A DNA stretch of 64,000 nt, from contig CAZEWH010000001.1 of the NCBI GenBank assembly GCA_964515785.1, positions 11,730 through 75,729 of the forward strand, given 5' to 3'. How positions within the stretch are numbered: the stretch's first letter is position 1; every line of letters starts with the position of its first letter. The position numbers and the translations under genes are program-made. The DNA comes from an uncultured Gammaproteobacteria bacterium (GTDB taxonomy: Bacteria > Patescibacteriota > Patescibacteriia > UBA1558 > GWA2-36-10). The notes beneath the pieces were generated by a model that saw only the letters and a list, made by a program, of their open reading frames with translations, made no database searches and was not told where the DNA came from. Positions 1-64,000 of this stretch are shown here, one piece after another.

Positions 1-14
1 TATTTTGGCAAGGG

Positions 15-1325
15 CTAAGTAAGCCACGAGCTGCGGTTTTTTATGATTTTTTCTTCAGAGATCCAATGTTTACGCAATTCGCCAGCTAGATAAAAACTAC
101 CAGCTATTAATATTAAATCTTGCTTATTTGCTTTTGATAACGCAGTCTTTAGAGCTTGATATGGATCATGAAATATTTTGATATTTATTTTTTTAATTTT
201 TTTGCTTTGATTATACAAATCTCGTAAATTTGCTGCCTTGCGCATTGGCACCAAAAATCTAGTAAGATATAGATTATCAGCCAATGGCAATATTTTTTGC
301 AAAGCCTGTTTAGTATTTTTATCTTCAGCAAATCCCAATATCAAATATAGTTTATTATAGCTTTGTTTGTAAATAAATTCTACTAGATTTTTGATTTTAT
401 CAGCATTATGGGCTCCATCTAGTATTACTAGGGGATTGTTTTGAATTATTTCTTGCCGGCAAGGCAGTTTAAAATTACTTATAATTTCTTGAGTATTATT
501 TGTTTTAATATTTAGAATATCTAAAATATTCAAAGCTAGATTTAAATTTTGTTTTTGTCGTGGTGTATCAAAATAATTATTTATTTCATAATTAGATACT
601 AGATTTTTTAGATCAATAAATTTGGCTTTTTTTGTTTTACAAATTTTTTGAAATATTTTTGTTAGTTTAGTATTTTTTTCTGTGGTCAAAAATTTACTTG
701 ATTTTTTGATAATACCAGCTTTGTCGCGAGCAATAGCTTCTTTGGTATTGCCCAAGATTTCTGTATGATCAAGACCAATATTGGTAATAGCAGATACTGC
801 TGGAGCAGGGATGACATTACTAGCATCATGAGTACCACCCAAGCCTGCTTCCAAAACTACCCAGTCACATTTTTGATCCGCAAAATATACCAGAGCCAAA
901 GCCAACCAAGTTTCAAAATAAGAAATTGGTTCAGTGGGAAATTTTATAATATATTTGTCTAGAGCTGGCTTAATAATATTATGTAAAATGTTATTCAAGT
1001 CAGTAGCTGAAATTAGTTTATTATTTATTTTAATTTTTTCAGCAGCTGTTGTAGAATATGGTGAAGTATAGCAGCCTGTTTTATGACCAGCTGAGGTCAT
1101 CAATTCTTGTAAAATACTGACTGTACTACCCTTACCACTAGTGCCAGCTATATGGACAAACTTTAGTTTGTTTTGAGGATTGCCGACCAAGCTTAAAAAC
1201 TTTTTGAGACGGATTACAAAAATCTTTCTGTCGTTTATATTTAACAAAAATTTTTTATTGGGTTGGTTTATCAGAGATTCTAGAAAATCTATATTATCTT
1301 TATAAGTTTTATATAAATTATTCAT
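15..1325 (-). CDS. folC: Mur-ligase family folylpolyglutamate synthase / dihydrofolate synthase (FolC-like)
   Basis: 436 aa ORF; P-loop HIAGTSGKGST and DHTEILG-type Mur ligase motifs; C-terminal Mur ligase domain. Confidence 0.7.
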   Translation of the reverse strand: MNNLYKTYKDNIDFLESLINQPNKKFLLNINDRKIFVIRLKKFLSLVGNPQNKLKFVHIAGTSGKGSTVSILQELMTSAGHKTGCYTSPYSTTAAEKIKINNKLISATDLNNILHNIIKPALDKYIIKFPTEPISYFETWLALALVYFADQKCDWVVLEAGLGGTHDASNVIPAPAVSAITNIGLDHTEILGNTKEAIARDKAGIIKKSSKFLTTEKNTKLTKIFQKICKTKKAKFIDLKNLVSNYEINNYFDTPRQKQNLNLALNILDILNIKTNNTQEIISNFKLPCRQEIIQNNPLVILDGAHNADKIKNLVEFIYKQSYNKLYLILGFAEDKNTKQALQKILPLADNLYLTRFLVPMRKAANLRDLYNQSKKIKKINIKIFHDPYQALKTALSKANKQDLILIAGSFYLAGELRKHWISEEKIIKNRSSWLT

Positions 1326-1326
1326 C

Positions 1327-2391
1327 TTAGATTATTTCTATTTGATTGAGTTGATTTATATTGACTAGGCCTTGTAGCTCTAGTTCTGAGATAGATATAT
1401 TTATAATATCTTGACTTAAGTTTAGTCCAAAAACTAATTTTTCGATAGTCTGGGGCTCTATTTGCAATATTTTATAAATTTTGGCTGTAGTTTTATTATT
1501 AAAATTTATATTTTTACTATTATTTATTTTACTATCAATATTATAGATTTTCAAAATATTATTAGCATCTAATAATATTTCCGCGCCATTATTTATTAAT
1601 TTGTTTGGACCTTGATTCAGGGTTTGATTGATATTACCTGGCAAAGCCAATACTTCTCGGCCTTCATCTAGAGCCACTTGAGCTGTGATCAGAGTACCAG
1701 ATTTTTTGGCACCAGAGATGACAATCACTGCTTTGGCAATACCTGCCAAGATACGATTACGTTTGGGAAAATGGTGTAAGAGAGTTTTGGTGTTACTTGG
1801 GTATTCAGAAATAAGCAAGCCATTATTATTTATAATTTGTTCGGCTAGATTTATATTACATTGTGGGTAGAGTGATGATTTGTCTAGACTAGATCCCAAG
1901 ACTGCAATAGTTGGCAAATTATTCTCAAGAGCTAGATTGTGGCCGAGCGTATCTATACCGACGGCCAAGCCGCTAGCTATGACAAGTGAACTATGTTGTA
2001 GATGGCCGATTATTTTGTTAGTAGCTTGACGATGATAACTAGTTGTTTGTCTGGAGCCGACAATAGTCAAAATATATTTACTAGTCAGTAAATTTTTATT
2101 ACCTTTATAAAATAAAAATAAAGGTGGGTCATAAATGTTTTTGAGTAGAAGAGGATAATCAGGATCTTCTATAGTAATATATTGATCTGATAGATTATCA
2201 AATTCTTGTCTGATTTTAGCCAGCCAGCTTTTGTTATTTTTATGTTTTTGAATAATCTGACCAGCTTTATTATCTAGAGTAGCTTGATAGAGATTTTGAG
2301 CACTACCAAACTTTTGGATAAGCTCATAGATTTTATTTAAACCTAGGCCTTTTAGTTTGTAAAAGAAAAATAAATAGAAATCGCTTTTCAT
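1327..2391 (-). CDS. dprA: DNA processing protein DprA (Smf)
   Basis: 354 aa; Rossmann-like DprA core (GSRQTTSYHRQATNKIIGHL..LVIASGLAVGIDTLGHNLALE..PTIAVLGSSLD); 1-nt gap to folC, same strand. Confidence 0.85.
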   Translation of the reverse strand: MKSDFYLFFFYKLKGLGLNKIYELIQKFGSAQNLYQATLDNKAGQIIQKHKNNKSWLAKIRQEFDNLSDQYITIEDPDYPLLLKNIYDPPLFLFYKGNKNLLTSKYILTIVGSRQTTSYHRQATNKIIGHLQHSSLVIASGLAVGIDTLGHNLALENNLPTIAVLGSSLDKSSLYPQCNINLAEQIINNNGLLISEYPSNTKTLLHHFPKRNRILAGIAKAVIVISGAKKSGTLITAQVALDEGREVLALPGNINQTLNQGPNKLINNGAEILLDANNILKIYNIDSKINNSKNINFNNKTTAKIYKILQIEPQTIEKLVFGLNLSQDIINISISELELQGLVNINQLNQIEII

Positions 2392-2513
2392 ATATTTATT
2401 GTTAATTATCTAAACAGTCATAATCATAATACACACCTGGGGATTTGTCGAGACTTTACTAATAAGCGGTTTTTTGTTAATATAATGATGATAAATAATT
2501 AACTTAAATCAAT

Positions 2514-3053
2514 ATGCCCCCAACAAAAAGAACAGCTGCTCGTCGTCCTGCTGCGCCAAAAGCTAGTGCACCAGAGGAATTGACAGAGTTTGAGAGTTTT
2601 GTTTCTCAACGCCCTAAAGATAATAAATCTAGTAAGGGTTGGATGATACTAACTTTACTTATCTTGATTATTATTTTGGTTGGTGCTTTGTGGTTTATCA
2701 AACAACCAGATAGTAATTTTGTTAAAGATGCAAACTTAAAAGCAATTGCTTTGGACAATGGACAAGTTTATTATGCTAAAGTAGCCAAAGAAGATGCTTT
2801 AAATATTTATCTTGATGATGTCTATTATATTCAAACTGAGCAACGAATTATTCCAGCTCAAGATGAAGAATCTGAAGATCAGGTGGTCAATGTTCCAGTT
2901 TTGGTCAAGAGAGGAGATGAGCTTCACAAGCCAACTGGTCTATTGCAGATCAATCGTGATCGAGTCGTAGGTATAGAGACTATTGGTGAAGATTCTGAGA
3001 TTTTGTTAGAAATTCAGAGATTGATAGAAGCTGGAGATACTGTTACTCAATAA
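2514..3053 (+). CDS. hypothetical membrane-anchored protein (basic Pro/Ala-rich N-terminus, single TM helix)
   Basis: 179 aa ORF; one hydrophobic helix; followed by terminator hairpin 3071-3101. Confidence 0.55.
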   Translation: MPPTKRTAARRPAAPKASAPEELTEFESFVSQRPKDNKSSKGWMILTLLILIIILVGALWFIKQPDSNFVKDANLKAIALDNGQVYYAKVAKEDALNIYLDDVYYIQTEQRIIPAQDEESEDQVVNVPVLVKRGDELHKPTGLLQINRDRVVGIETIGEDSEILLEIQRLIEAGDTVTQ

Positions 3054-3070
3054 AATAGCTTATATTTAAA

Positions 3071-3101
3071 GAAATACCCTTATTTTATAAGGGTATTTTT
3101 T
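3071..3101 (+). terminator. intrinsic terminator (ATACCCTTATTTTATAAGGGTAT + T-run)
   Basis: perfect inverted repeat followed by TTTTTT. Confidence 0.7.
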
Positions 3102-3107
3102 GTTCTA

Positions 3108-3136
3108 TTGACAAAATAGTTTATATATGCTATACT
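3108..3136 (+). promoter_or_regulatory. sigma70-type promoter TTGACA-N17-TATACT driving GC-rich two-gene cassette
   Basis: TTGACA at 3108-3113, 17-nt spacer, TATACT at 3131-3136, about 70 nt upstream of SD TAGGAGG. Confidence 0.6.
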
Positions 3137-3216
3137 TTTTCATTGTTTGAAAGTTCGTTGACTTCGAAATAAACTAAATCCACTAAATCTGTCACTCATG
3201 CTTTAGGAGGAACGTC

Positions 3217-3762
3217 GTGACCCGAAAAAAGAAATTGGGAGGGATTTTGGTTGCCATTGCTTTGGCGGCTATCTTGCTTCCCGGAGGATTTTTCCTCTGG
3301 CAAACTTGGTTTGTCTTTGATGGTGATGACATGGCTTGGGATGTTGGCCTGCTAGCTGATTCGCCTAATGACTTTGTTAGGATGGATAATCTGCTGCAGA
3401 ATTCAGTGTCTGCCATGGAAGAGCGTGATCTGACTACCGGTCCAGTCAGTCCTTACCTAGCCCATTTTGGTAGCATGGACGAATGCTATCAGACAGTGGT
3501 TGATCTGCAGGCTGAAGTCCATACTTGGGCTGAAGCTTATCCGGATTCTGCTGCAGCCAACAGCGAAGAAGTCCTGGCTCGTCAGGATGAAGTCGCAGCT
3601 CTGCGTACTCGTTTCAACAAGTTGCCTGATAGCCCGATCTACAATTACTACTTTTACAATCGCTATGCCTGGATGGGAGTGGTCATGCTAGGAGCTATGT
3701 ATTTCTTGATCCTGGGACTGATCTGGTACAACCGTCCGGAGGAGGCGAGTCATGTTTGTTAA
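3217..3762 (+). CDS. hypothetical membrane protein (N- and C-terminal TM helices), GC-rich, GTG start with strong SD
   Basis: 181 aa; SD TAGGAGG 6 nt upstream of GTG 3217; local GC about 50% vs about 34% background. Confidence 0.55.
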   Translation: MTRKKKLGGILVAIALAAILLPGGFFLWQTWFVFDGDDMAWDVGLLADSPNDFVRMDNLLQNSVSAMEERDLTTGPVSPYLAHFGSMDECYQTVVDLQAEVHTWAEAYPDSAAANSEEVLARQDEVAALRTRFNKLPDSPIYNYYFYNRYAWMGVVMLGAMYFLILGLIWYNRPEEASHVC

Positions 3763-4702
3763 GAACCCGACTGTCAAACGATCTGGCTGGCCTTATCGTT
3801 TCTGGAAGTGGACCTATCAGAATCGTTTCTGGAACAAGGACTTGCCCGAGCGTTTCTCGCTCTGTGCCTTTACCCAGCGCAGCATCTGGTTGGGATTTTT
3901 CCTACTGCCGCTGCTGTATGCCATCTACTTCTTGGTGGCTTGGTTTATTTACGACGTGCTTTATCGTCGGGTGGTCAGTCATATCACCAAGTACGCACCG
4001 CTGGCTGCTCTGCTGATTTGGCTGCCTCTGGTAGCTCTCAGTTTCTGGGGAGGTATGTCTGAAACAGCAATTGTCTTGGTCATTCTGACAGGCATTCTTT
4101 TGGGTATCCTAGTGGCGGCCGTTGTGATCATGGTGGCATGTTACTTACTGTGGGAGTTGATTAAAAAGGTCTTTACCTTCAACACTCAAGTGCATAGCTA
4201 CCACTATGTGCCTAGTAGTGAGTATCGTCGGCCGCTGGATCGCTACGACTTCAACCACGACACTGATCAAGGACTTGTCCATACCTTGTTCTGGATGCAG
4301 CCTCTCATCTGGCTCGGCATCTTTGCTCTGCTGGGAGGTTTTGGCGGAGGACACTATATCTCTAACCAGACCTTTGATCCGGTGTTGGCCAAGAAGTTCA
4401 TGCTTGGCTATGGCATTTTCTTCGTTGCTTACTACATCGGTGCCACCTTTTTCCTTTGGCGACACTGGAAGAAGGAAGTCAGGATCGAGCGGGGAGAAAT
4501 CGAGCGTCATCCGGAAAAACCGTCCAAGCCCAAGAAAGTGCGCAAGCACAAGGGCTGGTTTGGCCGCTGGTGGCTGGGTACTGTTTGGCCTGGCCGGTTT
4601 GGTAACCTCTTCCGTAACATCGGCGAGTTCCTCTGTCTGCTATGGGATGGCCTCAAGGCCCTCAAGCATCAGGTCTGCCCGATCATGGAAGTAGTGGAAT
4701 AG
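3752..4702 (+). CDS. hypothetical polytopic membrane protein with basic C-terminal tail, GC-rich, overlaps upstream gene by 11 nt, SD GAGGAGG
   Basis: 316 aa; several hydrophobic helices; RBS GAGGAGGCGAGTCATG inside the upstream ORF end. Confidence 0.55.
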   Translation: MFVKNPTVKRSGWPYRFWKWTYQNRFWNKDLPERFSLCAFTQRSIWLGFFLLPLLYAIYFLVAWFIYDVLYRRVVSHITKYAPLAALLIWLPLVALSFWGGMSETAIVLVILTGILLGILVAAVVIMVACYLLWELIKKVFTFNTQVHSYHYVPSSEYRRPLDRYDFNHDTDQGLVHTLFWMQPLIWLGIFALLGGFGGGHYISNQTFDPVLAKKFMLGYGIFFVAYYIGATFFLWRHWKKEVRIERGEIERHPEKPSKPKKVRKHKGWFGRWWLGTVWPGRFGNLFRNIGEFLCLLWDGLKALKHQVCPIMEVVE

Positions 4703-4710
4703 TATTTCAA

Positions 4711-4742
4711 CTGGCGTGTACACTATGCACGCCAGTTTTTTA
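4711..4742 (+). terminator. intrinsic terminator (CTGGCGTG..CACGCCAG + TTTTTT)
   Basis: 8-bp GC stem, 9-nt loop, T6. Confidence 0.75.
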
Positions 4743-4759
4743 TTTATCCACAGATTTGT

Positions 4760-4788
4760 TTGACAATATTTTTATTAGCTGTTAATAT
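4760..4788 (+). promoter_or_regulatory. consensus promoter TTGACA-N17-TAATAT of an orphan small transcription unit
   Basis: TTGACA 4760-4765, 17-nt spacer, TAATAT 4783-4788; no protein gene downstream before terminator. Confidence 0.5.
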
Positions 4789-4795
4789 ATACATA

Positions 4796-4936
4796 TCATC
4801 GTTCTTCAAAGATGTAAGCAATTCACCGCCAGAGACGTCTCTCTATCACCCGGATCTTGGTCTAGACAGACTCTCAATCAATGCTTACAACTTTTACCCA
4901 CAGGACTCTACTTCGGTAGAGTCCTTTCTTTTATTT
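4796..4936 (+). ncRNA. candidate ~135-nt small RNA ending in terminator hairpin GGACTCTACTTCGGTAGAGTCC + T-run
   Basis: promoter at 4760-4788; internal palindromes GAGACGTCTC and GTCTAGAC; terminator hairpin 4903-4924 is near-identical to the one ending cassette U3 at 18063-18084 (minus strand); no SD-preceded ORF. Confidence 0.35.
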
Positions 4937-5016
4937 AACCCCCTAAATCCCCCTTGTCAGGGGGACTTTTTTGTTTAAATAATTCCTCCCCTGACAAGGG
5001 GAGGTTAGGAGGGGTT
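4937..5016. repeat. 80-bp GC-rich palindromic intergenic element, copy 1 (AACCCCCTAAATCCCCCTTGTCAGGGGGAC ... TCCTCCCCTGACAAGGGGAGGTTAGGAGGGGTT)
   Basis: two internal hairpins (C5-TTGTCA-G5 and CCTCCCC-TGACAA-GGGGAGG) whose loops are reverse complements; outer arms AACCCCC/GGGGTT; second copy at 10999-11092. Confidence 0.8.
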
Positions 5017-5029
5017 AATCCTTACCATA

Positions 5030-5047
5030 AAGTAATTATAATTACTT
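5030..5047. promoter_or_regulatory. perfect 18-bp palindrome AAGTAATTATAATTACTT upstream of MerR-like gene (candidate operator)
   Basis: exact dyad 36 nt upstream of the 5083 start, overlapping the likely promoter region. Confidence 0.4.
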
Positions 5048-5082
5048 TACACTTTTTACTTTATGGTTTATAATATATATAC

Positions 5083-5322
5083 ATGCCAAAACAGGGGACA
5101 GACACAAAATTGATAAAGATTGGTCAGCTAGCCAAGCTGTTTTCTGTTTTACCTTCTACGATCAATTTTTATACTAGAGAAGGTTTACTTCCTGAAGATA
5201 ATCGCTCTCAAGGCGGTTATCGTCTTTATGATAAAAATAAAGCTATCAAAATATTAAATAAAATAAATTATTTACAAAATAAGAAAAGATTAACTATAGA
5301 AGAGATTAAAAACTTGCTATAG
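5083..5322 (+). CDS. small MerR-family HTH transcriptional regulator
   Basis: 79 aa; N-terminal MerR-type HTH (IGQLAKLFSVLPSTINFYTREGLL..GYRLYD). Confidence 0.6.
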   Translation: MPKQGTDTKLIKIGQLAKLFSVLPSTINFYTREGLLPEDNRSQGGYRLYDKNKAIKILNKINYLQNKKRLTIEEIKNLL

Positions 5323-5361
5323 CCCTTTTATTTCTTTCCATGCTTGTGGAATAAAAGGGCT
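5321..5361 (+). terminator. hairpin AGCCCTTTTA..TAAAAGGGCT after MerR-like gene
   Basis: 10-bp stem with large loop, followed by AT-rich tract. Confidence 0.5.
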
Positions 5362-5572
5362 ATAATAATTTTTTAAAGAAAAATATGCCAAGAAAAAAAT
5401 TAAACACTACACCTATCAAGTCTTCTCAACAAACTAGAGTGTATCGAGGCAGATTAAAAACCAAAAAAAAGCAGTCTTGGTGGCAATATCTCTATTCTTT
5501 GTTTTTCTAGACAAAGCCCTATTTTTGGGATAGAATAGGATTTACAAAAGCTTTATCTTTAAGTAAAGAAAA

Positions 5573-8467
5573 ATGGCCGATTTTAAGAATCAAGAAAAGG
5601 AAATATTGGATTTTTGGGACAAAAATAAGATTTTTCAGAAATCAATAGACAAGGATGCTCCACAAGGTGATTATCTGTTTTATGATGGCCCGCCTTTTGC
5701 TACTGGCAGTCCTCATTATGGACATTTGGTGGCTAGTATTATGAAAGATGTTGTACCTCGCTACTTTAGTATGCAAGGTTACAAAGTCGAGCGTCGTTGG
5801 GGTTGGGATTGTCATGGTTTACCTATTGAAAATATTGTAGAAAAAGAATTGGGTTATGAAACCAAGCAGCAAATAGACAAGTTAGGTGTTGATAAATTCA
5901 ATGACATGTGTCGCTCCAAAGTATTGGAATATTCTGATGTTTGGAAAGATATTATTCATCGTTTGGGTCGTTGGGCTGATATGGACAATCCTTACAAGAC
6001 TATGGATCCACAATACATGGAAACTATCTGGTGGGTCTTCAAAGAGATGTGGGATCGTGATTTGATTTACAAAGATTATCGCTCTATGCATATTTGTCCG
6101 CGTTGTGAGACCACTCTTTCTCAATCTGAAGTAACAGAGGGTTACAAAGATATCAAAGATTTGTCACTGACTGCCAAGTTTGAGCTAGTCGATGAAGCAA
6201 ATACTTTTGTTTTGGCTTGGACTACTACGCCTTGGACTTTGATTGGCAATGTTGCTTTGGCAATTGGCAAAAAAATTGATTATGTAAAGCTAGATGCAGG
6301 CAAAGAAAAATATATTATTGCTCGTGAATTACTTCCTCAATATGAAAAAGATTTGAGTAAATTCCCTATTATAGAAGAGCTCAAAGGCAAAGATTTACTT
6401 GCTAAAAAATACAAGCCTTTATTTGATTATTATGCTAGTGATGATAAGTTGGAAAATAAAAATAATGGCTGGCAGATATATGACGCTGATTTTGTTTCTA
6501 CTGAAGAGGGTACTGGTGTGGTACATATTGCTCCAGCTTTTGGTGAGGATGATATGGTTTTGGGTAAAGTCAAGAATCTGCCCTTTGTCCAGCACCTAGG
6601 TATGGATGGTTTTATAAAGCCAGAGGCAGGAGAATTTGCTGGACTTCATGTCAAACCAAAAGATGATGTCCAAGCAACAGACGTCAAGATTATTCAGTAT
6701 TTAGCAAAACAAAATTTACTATTATCAAAAGAACAATACGAACATAGTTATCCGCATTGTTGGCGTTGTGATACACCATTGTTGAATTATGCAACCTCTT
6801 CTTGGTTTGTAGCAGTCACAAAAATCAAAGATAAAGCTCTTCAGCATGCTAAAAAAATCAATTGGTCCCCAGGGCACATCAAAGATGGTCGTTTTGGCAA
6901 TTGGCTTGAAGGAGCTCGTGATTGGTCTATATCTCGTCAACGTTATTGGGCTTCTGTGATACCGATTTGGGAATGTGACAAGTGTGAGGATAGGCAAGTT
7001 TTTGGTTCTATTGCAGAACTTGAAAATATTTCTGGTCAGACAGTCAAAGATTTGCACAAACACGTAGTTGATAAAGTCACTTTCGCTTGCAAGTGTAGCG
7101 GTACTATGAAACGTATTCCAGATGTTTTGGACTGTTGGTTTGAATCTGGCTCTATGCCTTATGCTCAATTTCATTATCCTTTTGAACATAGATCAGAGTT
7201 TGATCAAAAGTTTCCTGCCAAATTTATTGCTGAAGGAGCTGATCAAACTCGAGCTTGGTTTTATTATTTACATGTCATATCTGCAGCTATCAAAGATAGT
7301 CCAGCTTTTGAAAATGTGATTGTCAATGGTATTGTCGTAGCTGAAGACGGTAAAAAGATGGCTAAGAAGTTACAAAATTATCCAGATCCTACTGATGTTA
7401 TGGAAAAATATGGAGCTGATGCTTTGCGAATGTATCTTTTGTCTTCACCGGTTATGTTGTCTGAAAATATGTCTTTTATTGAAAAAGATTTGCAAATAGT
7501 TTATCGTCGTTTTACTGGCTTACTGCAAAATATTTTTAATTTTTATCAGATGTTTTGTCCTAGCAAAATTGATGGAGAAGAATTACCAAAATTAAATAAC
7601 GACTTAGATAAATGGATTGTTAGTAAATATTATAGTTTATTGAAAGAAGTGACTGAGGCTATGGAAAAATATAATCTAGTAAAAGCTAGTCGTCCTATTT
7701 TTGATTTTGTAGATGCTCTATCTACTTGGTATGTACGTCGTAGTCGTGATAGATTCAAAGGTAATGACAAAACAGACAAAGAACAAGCTGTACTTACTTT
7801 AGGATTTGTACTCAAACAATTATCAAAAATTATAGCACCATTTACACCAATGACTGCTGAGATGGTTTACCAGGCTTTTGCCAATCAAGAAGAATCTGTA
7901 CATCTTGAAACCTGGCCTGAGTTTGATAAGAAAATGATAGATCAAGATGTTTTAAAACAAATGGATACTATCAAACAAATTGCCGAAAGAGTCCATGCTT
8001 TGCGTGCCAAGGCTGGCCTCAAAGTCAGACAGCCATTGGCTACTCTAGAAGTCAAGACAAAATTAGATCAAGCTTATTTAGATATTTTGCAAGATGAGCT
8101 CAATGTAGAGAAGGTCAAATCAGTTGATGAAGTGAGTGAAAAATCTGCTTGGGAAAGTGATGAAAATACTCCAGCAGTGTCTTTGGATACAAACTTGACT
8201 GATGATCTCAAAGACAAGGGAGTGGTCAGAGAAGTAATTCGTTTTATAAATAGTCTGCGCAAAGAAGCTGGCTTGCAACCTGGCGACAAAGCTACAGAAA
8301 CCTATCAAACAGATTCTGAATATTTACAAACTATCATTGAAAAATTCAAAACAGATATTATAGCTGGTACTTCAGCTGGTAGTCTAGAAGCAGTAGAGAC
8401 TAGTCCTCAAAAAAGTAAAGAAGTAGTTATTAATAAAGCTAAAATTATTTTGGGATTAAAAATTTAG
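5573..8467 (+). CDS. ileS: isoleucyl-tRNA synthetase
   Basis: 964 aa; class I HIGH motif PPFATGSPHYGHL; KMSKS-like KMAKK; CP1 editing region; zinc-knuckle cysteines. Confidence 0.95.
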   Translation: MADFKNQEKEILDFWDKNKIFQKSIDKDAPQGDYLFYDGPPFATGSPHYGHLVASIMKDVVPRYFSMQGYKVERRWGWDCHGLPIENIVEKELGYETKQQIDKLGVDKFNDMCRSKVLEYSDVWKDIIHRLGRWADMDNPYKTMDPQYMETIWWVFKEMWDRDLIYKDYRSMHICPRCETTLSQSEVTEGYKDIKDLSLTAKFELVDEANTFVLAWTTTPWTLIGNVALAIGKKIDYVKLDAGKEKYIIARELLPQYEKDLSKFPIIEELKGKDLLAKKYKPLFDYYASDDKLENKNNGWQIYDADFVSTEEGTGVVHIAPAFGEDDMVLGKVKNLPFVQHLGMDGFIKPEAGEFAGLHVKPKDDVQATDVKIIQYLAKQNLLLSKEQYEHSYPHCWRCDTPLLNYATSSWFVAVTKIKDKALQHAKKINWSPGHIKDGRFGNWLEGARDWSISRQRYWASVIPIWECDKCEDRQVFGSIAELENISGQTVKDLHKHVVDKVTFACKCSGTMKRIPDVLDCWFESGSMPYAQFHYPFEHRSEFDQKFPAKFIAEGADQTRAWFYYLHVISAAIKDSPAFENVIVNGIVVAEDGKKMAKKLQNYPDPTDVMEKYGADALRMYLLSSPVMLSENMSFIEKDLQIVYRRFTGLLQNIFNFYQMFCPSKIDGEELPKLNNDLDKWIVSKYYSLLKEVTEAMEKYNLVKASRPIFDFVDALSTWYVRRSRDRFKGNDKTDKEQAVLTLGFVLKQLSKIIAPFTPMTAEMVYQAFANQEESVHLETWPEFDKKMIDQDVLKQMDTIKQIAERVHALRAKAGLKVRQPLATLEVKTKLDQAYLDILQDELNVEKVKSVDEVSEKSAWESDENTPAVSLDTNLTDDLKDKGVVREVIRFINSLRKEAGLQPGDKATETYQTDSEYLQTIIEKFKTDIIAGTSAGSLEAVETSPQKSKEVVINKAKIILGLKI

Positions 8468-8469
8468 TC

Positions 8470-9144
8470 ATGGCTTTTAAGACAGATGCATTTGTGTTGA
8501 GATCTCGTCCTTGGCACGGCGCTGATCGAATATATGATCTATTTACTCCTCACGAAGGAGTGATCAACGCTGTCTTAAAGTCAGCCGCTAAATCAAAGAG
8601 TAAATTGGCTGGACACCTTTTGCCATTTGCAAAAGTACGGGTAATGATTGGTCGTGGCCGCATGGATCATCTAGCAGGAGTGAGTGTGATCAAAGATTTT
8701 GCCCAGATACGAAATAATTTACGAAATTTATCTCTGGCTTCGTCATTGGCTGAGTTATTTCTAAACGAAGGTATCCAGAGTAATAAACAAGAAGAATTTA
8801 CCTTATTTGAAAATATTTTATCTTATCTTGACGATGCTCAAGTTTCGGATGAACAAAAATTATTGTTGGTAAGGATATTTTTGTGGAAATATCTTAGTTT
8901 GTCTGGCTGGCATCCAAAGTTTGATCAGGGTATAATGTATATATCGCCTGGCAATCGTGGACAAAATGTCAGTTCAGAACTATATGATTTTTTACAATTT
9001 ATAATCAAAGCTGATTGGACTGATTTTGTTGATTTGTCTATCAATCAGCGTTTAAATAAAGAATGGCTGAAAATTTCTCAAATTTATTATCAGGCAATTT
9101 ATGATCGGCCTTCACAAGCATTAAAATTATTGGCATATGGCTAA
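8470..9144 (+). CDS. recO: DNA repair protein RecO
   Basis: 224 aa; N-terminal OB-fold RecO signature (FVLRSRPWHGADRIYDLFT). Confidence 0.8.
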   Translation: MAFKTDAFVLRSRPWHGADRIYDLFTPHEGVINAVLKSAAKSKSKLAGHLLPFAKVRVMIGRGRMDHLAGVSVIKDFAQIRNNLRNLSLASSLAELFLNEGIQSNKQEEFTLFENILSYLDDAQVSDEQKLLLVRIFLWKYLSLSGWHPKFDQGIMYISPGNRGQNVSSELYDFLQFIIKADWTDFVDLSINQRLNKEWLKISQIYYQAIYDRPSQALKLLAYG

Positions 9145-10999
9145 AGTAGTAAAAAGAAATTTAGACGCAGCACGTCGAGCTCCAGTACGCAAAAAATCTT
9201 ATGAAGCCCCGGTAGTCCGTCGTCGTAAGCGTGAAGTACCAAAAGAATACCGTACTATGGAAAAAGCTTCCAAAAAAGGCGGTGGTTGTTTATTCTTTTT
9301 ATTTTTAATATTTGTAGTTGCTCTAGCTGGCCTCATCTATTGGAATAAAAACGGAACTACCAATACTGACGAGAGTATCACTGTCCGTGTAGATGGTCCC
9401 AAAAAAATAATTTCTGGTGATCAGGTAGTTTATGAAATAGAATATGAAAATTTAGATATAGTAACTCTAGAAAATATAAAGCTTTCTGTGCGTTGGCCAA
9501 ATGGATTTTATTTTGATGAAGCAAATATAGAACCTAGTGATCAAAATGCTACTACATGGTATCTTGATGATTTGCCAACCAAACAATCCAATTCACTAGA
9601 AATAAAAGGACAATTAGTTGGCCAAAAAGATGATGAGTTATCTGCTATCTTTACTCTAGAATATCAGCCAGTAAACTTTCATTCTGATTTTTCTGTCAAA
9701 GAAATTATAGATACAAAAATATCTGATAGCAAAATAGAGTTGAGTATAGATGCTGTAGACAAGACCTTGGTAGCCACTGAACAGACTATTAATATTAGTT
9801 TTAAAAATTTAACAAATAGAGATTTAGAAGATTTGTATCTAGATATTATTTATCCAGAAGATTTTGTTTTGTTAGATGAACTAAGTTCAAATGAAGAGGA
9901 GGAAGAAGATCTTGAAGATTTTGTAGACGAAGAAGTAGTAGAAGAAGAATCTATCTTTATTCCAGAGGATGATTATTGGAAATTTTCTTTGCCAGCAGCC
10001 ATTGAAGCTAATATGGTTTTGTATGGTGTTTTTCCGGTTGATAGCAAGAGTCAACAATCTTTGATTGTAGAAGTTGGTAATATGATTGATGGTACTTTCC
10101 GTCGTCTGTCACAAGTGACACAAGATATTCAAGTAGTAAATCCAAAATTTGATATAGATTTTTCTATCAATAACGAATACAACAATCCAACAGTCAATTG
10201 GGGTGACATTTTGCGTTATCAATTGGAAGTCACCAACCTAAGTGAGACAGAATTTAATGGTGTTGTTGTTACTGCCTTACTTGATAGTCAAGTATTAGAT
10301 TGGGAAGGTTTGGATACTGTTGGTATAGTACAAGAATCAAATATTATCTGGACCAGTGCTGAAGATGAAGAATTAGATATTTGGCCACCTGGTGATAGCC
10401 GAATTTTTACTTGGCAAATAGATATCATAGATCAGCCAGTCCCAGAACGCATGATTGAAAATATTATCAAAATAAATGTTGATGGCTTGGCAGATTGGGA
10501 ACAAGTGACTACTCCTTTGTTGGTCACTGTTGGTGAAGCAGTTGTCTTTAATAATGGTATTTATTGGGATTTGGGTGGACGACGTGTTGGCTCTGGTTTG
10601 CTGCCACCACAGATGGGAGAGAGTACTCAATATTTAGTGATATGGTCTATACCAGAAGCCACTGGTAATTTTGATTCAGCTACAGTTGTGACTACTTTTC
10701 CACCAGAGGTCAAATTTTTATCAGAAACAGATATACAAGAAGGTGAAATTATTTTTGATGATGATACTAGAAATTTGACTTGGCAGATAGATGATCTGGA
10801 CAATTTACTTTTACCAATGACTGCTTCATTTATTATTGAAGTCATCCCTACTGAAGACAATGTAGGTAGTGCTATGGTCTTGATGAATCCTACTACTTTG
10901 ACAGCTGAGGGTATAGAGCAAGTTATTATTAGATCCAAGATGCTCAAAACTTCTGATGTCTATGCTGATAGTAGCGAGCCGATTGGTATAGTTGAATAA
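9137..10999 (+). CDS. hypothetical large membrane-anchored protein (basic N-terminus, TM helix, acidic E-rich stretch, repeat-like beta domains)
   Basis: 620 aa; overlaps recO stop by 8 nt; TM CLFFLFLIFVVALAGLIYW; EEEEEDLEDFVDEEVVEEE. Confidence 0.6.
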   Translation: MAKVVKRNLDAARRAPVRKKSYEAPVVRRRKREVPKEYRTMEKASKKGGGCLFFLFLIFVVALAGLIYWNKNGTTNTDESITVRVDGPKKIISGDQVVYEIEYENLDIVTLENIKLSVRWPNGFYFDEANIEPSDQNATTWYLDDLPTKQSNSLEIKGQLVGQKDDELSAIFTLEYQPVNFHSDFSVKEIIDTKISDSKIELSIDAVDKTLVATEQTINISFKNLTNRDLEDLYLDIIYPEDFVLLDELSSNEEEEEDLEDFVDEEVVEEESIFIPEDDYWKFSLPAAIEANMVLYGVFPVDSKSQQSLIVEVGNMIDGTFRRLSQVTQDIQVVNPKFDIDFSINNEYNNPTVNWGDILRYQLEVTNLSETEFNGVVVTALLDSQVLDWEGLDTVGIVQESNIIWTSAEDEELDIWPPGDSRIFTWQIDIIDQPVPERMIENIIKINVDGLADWEQVTTPLLVTVGEAVVFNNGIYWDLGGRRVGSGLLPPQMGESTQYLVIWSIPEATGNFDSATVVTTFPPEVKFLSETDIQEGEIIFDDDTRNLTWQIDDLDNLLLPMTASFIIEVIPTEDNVGSAMVLMNPTTLTAEGIEQVIIRSKMLKTSDVYADSSEPIGIVE

Positions 11000-11092
11000 A
11001 CCCCCTAAATCCCCCTTGTCAGGGGGACTTGATGGATATAGAATATGTTAGTTAATTAGTTCCTCCCCTGACAAGGGGAGGTCAGGAGGGGT
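10999..11092. repeat. GC-rich palindromic intergenic element, copy 2 (same arms as 4937-5016 with longer central spacer)
   Basis: AACCCCCTAAATCCCCCTTGTCAGGGGGAC ... TCCTCCCCTGACAAGGGGAGGTCAGGAGGGGTT; arms nearly identical to copy 1. Confidence 0.8.
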
Positions 11093-11103
11093 TAAAAAGA
11101 ATA

Positions 11104-12189
11104 ATGTTTAAATTAAATAAACAATCAAAAAAATCTCAAGCAAGATTAGGGGTATTAAAAACTACTCATGGTAGTATTGATACTCCTTTTTTTATGCCCA
11201 TTGCTACCAAAGCAGCTATAAAGACTTTGACAGTCCAAGATGTGAAAGATCTAGGAGCACAAATAATATTATCAAATACTTATCATAATTATTTGCGTCC
11301 TGGAGTAGAGACTTTCAAGAAATTTAAAGGCCTGCATAATTTTATGGACTGTGATTTGCCGATTTTGACAGATTCAGGTGGTTATCAAGTATTTTCTTTA
11401 TCAAATTTGAGAAAAATCAAAGGCGACAATATAGAATTCAAGTCGCACCTAGATGGTTCCAAACATATTTTGAATCCCAAAAAAGTAATAGACATTCAAG
11501 CAGCTATAGGCTCAGATATTATGATGGTTTTGGACGAGTGTGTTGGCTTGCCAACCACAAAACAAGCCGCTACACAAGCATTAGAACGTACGACTCGTTG
11601 GGCAAAGCTTGCTTTAGATCATAAAAATAAACTCAAAATTAAAAAGCAATTATTATTTGGCATTATTCAAGGTGGGGATTTCAAAGATCTTAGACTAAGA
11701 TCTGCCAAAGAAATTACTGCTATGCCTTTTGATGGTTATGCCATCGGCGGCTTGGCAGTAGGCGAGCCTACTAAAATTATGTATAAAGTTTTGGATTATA
11801 CTGTACCAGCCTTACCAGCTGACAAACCACGTTATTTGATGGGAGTAGGATATCCTGATAATATTATAGAAGCAGTAAAAAAAGGCGTAGATATGTTTGA
11901 CTGTGTTATACCCACTCGCGAAGCTCGTCACGGTAGGTTGTTTATTAGAACCAAACAATCTTTATCTGGCAAATTTTTTGAAACTATCAATATTAGAAAC
12001 GGCAAATTTAAAAACGACAAGACTTTGGTTAACAAAACTACTTTGAAAAATTATAGCAAAGCTTATTTACATCATTTGTTCAAAACTGATGAAATATTGG
12101 GTTTGCGACTCGCTACTGTACATAATCTTGAATTTTATCTACAATTAATGCAGGACATAAGAAAAGCTATTAAAGCAGGTAAATTATAA
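11104..12189 (+). CDS. tgt: queuine tRNA-ribosyltransferase
   Basis: 361 aa; GVLKTTHGSIDTPFFMPIATKAAIK and TIM-barrel Tgt core. Confidence 0.9.
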   Translation: MFKLNKQSKKSQARLGVLKTTHGSIDTPFFMPIATKAAIKTLTVQDVKDLGAQIILSNTYHNYLRPGVETFKKFKGLHNFMDCDLPILTDSGGYQVFSLSNLRKIKGDNIEFKSHLDGSKHILNPKKVIDIQAAIGSDIMMVLDECVGLPTTKQAATQALERTTRWAKLALDHKNKLKIKKQLLFGIIQGGDFKDLRLRSAKEITAMPFDGYAIGGLAVGEPTKIMYKVLDYTVPALPADKPRYLMGVGYPDNIIEAVKKGVDMFDCVIPTREARHGRLFIRTKQSLSGKFFETINIRNGKFKNDKTLVNKTTLKNYSKAYLHHLFKTDEILGLRLATVHNLEFYLQLMQDIRKAIKAGKL

Positions 12190-12589
12190 ATAATTATTAA
12201 CTTGAAATATTATGAAAGTTGAGTTTAACAACGCACAAAAGACCTTTAGTGCCATTTACGCCATTATGTTTTTATGGGTAATAATGGATGTATGGATAAT
12301 AGACTTCATGGAATTCTCTAATGTTGTCTTCTTCTATATTATAATGATGATTGCCTTGTCAGGTGCAACACCTAGCTGGAACAAGAATAGATAATGTGTG
12401 ACCTAAGGGTTTATTAATAAATATATTTAGGACAATAGATCTTGTGTATTTGGTTTATAGCTATTGAAACGATAGTCTAATATTTGGTTTAGTATTAGCT
12501 TTTATTGGATTATTTATGGCTATATACACTTTTTTCTTTGCTTGGGTAGTTTAAAGATAAGCTAAAAAAGCAATATTTAGAATAATTAT

Positions 12590-12838
12590 ATGAAAAAGGC
12601 AAAAGATAAAAAAGATGCCATTATAAACAGTAAAACTATAGATGGATGGCAAAATATAATCGAAGAAAAATATGAGCTCTGCAAAAAAGCAGTAGATACT
12701 GCTTGTAGAAATGTAGAAAATCTTGATTCAAAAGCAAAACAGATGCAGCAGACTTTTGATGAAGCATCTAAACCCAAATTAGAAAAGCTTGATAAAATAG
12801 AAAAGGCCTTAAGAATAATTGGTAAGTTAGGTAAGTAG
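12590..12838 (+). CDS. hypothetical small coiled-coil protein
   Basis: 82 aa, lysine-rich helical; directly upstream of pilin-like pair. Confidence 0.4.
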   Translation: MKKAKDKKDAIINSKTIDGWQNIIEEKYELCKKAVDTACRNVENLDSKAKQMQQTFDEASKPKLEKLDKIEKALRIIGKLGK

Positions 12839-12863
12839 AGATAATATAATAAACAATAATATT

Positions 12864-13553
12864 ATGAAAAGCAAAAAAAAGAAAATTTTAGGATTTTCTA
12901 TAATAGAATTAATGGTTATTATTGGTGCAGTTGGTGTTGTATTGGCTGTGACTGTTTCATATGTCAATCCACTAAAACGTGTCGGAGAATCTAATGATTC
13001 TGTTCGTTGGTCAGATGTTGAAGAAATAGCTCAAGCTCTAGAGCTCTATGCTATAGATAATAGTCAGATACCGGATGATTTTTCTACTCCTATTATAGCG
13101 GTAGACGAAAAACATGTAATCTGTGATTCAGCAGATTCTTTGACTTGTGATGGTGATACCAATGATTGTTTGGTAATAGACGATACAGATTTTTTGGCTT
13201 ATATTGATGACTTGCCAGTTGATCCAGATAAGACAGACACATCTGATACTGGTTATTATGTATTAAGAAAAGAAAATCAGGGTAAGATAGCTATTGGAGC
13301 TTGTGATCCTTATGGATCTACTGCTATTGAAGTTATAGCTCGAGCTGCTTTTTCAGTAGGTTGCGGCAATGGAGTCTTGGAAGAAAGTCTAGGTGAAGTT
13401 TGTGATAGTACTTTTACATCACTATGCAGTGATCCTAGTCAGGAGGGCTGGGGTTTTGGTGACTATGTAAGTAATACTGATTGTAAATCACCTAATGATG
13501 TCTGTAGTCCTGATTGTACTGAGTGTGACGTTGCTTGTATTGGAGGACCATAA
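12864..13553 (+). CDS. type IV pilin-like protein with prepilin N-terminal motif and Cys-rich C-terminal domain (paralogue 1)
   Basis: 229 aa; class-III signal GFSIIELMVII (G/F cleavage site, E at +5); about 14 Cys in C-terminal half. Confidence 0.75.
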   Translation: MKSKKKKILGFSIIELMVIIGAVGVVLAVTVSYVNPLKRVGESNDSVRWSDVEEIAQALELYAIDNSQIPDDFSTPIIAVDEKHVICDSADSLTCDGDTNDCLVIDDTDFLAYIDDLPVDPDKTDTSDTGYYVLRKENQGKIAIGACDPYGSTAIEVIARAAFSVGCGNGVLEESLGEVCDSTFTSLCSDPSQEGWGFGDYVSNTDCKSPNDVCSPDCTECDVACIGGP

Positions 13554-13566
13554 ATTTTGAATAAAT

Positions 13567-14253
13567 ATGTCTAATTTTAAAAATAAGAGATCTGGTTTTT
13601 CTATGATAGAGCTCATGGTCATTATTGTTGGTATTGGTATTTTGTTAGCCATAACTATTTCTTATATCAATCCCTTAAAAAGGATTGGAGAGTCCCGTGA
13701 TGCTCGTCGTTGGACTGATGTAGAATTATTAACTCAAGCTATAGAGCTTTATAGCTTGGACAATGATCAGATTCCTTCTGATTTTTCTGATGCAGTCATA
13801 GCAGTAGATGAAAAGTATGTGATCTGTGATTCAGCAGATTCTTTGATTTGTGATGGTGATACCAATGATTGTTTGGTAATAGATGATGCAGATTTTTTGG
13901 CTTATATTGATACTATGCCAATAGATCCTGGCAAGAGTAGTGTGGCTGATACTGGCTATTATATGACCAGAGAAGAAGATCAAGGTAAGATAGCTATTGG
14001 AGCTTGTGATTCTTATGGTAGTGATCTCATTAAAATTATTTCTAGAGCAGCTTTTTCAGTAGGTTGCGGCAATGGAGTTGTAGAAGAAAGTTTGGGTGAA
14101 GTTTGTGATAGCAATCAAACACAGGTTTGCGATAATCCTGCTGGCTATTATGGAGGTGACTATGTAGAAGATGGTTCAACCTGTAAAATAAATGATGGTT
14201 GGTGCAATAGCACTTGTACAGCTTGTAGCTCTTCTTGTATAGAAGAGGGTTAA
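13567..14253 (+). CDS. type IV pilin-like protein with Cys-rich C-terminal domain (paralogue 2)
   Basis: 228 aa; GFSMIELMVII; about 60% identical to upstream paralogue with divergence concentrated in last 60 residues. Confidence 0.75.
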   Translation: MSNFKNKRSGFSMIELMVIIVGIGILLAITISYINPLKRIGESRDARRWTDVELLTQAIELYSLDNDQIPSDFSDAVIAVDEKYVICDSADSLICDGDTNDCLVIDDADFLAYIDTMPIDPGKSSVADTGYYMTREEDQGKIAIGACDSYGSDLIKIISRAAFSVGCGNGVVEESLGEVCDSNQTQVCDNPAGYYGGDYVEDGSTCKINDGWCNSTCTACSSSCIEEG

Positions 14254-14273
14254 AGTAATTATATTTTGATAAA

Positions 14274-14300
14274 AATCCTGTCTGATTATCAGCAGGGTTT
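14274..14300 (+). terminator. hairpin + T5 after pilin-like pair
   Basis: CCTGTCTGAT..ATCAGCAGG followed by TTTTT. Confidence 0.5.
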
Positions 14301-14358
14301 TTGATTTACCTGCCTGCCGGTAGGCGGGTAATTTTTAGTCAATTATGGTATAATTTAA

Positions 14359-14739
14359 TTGATGACACAAAACGTTATAATTCAAGCTTTTAAATCTTTT
14401 GTAATTGATTTACTAAAAGAAGTTTTATATTTTCCTATTTGGTGGTATACCGCTGGCCTTAAAAGAACTATTTTATATATTTGGAATGGTATAGTTGGTA
14501 GTTTACGTAATTTGTCATTGCCAATTATGTTTAAAAATCTTTTTAAGCCAATGTTTGGTCAATACGATCGTGAGGGTCGGATTATTAGCTTTTTTATGAG
14601 GATTATTTTGACTATCAGTCGTTCGGTAGCTTTTATTTTCTTTGTTATTTTCTATATTTTATTATTAATAGCTTGGATTGTTATACCAATTATTGTTATC
14701 TGGGGCATAGTAAATAATTTGCAGCTCATATGGAAGTAA
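14359..14739 (+). CDS. hypothetical small polytopic membrane protein, translationally coupled to ClpC-like gene
   Basis: 126 aa; 10-nt overlap with downstream ORF. Confidence 0.5.
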   Translation: MMTQNVIIQAFKSFVIDLLKEVLYFPIWWYTAGLKRTILYIWNGIVGSLRNLSLPIMFKNLFKPMFGQYDREGRIISFFMRIILTISRSVAFIFFVIFYILLLIAWIVIPIIVIWGIVNNLQLIWK

Positions 14740-17417
14740 TCAAATTCCAACAATGTGATAAGTGTCAAGGCAAGGGCTTGATAGATAATCGTAAATGCGA
14801 AGCCTGTTTTGGATTTAAGAGTTTTTATTTTTCAAATAACAATTTTCTTTTTTGGCAAGACAAGATAAATTATGCTCAGATTTTTATTCGGGAGTTCAAA
14901 CAGACTATCAACATGTTGGTCAATACTTTATTGATCTTGGGTGCTATTTTTACTTTAGTCTTGATTTATATTATTTTAAATAAGGTTCAATTTGATCCTC
15001 GCAACTTATGGGCTTTTATAACTGACGTTCATCGATACAATCTGTGGTTGTTTATTATGATTGTCTTGGATATGTATTTGTATTATCGTTTGACTATTCC
15101 TACTATCAAATCTAAAAACAAATTTAGTATTTTAAAAAATAAAAATTCTTTTGTAAAACATAATATTGCTGACAATTTGAGTCAGGAAGCTAGACGGATT
15201 ATTGATCGAGCTTGGCTTTATGCTCATCACAAAAAAGTCTGGCCAGTCACATCTTGGCATGTTTTGTATGTTTTATTTGATGACAAGGATATTCGTTTAG
15301 TGTTGGCTCGTCTGGGCTTGGGAGCAGACAATCTAAAAAATAAAATAGACCAAGATATAGCTCAATTAGCTAAACAGTCAGAGCCAGGTAAAGGTTTGAC
15401 ACATACTATCAAAGAAGCATTGCTAAATGCTTATTTTCATATGCATGATCGTCAAGCTCAGACTATTGCTGAAGTTGATTTGTTGTTTGGTTTAGCTGTG
15501 TCTAGTCAAGGTGTCAAAAATTTCTTTTATGATTTTGATATTGATGAACAAAAAATCAACAATGTTGTTGCTTGGATTAAAATAAATAATTTATTAAAAC
15601 GACGTTATCAACGTTTTCGTTCCAAATCATTTTTAAAACCAAAAGGTGATGTTAATCGAGCTTATACAGCTATAGCTACTCCGATTTTAGATTCTTTTTC
15701 TCAGGACTTTACCAAGATGGCTAGAGCTGGATATTTACCTCTTTCAGTAGCTCGAGAAAAAGAGATTGACGAAGTTCTCAATACTATTGAAAGTGGTCAA
15801 GATTCTGTAGTGCTGGTCGGTGACCCAGGAGTAGGTAAGGGCAATATTGTCGAAGGTCTAGCCAATCGTATGATGGCTGAAGAAGTACCTTTGTTTTTTC
15901 AAGACAAACGCTTGGTGAGTGTTTCTATACCATTATTGATTTCTGGGGCCACTGGTACAGGTAAATTGGAGGAAAGATTTATAGCTCTACTCAATGAAGT
16001 AGCAGTCTCTGGAAATATTATTTTATTTATCGATGATATCCATAATCTAGCTGGTGTATCTTCTGAGGGGACTGAAGGGGTTGATCTTTCAGAAGTTTTA
16101 GCTGCTGAAGTACGCAAACACAATATTATTGTGATTGGTGCAACCAACAGCAAAGAATTTGTTCAATACATAGAAGGCAAGGCTCTTGGACAGGCCTTAA
16201 AAAAGATAAATATCTTAGAACCAGATAAAAATCAAGCTATTCAAATCATGCAAGCACATGTTGGTCATGTAGAAAATAAACATCATGTTTATTTTACTTA
16301 TGATGCTTTGGAAAAAATTTATGATTTAGCTGGTAGATATATTACTGATCAAGCTTTACCAAAAAAAGCTATCGGACTAATGGATGAAGCTGGTATTATG
16401 GTAGCCAAAGCTGGTCGTCAAGATAAATTAGTTAGAGGTGAGGATATTGCATCTTTAGTTAGTCATAAGACCAACATACCATTGACACAAGTTACAGCTA
16501 AAGAATCGACTAAATTAATGAATTTGGAAGAAGAAATTCATCAGCGTATCATTGGTCAAGATGAAGCAGTCAAGCTAGTATCAGCTGCCCTGCGTCGCGC
16601 TCGAGCTGAGTTGCGAGACCGTAAACGACCAATAGTAAATCTATTATTTTTGGGTCCAACTGGTGTGGGTAAAACAGAACTTGCCAAAACTGTAGCGGAA
16701 AAATATTTTGGTGATGAACAAAATATGATCAGACTGGATATGTCAGAATATCAGACTCAAGCTAGCTTGCCGCGCTTGATTGGTTCACCACAAAATTCTA
16801 CTCCAGGTTTATTGACTGAAGCTGTCCGTCACAAACCATTTGCTTTGCTGTTGCTTGATGAAATAGAAAAAGCTCACCCAGAAATACTTAATATCTTTTT
16901 ACAAATTATGGAAGATGGTCGTTTGACTGATGCTTTGGGTCGGACTGTTGATTTTACCAATTTGATATTGGTAGCTACTTCCAATGCTGGTACATCTTAT
17001 ATTCAAGATCAGATAAATGCTGGCCGGCAGATAGATGACTTTAAAGATGATTTGATAAAAAATCAAATTAGAGATATTTTTGCTCCAGAATTTATCAATC
17101 GTTTTGATGGTACAGTAGTTTTCCGGCCACTTACTCAAGATGAGATTTTTAAGATTGCTGGTCTGATGCTAAATAAAGTTAGAAAGCGTTTAGAAATCAA
17201 AGGCATATTTTTTGAAATTACAGAAGATGCTCAATGGGAGTTGGCTAGAGCTGGTTTTGATCCAGTCTTTGGCGCCAGGCCTTTGCGTAGAGTGATCCAA
17301 GACAATGTAGACAATGCTTTGGCAAATTATTTATTGACTGGCAAGATTGGTCGTCGTGATACAGTAGTCTATGATGAGGGTGGCAAGATCAGTGTCAAAA
17401 AAGCCAAAGGTTACTAA
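14730..17417 (+). CDS. ClpC/ClpB-like double-ring AAA+ chaperone with N-terminal DnaJ-type zinc finger and two TM helices
   Basis: 895 aa; CDKCQGKG and CEACFGFK (CxxCxGxG x2); two hydrophobic helices; two Clp_N repeats; NBD1 Walker A GDPGVGKGN (Thr replaced), Walker B FIDDIH (E to D); NBD2 canonical GPTGVGKT / LLLDEIEKA; no IGF/VGF-type ClpP loop seen. Confidence 0.85.
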   Translation: MEVIKFQQCDKCQGKGLIDNRKCEACFGFKSFYFSNNNFLFWQDKINYAQIFIREFKQTINMLVNTLLILGAIFTLVLIYIILNKVQFDPRNLWAFITDVHRYNLWLFIMIVLDMYLYYRLTIPTIKSKNKFSILKNKNSFVKHNIADNLSQEARRIIDRAWLYAHHKKVWPVTSWHVLYVLFDDKDIRLVLARLGLGADNLKNKIDQDIAQLAKQSEPGKGLTHTIKEALLNAYFHMHDRQAQTIAEVDLLFGLAVSSQGVKNFFYDFDIDEQKINNVVAWIKINNLLKRRYQRFRSKSFLKPKGDVNRAYTAIATPILDSFSQDFTKMARAGYLPLSVAREKEIDEVLNTIESGQDSVVLVGDPGVGKGNIVEGLANRMMAEEVPLFFQDKRLVSVSIPLLISGATGTGKLEERFIALLNEVAVSGNIILFIDDIHNLAGVSSEGTEGVDLSEVLAAEVRKHNIIVIGATNSKEFVQYIEGKALGQALKKINILEPDKNQAIQIMQAHVGHVENKHHVYFTYDALEKIYDLAGRYITDQALPKKAIGLMDEAGIMVAKAGRQDKLVRGEDIASLVSHKTNIPLTQVTAKESTKLMNLEEEIHQRIIGQDEAVKLVSAALRRARAELRDRKRPIVNLLFLGPTGVGKTELAKTVAEKYFGDEQNMIRLDMSEYQTQASLPRLIGSPQNSTPGLLTEAVRHKPFALLLLDEIEKAHPEILNIFLQIMEDGRLTDALGRTVDFTNLILVATSNAGTSYIQDQINAGRQIDDFKDDLIKNQIRDIFAPEFINRFDGTVVFRPLTQDEIFKIAGLMLNKVRKRLEIKGIFFEITEDAQWELARAGFDPVFGARPLRRVIQDNVDNALANYLLTGKIGRRDTVVYDEGGKISVKKAKGY

Positions 17418-17440
17418 ATTATATTTTTATTAAAAAAAGA

Positions 17441-17469
17441 AAAAAGGAACAGAATACTGTTCCTTTTTG
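17441..17469. terminator. bidirectional intrinsic terminator (AGGAACAG-AATA-CTGTTCCT flanked by A-run and T-run)
   Basis: 8-bp stem; A10 upstream, T5 downstream. Confidence 0.75.
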
Positions 17470-17473
17470 ATTT

Positions 17474-17689
17474 TCAAGTATTGACTTGCATAGAAAGCCA
17501 ACGGTCTAGCACGCTGCGCAAAAAGCGCCAATCACCACCGACTTTTTTGGCCGGGATCTTACCTTCTCTGGCTAGACGACAGACTGTCTTTGTGTGCATC
17601 TTGAGATATTCGGCTGCCTCGACAGCGTTAAGGACAGGGGGAGGAGTAGAGGTATGATGGCTTAGGTGCCCCTGATCATTATTGGTCAT
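17474..17689 (-). CDS. excisionase-family helix-turn-helix DNA-binding protein (GC-rich, strong SD)
   Basis: 71 aa; AVEAAEYLKMHTKTVCRLAREGKIPAKKVGGDWRF matches Xis/MerR-superfamily excisionase HTH; SD AAGGAGA 6 nt upstream of ATG; about 50% GC. Confidence 0.7.
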   Translation of the reverse strand: MTNNDQGHLSHHTSTPPPVLNAVEAAEYLKMHTKTVCRLAREGKIPAKKVGGDWRFLRSVLDRWLSMQVNT

Positions 17690-17744
17690 AATTATCTCCT
17701 TGAAAATGATGCATTTTAGTGAAAGAGCTTATTAAAACAATTGT

Positions 17745-17774
17745 ATTAAAGCATTTAATATGTTTTTTTGTCAA
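17745..17774 (-). promoter_or_regulatory. promoter TTGACA-N18-TTTAAT for excisionase-family gene
   Basis: minus-strand TTGACA (plus 17769-17774), TTTAAT (plus 17745-17750). Confidence 0.5.
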
Positions 17775-17794
17775 CCTGCCTGCCGGTAAGCAGG

Positions 17795-17926
17795 AAATAA
17801 AAAGGGCCCCGTCGAGATGATCTCGACGGGGCTTCAGCACCCCTGCTGCACCAGCTTGCTTTACCTTCTTGCGGAGGCGTAAAGGCTGGTATTTTTATTT
17901 TAGCAGTTATTTTGATTTTTTGTCAA
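17795..17926 (-). ncRNA. mini-cassette U1: promoter TTGACA-N18-TAAAAT, ~95-nt GC-rich structured RNA, perfect terminator (GCCCCGTCGAGA-TCA-TCTCGACGGGGC + U-run)
   Basis: minus-strand -35 at plus 17921-17926, -10 at 17897-17902; 5' hairpin ACCAGCCUUUAC..GUAAAGCAAGCUGGU; terminator stem plus 17806-17832, A-run 17795-17803. Confidence 0.4.
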
Positions 17927-18042
17927 AAGAAAAAGGGGACCTCACTAGAGATCCCCCGAGAAACGAAGTAGTCGTCTTCATATTGCCAATCGGAGTTTCC
18001 GATTAGCATATTTATTGTATTATTTATATAAAAAGTAGTCAA
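17927..18042 (-). ncRNA. mini-cassette U2: promoter TTGACT-N17-TACAAT, ~80-nt structured RNA, terminator GGGGAUCUCUAGUGAGGUCCCC + U-run
   Basis: -35 at plus 18037-18042, -10 at 18014-18019; 5' hairpin AAUCGGA-AAC-UCCGAUU; terminator plus 17935-17956. Confidence 0.4.
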
Positions 18043-18055
18043 GAATTTAAGATAA

Positions 18056-18227
18056 AGAAAAAGGGCTCTACCGAAGTAGAGCCCCTGTCGAAAGCGGCCA
18101 TACAGGCCCCTCGTACCTGCGGTCTCGCAGAGTCATCCTGTTACCTCCTGCTGGAGGTGCGCCGTGTCGGTTCGCTGTGTACAGCGAACGCAATATTAAT
18201 TGTATAGATAATTTAGTGTTTTGTCAA
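18056..18227 (-). ncRNA. mini-cassette U3: promoter TTGACA-N17-TACAAT, ~135-nt structured RNA with four perfect hairpins, terminator GGGCUCUACUUCGGUAGAGCCC + U-run; contains SD-preceded 22-codon ORF
   Basis: -35 at plus 18222-18227, -10 at 18199-18204; hairpins GUUCGCUGU/ACAGCGAAC, CCUCC/GGAGG, CUGCG/CGCAG; AGGAGGU-N6-AUG (ATG at 18136, stop 18068) encodes MTLRDRRYEGPVWPLSTGALLR; SD lies inside the CCUCC/GGAGG hairpin. Confidence 0.4.
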
Positions 18228-18250
18228 TTCTGCCTTTGGATGGGACAAGC

Positions 18251-18279
18251 TTGATAAATACCTTGATTTTAGCTATAAT
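18251..18279 (+). promoter_or_regulatory. promoter TTGATA-N17-TATAAT for glyQS
   Basis: TTGATA 18251-18256, TATAAT 18274-18279, about 38 nt upstream of ATG. Confidence 0.6.
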
Positions 18280-18316
18280 TTGTGTGTTAATAAGTATATA
18301 AATTTATTATTTTTTT

Positions 18317-19699
18317 ATGGAAAACGCACGGAAATTTGACAAGGTGGTAAATCTGGCAAAAACAAGAGGTTTTGTCTACCCATCTTCAGATATTTATGGA
18401 GGACTGAATTCTATTTATGATTATGGCCCACTAGGAGTTGAGCTAAAAAACAACATCAAGCAAGCTTGGTGGGATTTTATGTTGGCTCGCAAAGATGTAG
18501 TTGGGCTTGATTCAGCTATTTTGGCGCATCCCAAAATCTGGGAAGCTTCTGGGCATCTAGAGGGTTTTACTGATCCACTAGTAGATTGCAAAAAATGTAA
18601 AGCTAGATTTAGGGCTGATAATCTTCTTGAAAAAAAAGGTATCAAACCTGAATTTGTCCAAGGCAAGCCACAGAATATGAATGATATAAAATGTCCAGAT
18701 TGTGGCGGTGAGTTGACTGACGTTCGTCAGTTCAACCTTATGTTCAAGACTTTTATGGGAGCTTTGGAAGATCAGGCTAGTCAGATCTATATGCGACCTG
18801 AAACTGCTCAAGGTATTTATGTCAATTTTTTGCATGTCAAAGACAGCATGCGCATGAAGATGCCTTTTGGTGTTGCCCAGATTGGTAAAGCTTTTCGTAA
18901 TGAGATCACGCCAGGTAATTTTATTTTCCGTATGCGTGAATTTGAGCAAATGGAAATGCAATATTTTGTCAAAGCAACTGATACTCAAAAAGTTTTTGAT
19001 ACTTGGCAAAAATTACGTATGGACTGGTATTTGTCTTTAGGTATTGATAAAAATAATATTAGATTTCGTGATCATGCCAAAGATGAATTAGCTCATTATG
19101 CTAAACAAGCTATAGATATTGAATATAAGTTTGAATTTACTCCTAATGAAGATTTCAAAGAACTAGAAGGCATCCATGATCGGGGTAATTGGGATCTATC
19201 TCGTCACCAAGAATTTTCCGGACAAAAGATGTCTGTCAAAGACGAAGCAGAGTATATTCCCAATATAATAGAAACTTCAGGTGGAGTTGATCGAGCTATG
19301 TTTGCTTTTTTGATGGATGCTTATGATGAAGTAGATACTCGTAGTGGTGACAAAGATGCCAAGCATAGTACTGAAGTAGTTCTTAGACTTCATCCTAAAT
19401 TGGCGCCTATTAAAATAGCGATCTTGCCATTATCTAAGAAACCTGACTTAGCCAAAAAGACTCAAGGAGTCTATGATATGCTTGTCAATAAATATCGTAT
19501 TCAATATGATGAGACTGGTAGCATTGGTAAACGTTATCGTCGCCAAGATGAGATTGGTACGCCATATTGTATTACTATTGACTTTGATAGTTTGGAAGAT
19601 GATCAAGTGACTATTCGTGATCGCGATACTATGAAGCAAGAGCGAATTGCTATCAAGGATTTAGAAAATTATTTTGTTGATAAATTTTCACCCTGTTAA
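18317..19699 (+). CDS. glyQS: glycyl-tRNA synthetase (dimeric class II GlyRS)
   Basis: 460 aa; class II motifs; zinc-knuckle CKKCKARF..CPDCGGEL; anticodon-binding domain. Confidence 0.95.
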   Translation: MENARKFDKVVNLAKTRGFVYPSSDIYGGLNSIYDYGPLGVELKNNIKQAWWDFMLARKDVVGLDSAILAHPKIWEASGHLEGFTDPLVDCKKCKARFRADNLLEKKGIKPEFVQGKPQNMNDIKCPDCGGELTDVRQFNLMFKTFMGALEDQASQIYMRPETAQGIYVNFLHVKDSMRMKMPFGVAQIGKAFRNEITPGNFIFRMREFEQMEMQYFVKATDTQKVFDTWQKLRMDWYLSLGIDKNNIRFRDHAKDELAHYAKQAIDIEYKFEFTPNEDFKELEGIHDRGNWDLSRHQEFSGQKMSVKDEAEYIPNIIETSGGVDRAMFAFLMDAYDEVDTRSGDKDAKHSTEVVLRLHPKLAPIKIAILPLSKKPDLAKKTQGVYDMLVNKYRIQYDETGSIGKRYRRQDEIGTPYCITIDFDSLEDDQVTIRDRDTMKQERIAIKDLENYFVDKFSPC

Positions 19700-19724
19700 A
19701 TAAATTTAAATCTAAATATTTATT

Positions 19725-19979
19725 ATGTTTTATACTTATATATTGCTTAGTGAGAAAGATAATAAATTTTATACGGGTTTTACAAAAGATTTAAATTTAA
19801 GATTTAAGCAACACAAAGAAGGTAAAGTAAAATCTACTATGAATAGGCGGCCTCTTAAATTAATATATTATGAAGTATGTTTAAATCAACAGGATGCTAC
19901 AAAAAGAGAAAAATATTTTAAAACATATTTTGGTAAAATGTTTATTAGAAATAGACTTAAATCTTATTTAACAGGGTGA
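19725..19979 (+). CDS. GIY-YIG nuclease domain protein (UPF0213-like)
   Basis: 84 aa; FYTYILLSEKDNKFYTGFTKDLNLRFKQH = GIY-YIG core with conserved R and E. Confidence 0.75.
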   Translation: MFYTYILLSEKDNKFYTGFTKDLNLRFKQHKEGKVKSTMNRRPLKLIYYEVCLNQQDATKREKYFKTYFGKMFIRNRLKSYLTG

Positions 19980-19989
19980 AAATAAAAAT

Positions 19990-21567
19990 ATGAAAAAAGT
20001 ATTATTAATTTTGAGCCTATTTATTTTATTAGCTCCAAGTATTTCTCAAGCCGCTCCAGCAGAATCAAGGCTTAGAGGTATGATTTTACTACAAGTAGAA
20101 GACTACGGTAAAGCTTGGTATGTTCATCCTGATGAAGGTACTAGAATGTATATGAAAGACGGTGATGCAGCCTATGGTATGATGCGGGATTTAGGGCTTG
20201 GCATTACCAACGCTGATCTAGCAAAAATACCCATTGGTGTTGAAGAAAGATTCGAATGTCTTGATAATGACAATGATGGACTTTGTAATAAATTAGAAGA
20301 AGGTTTGGGTACTGAAATAGATGTAGTTGATTCAGATAATGATGGTTATTATGATGGTACAGAAATACTCAATGGGTATGATCCACTTGGTCCTGACAAA
20401 CTCATTTATGATAATTCTCTTGTTAATCGATTAAAAGGAAAGATATTATTGCAAGTAGAAGAACGTGGCCAAGCTTGGTATATCAATCCCCAAGATAATA
20501 AAAGATATTATATGACAGATGGTCCAGCTGCTTATGAGATAATGAGATATCTTAGTTTGGGTATTAGTAATACTGATATAAATAAAATTAGTATTTATGG
20601 ACAAGTACAATGGGAGTCTTATACCAATCAGGAATATGGTATAGCTTTTGACTATCCACCTGACTGGCCTGTACCTGTTGTGGATGCAGATGGTGAATAT
20701 TCAGATGGCGGATATCCGCAAGGAGAACATTCACTTTGGTCAATGGATTTAGGAGAGGAGTATTTAGATAATGGGGGTCCTGGTTATATTTATACTTTAA
20801 ATGCTTATAATCCTAAAGATCCTGCTCAGGTGGTCGAGGATTTTGAGAATGATAGTTTAATAAGCATAGTAAATGATACTGTGTTCAATGACACTAGAAT
20901 GATTTTTTATACCGAAGGTGGTATTTGTGGTTTTTATAATGTCTTTATCTTTGGTGATAATTATAGTATCAAGCTTAAATCAGTTTGTGGAGCCGATAGT
21001 CAAGAAAGAACTGGTATGACGGAAGATATAGCAAGGACTTTTCGATTTATAGATCAAGATGTAGTAATAGATTGTGGGAGTGTTGTAACGCAAGAAGATT
21101 CTTGGGATAATCCGTCTAATTATGATTGTTTTATAGCTGCTTCACAAGATTGTCAATTAGCTGAGTTATCCAGTACAATGTCAATAATTTTTGGCATGGC
21201 TATTACTGCTACAACTAATATGCAATTAAAAGGTTTAGAATCAGATAAGTGTGCTTACGTTCAAGAAGTTGAGAGTTATAATGTAGAATTTACTGATGAA
21301 TATGTACAAGAAATGTTAGATGGGGGTTCTACTCAAGAAGAAATTGATCAAGCAGAACAAGAAGCTAATGATAGTGCTCAAGATTTAGTTGGTGTAGAAT
21401 TAACATGTAAATTTGAACAAGATGATTTAACTGCTATGTTAAGTAGGTGGAAGACAGGTGAATTTCACGGTGGTACAAGCTGTCAACTTAATTTTGATGG
21501 AGGAGAACATGATTGTGAATATACAGGAGATTTTGAAGGTGCACAATGTGAGTATAATTGGGAATAA
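19990..21567 (+). CDS. secreted protein with duplicated ~110-aa module and DxDxDG calcium-binding-like loops
   Basis: 525 aa; signal peptide MKKVLLILSLFILLAPSISQA; internal repeat (ESRLRGMILLQVEDYGKAWYVHPDEG / NRLKGKILLQVEERGQAWYINPQDN); DNDNDGLCN and DSDNDGYYDG; Cys-rich C-terminus. Confidence 0.6.
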   Translation: MKKVLLILSLFILLAPSISQAAPAESRLRGMILLQVEDYGKAWYVHPDEGTRMYMKDGDAAYGMMRDLGLGITNADLAKIPIGVEERFECLDNDNDGLCNKLEEGLGTEIDVVDSDNDGYYDGTEILNGYDPLGPDKLIYDNSLVNRLKGKILLQVEERGQAWYINPQDNKRYYMTDGPAAYEIMRYLSLGISNTDINKISIYGQVQWESYTNQEYGIAFDYPPDWPVPVVDADGEYSDGGYPQGEHSLWSMDLGEEYLDNGGPGYIYTLNAYNPKDPAQVVEDFENDSLISIVNDTVFNDTRMIFYTEGGICGFYNVFIFGDNYSIKLKSVCGADSQERTGMTEDIARTFRFIDQDVVIDCGSVVTQEDSWDNPSNYDCFIAASQDCQLAELSSTMSIIFGMAITATTNMQLKGLESDKCAYVQEVESYNVEFTDEYVQEMLDGGSTQEEIDQAEQEANDSAQDLVGVELTCKFEQDDLTAMLSRWKTGEFHGGTSCQLNFDGGEHDCEYTGDFEGAQCEYNWE

Positions 21568-21588
21568 ATTATTTAAAATAAAAATTAT

Positions 21589-23859
21589 ATGATGGAGGAA
21601 AATTTTAAAGAAGAAAGAATAGAAGAAGAGCAATGGACTTGGTCACCAGCCAAGATTTTGGCTTGGATAGCTGTTGTAATTGTGGCTGTTGTGATTGGTG
21701 TGTTGTGGTGGATGAACGCCAATATGATAGTTGATCCAGTATTTGATAATACTAATCAGAATAATGTAGTAGATGTTGTAGATTGTAATGACATCACTGA
21801 TGAAGCAACTTGTTTGGATCGTAGTGATTGTGTAGCTGTAGATACTAATTCTTGTTTTACCAAAATGAGACAGGCTGGAAAATGTAATATAGCTGTAGAC
21901 TATTTATGTACAGAAGATACTAGTTTTGATCGTTGTGAAGATTTGAATTGTGATACTTATGATTTTGATGAAGAAATTACTTGGCAGACTTATAATGATA
22001 GTAGATATAATTTTAGTTTTGATTATCCTGAAACTTGGTATGCTTATGGTTTAAGTGAGTTGGAGGAATATACAGTAATTATATCATCAGATATGTCGAA
22101 TTCAGATGATGATTTATGGGGTATAGAGATTTATGACTTATCAGATATTGATATTGAAGGAATAACTGCTGAAGCTTATATTAATCTTATTATAGATAAT
22201 ACAGGGTCTGAATTTTCGCCATATCGTGATGAGGTAAGAAAAAATGTAGAGTTCAATGGTATTGAGGCCTTGGAGGTTATTGTTACAATGGATGAAGAAG
22301 GTCCAGAAATACTTAGTGGTTGGTACCAGAGAACAATTATTTTTGAACATGAAGACACTATATTTGTGTTTAGTAATAATAATGTTAAAGAGTTTGATGA
22401 TATATTTACAAGTATTTATCAAAGTTTTAAATTTACAGATCAAGAATCAGATTGGCAGACTTATGAAAATACAGATTATGGTTTTAGTTTTGATTATTCT
22501 TCAGATTATATTACGAGGATTCATGAATATGAAGATTATTTTATTGTTGATTTAGCCATAGCTGAAGATAGTATTTGGATGATCAGTATTAAGGTTAAAG
22601 AAAATGTAGATAACCAGAGTCTTGATCAGTTGGTTGAAGAAGGGCGGAGAGCTGGTTTTGAGTTTGAAATTACTGATGTTATTATTAGCGGTCAAGAAGG
22701 AAAAAAATATTCAAGGCCAGATTATGATGGTTATGGCAACACAGCTGCTATTGTAATATTTGAAGATAATATTTTTACAATTGAAGGTAATGATAAGCCT
22801 AGTGACCTAAAAAGTATTTTTGAAAAAACTTTGTCTAGTTTCCAATTTACAGATCAAGAATCAGATTGGCAGACTTATGAAAATATTTGGGATCCAAATC
22901 ATTCCGGTCCTGGTGGCCAATTAGATATTGCTTTTCAATTTGATTATCCAAATAATTGGCAAGTTACTGGTGATGGTTCTGGAAGATATTTGAGACCTGT
23001 TGATGGTTCTAACAGTATTTTTGCAGATATTTATCCAAAATCTAAAGAGTCTTATGATGGTTATAAATATCATAATCCAGATAGCTTTATCAGTGATTAT
23101 ATAGTACATGAAGCTATGTATTCATGCGAAGCAGATGGGCATGGGGGTAGTGTACATTGTGAAGAAGCCTTGATTGTTGAACAGGGAGTGTCTGATCATG
23201 GTATTACTTATCATAAATTAGGTATGACAGAAGTCTCGATTCGTGTTGAAAATGATTGGCAAGAGGAAAAAAGATATAGAGGACCTGTTTATGCTTTGGA
23301 AGTAAGTGAATTTACTAATGGTGAATATGAAATAATTTTTCTTTCCCCAAGGGGAGAGGGTATAGGTGATGAAGGATTGAATGATATTTTTATAGGTATA
23401 GTAAATAGTTTCCAATTCACAGATCAAGAAGAAGACATAGGAGATACACAAACTTACATAAATCAAGAATATAGTATTAGTTTAAATTATCCAATGTCTT
23501 TTTATATGCAAGAAGAAAGCTCAGAAGAAGTGTTGTTTGATTCAGACGAAGGACATTTTTGGTTTAGAATAGCTGACAATGAAGACAATCTTGATGCTCA
23601 AGGCATAATGGATTTTTATTATGCTAATGATGGTTATGGTTATCAATATGAAGATAGTTTTGTGACAATAGCTGACATCAATAGCTATAAGCAAGGTCGT
23701 TATGATCTTGGTATTATAGAAAATTATTTCATTCCATCAGGAGATCAAGTTTTTAATCTTTCTTTTGAATTTAATTTTGATGAAAATAATACAGAATTAT
23801 TTGATGAATATTCACAAATAATTTCAGATATTATAAATAGTTTTGTTTTTATTTATTAA
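21589..23859 (+). CDS. large membrane-anchored repeat protein (four copies of FQFTDQESDWQTYEN..GFSFDY module)
   Basis: 756 aa; N-terminal TM helix; Cys-rich segment then four ~150-aa repeats. Confidence 0.6.
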   Translation: MMEENFKEERIEEEQWTWSPAKILAWIAVVIVAVVIGVLWWMNANMIVDPVFDNTNQNNVVDVVDCNDITDEATCLDRSDCVAVDTNSCFTKMRQAGKCNIAVDYLCTEDTSFDRCEDLNCDTYDFDEEITWQTYNDSRYNFSFDYPETWYAYGLSELEEYTVIISSDMSNSDDDLWGIEIYDLSDIDIEGITAEAYINLIIDNTGSEFSPYRDEVRKNVEFNGIEALEVIVTMDEEGPEILSGWYQRTIIFEHEDTIFVFSNNNVKEFDDIFTSIYQSFKFTDQESDWQTYENTDYGFSFDYSSDYITRIHEYEDYFIVDLAIAEDSIWMISIKVKENVDNQSLDQLVEEGRRAGFEFEITDVIISGQEGKKYSRPDYDGYGNTAAIVIFEDNIFTIEGNDKPSDLKSIFEKTLSSFQFTDQESDWQTYENIWDPNHSGPGGQLDIAFQFDYPNNWQVTGDGSGRYLRPVDGSNSIFADIYPKSKESYDGYKYHNPDSFISDYIVHEAMYSCEADGHGGSVHCEEALIVEQGVSDHGITYHKLGMTEVSIRVENDWQEEKRYRGPVYALEVSEFTNGEYEIIFLSPRGEGIGDEGLNDIFIGIVNSFQFTDQEEDIGDTQTYINQEYSISLNYPMSFYMQEESSEEVLFDSDEGHFWFRIADNEDNLDAQGIMDFYYANDGYGYQYEDSFVTIADINSYKQGRYDLGIIENYFIPSGDQVFNLSFEFNFDENNTELFDEYSQIISDIINSFVFIY

Positions 23860-23877
23860 TTAAAAGTTTTTTAATAT

Positions 23878-25146
23878 ATGTTTAAACGGATTGTCCGTAA
23901 AGATGGTACAGTCATTATCTTGGTACCAAAAAAAGACACCAAAGCAGTCACCTTTGAAGTGCTGTACAAAGTTGGTAGTCGTCAAGAAAGTTTGAAGAAT
24001 AATGGTGCTTCTCATTTTGTCGAACACCTGATGTTCAAAGGCACTGCCAAGCGTCCTGATACAGCTACGATTTCCAAAGAGCTTGATGGTGTGGGAGCTG
24101 AGTACAATGCTTTTACTGGTAAGGATCATACGGGTTATTATATTAGAGCTGACAACAAACATCTGGGTCTAGCTGCAGATATGATCTCCGACATGGTCAA
24201 TAATTCTAAATTTGACAAAAATGATATTGATCGTGAGCGAGGAGTGATTGTCGAAGAAATCAATATGTATGAAGACAATCCTATGTTTTATGTAGAAGAT
24301 GTTTTTGAAAATCTTCTTTATCAAGGATCTACTTTAGGCAAATCTATTGCTGGACCACGGAGCAATATTCAGAATATGTCTAGAACTGCTCTTTATAATT
24401 ATTATCAAAAATATTATTACAACGGCAATGCAGTCATTGGCGTAGCTGGAAAATTCAATGAAGCTCAAGTTTTGAAGTTAATAGACCAGCTATTTCCTAT
24501 CAAGAAAAAACAAGCTCGTGTAAAAATCAAGCCAGTTAGTTTGACTAAACAAACTCAGCCAAAGATTAATATTATTAAAAGAGATTTAGAACAAGTCCAG
24601 CTTATGCTCGGTTTTCCTAGTTTGTCTAGTACTGACAAAAATTATTTAGCTAGTCAGGTCTTGAGTAATATTTTGGGTGGTACTATGAGCTCTCGTTTAT
24701 TTTTAGAAATCAGAGAAAAACGGGGCCTATGTTATTTTGTTAGATCACAAGTGCAGGGTTATGAAGATATTAGTAGTCTGGCTATACAAGCAGGCTTAAA
24801 TAAAGAAAAAATATATAGTGCTATACAAGCTATCAAAGATGAGCTTAATAAAATTAAAGACCATGGTGTAACTTTAGAAGAATTGATTAGAGCCAAAGAT
24901 AATATTCGTGGTCGTTTGATTCTCAAAATGGAATCTGCTAGTAATCAACTAAACTTTTTGGCCGGTCAAGAATTATTAGGACAAAAAATTAAGAATCTAG
25001 AAGCTAAATTAGTAGAATTAAATAAAATTAATATTAATCAAATTAATAATATAGCAAAACAAATTATCAAATGGTCAAACAGCAATTTAGCTATTATTGG
25101 GCCTTTTGATAAAAAACAAAAGTTTTTAAATATTCTTAAAAAATAA
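23878..25146 (+). CDS. M16-family (pitrilysin/insulinase-like) zinc peptidase
   Basis: 422 aa; inverted zinc motif HFVEHLMFKGT (HxxEH) and downstream E. Confidence 0.85.
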   Translation: MFKRIVRKDGTVIILVPKKDTKAVTFEVLYKVGSRQESLKNNGASHFVEHLMFKGTAKRPDTATISKELDGVGAEYNAFTGKDHTGYYIRADNKHLGLAADMISDMVNNSKFDKNDIDRERGVIVEEINMYEDNPMFYVEDVFENLLYQGSTLGKSIAGPRSNIQNMSRTALYNYYQKYYYNGNAVIGVAGKFNEAQVLKLIDQLFPIKKKQARVKIKPVSLTKQTQPKINIIKRDLEQVQLMLGFPSLSSTDKNYLASQVLSNILGGTMSSRLFLEIREKRGLCYFVRSQVQGYEDISSLAIQAGLNKEKIYSAIQAIKDELNKIKDHGVTLEELIRAKDNIRGRLILKMESASNQLNFLAGQELLGQKIKNLEAKLVELNKININQINNIAKQIIKWSNSNLAIIGPFDKKQKFLNILKK

Positions 25147-25150
25147 AATT

Positions 25151-26170
25151 ATGTCTACTAAATCAATTTCAATTTCAACGGATACTATGATCAGGTTTAT
25201 CTTGATTTTATTATTATTGGGATTTCTTTATTGGATCAAAGACGTTATTGCTTTATTTTTTGTAGCAATCATTTTGTCAGCTGCTTTTGATCCATTGATA
25301 GATTGGCTCAAAGCTCGTAGAGTTCCGCGACCTTTGAGTATTATTGGAGTTTATTTGATTTTCTTTTCTTTGATAGGAGGAGCTATCTTTTTACTGATTG
25401 AGCCAATTGGTGTACAGGTCACAGAAATGAGTCGGGCTTTTCCTGAATATTATGTCAAAATCAATGAAGGTATACAGCATTTAACCAACACTGCTACTGA
25501 AAGTGAATCAGTGGCCACCAGTATTAGTGATATTACTGCTAGTATTACCAAAGCTGGTGCCGGTATATTTAGCTTTGTTACTTCTATTTTTGGTGGAGTG
25601 ATTAGCTTTTTTGTAGTTTTGGTTATTACTTTTTATCTGACAGTCGAAGAAGAGGGTATGAAGCGTATGATTTCTAATATAACACCAAGCCGCCATAGAT
25701 CTTATGTCAACCAGTTGATTGCTCAGATGCAGCATAGGATGGGTTATTGGTTGCGTGGTCAATTATTTTTGTCAATTATTATTTTTATACTGACATATCT
25801 TGGCTTGACTTTATTAGGTATTAAATATGCTTTGGTATTGGCTTTGATTGCTGGTTTGTTTGAAATAGTACCTTTCTTGGGTCCATTGATATCTGCTGTG
25901 CCAGCTATTTTCTTGGCTTTTATGCAAAGCCCTAGCAAGGCTATCTTTGTGGCTATATTGTATTTGGTTATTCAACAATTAGAAAATAATCTTATCGTCC
26001 CTAAAGTGATGGGCAAGGCTACGGGCCTCAATCCTTTGGTTGTTATTTTGAGTATTTTGACTGGTGCTCGGATTGGAGGGATAGTCGGTGCACTACTTGC
26101 TGTACCAGTAGCTATTGCAATTTCTGTTTATATTGAGAGTCTTATGGGTAATAAAAAAATAGCCAAATAA
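25151..26170 (+). CDS. AI-2E family transporter (PerM/UPF0118-like permease)
   Basis: 339 aa; 7-8 TM helices; conserved C-terminal LIVPKVMGKATGLNPLVVILSIL block. Confidence 0.8.
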   Translation: MSTKSISISTDTMIRFILILLLLGFLYWIKDVIALFFVAIILSAAFDPLIDWLKARRVPRPLSIIGVYLIFFSLIGGAIFLLIEPIGVQVTEMSRAFPEYYVKINEGIQHLTNTATESESVATSISDITASITKAGAGIFSFVTSIFGGVISFFVVLVITFYLTVEEEGMKRMISNITPSRHRSYVNQLIAQMQHRMGYWLRGQLFLSIIIFILTYLGLTLLGIKYALVLALIAGLFEIVPFLGPLISAVPAIFLAFMQSPSKAIFVAILYLVIQQLENNLIVPKVMGKATGLNPLVVILSILTGARIGGIVGALLAVPVAIAISVYIESLMGNKKIAK

Positions 26171-26172
26171 AC

Positions 26173-26838
26173 TTGATGTCAAAACTTTTTATAGTTGCTA
26201 CCCCAATTGGGAATTTAGAAGATCTGACTTTTAGAGCTTTGCGTATATTGCAAGAAGCTGATCTTGTCTTAGCTGAAGATACTCGCGTCACGCAAAAATT
26301 GTTGCAGCACTATAAAATAAAAAAAGATTTGATTACTTGGCATCAACATAGTAAAAATTTTTCTAAAATCAAAAAATATTTTCAAGATGACAAAAACATA
26401 GTCTATGTCTCAGATGCTGGTACGCCTGGTGTTTCTGATCCAGGCGGTAAACTTATAGAGCAGGTGTTGTTAGATTTTCCAGATACTGAAATTATAGCTG
26501 TGCCTGGTCCTTCAGCTCTTAGTGCTATTGTTTCAGTAGCAGGCATTGCTCTAGATAAATTTTTATTTTTAGGTTTTTTGCCTCACAAAAAAGGCCGCCA
26601 GACTTTATTTACTGAAATAAAAGATTCTAAGATTCCTGTTATCTTTTTTGAATCAGTTCATCGCATTACCAAAACTTTAGAATCTTTATCAGATTGCGAT
26701 AAGCAATTAATTATTGGCCGGGAACTTACCAAACAGTTTGAGACTATATATAGAGGCAAGGCATCAGATATTTTAGAAATTTTAAATAATAACAAACAAC
26801 AACTCAAAGGCGAATTTGTAGTAATAGTTAATAAGTAA
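26173..26838 (+). CDS. rsmI: 16S rRNA (cytidine1402-2'-O)-methyltransferase RsmI
   Basis: 221 aa; tetrapyrrole-methylase fold; N-terminal LFIVATPIGNLEDLTFRALRIL. Confidence 0.9.
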   Translation: MMSKLFIVATPIGNLEDLTFRALRILQEADLVLAEDTRVTQKLLQHYKIKKDLITWHQHSKNFSKIKKYFQDDKNIVYVSDAGTPGVSDPGGKLIEQVLLDFPDTEIIAVPGPSALSAIVSVAGIALDKFLFLGFLPHKKGRQTLFTEIKDSKIPVIFFESVHRITKTLESLSDCDKQLIIGRELTKQFETIYRGKASDILEILNNNKQQLKGEFVVIVNK

Positions 26839-26851
26839 ACAAAAAAAACAC

Positions 26852-27046
26852 ATGGATATCAAAACAGTACTATATATTTTAAATATAGTTTTAGCACTAG
26901 GTACTTTGTATGCCTGGTATCAATTTTATAAAGTAGTAGCTAATAAGTGTGATACTTGTTCTGTGGGTTTACATCAAAATCCATTCAAATCAAAATGTTT
27001 TACTGGGGCAGTATTTTTTACTCTAGCTTTTGCTTTTGCACTTTAG
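26852..27046 (+). CDS. hypothetical small membrane protein
   Basis: 64 aa, two hydrophobic segments; weak support. Confidence 0.3.
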   Translation: MDIKTVLYILNIVLALGTLYAWYQFYKVVANKCDTCSVGLHQNPFKSKCFTGAVFFTLAFAFAL

Positions 27047-27056
27047 GCTTTATTAA

Positions 27057-27446
27057 TTGTATAAATTTATGGAAAATCCAGAATCAATCCCTCAAGCTGA
27101 GGGAAATAAAACAAAAGAATTTGCTAGTTGGGATGAATTGCCAGCTAATTCCCAAGAAGAGGGCTTGCGACCTTATGGAAAATACGCTGGTGGAGATCCA
27201 GACGAGATAATTGTCGTTGCTGGTGTTAGGTATAGAAAAAAGATCGCCTATACAAAACAAATGGGTGGCGGTGCAATGGAACCAGCTACTGAAAGAGATT
27301 ATTTTAATCATCCTGGTCCAGGTTGGGATGCTTTTACTGCTGGGTATTTGGAGGATTTTGGATTTGAGGGGACTGAAATAAGAGATCCAAAAAATTTGTC
27401 TGAATTAATACTTTATAGACTAGTAGAATTAAAAGATGAAGAATAA
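27057..27446 (+). CDS. hypothetical protein (overlaps metG start by 11 nt)
   Basis: 129 aa; no recognisable motifs; slightly elevated GC. Confidence 0.45.
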   Translation: MYKFMENPESIPQAEGNKTKEFASWDELPANSQEEGLRPYGKYAGGDPDEIIVVAGVRYRKKIAYTKQMGGGAMEPATERDYFNHPGPGWDAFTAGYLEDFGFEGTEIRDPKNLSELILYRLVELKDEE

Positions 27447-28878
27447 ATTTTATATCACAACTCCAATATATTATGTAAATGATAAGCCGCATATAGGTCA
27501 TGCTTATACGACTATTGTGGCTGATGTTTTGGCACGTCATTATCGTCAAAAACTGGGAGACAAGGCAGTTTATTTTTTGACTGGCACAGACGAACATGGC
27601 GCCAAGATTGCAGAAGCTGCCACTAAAGCCAATATCAGTCCCCAAGAATTTACTGATCAAATAACTCAAGAGTTCAAAACAGCTTGGGAAAATCTTGATA
27701 TAAAATATAATGACTTTATCAGGACCACAGAAGATAGACACAAAAAAATAGTTGTAGATATTTTAGAAAAATTAAAACAAACTGGTGCTCTATATGAAGC
27801 TGACTATGAAGGCTTGTACTGTGTGGGTTGTGAAAAATTTTTTACAGAAAACGATCTAGTAGATGGTAAATGTCCTGATCATGACAGAGAACCAGAGCAG
27901 GTCACAGAAAAAAATTGGTTTTTTAAACTAGCCGACTATTTGCCAGCTATAAAAAAGAAAATAGAATCTGACGAGTTAAAAATTTATCCTGAAACTCGTA
28001 AAAACGAAGTACTTGGTTTGATCAAACAAGGCATTCCTGATTTTTCTATTTCTCGATCAAATAAGTCTGTACCTTGGGGCATAGATTTGCCTTGGGATTC
28101 AGAGCAAAAAGCTTATGTCTGGGTAGATGCTTTATCCAATTATATTACAGCCTTGGATTATCCTGATGGTAAGTTGTTTGAAAAATTTTGGCCAGCTGAC
28201 AAACAATTTTTAGCTCTAGATATTTTAAAGTTTCATACTTTATATTGGCCGGCTATTTTAATGGCTTTAGAAATTGAACTTCCTAGAGAACTAGACATTC
28301 ATGGATTTTTTACAATCAATGGTCAGAAGATGTCAAAGACTCTGGGTAATGTCATTAGTCCCAATGAACTAGTAGATAAGTATGGTGCAGAAGTAAGCAA
28401 GTATTTGATTTTGTCTCAATTTTCTTTTGGCTCAGAATCAGATATTCGTGTTGATCATTTTACAGAAAAGTACAATGCTGATTTAGTAAACGGCCTTGGT
28501 AATCTTGTAAATAGAGTGACAAATATGATAGAAAAATATTTGGACGGCAAAGTAGATAAATTAAATAAAACAAATTTTGTAGAGCAAATAAACTCCAAAA
28601 TAGAATCTCTCAAATTACGTGAAGCATTGTTAGATATCTGGAAATTGATCCAAGAATCAAATCATCTAGTAGATGATGCCAAGCCTTGGGATTTAGCAAA
28701 AAACAACGAAGATGATAAAATAAAAGAGGTACTACAAACTTTGAGTAATAACCTGTATAATATAGCTGTAGCTTTGGAGCCTTTTATGCCCAATACATCT
28801 CAGCAAATTGTAGATATAATAACAGCTAAGCAGATCACAAAACCAGACAAACCTTTATTTCCTAGATTAAATAATTAA
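27436..28878 (+). CDS. metG: methionyl-tRNA synthetase
   Basis: 480 aa; HIGH (KPHIGHAYT) and KMSKS (KMSKT) motifs; CxxC knuckle CVGCEKF..CPDH. Confidence 0.95.
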   Translation: MKNKFYITTPIYYVNDKPHIGHAYTTIVADVLARHYRQKLGDKAVYFLTGTDEHGAKIAEAATKANISPQEFTDQITQEFKTAWENLDIKYNDFIRTTEDRHKKIVVDILEKLKQTGALYEADYEGLYCVGCEKFFTENDLVDGKCPDHDREPEQVTEKNWFFKLADYLPAIKKKIESDELKIYPETRKNEVLGLIKQGIPDFSISRSNKSVPWGIDLPWDSEQKAYVWVDALSNYITALDYPDGKLFEKFWPADKQFLALDILKFHTLYWPAILMALEIELPRELDIHGFFTINGQKMSKTLGNVISPNELVDKYGAEVSKYLILSQFSFGSESDIRVDHFTEKYNADLVNGLGNLVNRVTNMIEKYLDGKVDKLNKTNFVEQINSKIESLKLREALLDIWKLIQESNHLVDDAKPWDLAKNNEDDKIKEVLQTLSNNLYNIAVALEPFMPNTSQQIVDIITAKQITKPDKPLFPRLNN

Positions 28879-28884
28879 AAAACT

Positions 28885-29115
28885 ATGTTTGAAAACAGGA
28901 TAACCCCATTACAAAGACTAAGGAAAAGATTTCCCAATATTTATTCTATTTTAATCAGTATTGCCTTTATTTTATATTTACGAGGTTTATTGGGTATAAT
29001 GGATTTATTGGTTTTTCCTGGCGACAAATTTTTGAGTTATAGTGTTTCTATTGTTTTGGGATTATTGTTTTTGTTTTTAAATGATTTTAAATTAAAAGAA
29101 ATAGAAAGAGAATAA
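28885..29115 (+). CDS. hypothetical small membrane protein
   Basis: 76 aa with two TM segments; followed by GC hairpin 29126-29150. Confidence 0.35.
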   Translation: MFENRITPLQRLRKRFPNIYSILISIAFILYLRGLLGIMDLLVFPGDKFLSYSVSIVLGLLFLFLNDFKLKEIERE

Positions 29116-29180
29116 ATATAAAGCCTGATCGTCCCGCCGGAGGCAGGACAATAGAAGAGCATTAATATTAAATAAAAATT

Positions 29181-29687
29181 ATGAATTTTTTAGACATCAT
29201 TTTATTAATAGTACTTTTTTTCTTTGTTTGGAGAGGATTTAGAGCTGGTATTGTAGGAGCTATTGGTGGCTTGGTTGGTATTATTGCTGGTATTTGGGCT
29301 GGATCAAATTATATGCACCTAGTATCTGAATGGCTCATGGATGTAGTCAACCTTGGTAATGAAGGTCTAGCCAAAATTGTGGCTTTTATTGTTATCTTTA
29401 TTGTTGTTAATGTTGCTATAGGTCTAGTAGTTGGTATTATTAACAAAATTTTTCATATTATTCCTTTCATCAATCTAGCCAATAAACTATTGGGAGCTAT
29501 CATTGGTTTGATTGGTGGCTCTTTGGGTATTGCAGCTTTAGTATATCTGATGTCTATTTTGCCAATTAGCAATACTATTAGTGATATGCTGATTGCTTCA
29601 CAAGTAGCTGATTGGGCTATGATGATAGCTGTTATTATCAAACCTTTTATTCCAGCAGCTCTCAATGAATTAAAATCTATACTCTAA
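29181..29687 (+). CDS. cvpA: CvpA-family membrane protein
   Basis: 168 aa; N-terminal MNFLDIILLIVLFFFVWRGFRAG typical of CvpA; 4 TM. Confidence 0.75.
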   Translation: MNFLDIILLIVLFFFVWRGFRAGIVGAIGGLVGIIAGIWAGSNYMHLVSEWLMDVVNLGNEGLAKIVAFIVIFIVVNVAIGLVVGIINKIFHIIPFINLANKLLGAIIGLIGGSLGIAALVYLMSILPISNTISDMLIASQVADWAMMIAVIIKPFIPAALNELKSIL

Positions 29688-30466
29688 TGTTGATTGATTC
29701 TCACTGCCATCTAAATTTCAAAGCATATAATGACGATCTATCAGAAGTGGTAGATCGTTGTCATCAAGCTGACATGAAAGTCATCAATGTTGGAGCTGCT
29801 TATGATACTTCTGTCAGGGCAATTGAGCTTACATCAGAAAAAAATTTTTATGCTTCTATTGGTTTGCATCCTATACATGTTTTTGACGAAGAATTTGATA
29901 TTAAAAAATATCAAGAGCTGATAGATAATAACAAAAAAATCATAGCCATAGGCGAGACTGGTTTTGATTATTGGCATATGTCACCTGAGAAGGGCAAAGC
30001 CAAACAGCAAGAAGTATTTGCTGCTCATATCCAATTAGCCAAAGACAATGACTTACCATTGATAGTCCATGGCCGCAACGGCCAAGATCACGAATCAGCC
30101 TATCAAGACATTTATAATATTTTAAAAACACATGATGTCAATAAAGGTGTGGTGCATTGTTATGGTGGAAATTTAGAAGAAGCCAAGAAATTTGTGGATT
30201 TAGGTTTGCATTTGGGTTTTACTGGTATTGTTACTTTCAAAAAGGCAGAAGAGTTGCAAGCTATTGCCAAATGGATTCCATTTGCTAAGATGCTAATAGA
30301 GACTGATGCGCCTTATTTGACACCAGAACCCTATCGTGGCAAGCGCAATGAACCTGAGTTTGTCAAATATGTAGCGCAACATATTGCCAAGCTTAGACAT
30401 ATGGAAGAAGAAGATGTTGTAGAAATTACCGGCCAAAATGCCATTGAATTGTTTAAATTAAAATAA
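29687..30466 (+). CDS. tatD: TatD-family metal-dependent hydrolase/DNase
   Basis: 259 aa; MLIDSHCHLN, GETGFDY, VVHCYG motifs; 1-nt overlap with cvpA. Confidence 0.9.
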   Translation: MLIDSHCHLNFKAYNDDLSEVVDRCHQADMKVINVGAAYDTSVRAIELTSEKNFYASIGLHPIHVFDEEFDIKKYQELIDNNKKIIAIGETGFDYWHMSPEKGKAKQQEVFAAHIQLAKDNDLPLIVHGRNGQDHESAYQDIYNILKTHDVNKGVVHCYGGNLEEAKKFVDLGLHLGFTGIVTFKKAEELQAIAKWIPFAKMLIETDAPYLTPEPYRGKRNEPEFVKYVAQHIAKLRHMEEEDVVEITGQNAIELFKLK

Positions 30467-30467
30467 T

Positions 30468-31511
30468 ATGGAATATTTAAATACTATTTTAATAGTCATC
30501 GCCTTTGGAGTTATTATTTGGTTGATGATGAAAAATAAGCAGCCTGTTGAACAAAAAGACGACAAGGCTACTTTGATGTTGCAACAGCAAGTCAGTGACT
30601 TGAGCAAACAACTTGGTGAAAAAATAGATCAGACTACTCATCGTTCTGCCAAGATGTTGCAAGATCAGTTTATAGAAACTTCTCGCATTTCCAAAGACAT
30701 GACAGAGAAATTATTAAAGCTTGAAGAAACCAATAAACAAGTGGTTGGTTTTACTGATCAGTTACAAAATCTTGAAAAAGTACTGACCAATGCCAAGACT
30801 CGCGGTAATCTTGGCGAAGCAAGTCTTGAAATGATTTTAGCAAATATTTTGCCGCCGCAGAGTTTTGAAATGCAATATCATTTTAAAAACAACGAAGCAG
30901 TTGATGCAGTTGTTAAGATCAAAGACAAAGTTTTACCAGTTGATGCCAAATTTTCTCTAGAAAATTATCGCCGTATTATAGACGAAAAAGATAAAAGCAA
31001 AAAAGAAATTCTTGAAAAAGAATTTAAAAACGACCTGAAAAAACGAATCGACGAAACAGCTAAATATATTCGCCCAAATGAAGATACTCTAGAGTTTGCT
31101 TTTATGTTTATTCCAGCTGAAGGAATTTATTATGATCTGCTTATCAACGAAGTAGGTGCTGTCAAAGTTAACACTCGTAGCTTGATTGATTATGCTTTTA
31201 ATGAAAAAAAAGTCGTCATAGTATCACCAACTACTTTTGCAGCTTATTTACAGACAGTATTACAGGGCCTGAAAGCTTTACAAATAGAGGAATCTGCTAA
31301 AGAGATTCGCAAAAATGTTGAAAAATTGCAAAAACATATGCTAGCTTATGCAGATTTTCATAAAAAATTGGGTAATCAGATTTCTACAGTTACTAATACT
31401 TATAATATATCTAGCAAAGAATTCAAAAAAATCGACAAAGATATCCTTAAAATAAGCGAAAAAGGTGGGGATTTGGAGCTGGAAGAACTAGATAAGCCTA
31501 GATTAGAGTAA
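30468..31511 (+). CDS. rmuC: DNA recombination protein RmuC
   Basis: 347 aa; N-terminal TM, coiled coil, RmuC C-terminal domain (NAKTRGNLGEASLEMIL). Confidence 0.8.
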   Translation: MEYLNTILIVIAFGVIIWLMMKNKQPVEQKDDKATLMLQQQVSDLSKQLGEKIDQTTHRSAKMLQDQFIETSRISKDMTEKLLKLEETNKQVVGFTDQLQNLEKVLTNAKTRGNLGEASLEMILANILPPQSFEMQYHFKNNEAVDAVVKIKDKVLPVDAKFSLENYRRIIDEKDKSKKEILEKEFKNDLKKRIDETAKYIRPNEDTLEFAFMFIPAEGIYYDLLINEVGAVKVNTRSLIDYAFNEKKVVIVSPTTFAAYLQTVLQGLKALQIEESAKEIRKNVEKLQKHMLAYADFHKKLGNQISTVTNTYNISSKEFKKIDKDILKISEKGGDLELEELDKPRLE

Positions 31512-31523
31512 ATTAAAACAGTA

Positions 31524-31552
31524 TTGACATTTTGGACAAGGCGGTATATAAT
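31524..31552 (+). promoter_or_regulatory. consensus promoter TTGACA-N17-TATAAT of the ATP synthase operon, with its -10 inside the loop of the rmuC terminator hairpin
   Basis: TTGACA 31524-31529, TATAAT 31547-31552; flanking AAGGCGG..CCGCCTT stem + T5. Confidence 0.65.
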
Positions 31553-31578
31553 GTAGCCGCCTTTTTGTTATTTTTTAT

Positions 31579-31887
31579 ATGCCAGATAAACAAACTAACA
31601 AAAATTTTTGGCTGCAAACAGGCCTAAAAATGTTTGCCGAAAGTACGGGCTGGATTGCCATCCCGATTATTGGCGCTCTATATTTGGGTCGCTGGCTAGA
31701 TACCAAACAAGGCACAGAACCTTTATACTTTTTAAGTATTACAGCCGGAGCTTTTATCATATCCTGTATAGGTATTGGTATGACAGGCGTCAAATATATC
31801 AGACAGATAGAAAAAGAAGATAAAAAGAAATCTCAACTAGAGAATAAAAACAATGACACAAGACAGCGAAAGTCATCAATCGAATAA
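31579..31887 (+). CDS. atpZ: small membrane protein at head of atp operon (AtpZ/AtpI-like)
   Basis: 102 aa, two TM helices; overlaps atpB start by 35 nt. Confidence 0.5.
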   Translation: MPDKQTNKNFWLQTGLKMFAESTGWIAIPIIGALYLGRWLDTKQGTEPLYFLSITAGAFIISCIGIGMTGVKYIRQIEKEDKKKSQLENKNNDTRQRKSSIE

Positions 31888-32734
31888 GATATTAGATAAT
31901 GAAGAACATGATGTTGCAACTGGAGAACACGCAGTTGAAGAACATCATGAAGCTCATGCTGAGCACGAACATACATTATATTCCGAGCCCCTATTTGATA
32001 TAGGTCAGTTTACAGTGACCAATTCACTGCTTACTTCTTGGGTAGCAGTTTTTTTAATTATTTTGTTATCGATTGCTATTCGTCGTAAGACCAAAAAAAT
32101 TCCAGGAGTTTTTCAGAGTATTATGGAAAAAGTTGTCGAAGGTGCACTGGGTATGATGGATATGGTGACCAACGATCGTAAGAAAAGTAAAAAAATTTTT
32201 CCGATTATATTTTCTATATTTATTTTTATATTAATAAATAACTGGCTTGGTCTAATCCCTGGCATTGGCTCGATTACTTACAACGGCACTGCTTTATTGC
32301 GTGGCGGTACAGCTGATCTCAACACTACACTAGCTCTAGGATTATTTGGAGTAGTAGCTGCTAATATTTTTGGTATTGTTGTAGTCGGCGGGTGGAGTTA
32401 TTTCAACAAATTTATAAACCTCAAAGCTTTGATAGATATTCCCCGTAAGATAAAGAAAGAACCAACTATTGTTTTGATCAATCCTATTCAGTTTTTTGTC
32501 GGTCTAGTTGAAATTATTTCTGAAGTTGCTAAAATTGCTTCATTATCATTTCGTCTTTTTGGCAACATATTTGCTGGTGAAGTTTTATTGGCTTCTATTG
32601 CTGCAATGATTGCCTGGGGTGTACCATTACCATTTATGTTTTTGGAAATTATAGTAGGTATTATTCAGGCTTTGATTTTTGCTATACTGACGCTGGTGTA
32701 TTTTACTATAGCCTCTACAGAACACGAGCATTAA
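31853..32734 (+). CDS. atpB: F-type ATP synthase subunit a with His/Glu-rich N-terminal extension
   Basis: 293 aa; conserved LSFRLFGNIFAGE (essential Arg); N-terminal EEHDVATGEHAVEEHHEAHAEHEH. Confidence 0.9.
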   Translation: MTQDSESHQSNKILDNEEHDVATGEHAVEEHHEAHAEHEHTLYSEPLFDIGQFTVTNSLLTSWVAVFLIILLSIAIRRKTKKIPGVFQSIMEKVVEGALGMMDMVTNDRKKSKKIFPIIFSIFIFILINNWLGLIPGIGSITYNGTALLRGGTADLNTTLALGLFGVVAANIFGIVVVGGWSYFNKFINLKALIDIPRKIKKEPTIVLINPIQFFVGLVEIISEVAKIASLSFRLFGNIFAGEVLLASIAAMIAWGVPLPFMFLEIIVGIIQALIFAILTLVYFTIASTEHEH

Positions 32735-32740
32735 TTTTGT

Positions 32741-32810
32741 GTCATTTCGACTGAAGTGGAGAAATCTAGTTTATAGATCTCTCGACTGCGCTCGAGATGA
32801 CAGAAGTTAT
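32741..32810. repeat. palindromic intergenic element of TGTCATTNCGA..AATCTAG type
   Basis: GTCATTTCGACTGAAGTGGAGAAATCTAG / AGATCTCTCGACTGCGCTCGAGATGAC imperfect inverted repeat. Confidence 0.6.
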
Positions 32811-32859
32811 CAAAATTACAAAATAATTAATTAAATAACAAAGGCGACGTAAAAAATAA

Positions 32860-33159
<300 letters not shown>

Positions 33160-33221
33160 ATTATTTTGTCTGTTCTGGATTTATTCCAGGACAGCTATAA
33201 ATAATTAATTTATTATTTAAT

Positions 33222-33716
33222 ATGGAAATTTTAGAATTATTTGGAGTTGATTGGAAACTAATGCTAGCGCAATTGGTCAACTTTGCTATTGTGGTTTTTG
33301 TTTTATGGAAATTTGCTATCAAACCATTGATGGCTACTATGGAAGAACGCAACAAAGAAATTTCTAAAGGTTTGGATGATGCCAAGTCAGCTACAGAACG
33401 TCTTGATCAAGTAGAACAAGAAGTCAAAACCAAACTCAATGAAGTCAAACAAGAAGGAGCTGTAGTTTTGGACAAAGCTCGTAAGCAATCAGAATCAGAA
33501 CGCCAAGCAACTATTGATAAAACAAAACAAGAAGTAGAAACAGTAATTGCCAAAGCCAAAGAACAGATTCAAGCTGAAAAAACTGCTATGGTTTCAGAAG
33601 TGAAAAAAGAAGTGGCTGATATGGTAGTGATTGCTTTGCAAAAGATTTTATCTGAAAATCTTAGTAAAGATCTTGATCAAAAATATATAGACAAAGTATT
33701 GAAAGATATTAGTTAA
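33222..33716 (+). CDS. atpF: F-type ATP synthase subunit b
   Basis: 164 aa; N-terminal TM then long charged helix. Confidence 0.85.
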   Translation: MEILELFGVDWKLMLAQLVNFAIVVFVLWKFAIKPLMATMEERNKEISKGLDDAKSATERLDQVEQEVKTKLNEVKQEGAVVLDKARKQSESERQATIDKTKQEVETVIAKAKEQIQAEKTAMVSEVKKEVADMVVIALQKILSENLSKDLDQKYIDKVLKDIS

Positions 33717-33720
33717 TAAT

Positions 33721-33800
33721 CTGTCATTACGAGGAACATAGTGACGAAGTAATCTAAAAACTATTAGATTGCCACGCCCTACGGGCTCGCAATGACAATA
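33721..33800. repeat. palindromic intergenic element (TGTCATTACGAGG..AATCTAA / TTAGATTG..CTCGCAATGACA), same family as 32741-32810
   Basis: terminal inverted repeats TGTCATT[A/G]CGAG...AATCTAA. Confidence 0.6.
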
Positions 33801-33813
33801 GTAAAATAAGTTT

Positions 33814-34209
33814 ATGAAAGACAAAGATAAAGCAAAAATTTTAGCCAAAGCCATTTATCAGGCTCTGCAAGATAAAGATAATAAAGAAATTATTTCTAGC
33901 TTTTCTGATTATCTAAAAAGCCATAGATTAGTATATTTGATTCCAGTGATTTTGAAAGAATTAGAAAAAATAAATCTTATAGCTACTGGCCATATTGCAG
34001 CTACTGTCACAAGCAAAGATGAATTAGATAATAAAGAAGTAAATGAAATTAAAAATATTATAGAACAACGTAGCTCCAAAAAAGTTATTATCAAAGAAGA
34101 ATTAGATCAAAATATATTGGGAGGAGTAGTTATCAAGTATCAAGATAAATTGCTTGATCTTTCTCTCAAAAAACATCTTAATAGTTTAAGTAAAGCATTA
34201 TCAAATTAA
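33814..34209 (+). CDS. atpH: F-type ATP synthase subunit delta (short form)
   Basis: 131 aa; C-terminal ILGGVVIKYQDKLLDLSLKKHL resembles OSCP/delta C-terminus; operon position. Confidence 0.65.
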   Translation: MKDKDKAKILAKAIYQALQDKDNKEIISSFSDYLKSHRLVYLIPVILKELEKINLIATGHIAATVTSKDELDNKEVNEIKNIIEQRSSKKVIIKEELDQNILGGVVIKYQDKLLDLSLKKHLNSLSKALSN

Positions 34210-34221
34210 ATAAATAATAAT

Positions 34222-35724
34222 ATGTCTTACGATTATTTAGTAAAAAGTTTACAAAAGCAACTTAGTGACTGGCAAGCTTCTTCTGGAGAAGAAACTGTTG
34301 GTGAGGTTATTGAAGTTGGTGATGGTATTGCCAAGGTAGCTGGTCTATCTGATGTCATGGCTTCAGAAATGCTTGAATTCGAAACTCAAAGCAATGACAA
34401 GATCTATGGTGTAGCTCTCAATCTAGAAGAATATGCAGTGGGTGCTATTATCCTCGGAGATTTTGAAGCTCTACGTGAAGGTGACAAAGTCCGCTCTACC
34501 AAACGTATTTTAGAAGTACCAGTTGGTGAAGCAGTAGTTGGTCGCGTAGTTGATCCATTGGGTCAGGCTTTAGATGGCAAAGGCAAGATTGAATCAGAAA
34601 AACATTATCCAGTTGAAAAGATTGCTCCTGGTGTTATTGCTCGTCAATCAGTAAATTCTCCAATTGAAACTGGTATCAAAGTAATTGATTCTATTATTCC
34701 GATTGGTAAAGGTCAACGTGAGCTTATCATTGGTGATCGTCAGACTGGTAAAACTGCTCTGGCAATTGATGCTATTATCAATCAAAAGGGTAAAGATGTA
34801 ATTTGTATTTATGTAGCTATTGGTCAAAAAGAATCAAAGATTGCTCGTATTCTTGGAAAGCTCGAAGAAACTGGTGCTATGGATTATACAACTATAGTAT
34901 TGGCTGGTGCCTCTGACTCAGCTGCTCTATCATATATTGCGCCATATGCTGGCTGTGCTATGGGAGAATATTTTATGGATCAAGGCAAAGATGTCTTGGT
35001 GATTTATGATGATTTATCTAAACATGCGGTCGCTTATCGTCAAGTTTCTTTACTTCTACGTCGTCCTCCAGGACGTGAAGCTTATCCTGGCGATGTATTT
35101 TATTTACATTCACGTCTCTTAGAAAGAGCTGCTCGCATGAGTGATGAACTTGGTGGTGGTTCTTTGACTGCTTTACCAATTATTGAAACTCAAGCTGGCG
35201 ATATTTCTGCTTATATTCCAACTAATGTAATTTCTATTACAGACGGACAGATTTTCTTGGAAACAGACTTATTTAATAAAGGCATTAGACCTGCTCTAAA
35301 TGCTGGACTATCTGTATCTCGTGTTGGATCAGCTGCTCAGATCAAAGCTATGAAAAAAGTAGCAGGAAAATTAAAACTTGATCTTGCTCAATATAGAGAA
35401 TTAGAAGCTTTTGCTCAATTTGGATCAGATCTTGATGATGCTACTCGTCAACAATTAAATAGAGGAGCTCGTATTACAGAAATTTTGAAGCAAGGACAAT
35501 TTGTCCCTATAGATCAAGCCAAACAAGTTGCTATTATTTATGCAGTATCAAATGGTCTATTAGATGAAGTAGCTGTAGAAGGTCTAGCTAAATTTGAAAA
35601 AGATTTATTTGCAAAATTAGACAATGAAGCCAAAGATGTTTTAGATAATATTACTAAGACTGGTGAGCTATCAGAATCTGATGAAGAAAAATTAAAGAAA
35701 ATAATTACAGAATTAGTAAATTAA
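34222..35724 (+). CDS. atpA: F-type ATP synthase subunit alpha
   Basis: 500 aa; P-loop GDRQTGKT; highly conserved throughout. Confidence 0.97.
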
Positions 35725-35725
35725 T

Positions 35726-36646
35726 ATGCCTCAAGCAACTAGAGACATCAAAAGAAGGATCAAGTCGGTTACCAATACTCATAAGATTACCAAAGCTATG
35801 GAATTGGTGGCGGCTTCCAAAATGCGTAAGGCAGTTGCCAAAGTATTGGCTACTCGCTCTTATGCTGATTTGACCTGGGCTACAGTTTTACGTTTGGTCA
35901 AAAGACTAGATGCTTTGAGCCATCCTTTTTTTCAAGAAGCTGATGAGATCAAAAATGTCGCTGTGGTCTTGATTAGTACCAATAGAGGCTTGTGTGGTAG
36001 TTTCAATTCCAATTTAGTCATGAAAGTAGTTGATTCTATCAAACTTCATCATCCTGATAGTCGAGTGACTGATTTGATCACTCTTGGTAGTCGTGGTCGC
36101 GATGAAGCTCGTCGTCATGGTCTAAATATTATTGCTGATTTTGATAAAGAAGATATAACGCAAGATTCTACGATTATTAGACCAGTTGCTAATATGATTA
36201 TCAAAGATTTTGTAGCCAAAAAATATGATAAAGTTTTTGTAGCTTATGTTGATTTTCAATCTTCACTCAAGCAGATGCCACATGTCAAACAATTATTACC
36301 AATTGTACCGGAGATTGATGATAGATTGGGTCATATTGTCCATTCAGCAGAAAAAGAAGTCAATGGCAATATTGATTTAAGCAATGTACCTGAATTTGTT
36401 TTTGAACCAGGTCGTCATGCAGTCTTAGAAGCTTTTTTACCCCGCTTGCTAGAAATCCAAACTTATCAAGCAGTCTTAGAAAGTGAAGCAAGTGAACATT
36501 CTGCTCGTATGTTTGCGATGCGTAATGCTTCTGATGCAGCCACCGAGATGATAAATGAATTAACATTAGCATATAATCAAGCTCGTCAAGCTGGTATTAC
36601 TGCCGAGTTGGCAGAAATTTCAGCTGGGGCAGCTAGTTTAGAATAG
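35726..36646 (+). CDS. atpG: F-type ATP synthase subunit gamma
   Basis: 306 aa; N- and C-terminal coiled-coil helices; operon position. Confidence 0.9.
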   Translation: MPQATRDIKRRIKSVTNTHKITKAMELVAASKMRKAVAKVLATRSYADLTWATVLRLVKRLDALSHPFFQEADEIKNVAVVLISTNRGLCGSFNSNLVMKVVDSIKLHHPDSRVTDLITLGSRGRDEARRHGLNIIADFDKEDITQDSTIIRPVANMIIKDFVAKKYDKVFVAYVDFQSSLKQMPHVKQLLPIVPEIDDRLGHIVHSAEKEVNGNIDLSNVPEFVFEPGRHAVLEAFLPRLLEIQTYQAVLESEASEHSARMFAMRNASDAATEMINELTLAYNQARQAGITAELAEISAGAASLE

Positions 36647-36664
36647 TAATAAAATTTATAATAA

Positions 36665-38050
<1,386 letters not shown>

Positions 38051-38074
38051 ACAAGCTAAAGTAGCGATTGTCTT

Positions 38075-38512
38075 ATGGCAGAGTTCAAATTAAAAATAGT
38101 AACCCCAGAAAAGACTATATTTACAGATGTAGTCACTCAAGTATCAGTGTCAACGACAACTGGTCAGATTACTATTTTGCCAAATCATATACCTCTGGTT
38201 TCACAACTTGCCCCTGGTGAGATTGTGATAAACCACAATGGCAATCAAGAAGATTTGATGGCTGTTTCAGGTGGCTTTATAGAAGTTTTGCCTGACGAAG
38301 TGATTGTTTTGGCAGATACAGCAGAACGTGCTGAAGATATAGATGAAGAACGGGCAGAAGAAGCTCGTAAAAATGCTGAAGAATTATTAAAAACCAAAGT
38401 ACAAGACGCCAAACAGTTTGCTATGTTTACAGCTATGGTAGAAAAAGAATTAGCTCGTCTACGAGTCGCTCGCAAATATAAAAAGAAAGGTGTTAGAACT
38501 AGTATTAAATAA
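38075..38512 (+). CDS. atpC: F-type ATP synthase subunit epsilon
   Basis: 145 aa; beta-sandwich + C-terminal helices. Confidence 0.85.
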   Translation: MAEFKLKIVTPEKTIFTDVVTQVSVSTTTGQITILPNHIPLVSQLAPGEIVINHNGNQEDLMAVSGGFIEVLPDEVIVLADTAERAEDIDEERAEEARKNAEELLKTKVQDAKQFAMFTAMVEKELARLRVARKYKKKGVRTSIK

Positions 38513-38517
38513 ATTAT

Positions 38518-38964
38518 ATGTTTACAGTCCCAAATGACAAATTAAATAAACATGAATGTCCCTTAGCTGTCATCAAATGTGTTGACTGGCGTTTTCGTGA
38601 ATCTGATCAAGAGTTTATTTATAAAGGTCTTGGTTTTGAAGATTTTGATCTTTATGCCTGGCCAGGTGCTGCCAAAGAAGTCCTCAAAGACAATGGCTTT
38701 AAACGAAGTTTTACAGAAAAAGTAGTGGCAGTATCTAAAAATTTACATAATATAAAAAAGCTTTTATTACTCTGGCATTGGGATTGTGGTGGTTATGGTG
38801 GTTCTAAAGCTTTTAAGACTCCCGAAGAAGAGCAGGAGACTTATGAAAAAGATCTACGAACAGTCAGAGATATGCTAGCTCCAGAACTTCCTGAAGATCT
38901 AGAAATAATTATGGCTTATAGTAAAGCCACTCCGCAAGGACTTGAATACAAAACTATAGAATAA
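38518..38964 (+). CDS. hypothetical protein with beta-carbonic-anhydrase-like zinc-ligand motifs (CxDxR ... HxxCGG), 6 nt downstream of atpC
   Basis: 148 aa; CVDWRF (Cys-x-Asp-x-Arg) and LWHWDCGGYGG (His-x-x-Cys-Gly-Gly) about 60 residues apart, as in beta-CA. Confidence 0.5.
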   Translation: MFTVPNDKLNKHECPLAVIKCVDWRFRESDQEFIYKGLGFEDFDLYAWPGAAKEVLKDNGFKRSFTEKVVAVSKNLHNIKKLLLLWHWDCGGYGGSKAFKTPEEEQETYEKDLRTVRDMLAPELPEDLEIIMAYSKATPQGLEYKTIE

Positions 38965-38971
38965 ATTAACA

Positions 38972-38996
38972 GCCCGGCGTATGCCGGGTTTTTTTG
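38972..38996 (+). terminator. intrinsic terminator of atp operon (CCCGGC-GTAT-GCCGGG + T8)
   Basis: GC stem and long T-run. Confidence 0.8.
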
Positions 38997-39081
38997 TTTA
39001 TCCTGAGCCTACCGAATGGATTGACAATAATATAAAAATATAGTTATATAGTTATGAAACGATCATTTTAAGGAGGTGTTA

Positions 39082-39372
39082 ATGCATCTAAAGTCTACTT
39101 GGGGAGCTTTATATTCATATATAAATACCCCAGATATAGAAGAACCCCCTTTGAGTCAATCTCAAAAACTGCAGAAGATCGCTGTTGCTGTAGGCGTCAC
39201 TTTGCGTACAGTCAAGAGATGGTTGAAAGAGAAAATTGAGCCCAATGCAAAAAATTTGGAAGCATTAGAAATCTTTCTGGAAGGAGAGGTAGTAGAATCA
39301 GAGGGAGAGACATATGGCTATAACCTCTCTGGTCAGTGGATAAGCCAAAATGCATATGGACAGCACATATGA
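39082..39372 (+). CDS. small HTH (XRE/Cro-like) DNA-binding protein with strong SD
   Basis: about 96 aa from ATG 39082; SD AAGGAGGTG 4 nt upstream; KLQKIAVAVGVTLRTVKRWLK helix-turn-helix; GC about 42%. Confidence 0.55.
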   Translation: MHLKSTWGALYSYINTPDIEEPPLSQSQKLQKIAVAVGVTLRTVKRWLKEKIEPNAKNLEALEIFLEGEVVESEGETYGYNLSGQWISQNAYGQHI

Positions 39373-39376
39373 ATTA

Positions 39377-39405
39377 GGACCACGTTATTGCGTGGTCTTT
39401 TTTAT
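39377..39405 (+). terminator. intrinsic terminator (GACCACG-TTATTG-CGTGGTC + T-run)
   Basis: hairpin followed by TTTTTTATTTT. Confidence 0.75.
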
Positions 39406-39406
39406 T

Positions 39407-39434
39407 TTGCTAAAAATAGTTTATTTGTTATAAT
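39407..39434 (+). promoter_or_regulatory. promoter TTGCTA-N16-TATAAT producing near-leaderless mRNA for 39441 gene
   Basis: -10 ends 6-7 nt before ATG 39441; no SD. Confidence 0.5.
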
Positions 39435-39440
39435 AAAATT

Positions 39441-41045
39441 ATGAAATTTAAAGATTGGATAATAAATGGTTTTCCTAATTCGATGTTATGGTTTATTGTA
39501 GTAACTTTTGTATTGTATGTTATGAATTTAAATATCATCGCTGTGTTATTATCTTTAACATTTTTTGTATTCTCAATTTTTTATTTTATATACAATTTGC
39601 CTTTTCAAAATAAGAAAAAATCTATAGTAATTTTTCTTAATTTATTATTTAGTGCTTTTTTTGCCTTTTTTGTTGTACTTTTTGAATTTGCAGATCCGGA
39701 GGGTATTATAGTACCAATATGGTTATTTGCAAGTCTATTTTATATATTAATAAACATTAATGTTTTAACTAAAAGAACATTAAAGGAAAGTAAAAATAAT
39801 CACGATTATGATAATGTTAAAAGTAATAATAATGAAATAGAACATCATAAACATAATATTAAAAATAACAACATTAAAGTAAAACATTATTTATTATTCA
39901 CTATATTAGATAATATTTTTGCTGTTATCTTATTTATATGGGCTATCTTTCTTATTATAGATGATTTAGGTAGTAGTGGCTTAGGGTCAGGATGGGTAGC
40001 TATAGGTTTAAGTTTTTGGGGTATAATAGCTTTTATTATTTGGTATATTTTAAATTTAAAATTGATTAAATTGATACATAATAAAAAATCTTTTATAAAA
40101 TTATCAACTATCATGATTTTTATTCAATTAGTTGTGTTTATTCCAGTCGTTTATTTTAGCTATGATGATATTGTTGATGATATGAGGAGTAAAAGAGATA
40201 ATGATATCTTAAGTAAGGCACAAAGTTATGAGGATTGTGAAAACATCCATTCTTATACTAGCAAAGAAAAATGTGCTAATAATATTTTTGATGACATAAA
40301 TGATATAGTGGGTTGTGTTCAATTAATAGCTTCTGTTAAGAATGTAAGTTCTTTTAAATGTGATGGTATAGAATATGATAGTAGTTGGTATTATAGGTTA
40401 GATGAAGTAGAAGAATATCATTTTAAAATAAAACAAGAACAACTTGAGGAAGAGATTGAATTAGCAAAGCAAGATATATTTTTGACTGTTAGAGATAACG
40501 AAGGCTTTATTGCTCGGACACTAGAATTGGGTTGTAATGAAAAGCAATATCATCGTGTTAAGGTTGATAATAAATATGAAAAGTATTACCGCCCTTGTAA
40601 TAGTGAGTGCCAATATGACATGCGTTTAAACGTGAATAAAGAGGTTACTGAATTTGAAAAAATGACTAATCTTGATAAAGAGGAAGCATGTTTAGCAAAA
40701 AAAGATTATTTTCAAAATAAAGTAGATAATTTTAATCAAGATAAATTATCTAAGCTTAGTAGTAATAAAACATTAGTAACTCTTAAGGAATTGTTGGATT
40801 ATTTTTATAGTTACCATCTTGATAGATGCATTTATTCATATGGACTCAATACTGTAGAGATCAACAACCAATTAAGAAACGGGATTTTAGATTTTAATTA
40901 TCTAACTGCCATTAGTAATAGATATTTTATTGATGGTATAACTATACATCCACCTAATAATACTGTGTCATCTTATGGGTGTGAGGGATATGGATTAGTG
41001 GATTATATAGAATATGAAGCATTAATTAATAAATATAAAGATTAA
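39441..41045 (+). CDS. hypothetical polytopic membrane protein with Cys-containing soluble C-terminal domain; extremely AT-rich
   Basis: 534 aa; about 8 TM helices in first 240 aa; coding GC about 25%, below genome background; own promoter and terminator. Confidence 0.6.
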   Translation: MKFKDWIINGFPNSMLWFIVVTFVLYVMNLNIIAVLLSLTFFVFSIFYFIYNLPFQNKKKSIVIFLNLLFSAFFAFFVVLFEFADPEGIIVPIWLFASLFYILININVLTKRTLKESKNNHDYDNVKSNNNEIEHHKHNIKNNNIKVKHYLLFTILDNIFAVILFIWAIFLIIDDLGSSGLGSGWVAIGLSFWGIIAFIIWYILNLKLIKLIHNKKSFIKLSTIMIFIQLVVFIPVVYFSYDDIVDDMRSKRDNDILSKAQSYEDCENIHSYTSKEKCANNIFDDINDIVGCVQLIASVKNVSSFKCDGIEYDSSWYYRLDEVEEYHFKIKQEQLEEEIELAKQDIFLTVRDNEGFIARTLELGCNEKQYHRVKVDNKYEKYYRPCNSECQYDMRLNVNKEVTEFEKMTNLDKEEACLAKKDYFQNKVDNFNQDKLSKLSSNKTLVTLKELLDYFYSYHLDRCIYSYGLNTVEINNQLRNGILDFNYLTAISNRYFIDGITIHPPNNTVSSYGCEGYGLVDYIEYEALINKYKD

Positions 41046-41067
41046 TTATTATCTATCATACAATAAA

Positions 41068-41095
41068 ACAGACCTTGAAAGGGGTCTGTTTTTTC
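41068..41095 (+). terminator. intrinsic terminator (ACAGACC..GGTCTGT + T6)
   Basis: hairpin + TTTTTT. Confidence 0.75.
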
Positions 41096-41157
41096 GCCCT
41101 TCGGTTACGCTCAGGACGTATTTTGATTTTTCTATTATTATGCGCTAAAATATAGCC

Positions 41158-44100
41158 ATGACAGTTGATTTGTCACAACTAAATAAAGCACAAAAACAGG
41201 CGGTCACTCACGATCAAGGGCCGGCTATTTTGATTGCTGGAGCTGGTACTGGTAAGACTACTGTGATTACACAAAGAATAGCTCATCTGATAGAACAAAA
41301 AAAAGCTACTCCAGAAGAAATATTGGCTGTGACTTTTACTGAAAAAGCAGCTGGTGAGATGGCTGAGCGAATAGATCAGCTTTTGCCTTTAGGATATTCT
41401 GATCTATGGATTCATACTTTTCATGGATTTTGTGAGCGTATCCTCAAAGACTATGCTATAGACATTGGCTTGCCAAATGATTTCAAATTATTAGATGGTA
41501 CAGCAGCTTGGCTATTGGTTCGACAAAATTTAGATAAGTTTAAATTAGACTATTATAAGCCTTTAGGGAATCCTACAAGATTTGTCCATGCTTTGTTACA
41601 ACATTTTTCTCGTTGTAAAGACGAAGTCATTTATCCAGAAGATTATCTCAAGCACGCTGAAAATATTCACCTTGATACTGATCAAGCTGCTGACCGCGAA
41701 GAAGTAGAGCAAGAGAGCAAGAGAATCAGGGAAGTGGCTGAAGCTTATCATGTTTATCAGCAATTGTTACTAGACAACAATGCTTTAGACTTTGGTGATT
41801 TGATAAATTATACTCTAAAATTATTTCAAAAACGAAAAAATATTTTAGAAAAATTTCAGCAGCAATTTAAATATATTTTAGTCGATGAATTTCAAGATAC
41901 AAATTGGGCTCAATATGAATTGATCAAATTATTGGCAGAGCCAAAAAATAATATCATGGTCGTGGGTGATGATGATCAGGCTATTTATAAATTTCGCGGA
42001 GCTGCTATTTCCAATATTTTGAATTTTCAAAAAGAATATAAACAAGTGGCTGAAATATTTTTGACAGACAATTATAGATCAGGTCAAAAAATACTAGATA
42101 CTGCTTATAATTTTATTCAGCTCAACAATCCAGACAGACTGGAGTTTGTATTTAAAAACCCAGCCTCCGCCAAGGCTTCGGCGGGCAGGGAAAAATTGAG
42201 CAAGTATTTAAAGAGCCATATAGAAAATAAAGGCGAGGTAAAAGTTTTGTCTTTTGCTGACAAAAATTCTGAAATAGACGGCATCTTAAATAAAATAGTT
42301 GATCTTAAGAAGAAAAACAAAGATTTGCAATGGTCTGATTTTGCAATTTTAGTGCGAGCCAATGACCAAGCCCAGGGATTTGTATCTATGATGCGTAAAA
42401 TCGGTGTCCCACACCAGTTTATGGCTTCTCGGGGCTTGTATGCTCAGGATATTGTCTTAGATATTATTGCTTATTTAAAATTATTAGATAATTATCATGA
42501 ATCCCCAGCTTTGTTTAGAATCTTAAGTTTGCCGATCACTGGTCTAGATATCAAGACAATTATTAATTTGACGCATTTGTCGAATAAAAAACGCTGGAGC
42601 TTGTATTATACTTTGCAACACTACAAAGGTGAACTTAATATTTCGCTAGGCGAAGAAAGAATAATTCAAGAAATTTTTAATAATATAAATAAACATACAG
42701 AACTTGCTAAAAGCAAACCAGTTTCCCAAGTAGTTTATCAATGGCTAGAAGATAGTGGTTATCTCCAGATGTTGACCATTGAAGATAGTCAGTACAACAA
42801 AGAACAGCTTGGATTTTTGAATCAATTTTATAGAAAGATACGTTCTTGGGAAGAAGAAGCTTTAGCTCCTACTGTACATGATTTTATTGAATCTATGGAA
42901 ATGGAGCTAGAGTCCGGTGAACAAGGTGCAATGCAATATGACCAAGAAGCTGGACCTGATGTAGTCAAAGTCATGACAGTTCATGGAGCCAAAGGCCTAG
43001 AATTCAAATATATTTTTGTCAGCAATTTAGTGCACTTGAGATTTCCAAGTACTAGCCGCAAAGATCCGATTGAGATGCCAGAAGAATTTATCAAAGAAGA
43101 CTTACCTTCTGGTGATGCACATTTGCAAGAAGAAAGAAGATTATTTTATGTTGCTTTGACTCGAGCCAAGTTGGGTGTTTATCTGACTTGGGCCAAAGAC
43201 TATGGCGGAGCTCGGGAGAAAAAGCCTTCTCGATTTTTGGAAGAAATCAAAATCAAACATCAGCCTATCAAAGCTGATCAAATCAAAGAACCTAAAGATG
43301 TTGATCAAAAACTAGTTGATGTCAAATTTGCTTTACCCAAGACTTTTTCTTTTTCGCAGCTTAAGGCTTATGAAACTTGCCCACGGCAATATTATTATAA
43401 TTGGATTGCTAAAGTACCAATCAAAGGCAATGCTGTATTTTCTTTTGGACAGACTATGCATAGTACTTTGCACAAGTTTTATAAACTAGTCAAAGAAAGA
43501 TCAGAAGCTAGTCAGCAAGACTTATTTAATAAAGCTTCAAAAATAAAATATCCTGATCAAAAAGATTTGTTGAAATTTTATGAGGAGTCCTGGATAGATG
43601 ATTGGTATAATTCAGCTGAACAAAAAGAAGAATATCGTAAAAATGGCGTCAGAATATTGCAGGAATATTATGATGAACATAAAAATAAATTAACTGTGCC
43701 TTTGCATTTAGAAAAAGGTTTTACTATTAAAATCAAAAACTATTCTTTGCGAGGTGTAATAGATAGAGTAGATACAGACAAAGCAGGCGAGTGGCAGATT
43801 ATTGATTACAAAACAGGTCGCCCCAAAGACAAAGTTACTTTTGAAGATAAAAAGCAATTGTTGCTTTATCAGATAGCAGCTGACGAAGTCTTCAAATCTA
43901 AAACAAAAAATCTTGCATTTTATTATTTGGACAATAATACTGCAGTTGATTTTGTCGGCACTGAATCTGAAATTACCAAAACCAAAGATTGGGTGGTCAA
44001 ATCTATAGATAATATTTTGTCAGCTGATTTTACAGCCAAGCCTGGTAATCCTTGCCAGTACTGTGACTTTAAGCAGATTTGTCCTTTTGTCAAAAAATAA
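41158..44100 (+). CDS. UvrD/PcrA-family SF1 helicase fused to C-terminal Cas4/AddB-like PD-(D/E)xK nuclease with Cys cluster
   Basis: 980 aa; Walker A GAGTGKT, UvrD motifs; C-terminus C-x5-Y..D..IIDYKTG..C-x2-C-x5-C (iron-sulfur RecB-nuclease-type cluster). Confidence 0.9.
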   Translation: MTVDLSQLNKAQKQAVTHDQGPAILIAGAGTGKTTVITQRIAHLIEQKKATPEEILAVTFTEKAAGEMAERIDQLLPLGYSDLWIHTFHGFCERILKDYAIDIGLPNDFKLLDGTAAWLLVRQNLDKFKLDYYKPLGNPTRFVHALLQHFSRCKDEVIYPEDYLKHAENIHLDTDQAADREEVEQESKRIREVAEAYHVYQQLLLDNNALDFGDLINYTLKLFQKRKNILEKFQQQFKYILVDEFQDTNWAQYELIKLLAEPKNNIMVVGDDDQAIYKFRGAAISNILNFQKEYKQVAEIFLTDNYRSGQKILDTAYNFIQLNNPDRLEFVFKNPASAKASAGREKLSKYLKSHIENKGEVKVLSFADKNSEIDGILNKIVDLKKKNKDLQWSDFAILVRANDQAQGFVSMMRKIGVPHQFMASRGLYAQDIVLDIIAYLKLLDNYHESPALFRILSLPITGLDIKTIINLTHLSNKKRWSLYYTLQHYKGELNISLGEERIIQEIFNNINKHTELAKSKPVSQVVYQWLEDSGYLQMLTIEDSQYNKEQLGFLNQFYRKIRSWEEEALAPTVHDFIESMEMELESGEQGAMQYDQEAGPDVVKVMTVHGAKGLEFKYIFVSNLVHLRFPSTSRKDPIEMPEEFIKEDLPSGDAHLQEERRLFYVALTRAKLGVYLTWAKDYGGAREKKPSRFLEEIKIKHQPIKADQIKEPKDVDQKLVDVKFALPKTFSFSQLKAYETCPRQYYYNWIAKVPIKGNAVFSFGQTMHSTLHKFYKLVKERSEASQQDLFNKASKIKYPDQKDLLKFYEESWIDDWYNSAEQKEEYRKNGVRILQEYYDEHKNKLTVPLHLEKGFTIKIKNYSLRGVIDRVDTDKAGEWQIIDYKTGRPKDKVTFEDKKQLLLYQIAADEVFKSKTKNLAFYYLDNNTAVDFVGTESEITKTKDWVVKSIDNILSADFTAKPGNPCQYCDFKQICPFVKK

Positions 44101-44110
44101 TAATTATAAT

Positions 44111-44169
44111 ACCCCCACTGTCGCTGCCGCGACATCTCCCCCTAGACTAGGGGGAGACTGAGAGGGGGT
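44111..44169. repeat. nested GC-rich palindrome (ACCCCC..TGTCGC-TGCC-GCGACA..TCTCCCCCTAG-AC-TAGGGGGAGA..GGGGGT)
   Basis: three hairpins; outer ACCCCC/GGGGGT. Confidence 0.6.
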
Positions 44170-44181
44170 ACAAGTAAGAAA

Positions 44182-44547
44182 ATGCGATTAAAATTTAATA
44201 ATCCAAATTTAAAACCAACAAGACAAGAATTGCGTAATAAAATGACGCAAGCAGAAGTTTTATTATGGGGTAAAATTAGAGATAAGAAATTATTAGGGTA
44301 TAAATTCCGTAGACAATACAGTGTCGGCCCATTCATTTTAGATTTTTATTGTCCAAAGTTAAAATTAGCTATAGAATTAGACGGCAGTCAACACGCTCAA
44401 GAAGAGCAAGAAAGATATGACGAAGGCCGAACTAATTATTTAAATGATCGTGATATAATAGTTATTAGATATTGGAATAACGAAATTATAGAAGATATAG
44501 AAAATGTGTATTTAGATATTATAAATAAAATAGAAGATTTAAAATAA
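44182..44547 (+). CDS. DUF559 / Vsr-like endonuclease-domain protein
   Basis: 121 aa; LRNKMTQAEVLLWGKIRDKKLLGYKFRRQYSVGPFILDFYCPKLKLAIELDGSQH typical DUF559 core. Confidence 0.8.
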   Translation: MRLKFNNPNLKPTRQELRNKMTQAEVLLWGKIRDKKLLGYKFRRQYSVGPFILDFYCPKLKLAIELDGSQHAQEEQERYDEGRTNYLNDRDIIVIRYWNNEIIEDIENVYLDIINKIEDLK

Positions 44548-44551
44548 TTAT

Positions 44552-44887
44552 ATGGATTTTCAAATTATTAGATCTAAAGATCTACAAGAAAAAGATTTTG
44601 GAGCTACAAAGACTACCAACTTGTTTGAATTTAATGAGTTTAGTATTGCCAAAGTTAGGAAAGTTTCCGATGATATCAAACTTGGTTATGATACAGAGAG
44701 CAATGTGGTTTATTATGTTTTAGAAGGGGAGGGTGATTGTGTTATCGAGAACACAAAATATCATATAAATAAAGGTGATTTAATTTTTTATCCAAAAGGA
44801 ACAAAGTATAAGCACTTAGAAGGTTTAACCCTATTGGCTATAGCTTCACCGCCTTTTGATAGAAATAAAAGAAAATATGTTGAATAA
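44552..44887 (+). CDS. cupin-fold small protein
   Basis: 111 aa; beta-rich; VLEGEGDCVIENTKYHINKGDLIFYPKG cupin-like strand pattern. Confidence 0.5.
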   Translation: MDFQIIRSKDLQEKDFGATKTTNLFEFNEFSIAKVRKVSDDIKLGYDTESNVVYYVLEGEGDCVIENTKYHINKGDLIFYPKGTKYKHLEGLTLLAIASPPFDRNKRKYVE

Positions 44888-44894
44888 TTAATAT

Positions 44895-45191
44895 ATGTCT
44901 TGGGATACTTTCAAAAATATAGCCAGTGAGCAATTAGATAAAAAAGGTATGACTGACCAAATGCAGGAGTCTCTGGTATTAGTAGAGGCCAATAATTTGT
45001 TAAATAATTTTTTTGGTGAAGAATTTAAAGATAAAGCTAGGGCAATTTATTGGAGAGACAATATTTTGACAATTGCTATTTTGATTGACGACTTGGCTGA
45101 AAAATTAGATAATAATAAACAGCAGTTTATAGACGATTTAAATAATAGATTTACTAGCATCTTGGTAAGTGAAATAAAATTTTTGATATAA
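44895..45191 (+). CDS. hypothetical small protein
   Basis: 98 aa; tightly packed in 4-gene run. Confidence 0.4.
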   Translation: MSWDTFKNIASEQLDKKGMTDQMQESLVLVEANNLLNNFFGEEFKDKARAIYWRDNILTIAILIDDLAEKLDNNKQQFIDDLNNRFTSILVSEIKFLI

Positions 45192-45200
45192 AAACAAAAA

Positions 45201-45596
45201 ATGAAATTAAAAAAACAATATACTGTCAAAGGCATTGTAGCCTATGAAGGAAAATATCTATTATTACGTAAAGAAAATTTTACAGGAGGTGATTATGACG
45301 TGCCAGGTGGCCGTAAGTTTTTTGATGATGAGCCAGACGAAGTAACTCTAAAAAGAGAAATAAAAGAAGAAACAGATCTGGAGATAGATATTGCCAAATT
45401 TTTATATAAATGGGATATCAAATTAAAAGATCAAGGTATTCACCTAATGGGTAAGACATATCTCTGTCGAACATCATTAGATTTGGTACATTTGAGTAGT
45501 GAGCATTATAGTTTTGTTTGGGTTAAATATGATCATATTAAAAAGTTTAATTTACCTAAATGGTTGAGAATATCATTCAAAAAAATATATCATTGA
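45201..45596 (+). CDS. NUDIX hydrolase
   Basis: 131 aa; Nudix box GGRKFFDDEPDEVTLKREIKEETDL (Gx5Ex7REUxEExGU). Confidence 0.8.
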   Translation: MKLKKQYTVKGIVAYEGKYLLLRKENFTGGDYDVPGGRKFFDDEPDEVTLKREIKEETDLEIDIAKFLYKWDIKLKDQGIHLMGKTYLCRTSLDLVHLSSEHYSFVWVKYDHIKKFNLPKWLRISFKKIYH

Positions 45597-45629
45597 TTTT
45601 TTGTCCCATTTTTACTATAATTCATACTG

Positions 45630-46031
45630 ATGAATATTAAAACTTACAATATATTTATGATTCTAGCCACTGCTATAGCGTGGCTGGGTTTTTTTATTAT
45701 TATTAATAATTTTGATCCTTTTTTGGGCAATTGGACGGTTTTTACTATGTTTTATGTTGTTTTGTTTTTGGCTATTTTAGGTACTCTATCTTTATTGGGG
45801 TATTGGTGGCGTAAAATACTCAATCGTAGTAAAGAAATGCCGCGATTTTTGGTATCTGAATCTTTTCGGCAAGCTATTATTTTTTCGGCTGTAGCTATCA
45901 TAGCTTTATGGCTGCAGGCGGGACGTATTTTGACTTGGTGGAATATATTATTATTGATTGTTTCTGCTACTCTGTTAGAATTTATTATTATATTGTTTAG
46001 ACAAAACAATAGTGACAAATTAAATGCATGA
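45630..46031 (+). CDS. hypothetical membrane protein (4 TM), overlaps pheS start
   Basis: 133 aa; hydrophobic helices. Confidence 0.5.
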   Translation: MNIKTYNIFMILATAIAWLGFFIIINNFDPFLGNWTVFTMFYVVLFLAILGTLSLLGYWWRKILNRSKEMPRFLVSESFRQAIIFSAVAIIALWLQAGRILTWWNILLLIVSATLLEFIIILFRQNNSDKLNA

Positions 46032-47041
46032 TTATGAAAAAGAAATTGCAAGAGCTAAAGGCACAAGCTCAAAAAGAAATTAAAAATATTGAAGATAGTG
46101 GTGTTTTGGAAGAATTACAAAATAAATATTTAGGGCGTAAAGGTGAGTTAAATAAAATTTTGAAAGGTCTCAAAGATTTAGCTAAAGAAGAAAAACCAAA
46201 AATTGGTAAATTGGCCAATGAGATCAAAACAGAATTGTCAGATATTTTTAATAAAAGTTCTAATCTTGTCAAAAATGTCAAAGGTGCTAGTCTTGATTTT
46301 GATACTACAGTGCCAGGCCACAAACGCAAAATAGGACATCTTCATCCTTCAACGATTATTCAAAACGAAATAGAACAAGCCTTTGCCAAGATTGGTTTTA
46401 CAGTTTATGATGGTCCGCAACTTGAGTCAGATTTTTATAATTTTACTGGTCTCAATATTCCAGCTGATCATCCAGCTCGTGATACGCAAGATACTTTTTG
46501 GGTAGAAGGGGATAATTTATTACGTACTCATACTTCTCCTCTTCAAGTCAGAATGTTAGAAAAATATGGAGCACCTTTTCGTGGTATTTTTCCAGGTAGA
46601 GTTTTTCGTTATGAAGCTACTGATGCTTCTCATGATCACACTTTTTATCAACTCGAGGGTCTGATGGTTGATAAAAATATCAATATTGGCAATCTGATTG
46701 CAGTCATGAAATCTTTATTATCATCAGTGTTTCATACTGAAGTGGATGTTCGTCTGCGGCCAGGATTTTTTCCTTTTGTGGAGCCAGGTTTTGAACTAGA
46801 TATCAAGTGCTTGGTTTGTGAAGGTGAGGGTTGTTCAGTTTGTAAGCAATCTGGTTGGGTAGAATTGATGCCTTGTGGTATGGTCCATCCCAAGGTCTTG
46901 GAATACGGTGGATTAGATCCAAAACAATATTCAGGTTTTGCCTTTGGTCTAGGACTAACTAGACTAGTTATGATGAAATATAAAATAGATGATATCAGGT
47001 TATTGCAATCTGGAGATTTAAGATTTTTAAGACAATTTTAG
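46028..47041 (+). CDS. pheS: phenylalanyl-tRNA synthetase alpha subunit
   Basis: 337 aa; class II motifs 1-3; CxxC..CxxC insert. Confidence 0.95.
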   Translation: MIMKKKLQELKAQAQKEIKNIEDSGVLEELQNKYLGRKGELNKILKGLKDLAKEEKPKIGKLANEIKTELSDIFNKSSNLVKNVKGASLDFDTTVPGHKRKIGHLHPSTIIQNEIEQAFAKIGFTVYDGPQLESDFYNFTGLNIPADHPARDTQDTFWVEGDNLLRTHTSPLQVRMLEKYGAPFRGIFPGRVFRYEATDASHDHTFYQLEGLMVDKNINIGNLIAVMKSLLSSVFHTEVDVRLRPGFFPFVEPGFELDIKCLVCEGEGCSVCKQSGWVELMPCGMVHPKVLEYGGLDPKQYSGFAFGLGLTRLVMMKYKIDDIRLLQSGDLRFLRQF

Positions 47042-47042
47042 T

Positions 47043-49475
47043 ATGTATTTATCACTTAATTGGGTAAAAAATTGGATAAAGCTTCCCAAAGATATAACAG
47101 CCAAACAAATCGCTGATGATTTGACAATGGCTACTGTAGAAGTAGAAGAAATCATAGACCAAGCTGCTAGATTAGAAAATATTGTGGTAGGAAAAGTTGA
47201 AGCCATTACCAAACACCCTCAAGCTGACAAACTTCAAGTTTGTGAAGTAAAGATTGGTTCAGAAATAGTCAAGGTAGTTTGTGGTGGTAGTAATTTGCGT
47301 CAAGGTATGCTGGTAGCTTTTGCTAAAGTAGGTTCTCAAGTCAAATGGCATGGTGAAGGAGAATTAGTAAAGCTTGAATCAGCTAAAATAAGAGGAATAA
47401 AAAGTGATGGCATGATTGCGGCAGCTAGTGAAATTGGTTTGACTAATTTATTTCCACAAACATCTGAAACTGAAATTTTAGATTTATCTGATTTCAAGCT
47501 CAAAATTGGTCAGCCTTTAGCAGAAGCTCTAGAGTTAAATGATACTATTATTGATATAGATAATAAATCTATTAATCATCGTCCTGATTTGTGGGGTCAA
47601 TATGGTATTGCCCGCGAACTGGCAGCTATCTACAAAACCAAGCTCAAAGATTATGAGGTAGAGGAATTTAAGACAAAAAATGACGCTGAACTTAAAGTAA
47701 CAGTTAGAGACAAAGTAAATTGTTATCGATATTTAGGTTTGGTGATGCGCAATGTCAAAGTACAGGATTCACCCTGGTGGCTAAAAAAACAACTAGAAGC
47801 AGTTGGTATTCGGCCGATCAACAATATAGTCGATGTGACAAATTATGTGATGTATGAACTAGGCCAACCCCTACATGCTTTTGATGCCAATCAGGTAACT
47901 AACAATCATATTGAAGTAGTCAAATCTCAACAAGCTGAAAATATAGTTACCCTTGATGGAGTCAAACGTCGTTTACCAGAAGGATCTTTGATGATTGCTG
48001 ACAACAGAAAATATTTAGCCATTGCTGGTATCATGGGCGGGCAAAATAGTGAAATCAGTAGTGAGAGTACAGAGATTATCTTAGAGTCAGCCAATTTCAA
48101 AGCTAGTTCTGTTCGTAATACATCTCAGGCTCTAGGATTGCGTAGTGAGTCTTCAGCTCGTTTTGAAAAGTCATTGGATCCCAATATAGCTAGTTTGGCT
48201 ATCAAAAAAGCCACAGCTATGATTTTGGCCCTTAATCCGGATACTTATGTAGCTAGTCAGCTGATAGATATAAATAACAATCCATTCAAAGAAATAAATT
48301 TAGAAGTCGAACATGAATTAATCAATAATATTTTTGGACAAGTTATTCCTACAGCAAATATCAAAGATATTTTGCAGCGTTTGCAATTTGAAGTAAAACA
48401 CAAGGCCAAAAAATTTACTATCAAAGTACCTAGCTTTAGGGCTACCAAAGATATTTCTATACCAGAAGACATTGTCGAAGAAGTAGCTCGTATTTATGGC
48501 TATGCAAACATCGAACCACAATTACCAACAGTGACTATTGAAGAAGCTCAAGAAGATTTGACTCATCAGGCTTCCAAAAATATAAAAACTTGGTTGGCTT
48601 TATCACAAAGCTATGATGAGGTTTATACTTATGCTTTTACTGATCAAGATTGGGCTGGCAAACTAGGATACGATCTCGAAGATCATATCAAAGTCACCAA
48701 AGCAATGAGTCCTGATATGGCTTTTATGAATTTGTCTCTCTTACCAAATTTATTCAAAAAAGCTGAAGAAAATTTACGCTGGTTCAAAGAGTTTAAAATT
48801 TTTGAATTGGATAGAATTTTTGATAAAAATACTAAAGGGCATTTTCATATAGACCAATCAAAGAAAAAATATTTACCTCTTCAAGATAAGTATTTAGCCG
48901 GGGTAGAAGTCAGTAAACAATCAGCTGCCAATACTTTTTTGTCAATCAAAGGTTTGATAGAATCTATGATGGATTATTGGAATATAGATTTTGAAATTGT
49001 ATCTACAAAATTGTCTTATGCCAATATGGCCTTTAATATCAAACATCAAGATATTATTTTAGGTAGTTTTGGTATTTTGAAAAATAAATTATTTGATGAT
49101 AATAATTTGAATATAAATATTGGCTGGTGGAATCTTGATTTTGATTTGTTAGTAAAATATATTCAACAAACAAAGCAATATAAAGCCTTGACAAAATATC
49201 CTAGTATTGATCGAGATATTGCTATTGTAGTATCCAATAATATTACTTGGCAAGAGATAGAACAAGAAGTTTCCAAAATCTCGCCTTTACTCAAACAAAT
49301 AGAATTATTTGACAGTTATACAGGTAAGGGCATTGAAGCAGGGCACAAGTCTATAGCTTTTCATCTAGAATTTCGTTCAGATGACAAGACTCTCTTGGCA
49401 GAGGATATTGATGAGTTAGTTAACAAGATTATTATCAATTTAGAGGAAAAATTTCAAGCTAAAATAAGACAATAA
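47043..49475 (+). CDS. pheT: phenylalanyl-tRNA synthetase beta subunit
   Basis: 810 aa; tRNA-binding OB domain, B3/B4, B5, FDX-ACB domains. Confidence 0.95.
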   Translation: MYLSLNWVKNWIKLPKDITAKQIADDLTMATVEVEEIIDQAARLENIVVGKVEAITKHPQADKLQVCEVKIGSEIVKVVCGGSNLRQGMLVAFAKVGSQVKWHGEGELVKLESAKIRGIKSDGMIAAASEIGLTNLFPQTSETEILDLSDFKLKIGQPLAEALELNDTIIDIDNKSINHRPDLWGQYGIARELAAIYKTKLKDYEVEEFKTKNDAELKVTVRDKVNCYRYLGLVMRNVKVQDSPWWLKKQLEAVGIRPINNIVDVTNYVMYELGQPLHAFDANQVTNNHIEVVKSQQAENIVTLDGVKRRLPEGSLMIADNRKYLAIAGIMGGQNSEISSESTEIILESANFKASSVRNTSQALGLRSESSARFEKSLDPNIASLAIKKATAMILALNPDTYVASQLIDINNNPFKEINLEVEHELINNIFGQVIPTANIKDILQRLQFEVKHKAKKFTIKVPSFRATKDISIPEDIVEEVARIYGYANIEPQLPTVTIEEAQEDLTHQASKNIKTWLALSQSYDEVYTYAFTDQDWAGKLGYDLEDHIKVTKAMSPDMAFMNLSLLPNLFKKAEENLRWFKEFKIFELDRIFDKNTKGHFHIDQSKKKYLPLQDKYLAGVEVSKQSAANTFLSIKGLIESMMDYWNIDFEIVSTKLSYANMAFNIKHQDIILGSFGILKNKLFDDNNLNINIGWWNLDFDLLVKYIQQTKQYKALTKYPSIDRDIAIVVSNNITWQEIEQEVSKISPLLKQIELFDSYTGKGIEAGHKSIAFHLEFRSDDKTLLAEDIDELVNKIIINLEEKFQAKIRQ

Positions 49476-49553
49476 AAATTACTATATTTTTTGCTAACAT
49501 TAGCTAAAAAACAGCCTAAAAATTAGGTTGTTTTTTTGTCAGAAATATGCTAA

Positions 49554-51668
<2,115 letters not shown>

Positions 51669-51689
51669 TTACAATTAACTTACAAGCAT

Positions 51690-52520
51690 ATGTCAGAAGA
51701 ACAACAAACAATTATTCAAAATGTGCAACCACAGGGGGAGGGGAAAAAGTTGCCTGACAAACAACCAGAAAAATTTGAAATCAAAAACATAGCCTTATTT
51801 ATTATCATCATTGTAGTGGCTATAGTACTTGGGGTTAGTTCTCGTAGCTCCGATACTGAAGAAGATCTTACAAATGAGATGCCTGATATTGTAGACAGTG
51901 TAGACAATCAAGGTACGGGTGGAGTAGTGATGGGAGAAAGTGACGAATCACTTACTACTGATAATGACGATAATAAAGAAAAGTGGTATGTCTATTGGAA
52001 CGAAGATGCTAAATTGTGGATGGCTTATCCTGATTGGGTACCATTAGGACTTAGTGAAAATTACAACTTAAAAGTTGAGGCTCGAGTAGCCTTGGATGCT
52101 GGAGAAGATGTTTTACTTGATCAACAAAGTCTATCTGATGGTGAGTATGGTCAAGATATAGATCTGGCTTTACCAGCTTCTCGTCAGGTAATTGATTTTG
52201 ATACTTGGTATGCCAAACAATATATGGTTTTGGAAGATGGTGATGTATGTAATCTTGTCTTTAACCGTAGTTTGATTTTTTATGCTAAAGGTTACCAAAT
52301 TAGAGTTAGTTTATCTCTAAATAAAGATAAGCAAACGCAGATTGTTGAACAGATGCCTCAGTTTTTCATAAGCAAGCCAGCTTGTGGCGATCAATTAGTT
52401 TGGGGAGAGAATAAACAAATTGATTTTTATCAGACTTTAGCTACTCATCAGGGTAGTGGATTAGCTCAAGAATGGTATAGTATATTTGATAGAATAATTA
52501 GTACTATCAAGCTATATTAA
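51690..52520 (+). CDS. hypothetical membrane-anchored protein
   Basis: 276 aa; single TM IALFIIIIVVAIVLGV; acidic extracytoplasmic domain. Confidence 0.5.
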   Translation: MSEEQQTIIQNVQPQGEGKKLPDKQPEKFEIKNIALFIIIIVVAIVLGVSSRSSDTEEDLTNEMPDIVDSVDNQGTGGVVMGESDESLTTDNDDNKEKWYVYWNEDAKLWMAYPDWVPLGLSENYNLKVEARVALDAGEDVLLDQQSLSDGEYGQDIDLALPASRQVIDFDTWYAKQYMVLEDGDVCNLVFNRSLIFYAKGYQIRVSLSLNKDKQTQIVEQMPQFFISKPACGDQLVWGENKQIDFYQTLATHQGSGLAQEWYSIFDRIISTIKLY

Positions 52521-52547
52521 TAAGATTTATCTAATATTAGCCAAAAT

Positions 52548-52585
52548 AACGACCCCAAGGGTCAAAATTGACCCTTGGGGTCGTT
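52548..52585. repeat. perfect 18-bp inverted repeat AACGACCCCAAGGGTCAA-AA-TTGACCCTTGGGGTCGTT
   Basis: exact palindrome, no T-run; between 51690 gene and secE promoter. Confidence 0.7.
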
Positions 52586-52592
52586 AATAGAC

Positions 52593-52621
52593 TTGCCAAG
52601 ATTGCTTTTTTGTGATATACT
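52593..52621 (+). promoter_or_regulatory. promoter TTGCCA-N17-TATACT for secE-nusG-rplKA
   Basis: hexamers at 52593-52598 and 52616-52621. Confidence 0.55.
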
Positions 52622-52676
52622 CATGTCGTAATAAACAGCTGACCAATAGCTGTTTTAAAAAACTTTTATAAATTAT

Positions 52677-52859
52677 ATGAGTAAATTAGTTGATTATTTA
52701 AAGGGTTCTCGTGAAGAATTGTCTAAAGTTGTTTGGCCTTCTCGTGAAACAATTACCAATCATACTGTTATGGTGATTGGTATTTCTATAGCTGTAGCTA
52801 TATTTTTAGGTACAATTGATTTTGTTTTAAGCAAAGTCTTAGAAGTAGTTATTAGATAA
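52677..52859 (+). CDS. secE: preprotein translocase subunit SecE
   Basis: 60 aa; single C-terminal TM; canonical position before nusG. Confidence 0.8.
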   Translation: MSKLVDYLKGSREELSKVVWPSRETITNHTVMVIGISIAVAIFLGTIDFVLSKVLEVVIR

Positions 52860-52870
52860 TTTTAAATATT

Positions 52871-53416
52871 ATGCCAAAACAAACTTCACAACAAGGAAAA
52901 CGCTGGTATGTCTTACATACTTATTCTGGTTACGAAGAAAATGTTTGCCGTAATCTAAGCCAGAGAATTGAATCTATGGACATGGAAGACAAGATTTTTG
53001 ATGTTTTAATTCCAACTGAAACCAAGATAAAGATTAAAAATGGTAAAAGAAAGACTGTAAAAGAAAAGATTTTTCCAGGTTATGTTTTGGTAAACATGAT
53101 TGTAACTGATGCTTCTTGGTATGTAGTTCGTAATACACCAAATGTGACTGGTTTTGTAGGAAGTGGTACTACTCCTACTCCAGTTTCAGAATCTGAGATC
53201 AAAGCTTTGATGCAACGCATGGGTCAAGAAGAGCCAGAGTACAAAGTAGATATTGCTATCGGTGAGTTGATTAAAATTACAGATGGACCATTCAAAGATT
53301 ATGAAGGTAAAGTTTCAAATATTGATGAAGCTCGCGGCAAAGCTAAAGTATTAGTTTCCATGTTTGGTCGTGAGACTCCAGTAGAATTAGATTTTTTACA
53401 AATCAAAAAATTATAA
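52871..53416 (+). CDS. nusG: transcription termination/antitermination factor NusG
   Basis: 181 aa; NGN domain + KOW (GPFKDYEGKV). Confidence 0.92.
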   Translation: MPKQTSQQGKRWYVLHTYSGYEENVCRNLSQRIESMDMEDKIFDVLIPTETKIKIKNGKRKTVKEKIFPGYVLVNMIVTDASWYVVRNTPNVTGFVGSGTTPTPVSESEIKALMQRMGQEEPEYKVDIAIGELIKITDGPFKDYEGKVSNIDEARGKAKVLVSMFGRETPVELDFLQIKKL

Positions 53417-53486
53417 TTAAAAATAATTTTATAGAGGGAGCTTGATTAGTCATCAAGCGTATGAACCTCGTAATCCAATATTTTAT

Positions 53487-53912
53487 ATGGCAAAAGAAGT
53501 AAAACAATTGGTCAAGATGCAAATCCAAGCCGGAAAAGCTACTCCAGCTCCACCGGTAGGTACTGCTTTGGGACCGCATGGTGTAAATATTCAAGAATTT
53601 TGTACCAAGTTCAATGACGCTACCAAAGAGCGTATGGGTGAAATAGTCCCAGTAGATCTATCTATCTATGAAGATAGAACTTTTGATTTTGTACTGAAGA
53701 CTGCTCCAGCTTCTGAGATGATCAAAAAGAAAATCAATTTGAAAAAAGGCTCAGGTAGTCCACTCCAAGAAAAGGTCGGTAAACTTACAGACAAAGATTT
53801 GACTGAAATCGCTCAGGCTAAGATGCCTGATCTCAATACTGATGATGTCGAAGCTGCTAAAAAGATAATCGCTGGTACTGCCCGTCAAATGGGCGTCCGA
53901 GTGGAGGAATAA
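53487..53912 (+). CDS. rplK: 50S ribosomal protein L11
   Basis: start moved to MAKEVKQLVKMQIQAGKATPAPPVGTALGPHGVNI (L11 N-terminus); ORF track start 53442 probably too early. Confidence 0.9.
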   Translation: MAKEVKQLVKMQIQAGKATPAPPVGTALGPHGVNIQEFCTKFNDATKERMGEIVPVDLSIYEDRTFDFVLKTAPASEMIKKKINLKKGSGSPLQEKVGKLTDKDLTEIAQAKMPDLNTDDVEAAKKIIAGTARQMGVRVEE

Positions 53913-53916
53913 ATAT

Positions 53917-54603
53917 ATGGCTAAAATTGGAAAAAGACTCAAAGAAGCCAAAGCTAAAATTGAGTCAGATAAAGTTTATGAAATAAGTGAGGCTATCAAA
54001 TTAGCCAAAGAAACTTCTAAAGTAAAATTTGATGCTAGTCTAGAAGTCCATGCTCGTTTAGGTATCGACCCCAAAAAAGGTGATCAGATTATCCGTGGTG
54101 CTGTAGTTTTACCACATGGTACAGGAAAAGCTATCAAAATTGCTGCTTTTGTAGCTGATGATAAAGCCAAGGATGCTAAGGCAGCCGGAGCTGATGTGAT
54201 TGGTAACGAAGATTTGATTGCACAAATCAAAAAAACTAGCAAAACAGATTTTGATATTGCTGTAGCTACTCCTGATATGATGCCAAAGTTAGCTGCTATT
54301 GCCAAGATTTTGGGACAAAAAGGTTTGATGCCAAACCCAAAAGCAGGTACTATTGGTCCTGATATTACAAAGATTATTGAAGAACTCAAAAAAGGTAAAG
54401 TAGCTTACAAAAATGATGCTCAAGCCAATGTGCATGTTTTGATTGGTAAGCTGTCATTTGATGATGCTAAATTGCAAGAAAATTTTACTACTTTCTTGGA
54501 TTCATTGAAAAAGTCAAAGCCGCAAAGCTTGAAAAGTACTTTTATCAAGAACATGAGTATTAGTTCATCTATGGGACCTGGTATCAAAGTATCTATTAAT
54601 TAA
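53917..54603 (+). CDS. rplA: 50S ribosomal protein L1
   Basis: 228 aa; conserved L1 fold motifs. Confidence 0.92.
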   Translation: MAKIGKRLKEAKAKIESDKVYEISEAIKLAKETSKVKFDASLEVHARLGIDPKKGDQIIRGAVVLPHGTGKAIKIAAFVADDKAKDAKAAGADVIGNEDLIAQIKKTSKTDFDIAVATPDMMPKLAAIAKILGQKGLMPNPKAGTIGPDITKIIEELKKGKVAYKNDAQANVHVLIGKLSFDDAKLQENFTTFLDSLKKSKPQSLKSTFIKNMSISSSMGPGIKVSIN

Positions 54604-54627
54604 ATTTATTTTTACTCAATAAGAAAA

Positions 54628-54651
54628 GACTCACCACTGGTGAGTCTTTTT
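54628..54651. terminator. bidirectional intrinsic terminator (GACTCACC-ACT-GGTGAGTC + T-run) shared by rplA and the minus-strand zinc-ribbon gene
   Basis: 8-bp stem; T-rich on both strands. Confidence 0.75.
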
Positions 54652-54654
54652 GGT

Positions 54655-54936
54655 TTAGGCTGGAGGTTCGACGCGTCGGGCAGATTTGAGTATTAGACCC
54701 GTACCATCGCTTTCGCCACTCAAACAGCGTCCACAAGCTTCGATAGCTCGTATCTCTTTGAGCGTGCGAGCTTGTTTGATCTTGGGCGGCATTTTATCCA
54801 TCATAAGACGTTCGCATTGTGGGCAGTAAAAACCAAGACCGACGACAATTTCTTCGAGTTCAGCCACTGTAGTGGCTGTTTTAGCCTCGGTTTCGGTACG
54901 ACCTTCTCTGAGACGATTCCATCCGATTGTAGCCAT
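54655..54936 (-). CDS. small zinc-ribbon protein (CPQC..CGRC), GC-rich, strong SD
   Basis: about 93 aa from ATG 54936; SD AAGGAG + 6 nt; four Cys in two CxxC pairs; GC about 50%. Confidence 0.5.
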   Translation of the reverse strand: MATIGWNRLREGRTETEAKTATTVAELEEIVVGLGFYCPQCERLMMDKMPPKIKQARTLKEIRAIEACGRCLSGESDGTGLILKSARRVEPPA

Positions 54937-54972
54937 TTCTCTCTCCTTTTTTAGTGAACCATGATTCAAGGT

Positions 54973-55037
54973 AATATATATTATATTTATTATTTTGTCA
55001 ATCATGATTTGACAACTTAAAAAACTTGCTTTATACT
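54973..55037. promoter_or_regulatory. divergent promoter pair whose -35 boxes form the palindrome TTGTCAA-TCATGAT-TTGACAA (candidate operator)
   Basis: minus-strand TTGACA(plus 54996-55001)-N17-TATATT(54973-54978); plus-strand TTGACA(55009-55014)-N17-TATACT(55032-55037). Confidence 0.55.
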
Positions 55038-55270
55038 AATAAACAATAATTTAAATATGAAAAGTTTTAACTTTCAACTAAATACTAAGAAACACAGCGC
55101 TAAACATTATCGCTGGTATTTTGGTGTCTTAGTTGATGGTTAATATATAATATTTATTAGAATTATTATAATTTAATATAAATTTTTTAGATAATTAGCT
55201 ATCAACTAAAGTTGGTGGCTTTTTTTGTTGTATAAAAAAGTTCTTTCCCAACACCAAAAGGAGGTGAAAC

Positions 55271-55564
55271 ATGTCTATCATCAAGACCCCAATGTCTCGT
55301 GCTTTGCAAGAAGCTTGGCAAGAGCGTTTGTCTCAGAATCCTACTCGAGCTGAGCTGATTGATGTCATTCAGCAGATTGCTGTCTGGCGTGAAGAAGCAG
55401 CGACTGAGCTTTTTAAAGCTGAGTTGTCTCTGACTGATAAAGAGTTGGAGATTATCGTTGAGCATGTGCCTGAGTTTCGTCAGCGGGCAGCTCGCTTGCT
55501 TGCTCGAGTCAATGACTGGGCTGAGCTACAGGCTTCCAAGTGCCACGGTGGCTTTGTCATCTGA
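55271..55564 (+). CDS. hypothetical helical protein, GC-rich, SD AAAGGAGGTGA
   Basis: 97 aa; about 225-nt AT-rich leader from divergent promoter. Confidence 0.5.
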   Translation: MSIIKTPMSRALQEAWQERLSQNPTRAELIDVIQQIAVWREEAATELFKAELSLTDKELEIIVEHVPEFRQRAARLLARVNDWAELQASKCHGGFVI

Positions 55565-55578
55565 AAAGGAGGTGAATA

Positions 55579-55773
55579 ATGTCAGATATGCCAGAGCATG
55601 ATGACAGCTTTGTCCGCGAAGATACACTTGGTTGGACAGGTAATCATCATGATGAAATCGGCCTCAAAGACAGTGGCCAGTATCAAGCAATTACTGGCCA
55701 AGAAGATCACAGTTTCAGTGATGTTTCTTGGTCTGGTGATAGTGTGACTGGAGATGCTATCTTTCCTGGCTGA
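55579..55773 (+). CDS. hypothetical acidic small protein, GC-rich, SD AAAGGAGGTGA
   Basis: 64 aa; D/E/H-rich, low complexity. Confidence 0.4.
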   Translation: MSDMPEHDDSFVREDTLGWTGNHHDEIGLKDSGQYQAITGQEDHSFSDVSWSGDSVTGDAIFPG

Positions 55774-55784
55774 TCTAGCCTCGC

Positions 55785-55820
55785 TTTGTATTTTTACAAG
55801 GCGAGGCTATCTAAAAATTA
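55785..55820 (+). terminator. hairpin TAGCCTCGC..GCGAGGCTA after GC-rich module
   Basis: 9-bp stem, 16-nt loop. Confidence 0.45.
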
Positions 55821-55879
55821 ATTATTTGATATATATTTTAGCTTATGTTAAGTTAAAGCTAATTATTAAGAACAAACAT

Positions 55880-57370
55880 ATGAATTTAGTATTACAAGCA
55901 AAAATTGAACAAATGCCACAGGTGATGTTTTATCCTGTTTTGGAGGACAATCAAGCTATTATTAGATTGATTAATAGTTTTGACTATGAAGATCAATCAG
56001 CTATTTTGACTCGTCTTAAAGCTGAAAAATTTGTAGGAAAAAAATCACAGGTTTTTATTATAAATGAACCTGGTTTATCAGTAGTTTTACTAGGTACTGG
56101 TCAAAGTAAAAAATTAAACTCAGAAGATTGGAGAATTTTAGCTGGAAATATTATAGCTTATCTTCAAAAATATTCAGCTAAAAATATTGGCCTTATAGCT
56201 CAAGACTGGCTGAAAAATAATTCTAATGTAGAATTATTTGGTCAATCTTTAGCCGAAGGCTTGATGCTAGCAAGTTATGAATTTATTAAGTACAAAAAAA
56301 TAGACAAAAATAAAATAAATATAAATATTGAAAATATTTTTGTAGAAATTTCTTCAGATAAAAAAAATAAATTTCAAAAAGGCTGGGATACTGGTTTATT
56401 GATGACTGAGGCAACTAATCTAGCTCGTGATCTAGTCAATGAACCAGCTGGCGTGATGACGCCGACTTTTTTGGCAGATACAGCTCGTCAGATTGCCAAA
56501 GACAATAAAAATATCTCTGTAAAAATATTAGACAAAGAAGCTTGTCAAAAATTAGGTATGAATGCATATCTTGGAGTTGACCAAGGTTCAGAACAGCCTT
56601 TGCAGTTTATACATCTTGTATACAAACCAGCTCGCAAATCAAAAGATATTATTGCTTTGGTGGGCAAGGGTATTACTTTTGATAGTGGAGGACTCAACAT
56701 CAAGACAGGCGATAGTATGTCTCAAATGAAAGTTGATATGGCGGGAGCAGCGACCGTCTTAGGTATTTTTGCTAGTATTGGAAAACTGAAACCAAAGTCA
56801 GAAGTCCATGGTATTGTAGCTGCTTGTGAAAACATGCCATCTGGTACAGCCCTCAAACCTGGAGATGTTATTTCTAATATGCAGGGTAAGACTATTGAAA
56901 TAGGTAATACTGATGCTGAAGGTCGAGTGACTCTAGCTGACTCTCTGGCTTATGCTCAAAAAAAAGGCGCCAAAACTATCATAGACTTAGCTACTTTGAC
57001 TGGAGCTTGTATGATTGCTCTAGGACCAGAATATACTGCTTTGTTTGCCAATGATCAAAGTTTAGCTAAAGATTTATTAAAAACTGCAGATCAAACTGGC
57101 GAGAAAATATGGCAATTGCCTTTACCAGATGAATATAAAGAACTCAATAAAAGCAAGATAGCTGATATAAATAATATACCAAACACTAGATATGGCGGAG
57201 CTATTACTGCAGCTTTGTTTTTGCAAGAATTTATAAATCAAGATATCAAATGGTCTCACTGGGATATAGCAGGACCTGCTTATGCTGAAAAACCGTTCAA
57301 TAGCTATATTCCTCAGGGAGGGGTTGGTTTTGGAGTAAGGACTTTACTTGCTTGGTTATTAGCTAAATAG
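55880..57370 (+). CDS. pepA: leucyl aminopeptidase (M17 family)
   Basis: start set at MNLVLQAK; NTDAEGRVTLAD signature and Zn ligands; ORF-track N-terminal 42 aa likely spurious. Confidence 0.9.
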   Translation: MNLVLQAKIEQMPQVMFYPVLEDNQAIIRLINSFDYEDQSAILTRLKAEKFVGKKSQVFIINEPGLSVVLLGTGQSKKLNSEDWRILAGNIIAYLQKYSAKNIGLIAQDWLKNNSNVELFGQSLAEGLMLASYEFIKYKKIDKNKININIENIFVEISSDKKNKFQKGWDTGLLMTEATNLARDLVNEPAGVMTPTFLADTARQIAKDNKNISVKILDKEACQKLGMNAYLGVDQGSEQPLQFIHLVYKPARKSKDIIALVGKGITFDSGGLNIKTGDSMSQMKVDMAGAATVLGIFASIGKLKPKSEVHGIVAACENMPSGTALKPGDVISNMQGKTIEIGNTDAEGRVTLADSLAYAQKKGAKTIIDLATLTGACMIALGPEYTALFANDQSLAKDLLKTADQTGEKIWQLPLPDEYKELNKSKIADINNIPNTRYGGAITAALFLQEFINQDIKWSHWDIAGPAYAEKPFNSYIPQGGVGFGVRTLLAWLLAK

Positions 57371-57374
57371 GCTA

Positions 57375-57538
57375 TTGACAGTATTTGAGGGAATTGCTAT
57401 GCTATAAGCAGTTCTTTCATGCAGTCGTCATTCCAAACCATCTACTGGGTTTTTTGCTCCTGACCTGACCGCCTCCTTGACCGCGTTTGATTGCCATGAC
57501 GAGCCTCCGACCCTCGTAGCTTTGCTACGGGGGTTTTT
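57375..57538 (+). ncRNA. orphan cassette A: promoter TTGACA-N17-TATGCT, ~120-nt GC-rich structured RNA, terminator CCCTCGTAG-CTTTG-CTACGGGGG + T5
   Basis: located between convergent pepA and pth; contains CCUCCUU (anti-SD-like) and GTCGTCATTCC..GCCATGACGAGC inverted repeat; no credible ORF. Confidence 0.4.
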
Positions 57539-57554
57539 CTTATTTATCAAAGAC

Positions 57555-57700
57555 TTGACAGGATATTTGATTTGGTATAATATATATCCACGATCTTTCG
57601 ATGCCAGAAGAGCGATCTAACAAATGTCGGGAGCCCATTCCCACTCTCGTGTGCTGCGCTTTTCCGACGAGCCCTTGTTGCCTTGCAACAAGGGTTTTTT
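57555..57700 (+). ncRNA. orphan cassette B: promoter TTGACA-N17-TAATAT, ~105-nt GC-rich structured RNA, terminator CCCTTGTTGC-CTT-GCAACAAGGG + T6
   Basis: shares CGACGAGCC + terminator architecture with cassette A. Confidence 0.4.
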
Positions 57701-57755
57701 CTTTGTATACTAAAAATGTCCAGAGTGCGAAAAGCACCGGGGACACAACCTGAAT

Positions 57756-57784
57756 AACCCTTTCAGCAATTTGTTGAAAGGGTT
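57756..57784 (-). terminator. hairpin AACCCTTTCAGCAA-TT-TTGTTGAAAGGGTT abutting pth stop
   Basis: near-perfect 14-bp dyad. Confidence 0.5.
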
Positions 57785-58339
57785 TTAATTATATTTATTA
57801 GAAGTGACTGTAAATCCTTTTTTGATAATAGATTCTAAAATCAAATGACTAGTGTCGATAATTTCAGCTAGTTTTTTCTTTTGTTCAGAATCAAATTTTT
57901 TAAGCACAAAACCTTCTGCATTACCTTTTTGAGTGCCAATACCAAGTCTAATACGGATAAAATCTTTTGATTTTAGATGTTTGATAGTTGATTCAACACC
58001 TTTATGACCACCAGCTGATTTTTTTCGGCTGATACGTATTTTGCCAAAAGGCAAATCTATATCATCATAAATAATAATTATTTTTGTGGTGGGTATTTTA
58101 TAAAAAGATTTTAGTTTTTTGACAGCTCTACCAGATTCATTCATATAAGTCAGTGGCTTGGCAATAATATTTTTTTCTCTATCAATCTTGAAGTCAGCCA
58201 AGGCACTATTACTGGCTTTATGTGATTTCCAGTTCAAGCTTTTTTTGTTAGCTAAAGAATCCAAAACCATCCAACCAAAGTTGTGGCGGGTCTTAGCATA
58301 TTTTTTGTCTGGATTTCCTAGTCCAATGATCAAACGCAT
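57785..58339 (-). CDS. pth: peptidyl-tRNA hydrolase
   Basis: 184 aa; MRLIIGLGNPDKKYAKTRHNFGW N-terminus with catalytic His. Confidence 0.92.
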   Translation of the reverse strand: MRLIIGLGNPDKKYAKTRHNFGWMVLDSLANKKSLNWKSHKASNSALADFKIDREKNIIAKPLTYMNESGRAVKKLKSFYKIPTTKIIIIYDDIDLPFGKIRISRKKSAGGHKGVESTIKHLKSKDFIRIRLGIGTQKGNAEGFVLKKFDSEQKKKLAEIIDTSHLILESIIKKGFTVTSNKYN

Positions 58340-58359
58340 AAAATTTTATTATTTTTCTA

Positions 58360-58395
58360 GTCATCCCGCCTGCCTGCCGGCAGGCAGGCACTTGA
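58360..58395. repeat. perfect GC palindrome GCCTGCCTGCCGGCAGGCAGGC (CCTGCCTGCCGG hairpin family)
   Basis: 22-nt exact dyad; second hairpin ATTCCCGC-CTGC-GCGGGAAT at 58427-58446. Confidence 0.7.
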
Positions 58396-58462
58396 TGCGT
58401 GATCTAGTTTTTTTAATTAAATAAGCTTATAGATTCCCGCCTGCGCGGGAATGACAAGGGGA

Positions 58463-59821
58463 TTAAGTATCTTGTGTATTTTGGCTTTTATTAACAATGA
58501 TTTTTATAGGTGTACCACTAAAGCCAAATTTATATCTCAAATTATTTTCAATAAAACGCAAGTAAGAATCGTGTAACTCAGCTTTAAAGTTCATCTTGAT
58601 AGCAAAGACTGGAGGATTGGTTCTTATTTGTTTCAAACTATAGATATAAGGATGTTTTGTACCTTTGCCACGAGATGGTTTATGTCTTTTTACTATTGAC
58701 TTGAGTAATTTGTTTAGAGCATTCTCAGTAATGGTTTTATTTTTTTCTTTATAGATATTTACAATTAAAGTCAATAATCTTTTTAATCTGATTTTTTGAG
58801 TAGCAGAAGTAAAAATTATTGGCGCCCAAGTGATAAATGGCAGAAATCTTTGATAATATTTGGTATATTCATTGATGGTGTCTTTGTCTTTATCAGGAAT
58901 CAAGTCCCATTTATTGGCAACAATGATAATACCAACACCATGCTCTTGGGCTTCATTGATCAAGTGTTTGTCCTGCCAGCTGAGTTTTTTGGAAACATCA
59001 GTCATCAAGATCATAATATCAGCTCTTTTGAGAGTTTGGAGGCTTTGTTCAACACTTTGTTTTTCAAAATTATTTTTAGATTTTTTACTACGTCGTCTGA
59101 TACCAGCAGTATCTATCAGAGTTAGTTTTTGTTTTTCAAAATTCAAAACTATATCTTGAGCATCACGAGTAGTGTGAGGTGTTGCTGACACTACTAGACG
59201 TTTGACTCCCAAGAGAGCATTGATCAGAGATGATTTTCCAACATTTGGTCTACCAACTATAGCTACTTTAATATTTGATTCATCTTCTTTAACAACTTTT
59301 TTTACGCTAGGTTTTTTTATTTTTTTTAGATTCTTGACTATTTCATCAAGTAGATCACCAGTACCGACTCCGCTAGCTGCCGAGATAGGCCATGGTGCAT
59401 CAAGATTTAATTTATAAAATTCAGCAATATTTTGTCTAGCTTTATTATTATCTGTTTTGTTAGCTACTAATAATATTTTCTTTTTAGTCTTTTGTAATAG
59501 TTTTACTAGGTCATTATCTTCTGGCATGATCCCAGTTTTGGTGTCAACAACAAATAAAATCAAATCAGCTTCGTCTATAGCCTGTAGAGCTTGCTCACTA
59601 ATAGCTTTGTCCATACTATCTGTTACTTCACTTACCAAACCGCCTGTATCTATAATATTAAAGTCAAGATCTTTCCATGTACAGATAGCATAATTTCGAT
59701 CGCGAGTCGTACCAGCTATATTAGAAATAATAGCTTTATTGCTAGCTAATAGACGATTAAACAATGTTGATTTTCCAACATTTACTCGACCGACTATAGC
59801 TACATTATAAAGTTTTGACAT
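58463..59821 (-). CDS. der: ribosome-associated GTPase Der (EngA), tandem GTPase domains + KH-like domain
   Basis: 452 aa; two G1 motifs GRVNVGKS and GRPNVGKS. Confidence 0.95.
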   Translation of the reverse strand: MSKLYNVAIVGRVNVGKSTLFNRLLASNKAIISNIAGTTRDRNYAICTWKDLDFNIIDTGGLVSEVTDSMDKAISEQALQAIDEADLILFVVDTKTGIMPEDNDLVKLLQKTKKKILLVANKTDNNKARQNIAEFYKLNLDAPWPISAASGVGTGDLLDEIVKNLKKIKKPSVKKVVKEDESNIKVAIVGRPNVGKSSLINALLGVKRLVVSATPHTTRDAQDIVLNFEKQKLTLIDTAGIRRRSKKSKNNFEKQSVEQSLQTLKRADIMILMTDVSKKLSWQDKHLINEAQEHGVGIIIVANKWDLIPDKDKDTINEYTKYYQRFLPFITWAPIIFTSATQKIRLKRLLTLIVNIYKEKNKTITENALNKLLKSIVKRHKPSRGKGTKHPYIYSLKQIRTNPPVFAIKMNFKAELHDSYLRFIENNLRYKFGFSGTPIKIIVNKSQNTQDT

Positions 59822-59830
59822 AGTATAAAT

Positions 59831-61477
59831 TTATTCTTCTTCTACTTCTTCTTCATCTCCTATTATTTCAATAGTAGAAGTTGTTGTGCTAGAGAGTAAT
59901 GAAGTATCAATTGTAGTAATGATTTCTCGATCTTCATCAACTACTTGATCAGATCCTAAAATAACCAAAAAGTCTAATTGTTCATATTCACCTTCGTCAT
60001 CCAGAATTTGCCAATTGGATGTAATGACAGCATTAGTATATTCTAGAGGAATATTGTCACTAGTTTTAGTATTAAAGATTGCCTCTAAAGATTTTTTAGT
60101 CTGAGGTTTGTCATTAGTATAATTATAGATGATTGTGCTGATTTTGTCTTGTGTATCAGCATTACCATAACGCAAAATATTATAACCCATTTGATTTAGA
60201 TGGTTGACTGCTTTGAGAGCAAGTCCAGGGACCTTAGTACCATTTTGAACAACTAGTTTGGCATTTTCCAAAATACCATGTTCTATTTCAAAAATATTTT
60301 TGATTAATAATTCTATTTGATGGAAATCTCCAGTTACTGGCTGCAAGATATAAGAACCAGATGCTGCAATACCACCACTTAGATAGCCACCAGCCCTATC
60401 ATCTATAGATTGATGAATAATTGTCCCTGTATTGAGATCTTTATTCATATGAACTAGTTTAACTGCTTCCCAGGGTTCTATATCAGTGGTGGTATATTGA
60501 TTAAATAAGGAAAACAAGCTAGTGATTTTTTTTGGATTTATTAATGTATTAAAAGATGTAATTTTGTCTTTGATAGCTAATAAGATTTTTTGTTGTCGTT
60601 TTATACGGGCAAAATCAGATCCTTCGCCATTATTGCCATGGCGTGAACGGGCAAAGCGTAAGGCAGTTATACCATCCATTTCCTGTTCTCCAGATTCAAA
60701 AGAAACTTCGCGATATTTATAGTCATAAGTAGGAAATTGAGTGTCAGTAAAACTACGATCAACAGTGATATCTACACCACCAATAGCATCAATTATTTCT
60801 ACAAAGCCATTGAAATCTACAGCAGCAAAATAATGAATTTTCATATTGAAAGTACGTCCTAGTACTTCTTTTATCAGTTCACCACCACTAGTATTTTCTT
60901 CTTGTTGTCCAATAGTATAGATAGAGTTGATTTTTCGATAGTTGCCAGAGCTCAAGGGTACGATCATATCACGAGGTAAAGATATCATAGCAGCTTCTTT
61001 GGTGGATGGTTTAAAACTAGCTATGACTATAGTGTCAGTTAGATATGGACCATTATGTCCTTCGCCACCCATACCCAATAATACAAAATTAATGCGATCT
61101 TCTTTTTCGCCTTGCAAATATTTTTCAGATGGAGAGATGATATGAGTAATTTGTCTGACCAGATAAGAATTTTTGACTCCACCCAAAAAACTATCATTGT
61201 CTTTGGATAAAGCTGTAGAAATTATCAAAAACAAAATTATAAGAATTATAAAAAAGCAGGAAAATTTTTTGCGTTTTCCTGATGATTTTTTTCCGCCAGA
61301 GGCGGATCCGCCTCTGGCGGAGATTACTCTCTTGACTGGTCTGGTTTTGTAAGGTTGATTTTTATTATCTTCTTCTTTCCAGGCCTCATCCAGTAGGTTG
61401 ATTTTTCGTTTTTTAAAATCCGATTTCATACTCAAATAAAGTAAATCAATTATACTAATAGATAGGATAAAAGTCAA
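59831..61477 (-). CDS. LytR-CpsA-Psr (LCP) family cell-envelope phosphotransferase
   Basis: 548 aa; N-terminal TM; LCP core with conserved Arg/Asp; C-terminal LytR_C-like domain. Confidence 0.85.
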   Translation of the reverse strand: MTFILSISIIDLLYLSMKSDFKKRKINLLDEAWKEEDNKNQPYKTRPVKRVISARGGSASGGKKSSGKRKKFSCFFIILIILFLIISTALSKDNDSFLGGVKNSYLVRQITHIISPSEKYLQGEKEDRINFVLLGMGGEGHNGPYLTDTIVIASFKPSTKEAAMISLPRDMIVPLSSGNYRKINSIYTIGQQEENTSGGELIKEVLGRTFNMKIHYFAAVDFNGFVEIIDAIGGVDITVDRSFTDTQFPTYDYKYREVSFESGEQEMDGITALRFARSRHGNNGEGSDFARIKRQQKILLAIKDKITSFNTLINPKKITSLFSLFNQYTTTDIEPWEAVKLVHMNKDLNTGTIIHQSIDDRAGGYLSGGIAASGSYILQPVTGDFHQIELLIKNIFEIEHGILENAKLVVQNGTKVPGLALKAVNHLNQMGYNILRYGNADTQDKISTIIYNYTNDKPQTKKSLEAIFNTKTSDNIPLEYTNAVITSNWQILDDEGEYEQLDFLVILGSDQVVDEDREIITTIDTSLLSSTTTSTIEIIGDEEEVEEE

Positions 61478-61560
61478 TGATTATCGGTCAGATATGCTAT
61501 TTGCTTTTAATTTTGGCATTGTGTATAATGAACTTTGTAAAACTAATTTTTAAGTAAAAT

Positions 61561-62205
61561 TTGGACATGGAATCCAAGCTAAAAAATAAACAGACAGACA
61601 GCAAAAATTCTATGTCAGAAGATGACTTTGATATGAGTCATTTTTCTGATAAAGGGGAAAGTATGGCTACTTCTTGGGCAAAACGATTTGGTTTGTTGGT
61701 GTTTGAAATAGTTAAAGTTGTTTTGATATCTTTGGCTATTATTTTACCGATTCGTCTGTGGTTGGTTCAACCATTTTATGTTGAAGGTGCTTCTATGGAG
61801 CCAAGTTTTTATGATAGTGAGTATTTGATCATAAATGAAATATCTTATCGTTTTGAGGATCCTGAGCGTGGTCAAGTTATTATTTTTAAAAATCCTCAAA
61901 ATACCAAAGTTTATTTTATCAAACGAGTAATAGGCTTGCCAGGAGAGACCATTGAAATAAAACAAGGCAATGTTTTTATCAATAATGAATTGATCGAGGA
62001 AACATATATTGAAAATTTTTCTACTCAAAGCAATCAACCCGTTACTTTGGATGATGATGAATATTTTGTCATGGGTGACAATCGGACCAATAGTCATGAT
62101 TCTCGTAATATTGGCCCAATTAAAAAACAACATATCATTGGAAAGGTTTGGTTTAGGGGCTGGCCTTTAGATAGAATCAATACTTTTAATTTACCTATTT
62201 ATTAA
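61561..62205 (+). CDS. lepB: signal peptidase I
   Basis: 214 aa; S26 motifs GASMEPS (Ser nucleophile), KRVIGLPGE (Lys), GDNRTNSHDSR. Confidence 0.85.
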   Translation: MDMESKLKNKQTDSKNSMSEDDFDMSHFSDKGESMATSWAKRFGLLVFEIVKVVLISLAIILPIRLWLVQPFYVEGASMEPSFYDSEYLIINEISYRFEDPERGQVIIFKNPQNTKVYFIKRVIGLPGETIEIKQGNVFINNELIEETYIENFSTQSNQPVTLDDDEYFVMGDNRTNSHDSRNIGPIKKQHIIGKVWFRGWPLDRINTFNLPIY

Positions 62206-62209
62206 AACT

Positions 62210-63517
62210 ATGGCTAAACAAAGTAAAATTCAATTAGTCAAAGGCATGAAAGATATCTTGCCTGACGAGCAATTATTATGGAATATTATTAGAGATAGCG
62301 TAAAATCTTTTGCTCATAGCTATGGTTTTTCTAGAATCGATACCCCAATAGTTGAATTTACCAATTTATTTAAAAGAACAGTTGGCGAAAGCACAGATAT
62401 CGTTAGTAAAGAAATGTATTCTTTTGTAGCACCAGGCGGTGACAAGTTATCACTACGCCCAGAGTCTACTGCTTCAGTAGTTAGAGCTTATATAGAGCAT
62501 GGCATGCTCAATCTACCTCAACCAGTCAAACTTTTCTATATTGGACCTCAGTTTAGACATGATAAACCACAGGCTGGTCGTTATCGACAATTTTGGCAAT
62601 TTGGTTTTGAATCTTTAGGTAGTGATGAACCAGTGATTGATGCCCAGCTTATAGCTATTTCTTATAAAATAGTAAAAGAGCTTGGTTTGGATGTTGAGAT
62701 ACAGATAAATAGTGTTGGTGACAAAGAATGTCGTCCTCAATATATCAAAGTATTAAAAACATATTATCAAAGTTATAAAAAAGATCTTTGTAAAGATTGT
62801 CAGAATCGTATTACAAAAAATACTTTACGTTTATTAGATTGTAAAAATAAAAAGTGTCAGGAATTAGCTGATCAAGCACCTCAAATAGTTGATCATCTTT
62901 CAGATTCCTGCAAAGAGCATTTTATGATGGTTTTAGAATATCTTGATGAGATGGATGTTGTTTACAATCTCAATCACAAGATTGTCAGGGGATTAGATTA
63001 TTATACTCGGACTGCTTGGGAAATTATGACTACTGGTGATGAAGGTAAATTACATGCTATCGGTGGTGGTGGACGCTATGACGAGTTGGTGAGTATCTTG
63101 GGTGGTCGTTCGATACCAGCAGTAGGTTTTGCTATGGGTATTGAGCGTATCTTACTAAAACTTCAAGAAGCCAAGATAAATTTTGACAAACCAAAAGACT
63201 ATGATGTCTATGTAGCTCAACTTGGTATAGAGCCACGCAAAAAAGCTCTAAAATTATTTGATGATTTACGTATCAATGGATTTAGAGTAACAGCTGATAT
63301 GTCCAAAAAAGGCCTCAAAGATCAGATGGACATTGCCAATAAAAGAGGAGTACCTTATACATTGATATTGGGTCAAAAAGAAATTTCTGATGAAACAGTC
63401 TTACTTAGAGACATGGAATCTGGTGTCCAAGAAGTCTTTGATTACAAAAAAATCAAGACAGAACTCAAAAAACGCTTAGCCAATCAAGAAGTCAAGATCA
63501 TAAAAACCAAAAAATAA
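62210..63517 (+). CDS. hisS: histidyl-tRNA synthetase
   Basis: 435 aa; class II motifs, HisA/HisB signatures, anticodon-binding domain. Confidence 0.95.
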   Translation: MAKQSKIQLVKGMKDILPDEQLLWNIIRDSVKSFAHSYGFSRIDTPIVEFTNLFKRTVGESTDIVSKEMYSFVAPGGDKLSLRPESTASVVRAYIEHGMLNLPQPVKLFYIGPQFRHDKPQAGRYRQFWQFGFESLGSDEPVIDAQLIAISYKIVKELGLDVEIQINSVGDKECRPQYIKVLKTYYQSYKKDLCKDCQNRITKNTLRLLDCKNKKCQELADQAPQIVDHLSDSCKEHFMMVLEYLDEMDVVYNLNHKIVRGLDYYTRTAWEIMTTGDEGKLHAIGGGGRYDELVSILGGRSIPAVGFAMGIERILLKLQEAKINFDKPKDYDVYVAQLGIEPRKKALKLFDDLRINGFRVTADMSKKGLKDQMDIANKRGVPYTLILGQKEISDETVLLRDMESGVQEVFDYKKIKTELKKRLANQEVKIIKTKK

Positions 63518-63530
63518 TTATTACAATAAA

Positions 63531-63560
63531 AACAACCCCGCCGTTGGCGGGGTTGTTTTA
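63531..63560 (+). terminator. intrinsic terminator AACAACCCCGCC-GTT-GGCGGGGTTGTT + T-run
   Basis: 12-bp GC stem then TTTTA. Confidence 0.8.
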
Positions 63561-63678
63561 AACACATTGACTTTTGTTTTAAAATCTGTCATTATGATAG
63601 TAGGAATTTTCACTTTTAGGGTGTGATTCTTTGGATATAATTATTTAAATTTAAAATATAGAAAGAGAGGTGGAAATA

Positions 63679-63924
63679 GTGTTGGAAGTCAAAAGAAAAG
63701 ATGGAGAATCATTTGAAAGTCTGATTCGTAGGTTTACTAAAAAGACTATCCAAAGCGGCAAAATTTTACAAGCAAAAAAAGTAAGATTTTTTAACAAAGA
63801 TAAGAGTAAAAGAGCCCAAAAAGAAGGGGCTCTTCGCCGCAGGAACATTAGTTCAAAAATGGATTATATGAAAAAAATTGGCAAATTAGATGAATTTGCT
63901 TTGAGACGACGTAAAAGAAGATAG
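63679..63924 (+). CDS. rpsU: 30S ribosomal protein S21
   Basis: basic about 80-aa protein; S21-like; GTG/TTG start region 63670-63682 with GAGAGGTGG RBS-like sequence (start codon uncertain). Confidence 0.65.
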   Translation: MLEVKRKDGESFESLIRRFTKKTIQSGKILQAKKVRFFNKDKSKRAQKEGALRRRNISSKMDYMKKIGKLDEFALRRRKRR

Positions 63925-64000
63925 TCGTTGTATTTATTTTTATAAAAGATGTCCTTACAACAAGATATTGATAATAATTTAGTACAAGCATTAAAAGAAA

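Follow-up and report, generated by a model that had tools for sequence, protein, structure and literature searches.

The 414-bp gap between the convergent genes pepA and pth appears to hold several small non-coding RNA genes that were inserted recently as a cluster. We assign a probability of about 60% to the reading that two units in this gap, A and B, are independently transcribed non-coding RNA genes; as far as their sequences tell, they look like new, lineage-specific but ordinary regulatory small RNAs, in two and possibly three units. On the proposed reading, RNA A (~130 nt) and RNA B (~113 nt) would each have their own sigma-70-type promoter and their own intrinsic terminator, and both would be transcribed in the same direction as pepA and insulated from pth. 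The window analyzed here is a 64-kb stretch of DNA, and all coordinates refer to it.

Within the window, pepA (plus strand; families PF00883/PF02789) ends at 57370 and pth (minus strand; family PF01195) ends at 57785, leaving a gap at 57371-57784; the gap is flanked by pepA, pth, der, and a gene of the LytR family. Homologues of the window's Pth, GlyRS, and PepA carry the labels Candidatus Komeilibacteria or Parcubacteria, and an identical pth was found on a 328-kb marine metagenome scaffold. The closest GTDB homologues of Pth (L007, CAYMZA010000003.1; L008; L022) share the gene order; the titles of these MAGs, "uncultured Gammaproteobacteria," look like mislabels against a Parcubacteria-like Pth. 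The window is AT rich (~34% GC), whereas the gap block has a GC content of 45% and units A and B reach 0.52 and 0.49, respectively, in agreement with an earlier note on this DNA, which had described the putative transcripts as GC rich.

Three small GC-rich genes lie upstream of pepA, encoding proteins of 116 (54655-55005, minus strand), 97 (55271-55564, plus strand), and 64 amino acids (55579-55773, plus strand), none with a family match. The 116-amino-acid protein has two CxxC pairs and its gene is divergent from the other two, homologues of which precede pepA even in a relative as distant as L007. The interval between the divergent genes (55009-55270) has a perfect promoter (TTGACA, 17 nt, TATACT) followed by an AT-rich leader of ~190 nt. 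Within this leader are a 28-codon ORF (55057-55143) and, immediately ahead of the strong Shine-Dalgarno (SD) sequence of the 97-amino-acid gene, a hairpin resembling a terminator (55197-55220, then TTTTTTTG). This arrangement is kept in L087 (6165-6376), and the leader may be an attenuator.

A consensus scan recovered both plus-strand promoter/terminator cassettes that the earlier note had placed in the pepA-pth gap; both begin with a TTGACA-N17 promoter and end with a strong hairpin followed by a T-run. Perfect sites of the form TTGACA-N16-18-TAnnnT are in four-fold excess across the window (11 observed versus 2.7 ± 1.7 in shuffles), and 8 of the 11 are intergenic, although non-coding DNA makes up 11% of the window; five of these eight drive orphan units, that is, promoter-to-terminator units without an ORF. 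Terminator-like sites are likewise numerous in the 2-kb region around the gap (6 versus 1.7 ± 1.3 expected). The features of units A and B are as follows.

57375-57403, plus strand: promoter A (TTGACA at 57375-57380, 17-nt spacer, TATGCT at 57398-57403; TG just before the -10).
57406-57417, plus strand: conserved 5'-terminal segment of RNA A (AAGCAGUUCUUU; 85% mean pairwise identity in four variants).
57418-57508, plus strand: body of RNA A (C rich, G poor, aligning poorly between variants).
57509-57541, plus strand: terminator A (hairpin at 57509-57535 with 12 pairs, 2 of them G.U, then TTTTTCTT).
57555-57583, plus strand: promoter B (TTGACA at 57555-57560, 17-nt spacer, TAATAT at 57578-57583).
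57589-57625, plus strand: variable 5' segment of RNA B (AUCCAC, GAUCUUUC; 6 of 44 columns invariant).
57626-57668, plus strand: conserved 43-nt core of RNA B (GUCGGG...GCCCAUUCC...GUGCUGCGC.UUUCCGAC).
57669-57703, plus strand: terminator B (hairpin at 57669-57697 with 13 pairs, then TTTTTTCTT).

The earlier note had also reported a motif common to both units just before their terminators. Such a motif exists, but it is an 8-mer (GACGAGCC, at 57498 and 57666) rather than a 9-mer and is not kept in relatives; the motif CGACGAGCC common to A and B is a coincidence of this strain.

Comparison with relatives was used to ask which parts of the block are constrained. Six contigs with an identical Pth have a gap that is 100% identical and hence uninformative, but four further variants of the block were found in relatives whose Pth is 86-90% identical.

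L087/L088/L093: gap of 478 bp.
L089/L090/L091: gap of 449 bp.
L092: gap of 450 bp.
L096/L097: gap of 264 bp, unit A absent.

Because unit A is absent from the L096 variant, it is dispensable. Comparisons of unit A rest on four variants and those of unit B on five, all closely related, so that the statistics are thin. As a baseline for neutral change, third codon positions of pth differ by 22-39% between the block-bearing lineages (61-78% identical), and 41-45% of them are invariant. Against this baseline, neither hexamer of promoter B changes in any of the five variants, whose spacers measure 16-17 nt (P ~ 2 × 10−5, given 41% invariance at pth third codon positions); a TGgTATAAT at 57573-57581 overlaps its -10. 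For promoter A, the -35 is invariant and the -10 in relatives is TATACT, giving 11 of 12 invariant hexamer positions across four variants (P ~ 1 × 10−3). Compensatory changes occur in all three terminators of the gap (A, B, and C2; the last is described below). In terminator A they affect two pairs and none is broken in the stem core; in terminator B they affect three pairs, and 96.9% of cells are paired. Taken together, this pattern points to selection on the promoters and terminators of A and B, which makes independent small non-coding transcripts the preferred reading. Each unit combines a promoter conserved beyond the neutral rate, a terminator closing a predicted transcript of 50-300 nt, and no conserved reading frame, as expected of an sRNA gene.

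These comparisons bear on the possibility that the gap is simply a terminator or insulator block that prevents collision between pepA and pth transcription, its promoter-like sequences being incidental in an AT-rich spacer. Several observations fit such a block: pepA and pth overlap without any terminator in relatives, the 235-bp gap of one relative (L108) consists of two terminators with no consensus promoter, a minus-strand T-run (hairpin C1) and a plus-strand T-run (hairpin C2) occur in all variants, and terminator A also serves the pepA mRNA in this strain. However, three successive plus-strand terminators exceed what insulation needs, the hexamers of A and B show little or no change against a divergence of 22-39% at neighboring synonymous sites, and the 43-nt core of unit B is conserved even though it lies in no terminator. 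We therefore regard the insulator explanation as unlikely. The hairpins are also not simple bidirectional terminators, an outcome against which the earlier note had staked its claim: relatives with 86-90% identical Pth keep the promoter hexamers together with the B core, terminators A and B have no minus-strand T-run, and only the C1/C2 pair fits the bidirectional pattern.

Reading unit A as an RNA gene, its transcript is predicted to start near 57408-57411, judged by the distance to the -10, and terminator A lies 132 nt past the -10; the RNA would be ~130 nt long. RNA A has 33-37% C and 15-21% G across the four variants. It contains the CCUCCUU pointed out in the earlier note (57472-57478 in this strain) and a CCUCC directly before the terminator (57504-57508); all four variants have a CCUCC 5-10 nt upstream of terminator A. 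Conservation is uneven: the promoter, the first 12 transcribed nucleotides, and the terminator are 82-85% identical, whereas the body has 39% pairwise identity and many indels. Conserved islands of RNA A are its 5' end (CAGUUCYUU), GACCGC, and CCAUGA. The body of A evolves fast, and much of it may be unconstrained.

A tract of this kind could also be a Rho-loading (rut-like), C-rich, G-poor segment, or part of the pepA 3' untranslated region (3'UTR), with no separate RNA. In all variants, C exceeds G in an unstructured stretch of ~90 nt directly downstream of pepA, as this explanation would have it. Moreover, pepA has no terminator of its own upstream of unit A in this strain, so that terminator A also ends the pepA mRNA. 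Nevertheless, a conserved consensus promoter separates the tract from the stop codon of pepA, and the strong intrinsic terminator that follows makes Rho unnecessary, leaving the rut/3'UTR explanation very unlikely in our view.

Unit B is organized differently. Terminator B lies 114 nt past the -10, and the RNA would be ~113 nt long. Its 5' part includes a block of 11-12 nt that is found in this strain and in L092 (11 nt there) and is absent from the other three variants. The 43-nt core, whose consensus across variants starts with GUCGGR, lies outside any terminator and is conserved, yet it contains 1-nt indels. A 6-pair helix (GUCGGG/UUCCGAC) closes the core; it is paired in all five variants and never varies. 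In the proposed mechanism, the core before the terminator might offer a seed or a protein-binding site.

The indels speak to coding potential. ORFs of 40-68 codons are present on both strands of the gap, and the Cys-rich frame that the earlier note had listed in unit B exists (57601-57753), but at 50 codons rather than 49. A small protein encoded in this frame or in the short frames of A would account for these ORFs. None of them has a Shine-Dalgarno sequence, though, and the frames run through the terminators, both as the earlier note had described. In the most conserved part of B, 1-nt indels shift all frames; the short ORF that spans the core has lost its ATG in L089 and L096 and is in another frame in L087 and L092. 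On these grounds the core of RNA B is taken to be non-coding. Indels between variants of unit A are not multiples of three, and a six-frame peptide comparison of the variants gave matches in all six frames with switching between them, which is uninformative about any one frame and is the mark of nucleotide-level conservation. We consider encoded small proteins extremely improbable. A leaderless small protein was also considered and rejected, as the predicted starts have no ATG.

The region was assigned to no known RNA family; such an assignment would have refuted the claim of the earlier note. No Rfam 15 family reached its gathering score anywhere in the 64-kb window. An E-value scan of the gap gave best scores of 15-22 bits against thresholds of 49-100 (E ~1; noise driven by the terminators), scans of 17400-18320 and 4700-5100 likewise gave nothing above threshold, and ARAGORN found no tRNA or tmRNA in the window. 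Among known classes, SRP RNA, 6S RNA, and RNase P RNA were rejected for wrong size and shape and the lack of a model match, a riboswitch or leader because no gene follows on the plus strand, and a DGR template repeat or a CRISPR/TIGR array because there are no repeats.

Folding qualified the claim that these are structured RNAs. The terminator hairpins bear it out, and the full units have folding z scores of -3.0 and -4.3, but this signal comes from the terminators: without them, the bodies are no better than shuffles (z = -0.34 for A and -0.93 for B), and there is no covariation outside the terminators. RNAalifold found no conserved structure outside the terminator among the unit A variants; in unit B, the core helix is invariant and two small helices are weak, so that covariation is confined to the terminator. 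A covariance model of B picked up A by way of the terminator alone and gave no further match in the window or across 20 loci. A more fitting description of RNA A is C rich, G poor, and largely unstructured.

A third, weaker plus-strand element in the gap had been missed in the earlier note. It comprises TTGCAA-N17-TATACT and two hairpins (57718-57744 and 57756-57784).

57683-57711, plus strand: possible promoter C (TTGCAA, 17 nt, TATACT; 9 of 12 consensus positions), its -35 inside terminator B.
57718-57744, strand-neutral: hairpin C1, a fold with a T-run after the hairpin when read on the minus strand.
57756-57790, plus strand: hairpin C2 and T-run, a plus-strand terminator (13-pair hairpin at 57756-57784).

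The sequence of C1 differs in all five variants, and each forms a hairpin preceded by a plus-strand A-run; C1, with a folding z score of -2.88, is probably the pth terminator, or alternatively a 5' hairpin within a small RNA C. In C2, compensatory changes occur in 9 of 12 pairs across the five variants, and its T-run shares bases with the stop codon of pth (57785-57787). Two readings are equally likely: a third RNA of 65-75 nt, or facing terminators, C1 for pth and C2 for the plus strand. The small-RNA reading of C is kept open because a TATAAT stands at a fixed distance in three of four relatives: L087, L089, and L096 have TATAAT as the -10, whereas L092 has TAATAT, the spacer being 17 nt.

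More distant relatives indicate how the block arose. The pepA and pth genes overlap in L007 (Pth 66% identical) and in L099/L100 (71%), and they are separated by 33 bp in L098 (70%) and by 45 bp in L101/L102 (68%). In L108 (PepA 68% identical), the 235-bp gap holds its two terminators and no B homologue. Because relatives at 60-71% Pth identity have an overlap, a short gap, or terminators only, the block is, by this comparison, a recent lineage-specific insertion.

Similar units occur elsewhere in the window. Of its 17 strong terminators, six close orphan units, each of which runs from promoter to terminator and has no ORF. Beyond A and B, these candidate units are as follows.

18061-18227, minus strand: TTGACA, 17 nt, TACAAT; body of ~140 nt with four hairpins and a UUCG-loop terminator.
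17934-18042, minus strand: TTGACT, 17 nt, TACAAT; terminator at 17934-17957.
17806-17926, minus strand: TTGACA, 18 nt, TAAAAT; terminator at 17806-17832; the body holds CGCCUCCGC.
4760-~4925/4935, plus strand: TTGACA, 17 nt, TAATAT; body of ~125 nt (z = -3.0).

The three minus-strand units form the 17xxx array, which sits between the Clp ATPase and GlyRS genes. The likeness in architecture that the earlier note had drawn between the gap and this array (17806-18227) was borne out and extends to the plus-strand unit at 4760-~4925. The relative L103, whose GlyRS is 93% identical, has the array with one extra unit. There, the first unit (18061-18227; body z = -2.52) is 86% identical, the place of the second is taken by a different unit, and the third has an 80% identical body and a different terminator. 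In L104 (GlyRS 76% identical), a 279-bp AT-rich gap stands in place of the array. The number of predicted units in the array is thus different between close relatives. The L103 contig ends inside the array (1-1127), which has at least five minus-strand terminators and the extra unit beyond a helix-turn-helix gene. In the window, this gene (17480-17692, minus strand; GC rich) encodes a 71-amino-acid HTH_17 protein (excisionase/AlpA-like) within the array; it has 77% DNA identity in L103 and is absent from L104, and a search of its protein against viral sequences gave one weak match.

Whether these units form a genome-wide class, as the earlier note had suggested, can be answered in part. The architecture is common to them, but no sequence is beyond the terminator hairpins, and the units are confined to a narrow lineage. 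An intra-window similarity search found no second copy of any unit, the only shared segments being hairpins: those of A and B, and the UUCG-loop terminator of the 4760 unit (4906-4927), which is nearly identical to 18061-18086. Orphan-type units number 11 in 23 kb of ingroup loci (chosen around such sites) versus 0 in 32 kb of outgroup, and the units are absent from relatives at ~60-78% protein identity.

Other features of the window were recorded along the way. The unit at 4760 lies after two ORFs of 181 and 316 amino acids (3108-4702; ~50% GC) behind a perfect TTGACA-17-TATACT promoter; neither ORF has a Pfam or PADLOC match, and one weak PHROG match was obtained (membrane protein, E = 3 × 10−4). 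Searches of the GC-rich ORFs against PHROGs and PADLOC gave no informative match except the excisionase-like HTH_17. A GC-rich palindromic element of ~90-100 nt occurs twice (4930-5018 and 10992-11095; 85-92% identical) with arms ACCCCCTAAATCCCCCTTGTCAGGGGG and CCCCTGACAAGGGGAGGTTAGGAGGGG; both copies are intergenic and have a REP- or MITE-like look. Adjacent paralogues of 229 and 228 amino acids (12864-14253; 76-78% DNA identity) represent a tandem duplication, and a 756-amino-acid ORF (21589-23859) has internal repeats ~414-570 nt apart, each with the motif FQFTDQESDWQTYEN.

The turnover of units raises the question of whether the block is a relic of a phage or mobile element, foreign DNA in decay whose moron-like GC-rich cassettes came from a donor and play no role here. 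The block separates genes that adjoin each other in relatives, its base composition stands out (45% versus 34% GC), close relatives have gained, lost, and exchanged units (L096 has no unit A, and L103 has a different 17xxx array), and the array contains an excisionase-like HTH_17 gene. On the other hand, searches for a source came back empty: a blastn search of phage and plasmid collections with the gap as query returned nothing but a 28-nt chance match, the block had no match in IMG/VR, and scanning for the pattern of the B core gave no match in viral contigs and, in metagenome contigs, one known variant plus two chance matches. The block borders show no integrase, repeats, or target duplication. 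In addition, the GC-rich sequence is maintained in an AT-biased genome while synonymous sites differ by up to 39%, and conservation is selective, falling on the B core and the promoter hexamers. We judge inert foreign DNA to be quite unlikely.

If units A and B are indeed small RNA genes, the sequence of RNA A offers a lead to its function. C-rich sRNAs of low-GC Gram-positive bacteria pair with SD sequences and repress translation; RsaE/RoxS and the UCCC-motif Rsa RNAs of Staphylococcus aureus are trans-acting C-rich sRNAs. The CCUCC(UU) of RNA A is complementary to the organism's SD sequence (AAGGAGGUG), and RNA A might pair with ribosome-binding sites of mRNAs and so repress their translation, by analogy with these C-rich sRNAs. 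Such pairing is reasonable to suppose because genes here use strong SDs (e.g., AAAGGAGGTGAAACATG and AAGGAGGTG). The SD-complementary CCUCC is present in all four variants and may be accessible. Duplex prediction for A against 87 start regions gave SD regions as the best partners (e.g., -27 kcal/mol for ORF 3752) but recovered strong SDs only and is thus non-specific, and the complement of the conserved 5' end of RNA A had no meaningful match in the window. We hold action by SD pairing to be a tentative possibility, and on balance a doubtful one.

RNA A resembles the RsaE/RoxS-like RNAs in being a stand-alone intergenic gene on the scale of 100 nt in an AT-rich genome, with its own sigma-70 promoter and terminator and with C-rich motifs, predicted to be unpaired, that are complementary to G-rich SDs. 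It differs in having no sequence or covariance-model match (the comparison was made through Rfam and description only) and in its host, a Parcubacteria-like CPR bacterium rather than a Firmicute; moreover, a hairpin-loop position is a feature of the known motifs that those of RNA A may not share. A second comparison is with DapZ and MicL, type I 3'UTR-associated sRNAs with an internal promoter. Like them, unit A lies directly downstream of a stop codon, that of pepA, has its own promoter, and has a terminator in common with the upstream mRNA; unlike theirs, its promoter lies past the stop codon and not within the coding sequence. Because the whole block is absent from relatives, it would not have evolved from an existing 3'UTR.

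A third parallel, in organization, is with phage morons, autonomous promoter-gene-terminator cassettes between adjacent genes that include prophage-borne sRNA genes. The gap cassette likewise lies precisely between genes that abut in relatives, with its own promoter, a factor-independent terminator, and an atypical composition. It differs from morons in having no ORF and in standing between core housekeeping genes, with no recognizable prophage and no phage match. A more speculative reading, to which we give little credence, is that the units are fast-turnover, self-contained sRNA cassettes, mobile or modular and each made up of a consensus promoter, a GC-rich non-coding body, and a strong terminator, that this lineage evolved or acquired and that insert at gene junctions and are swapped between close relatives, possibly in connection with an episymbiotic lifestyle. 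As part of the same reading, they would sometimes occur in arrays beside an excisionase-like HTH gene, as a non-coding analogue of phage morons.

Patescibacteria (CPR) have tiny genomes with few recognizable regulators, and our literature search found no paper on small RNAs in this group. The units are predictions and, even if real, would be a familiar kind of gene. They are conserved within one lineage and absent from sister lineages, and the CCUCC of RNA A yields a direct, testable hypothesis of repression via Shine-Dalgarno pairing. If the predictions are true, at least six orphan units in 64 kb would imply that even reduced genomes make use of riboregulation and that it evolves fast in them.
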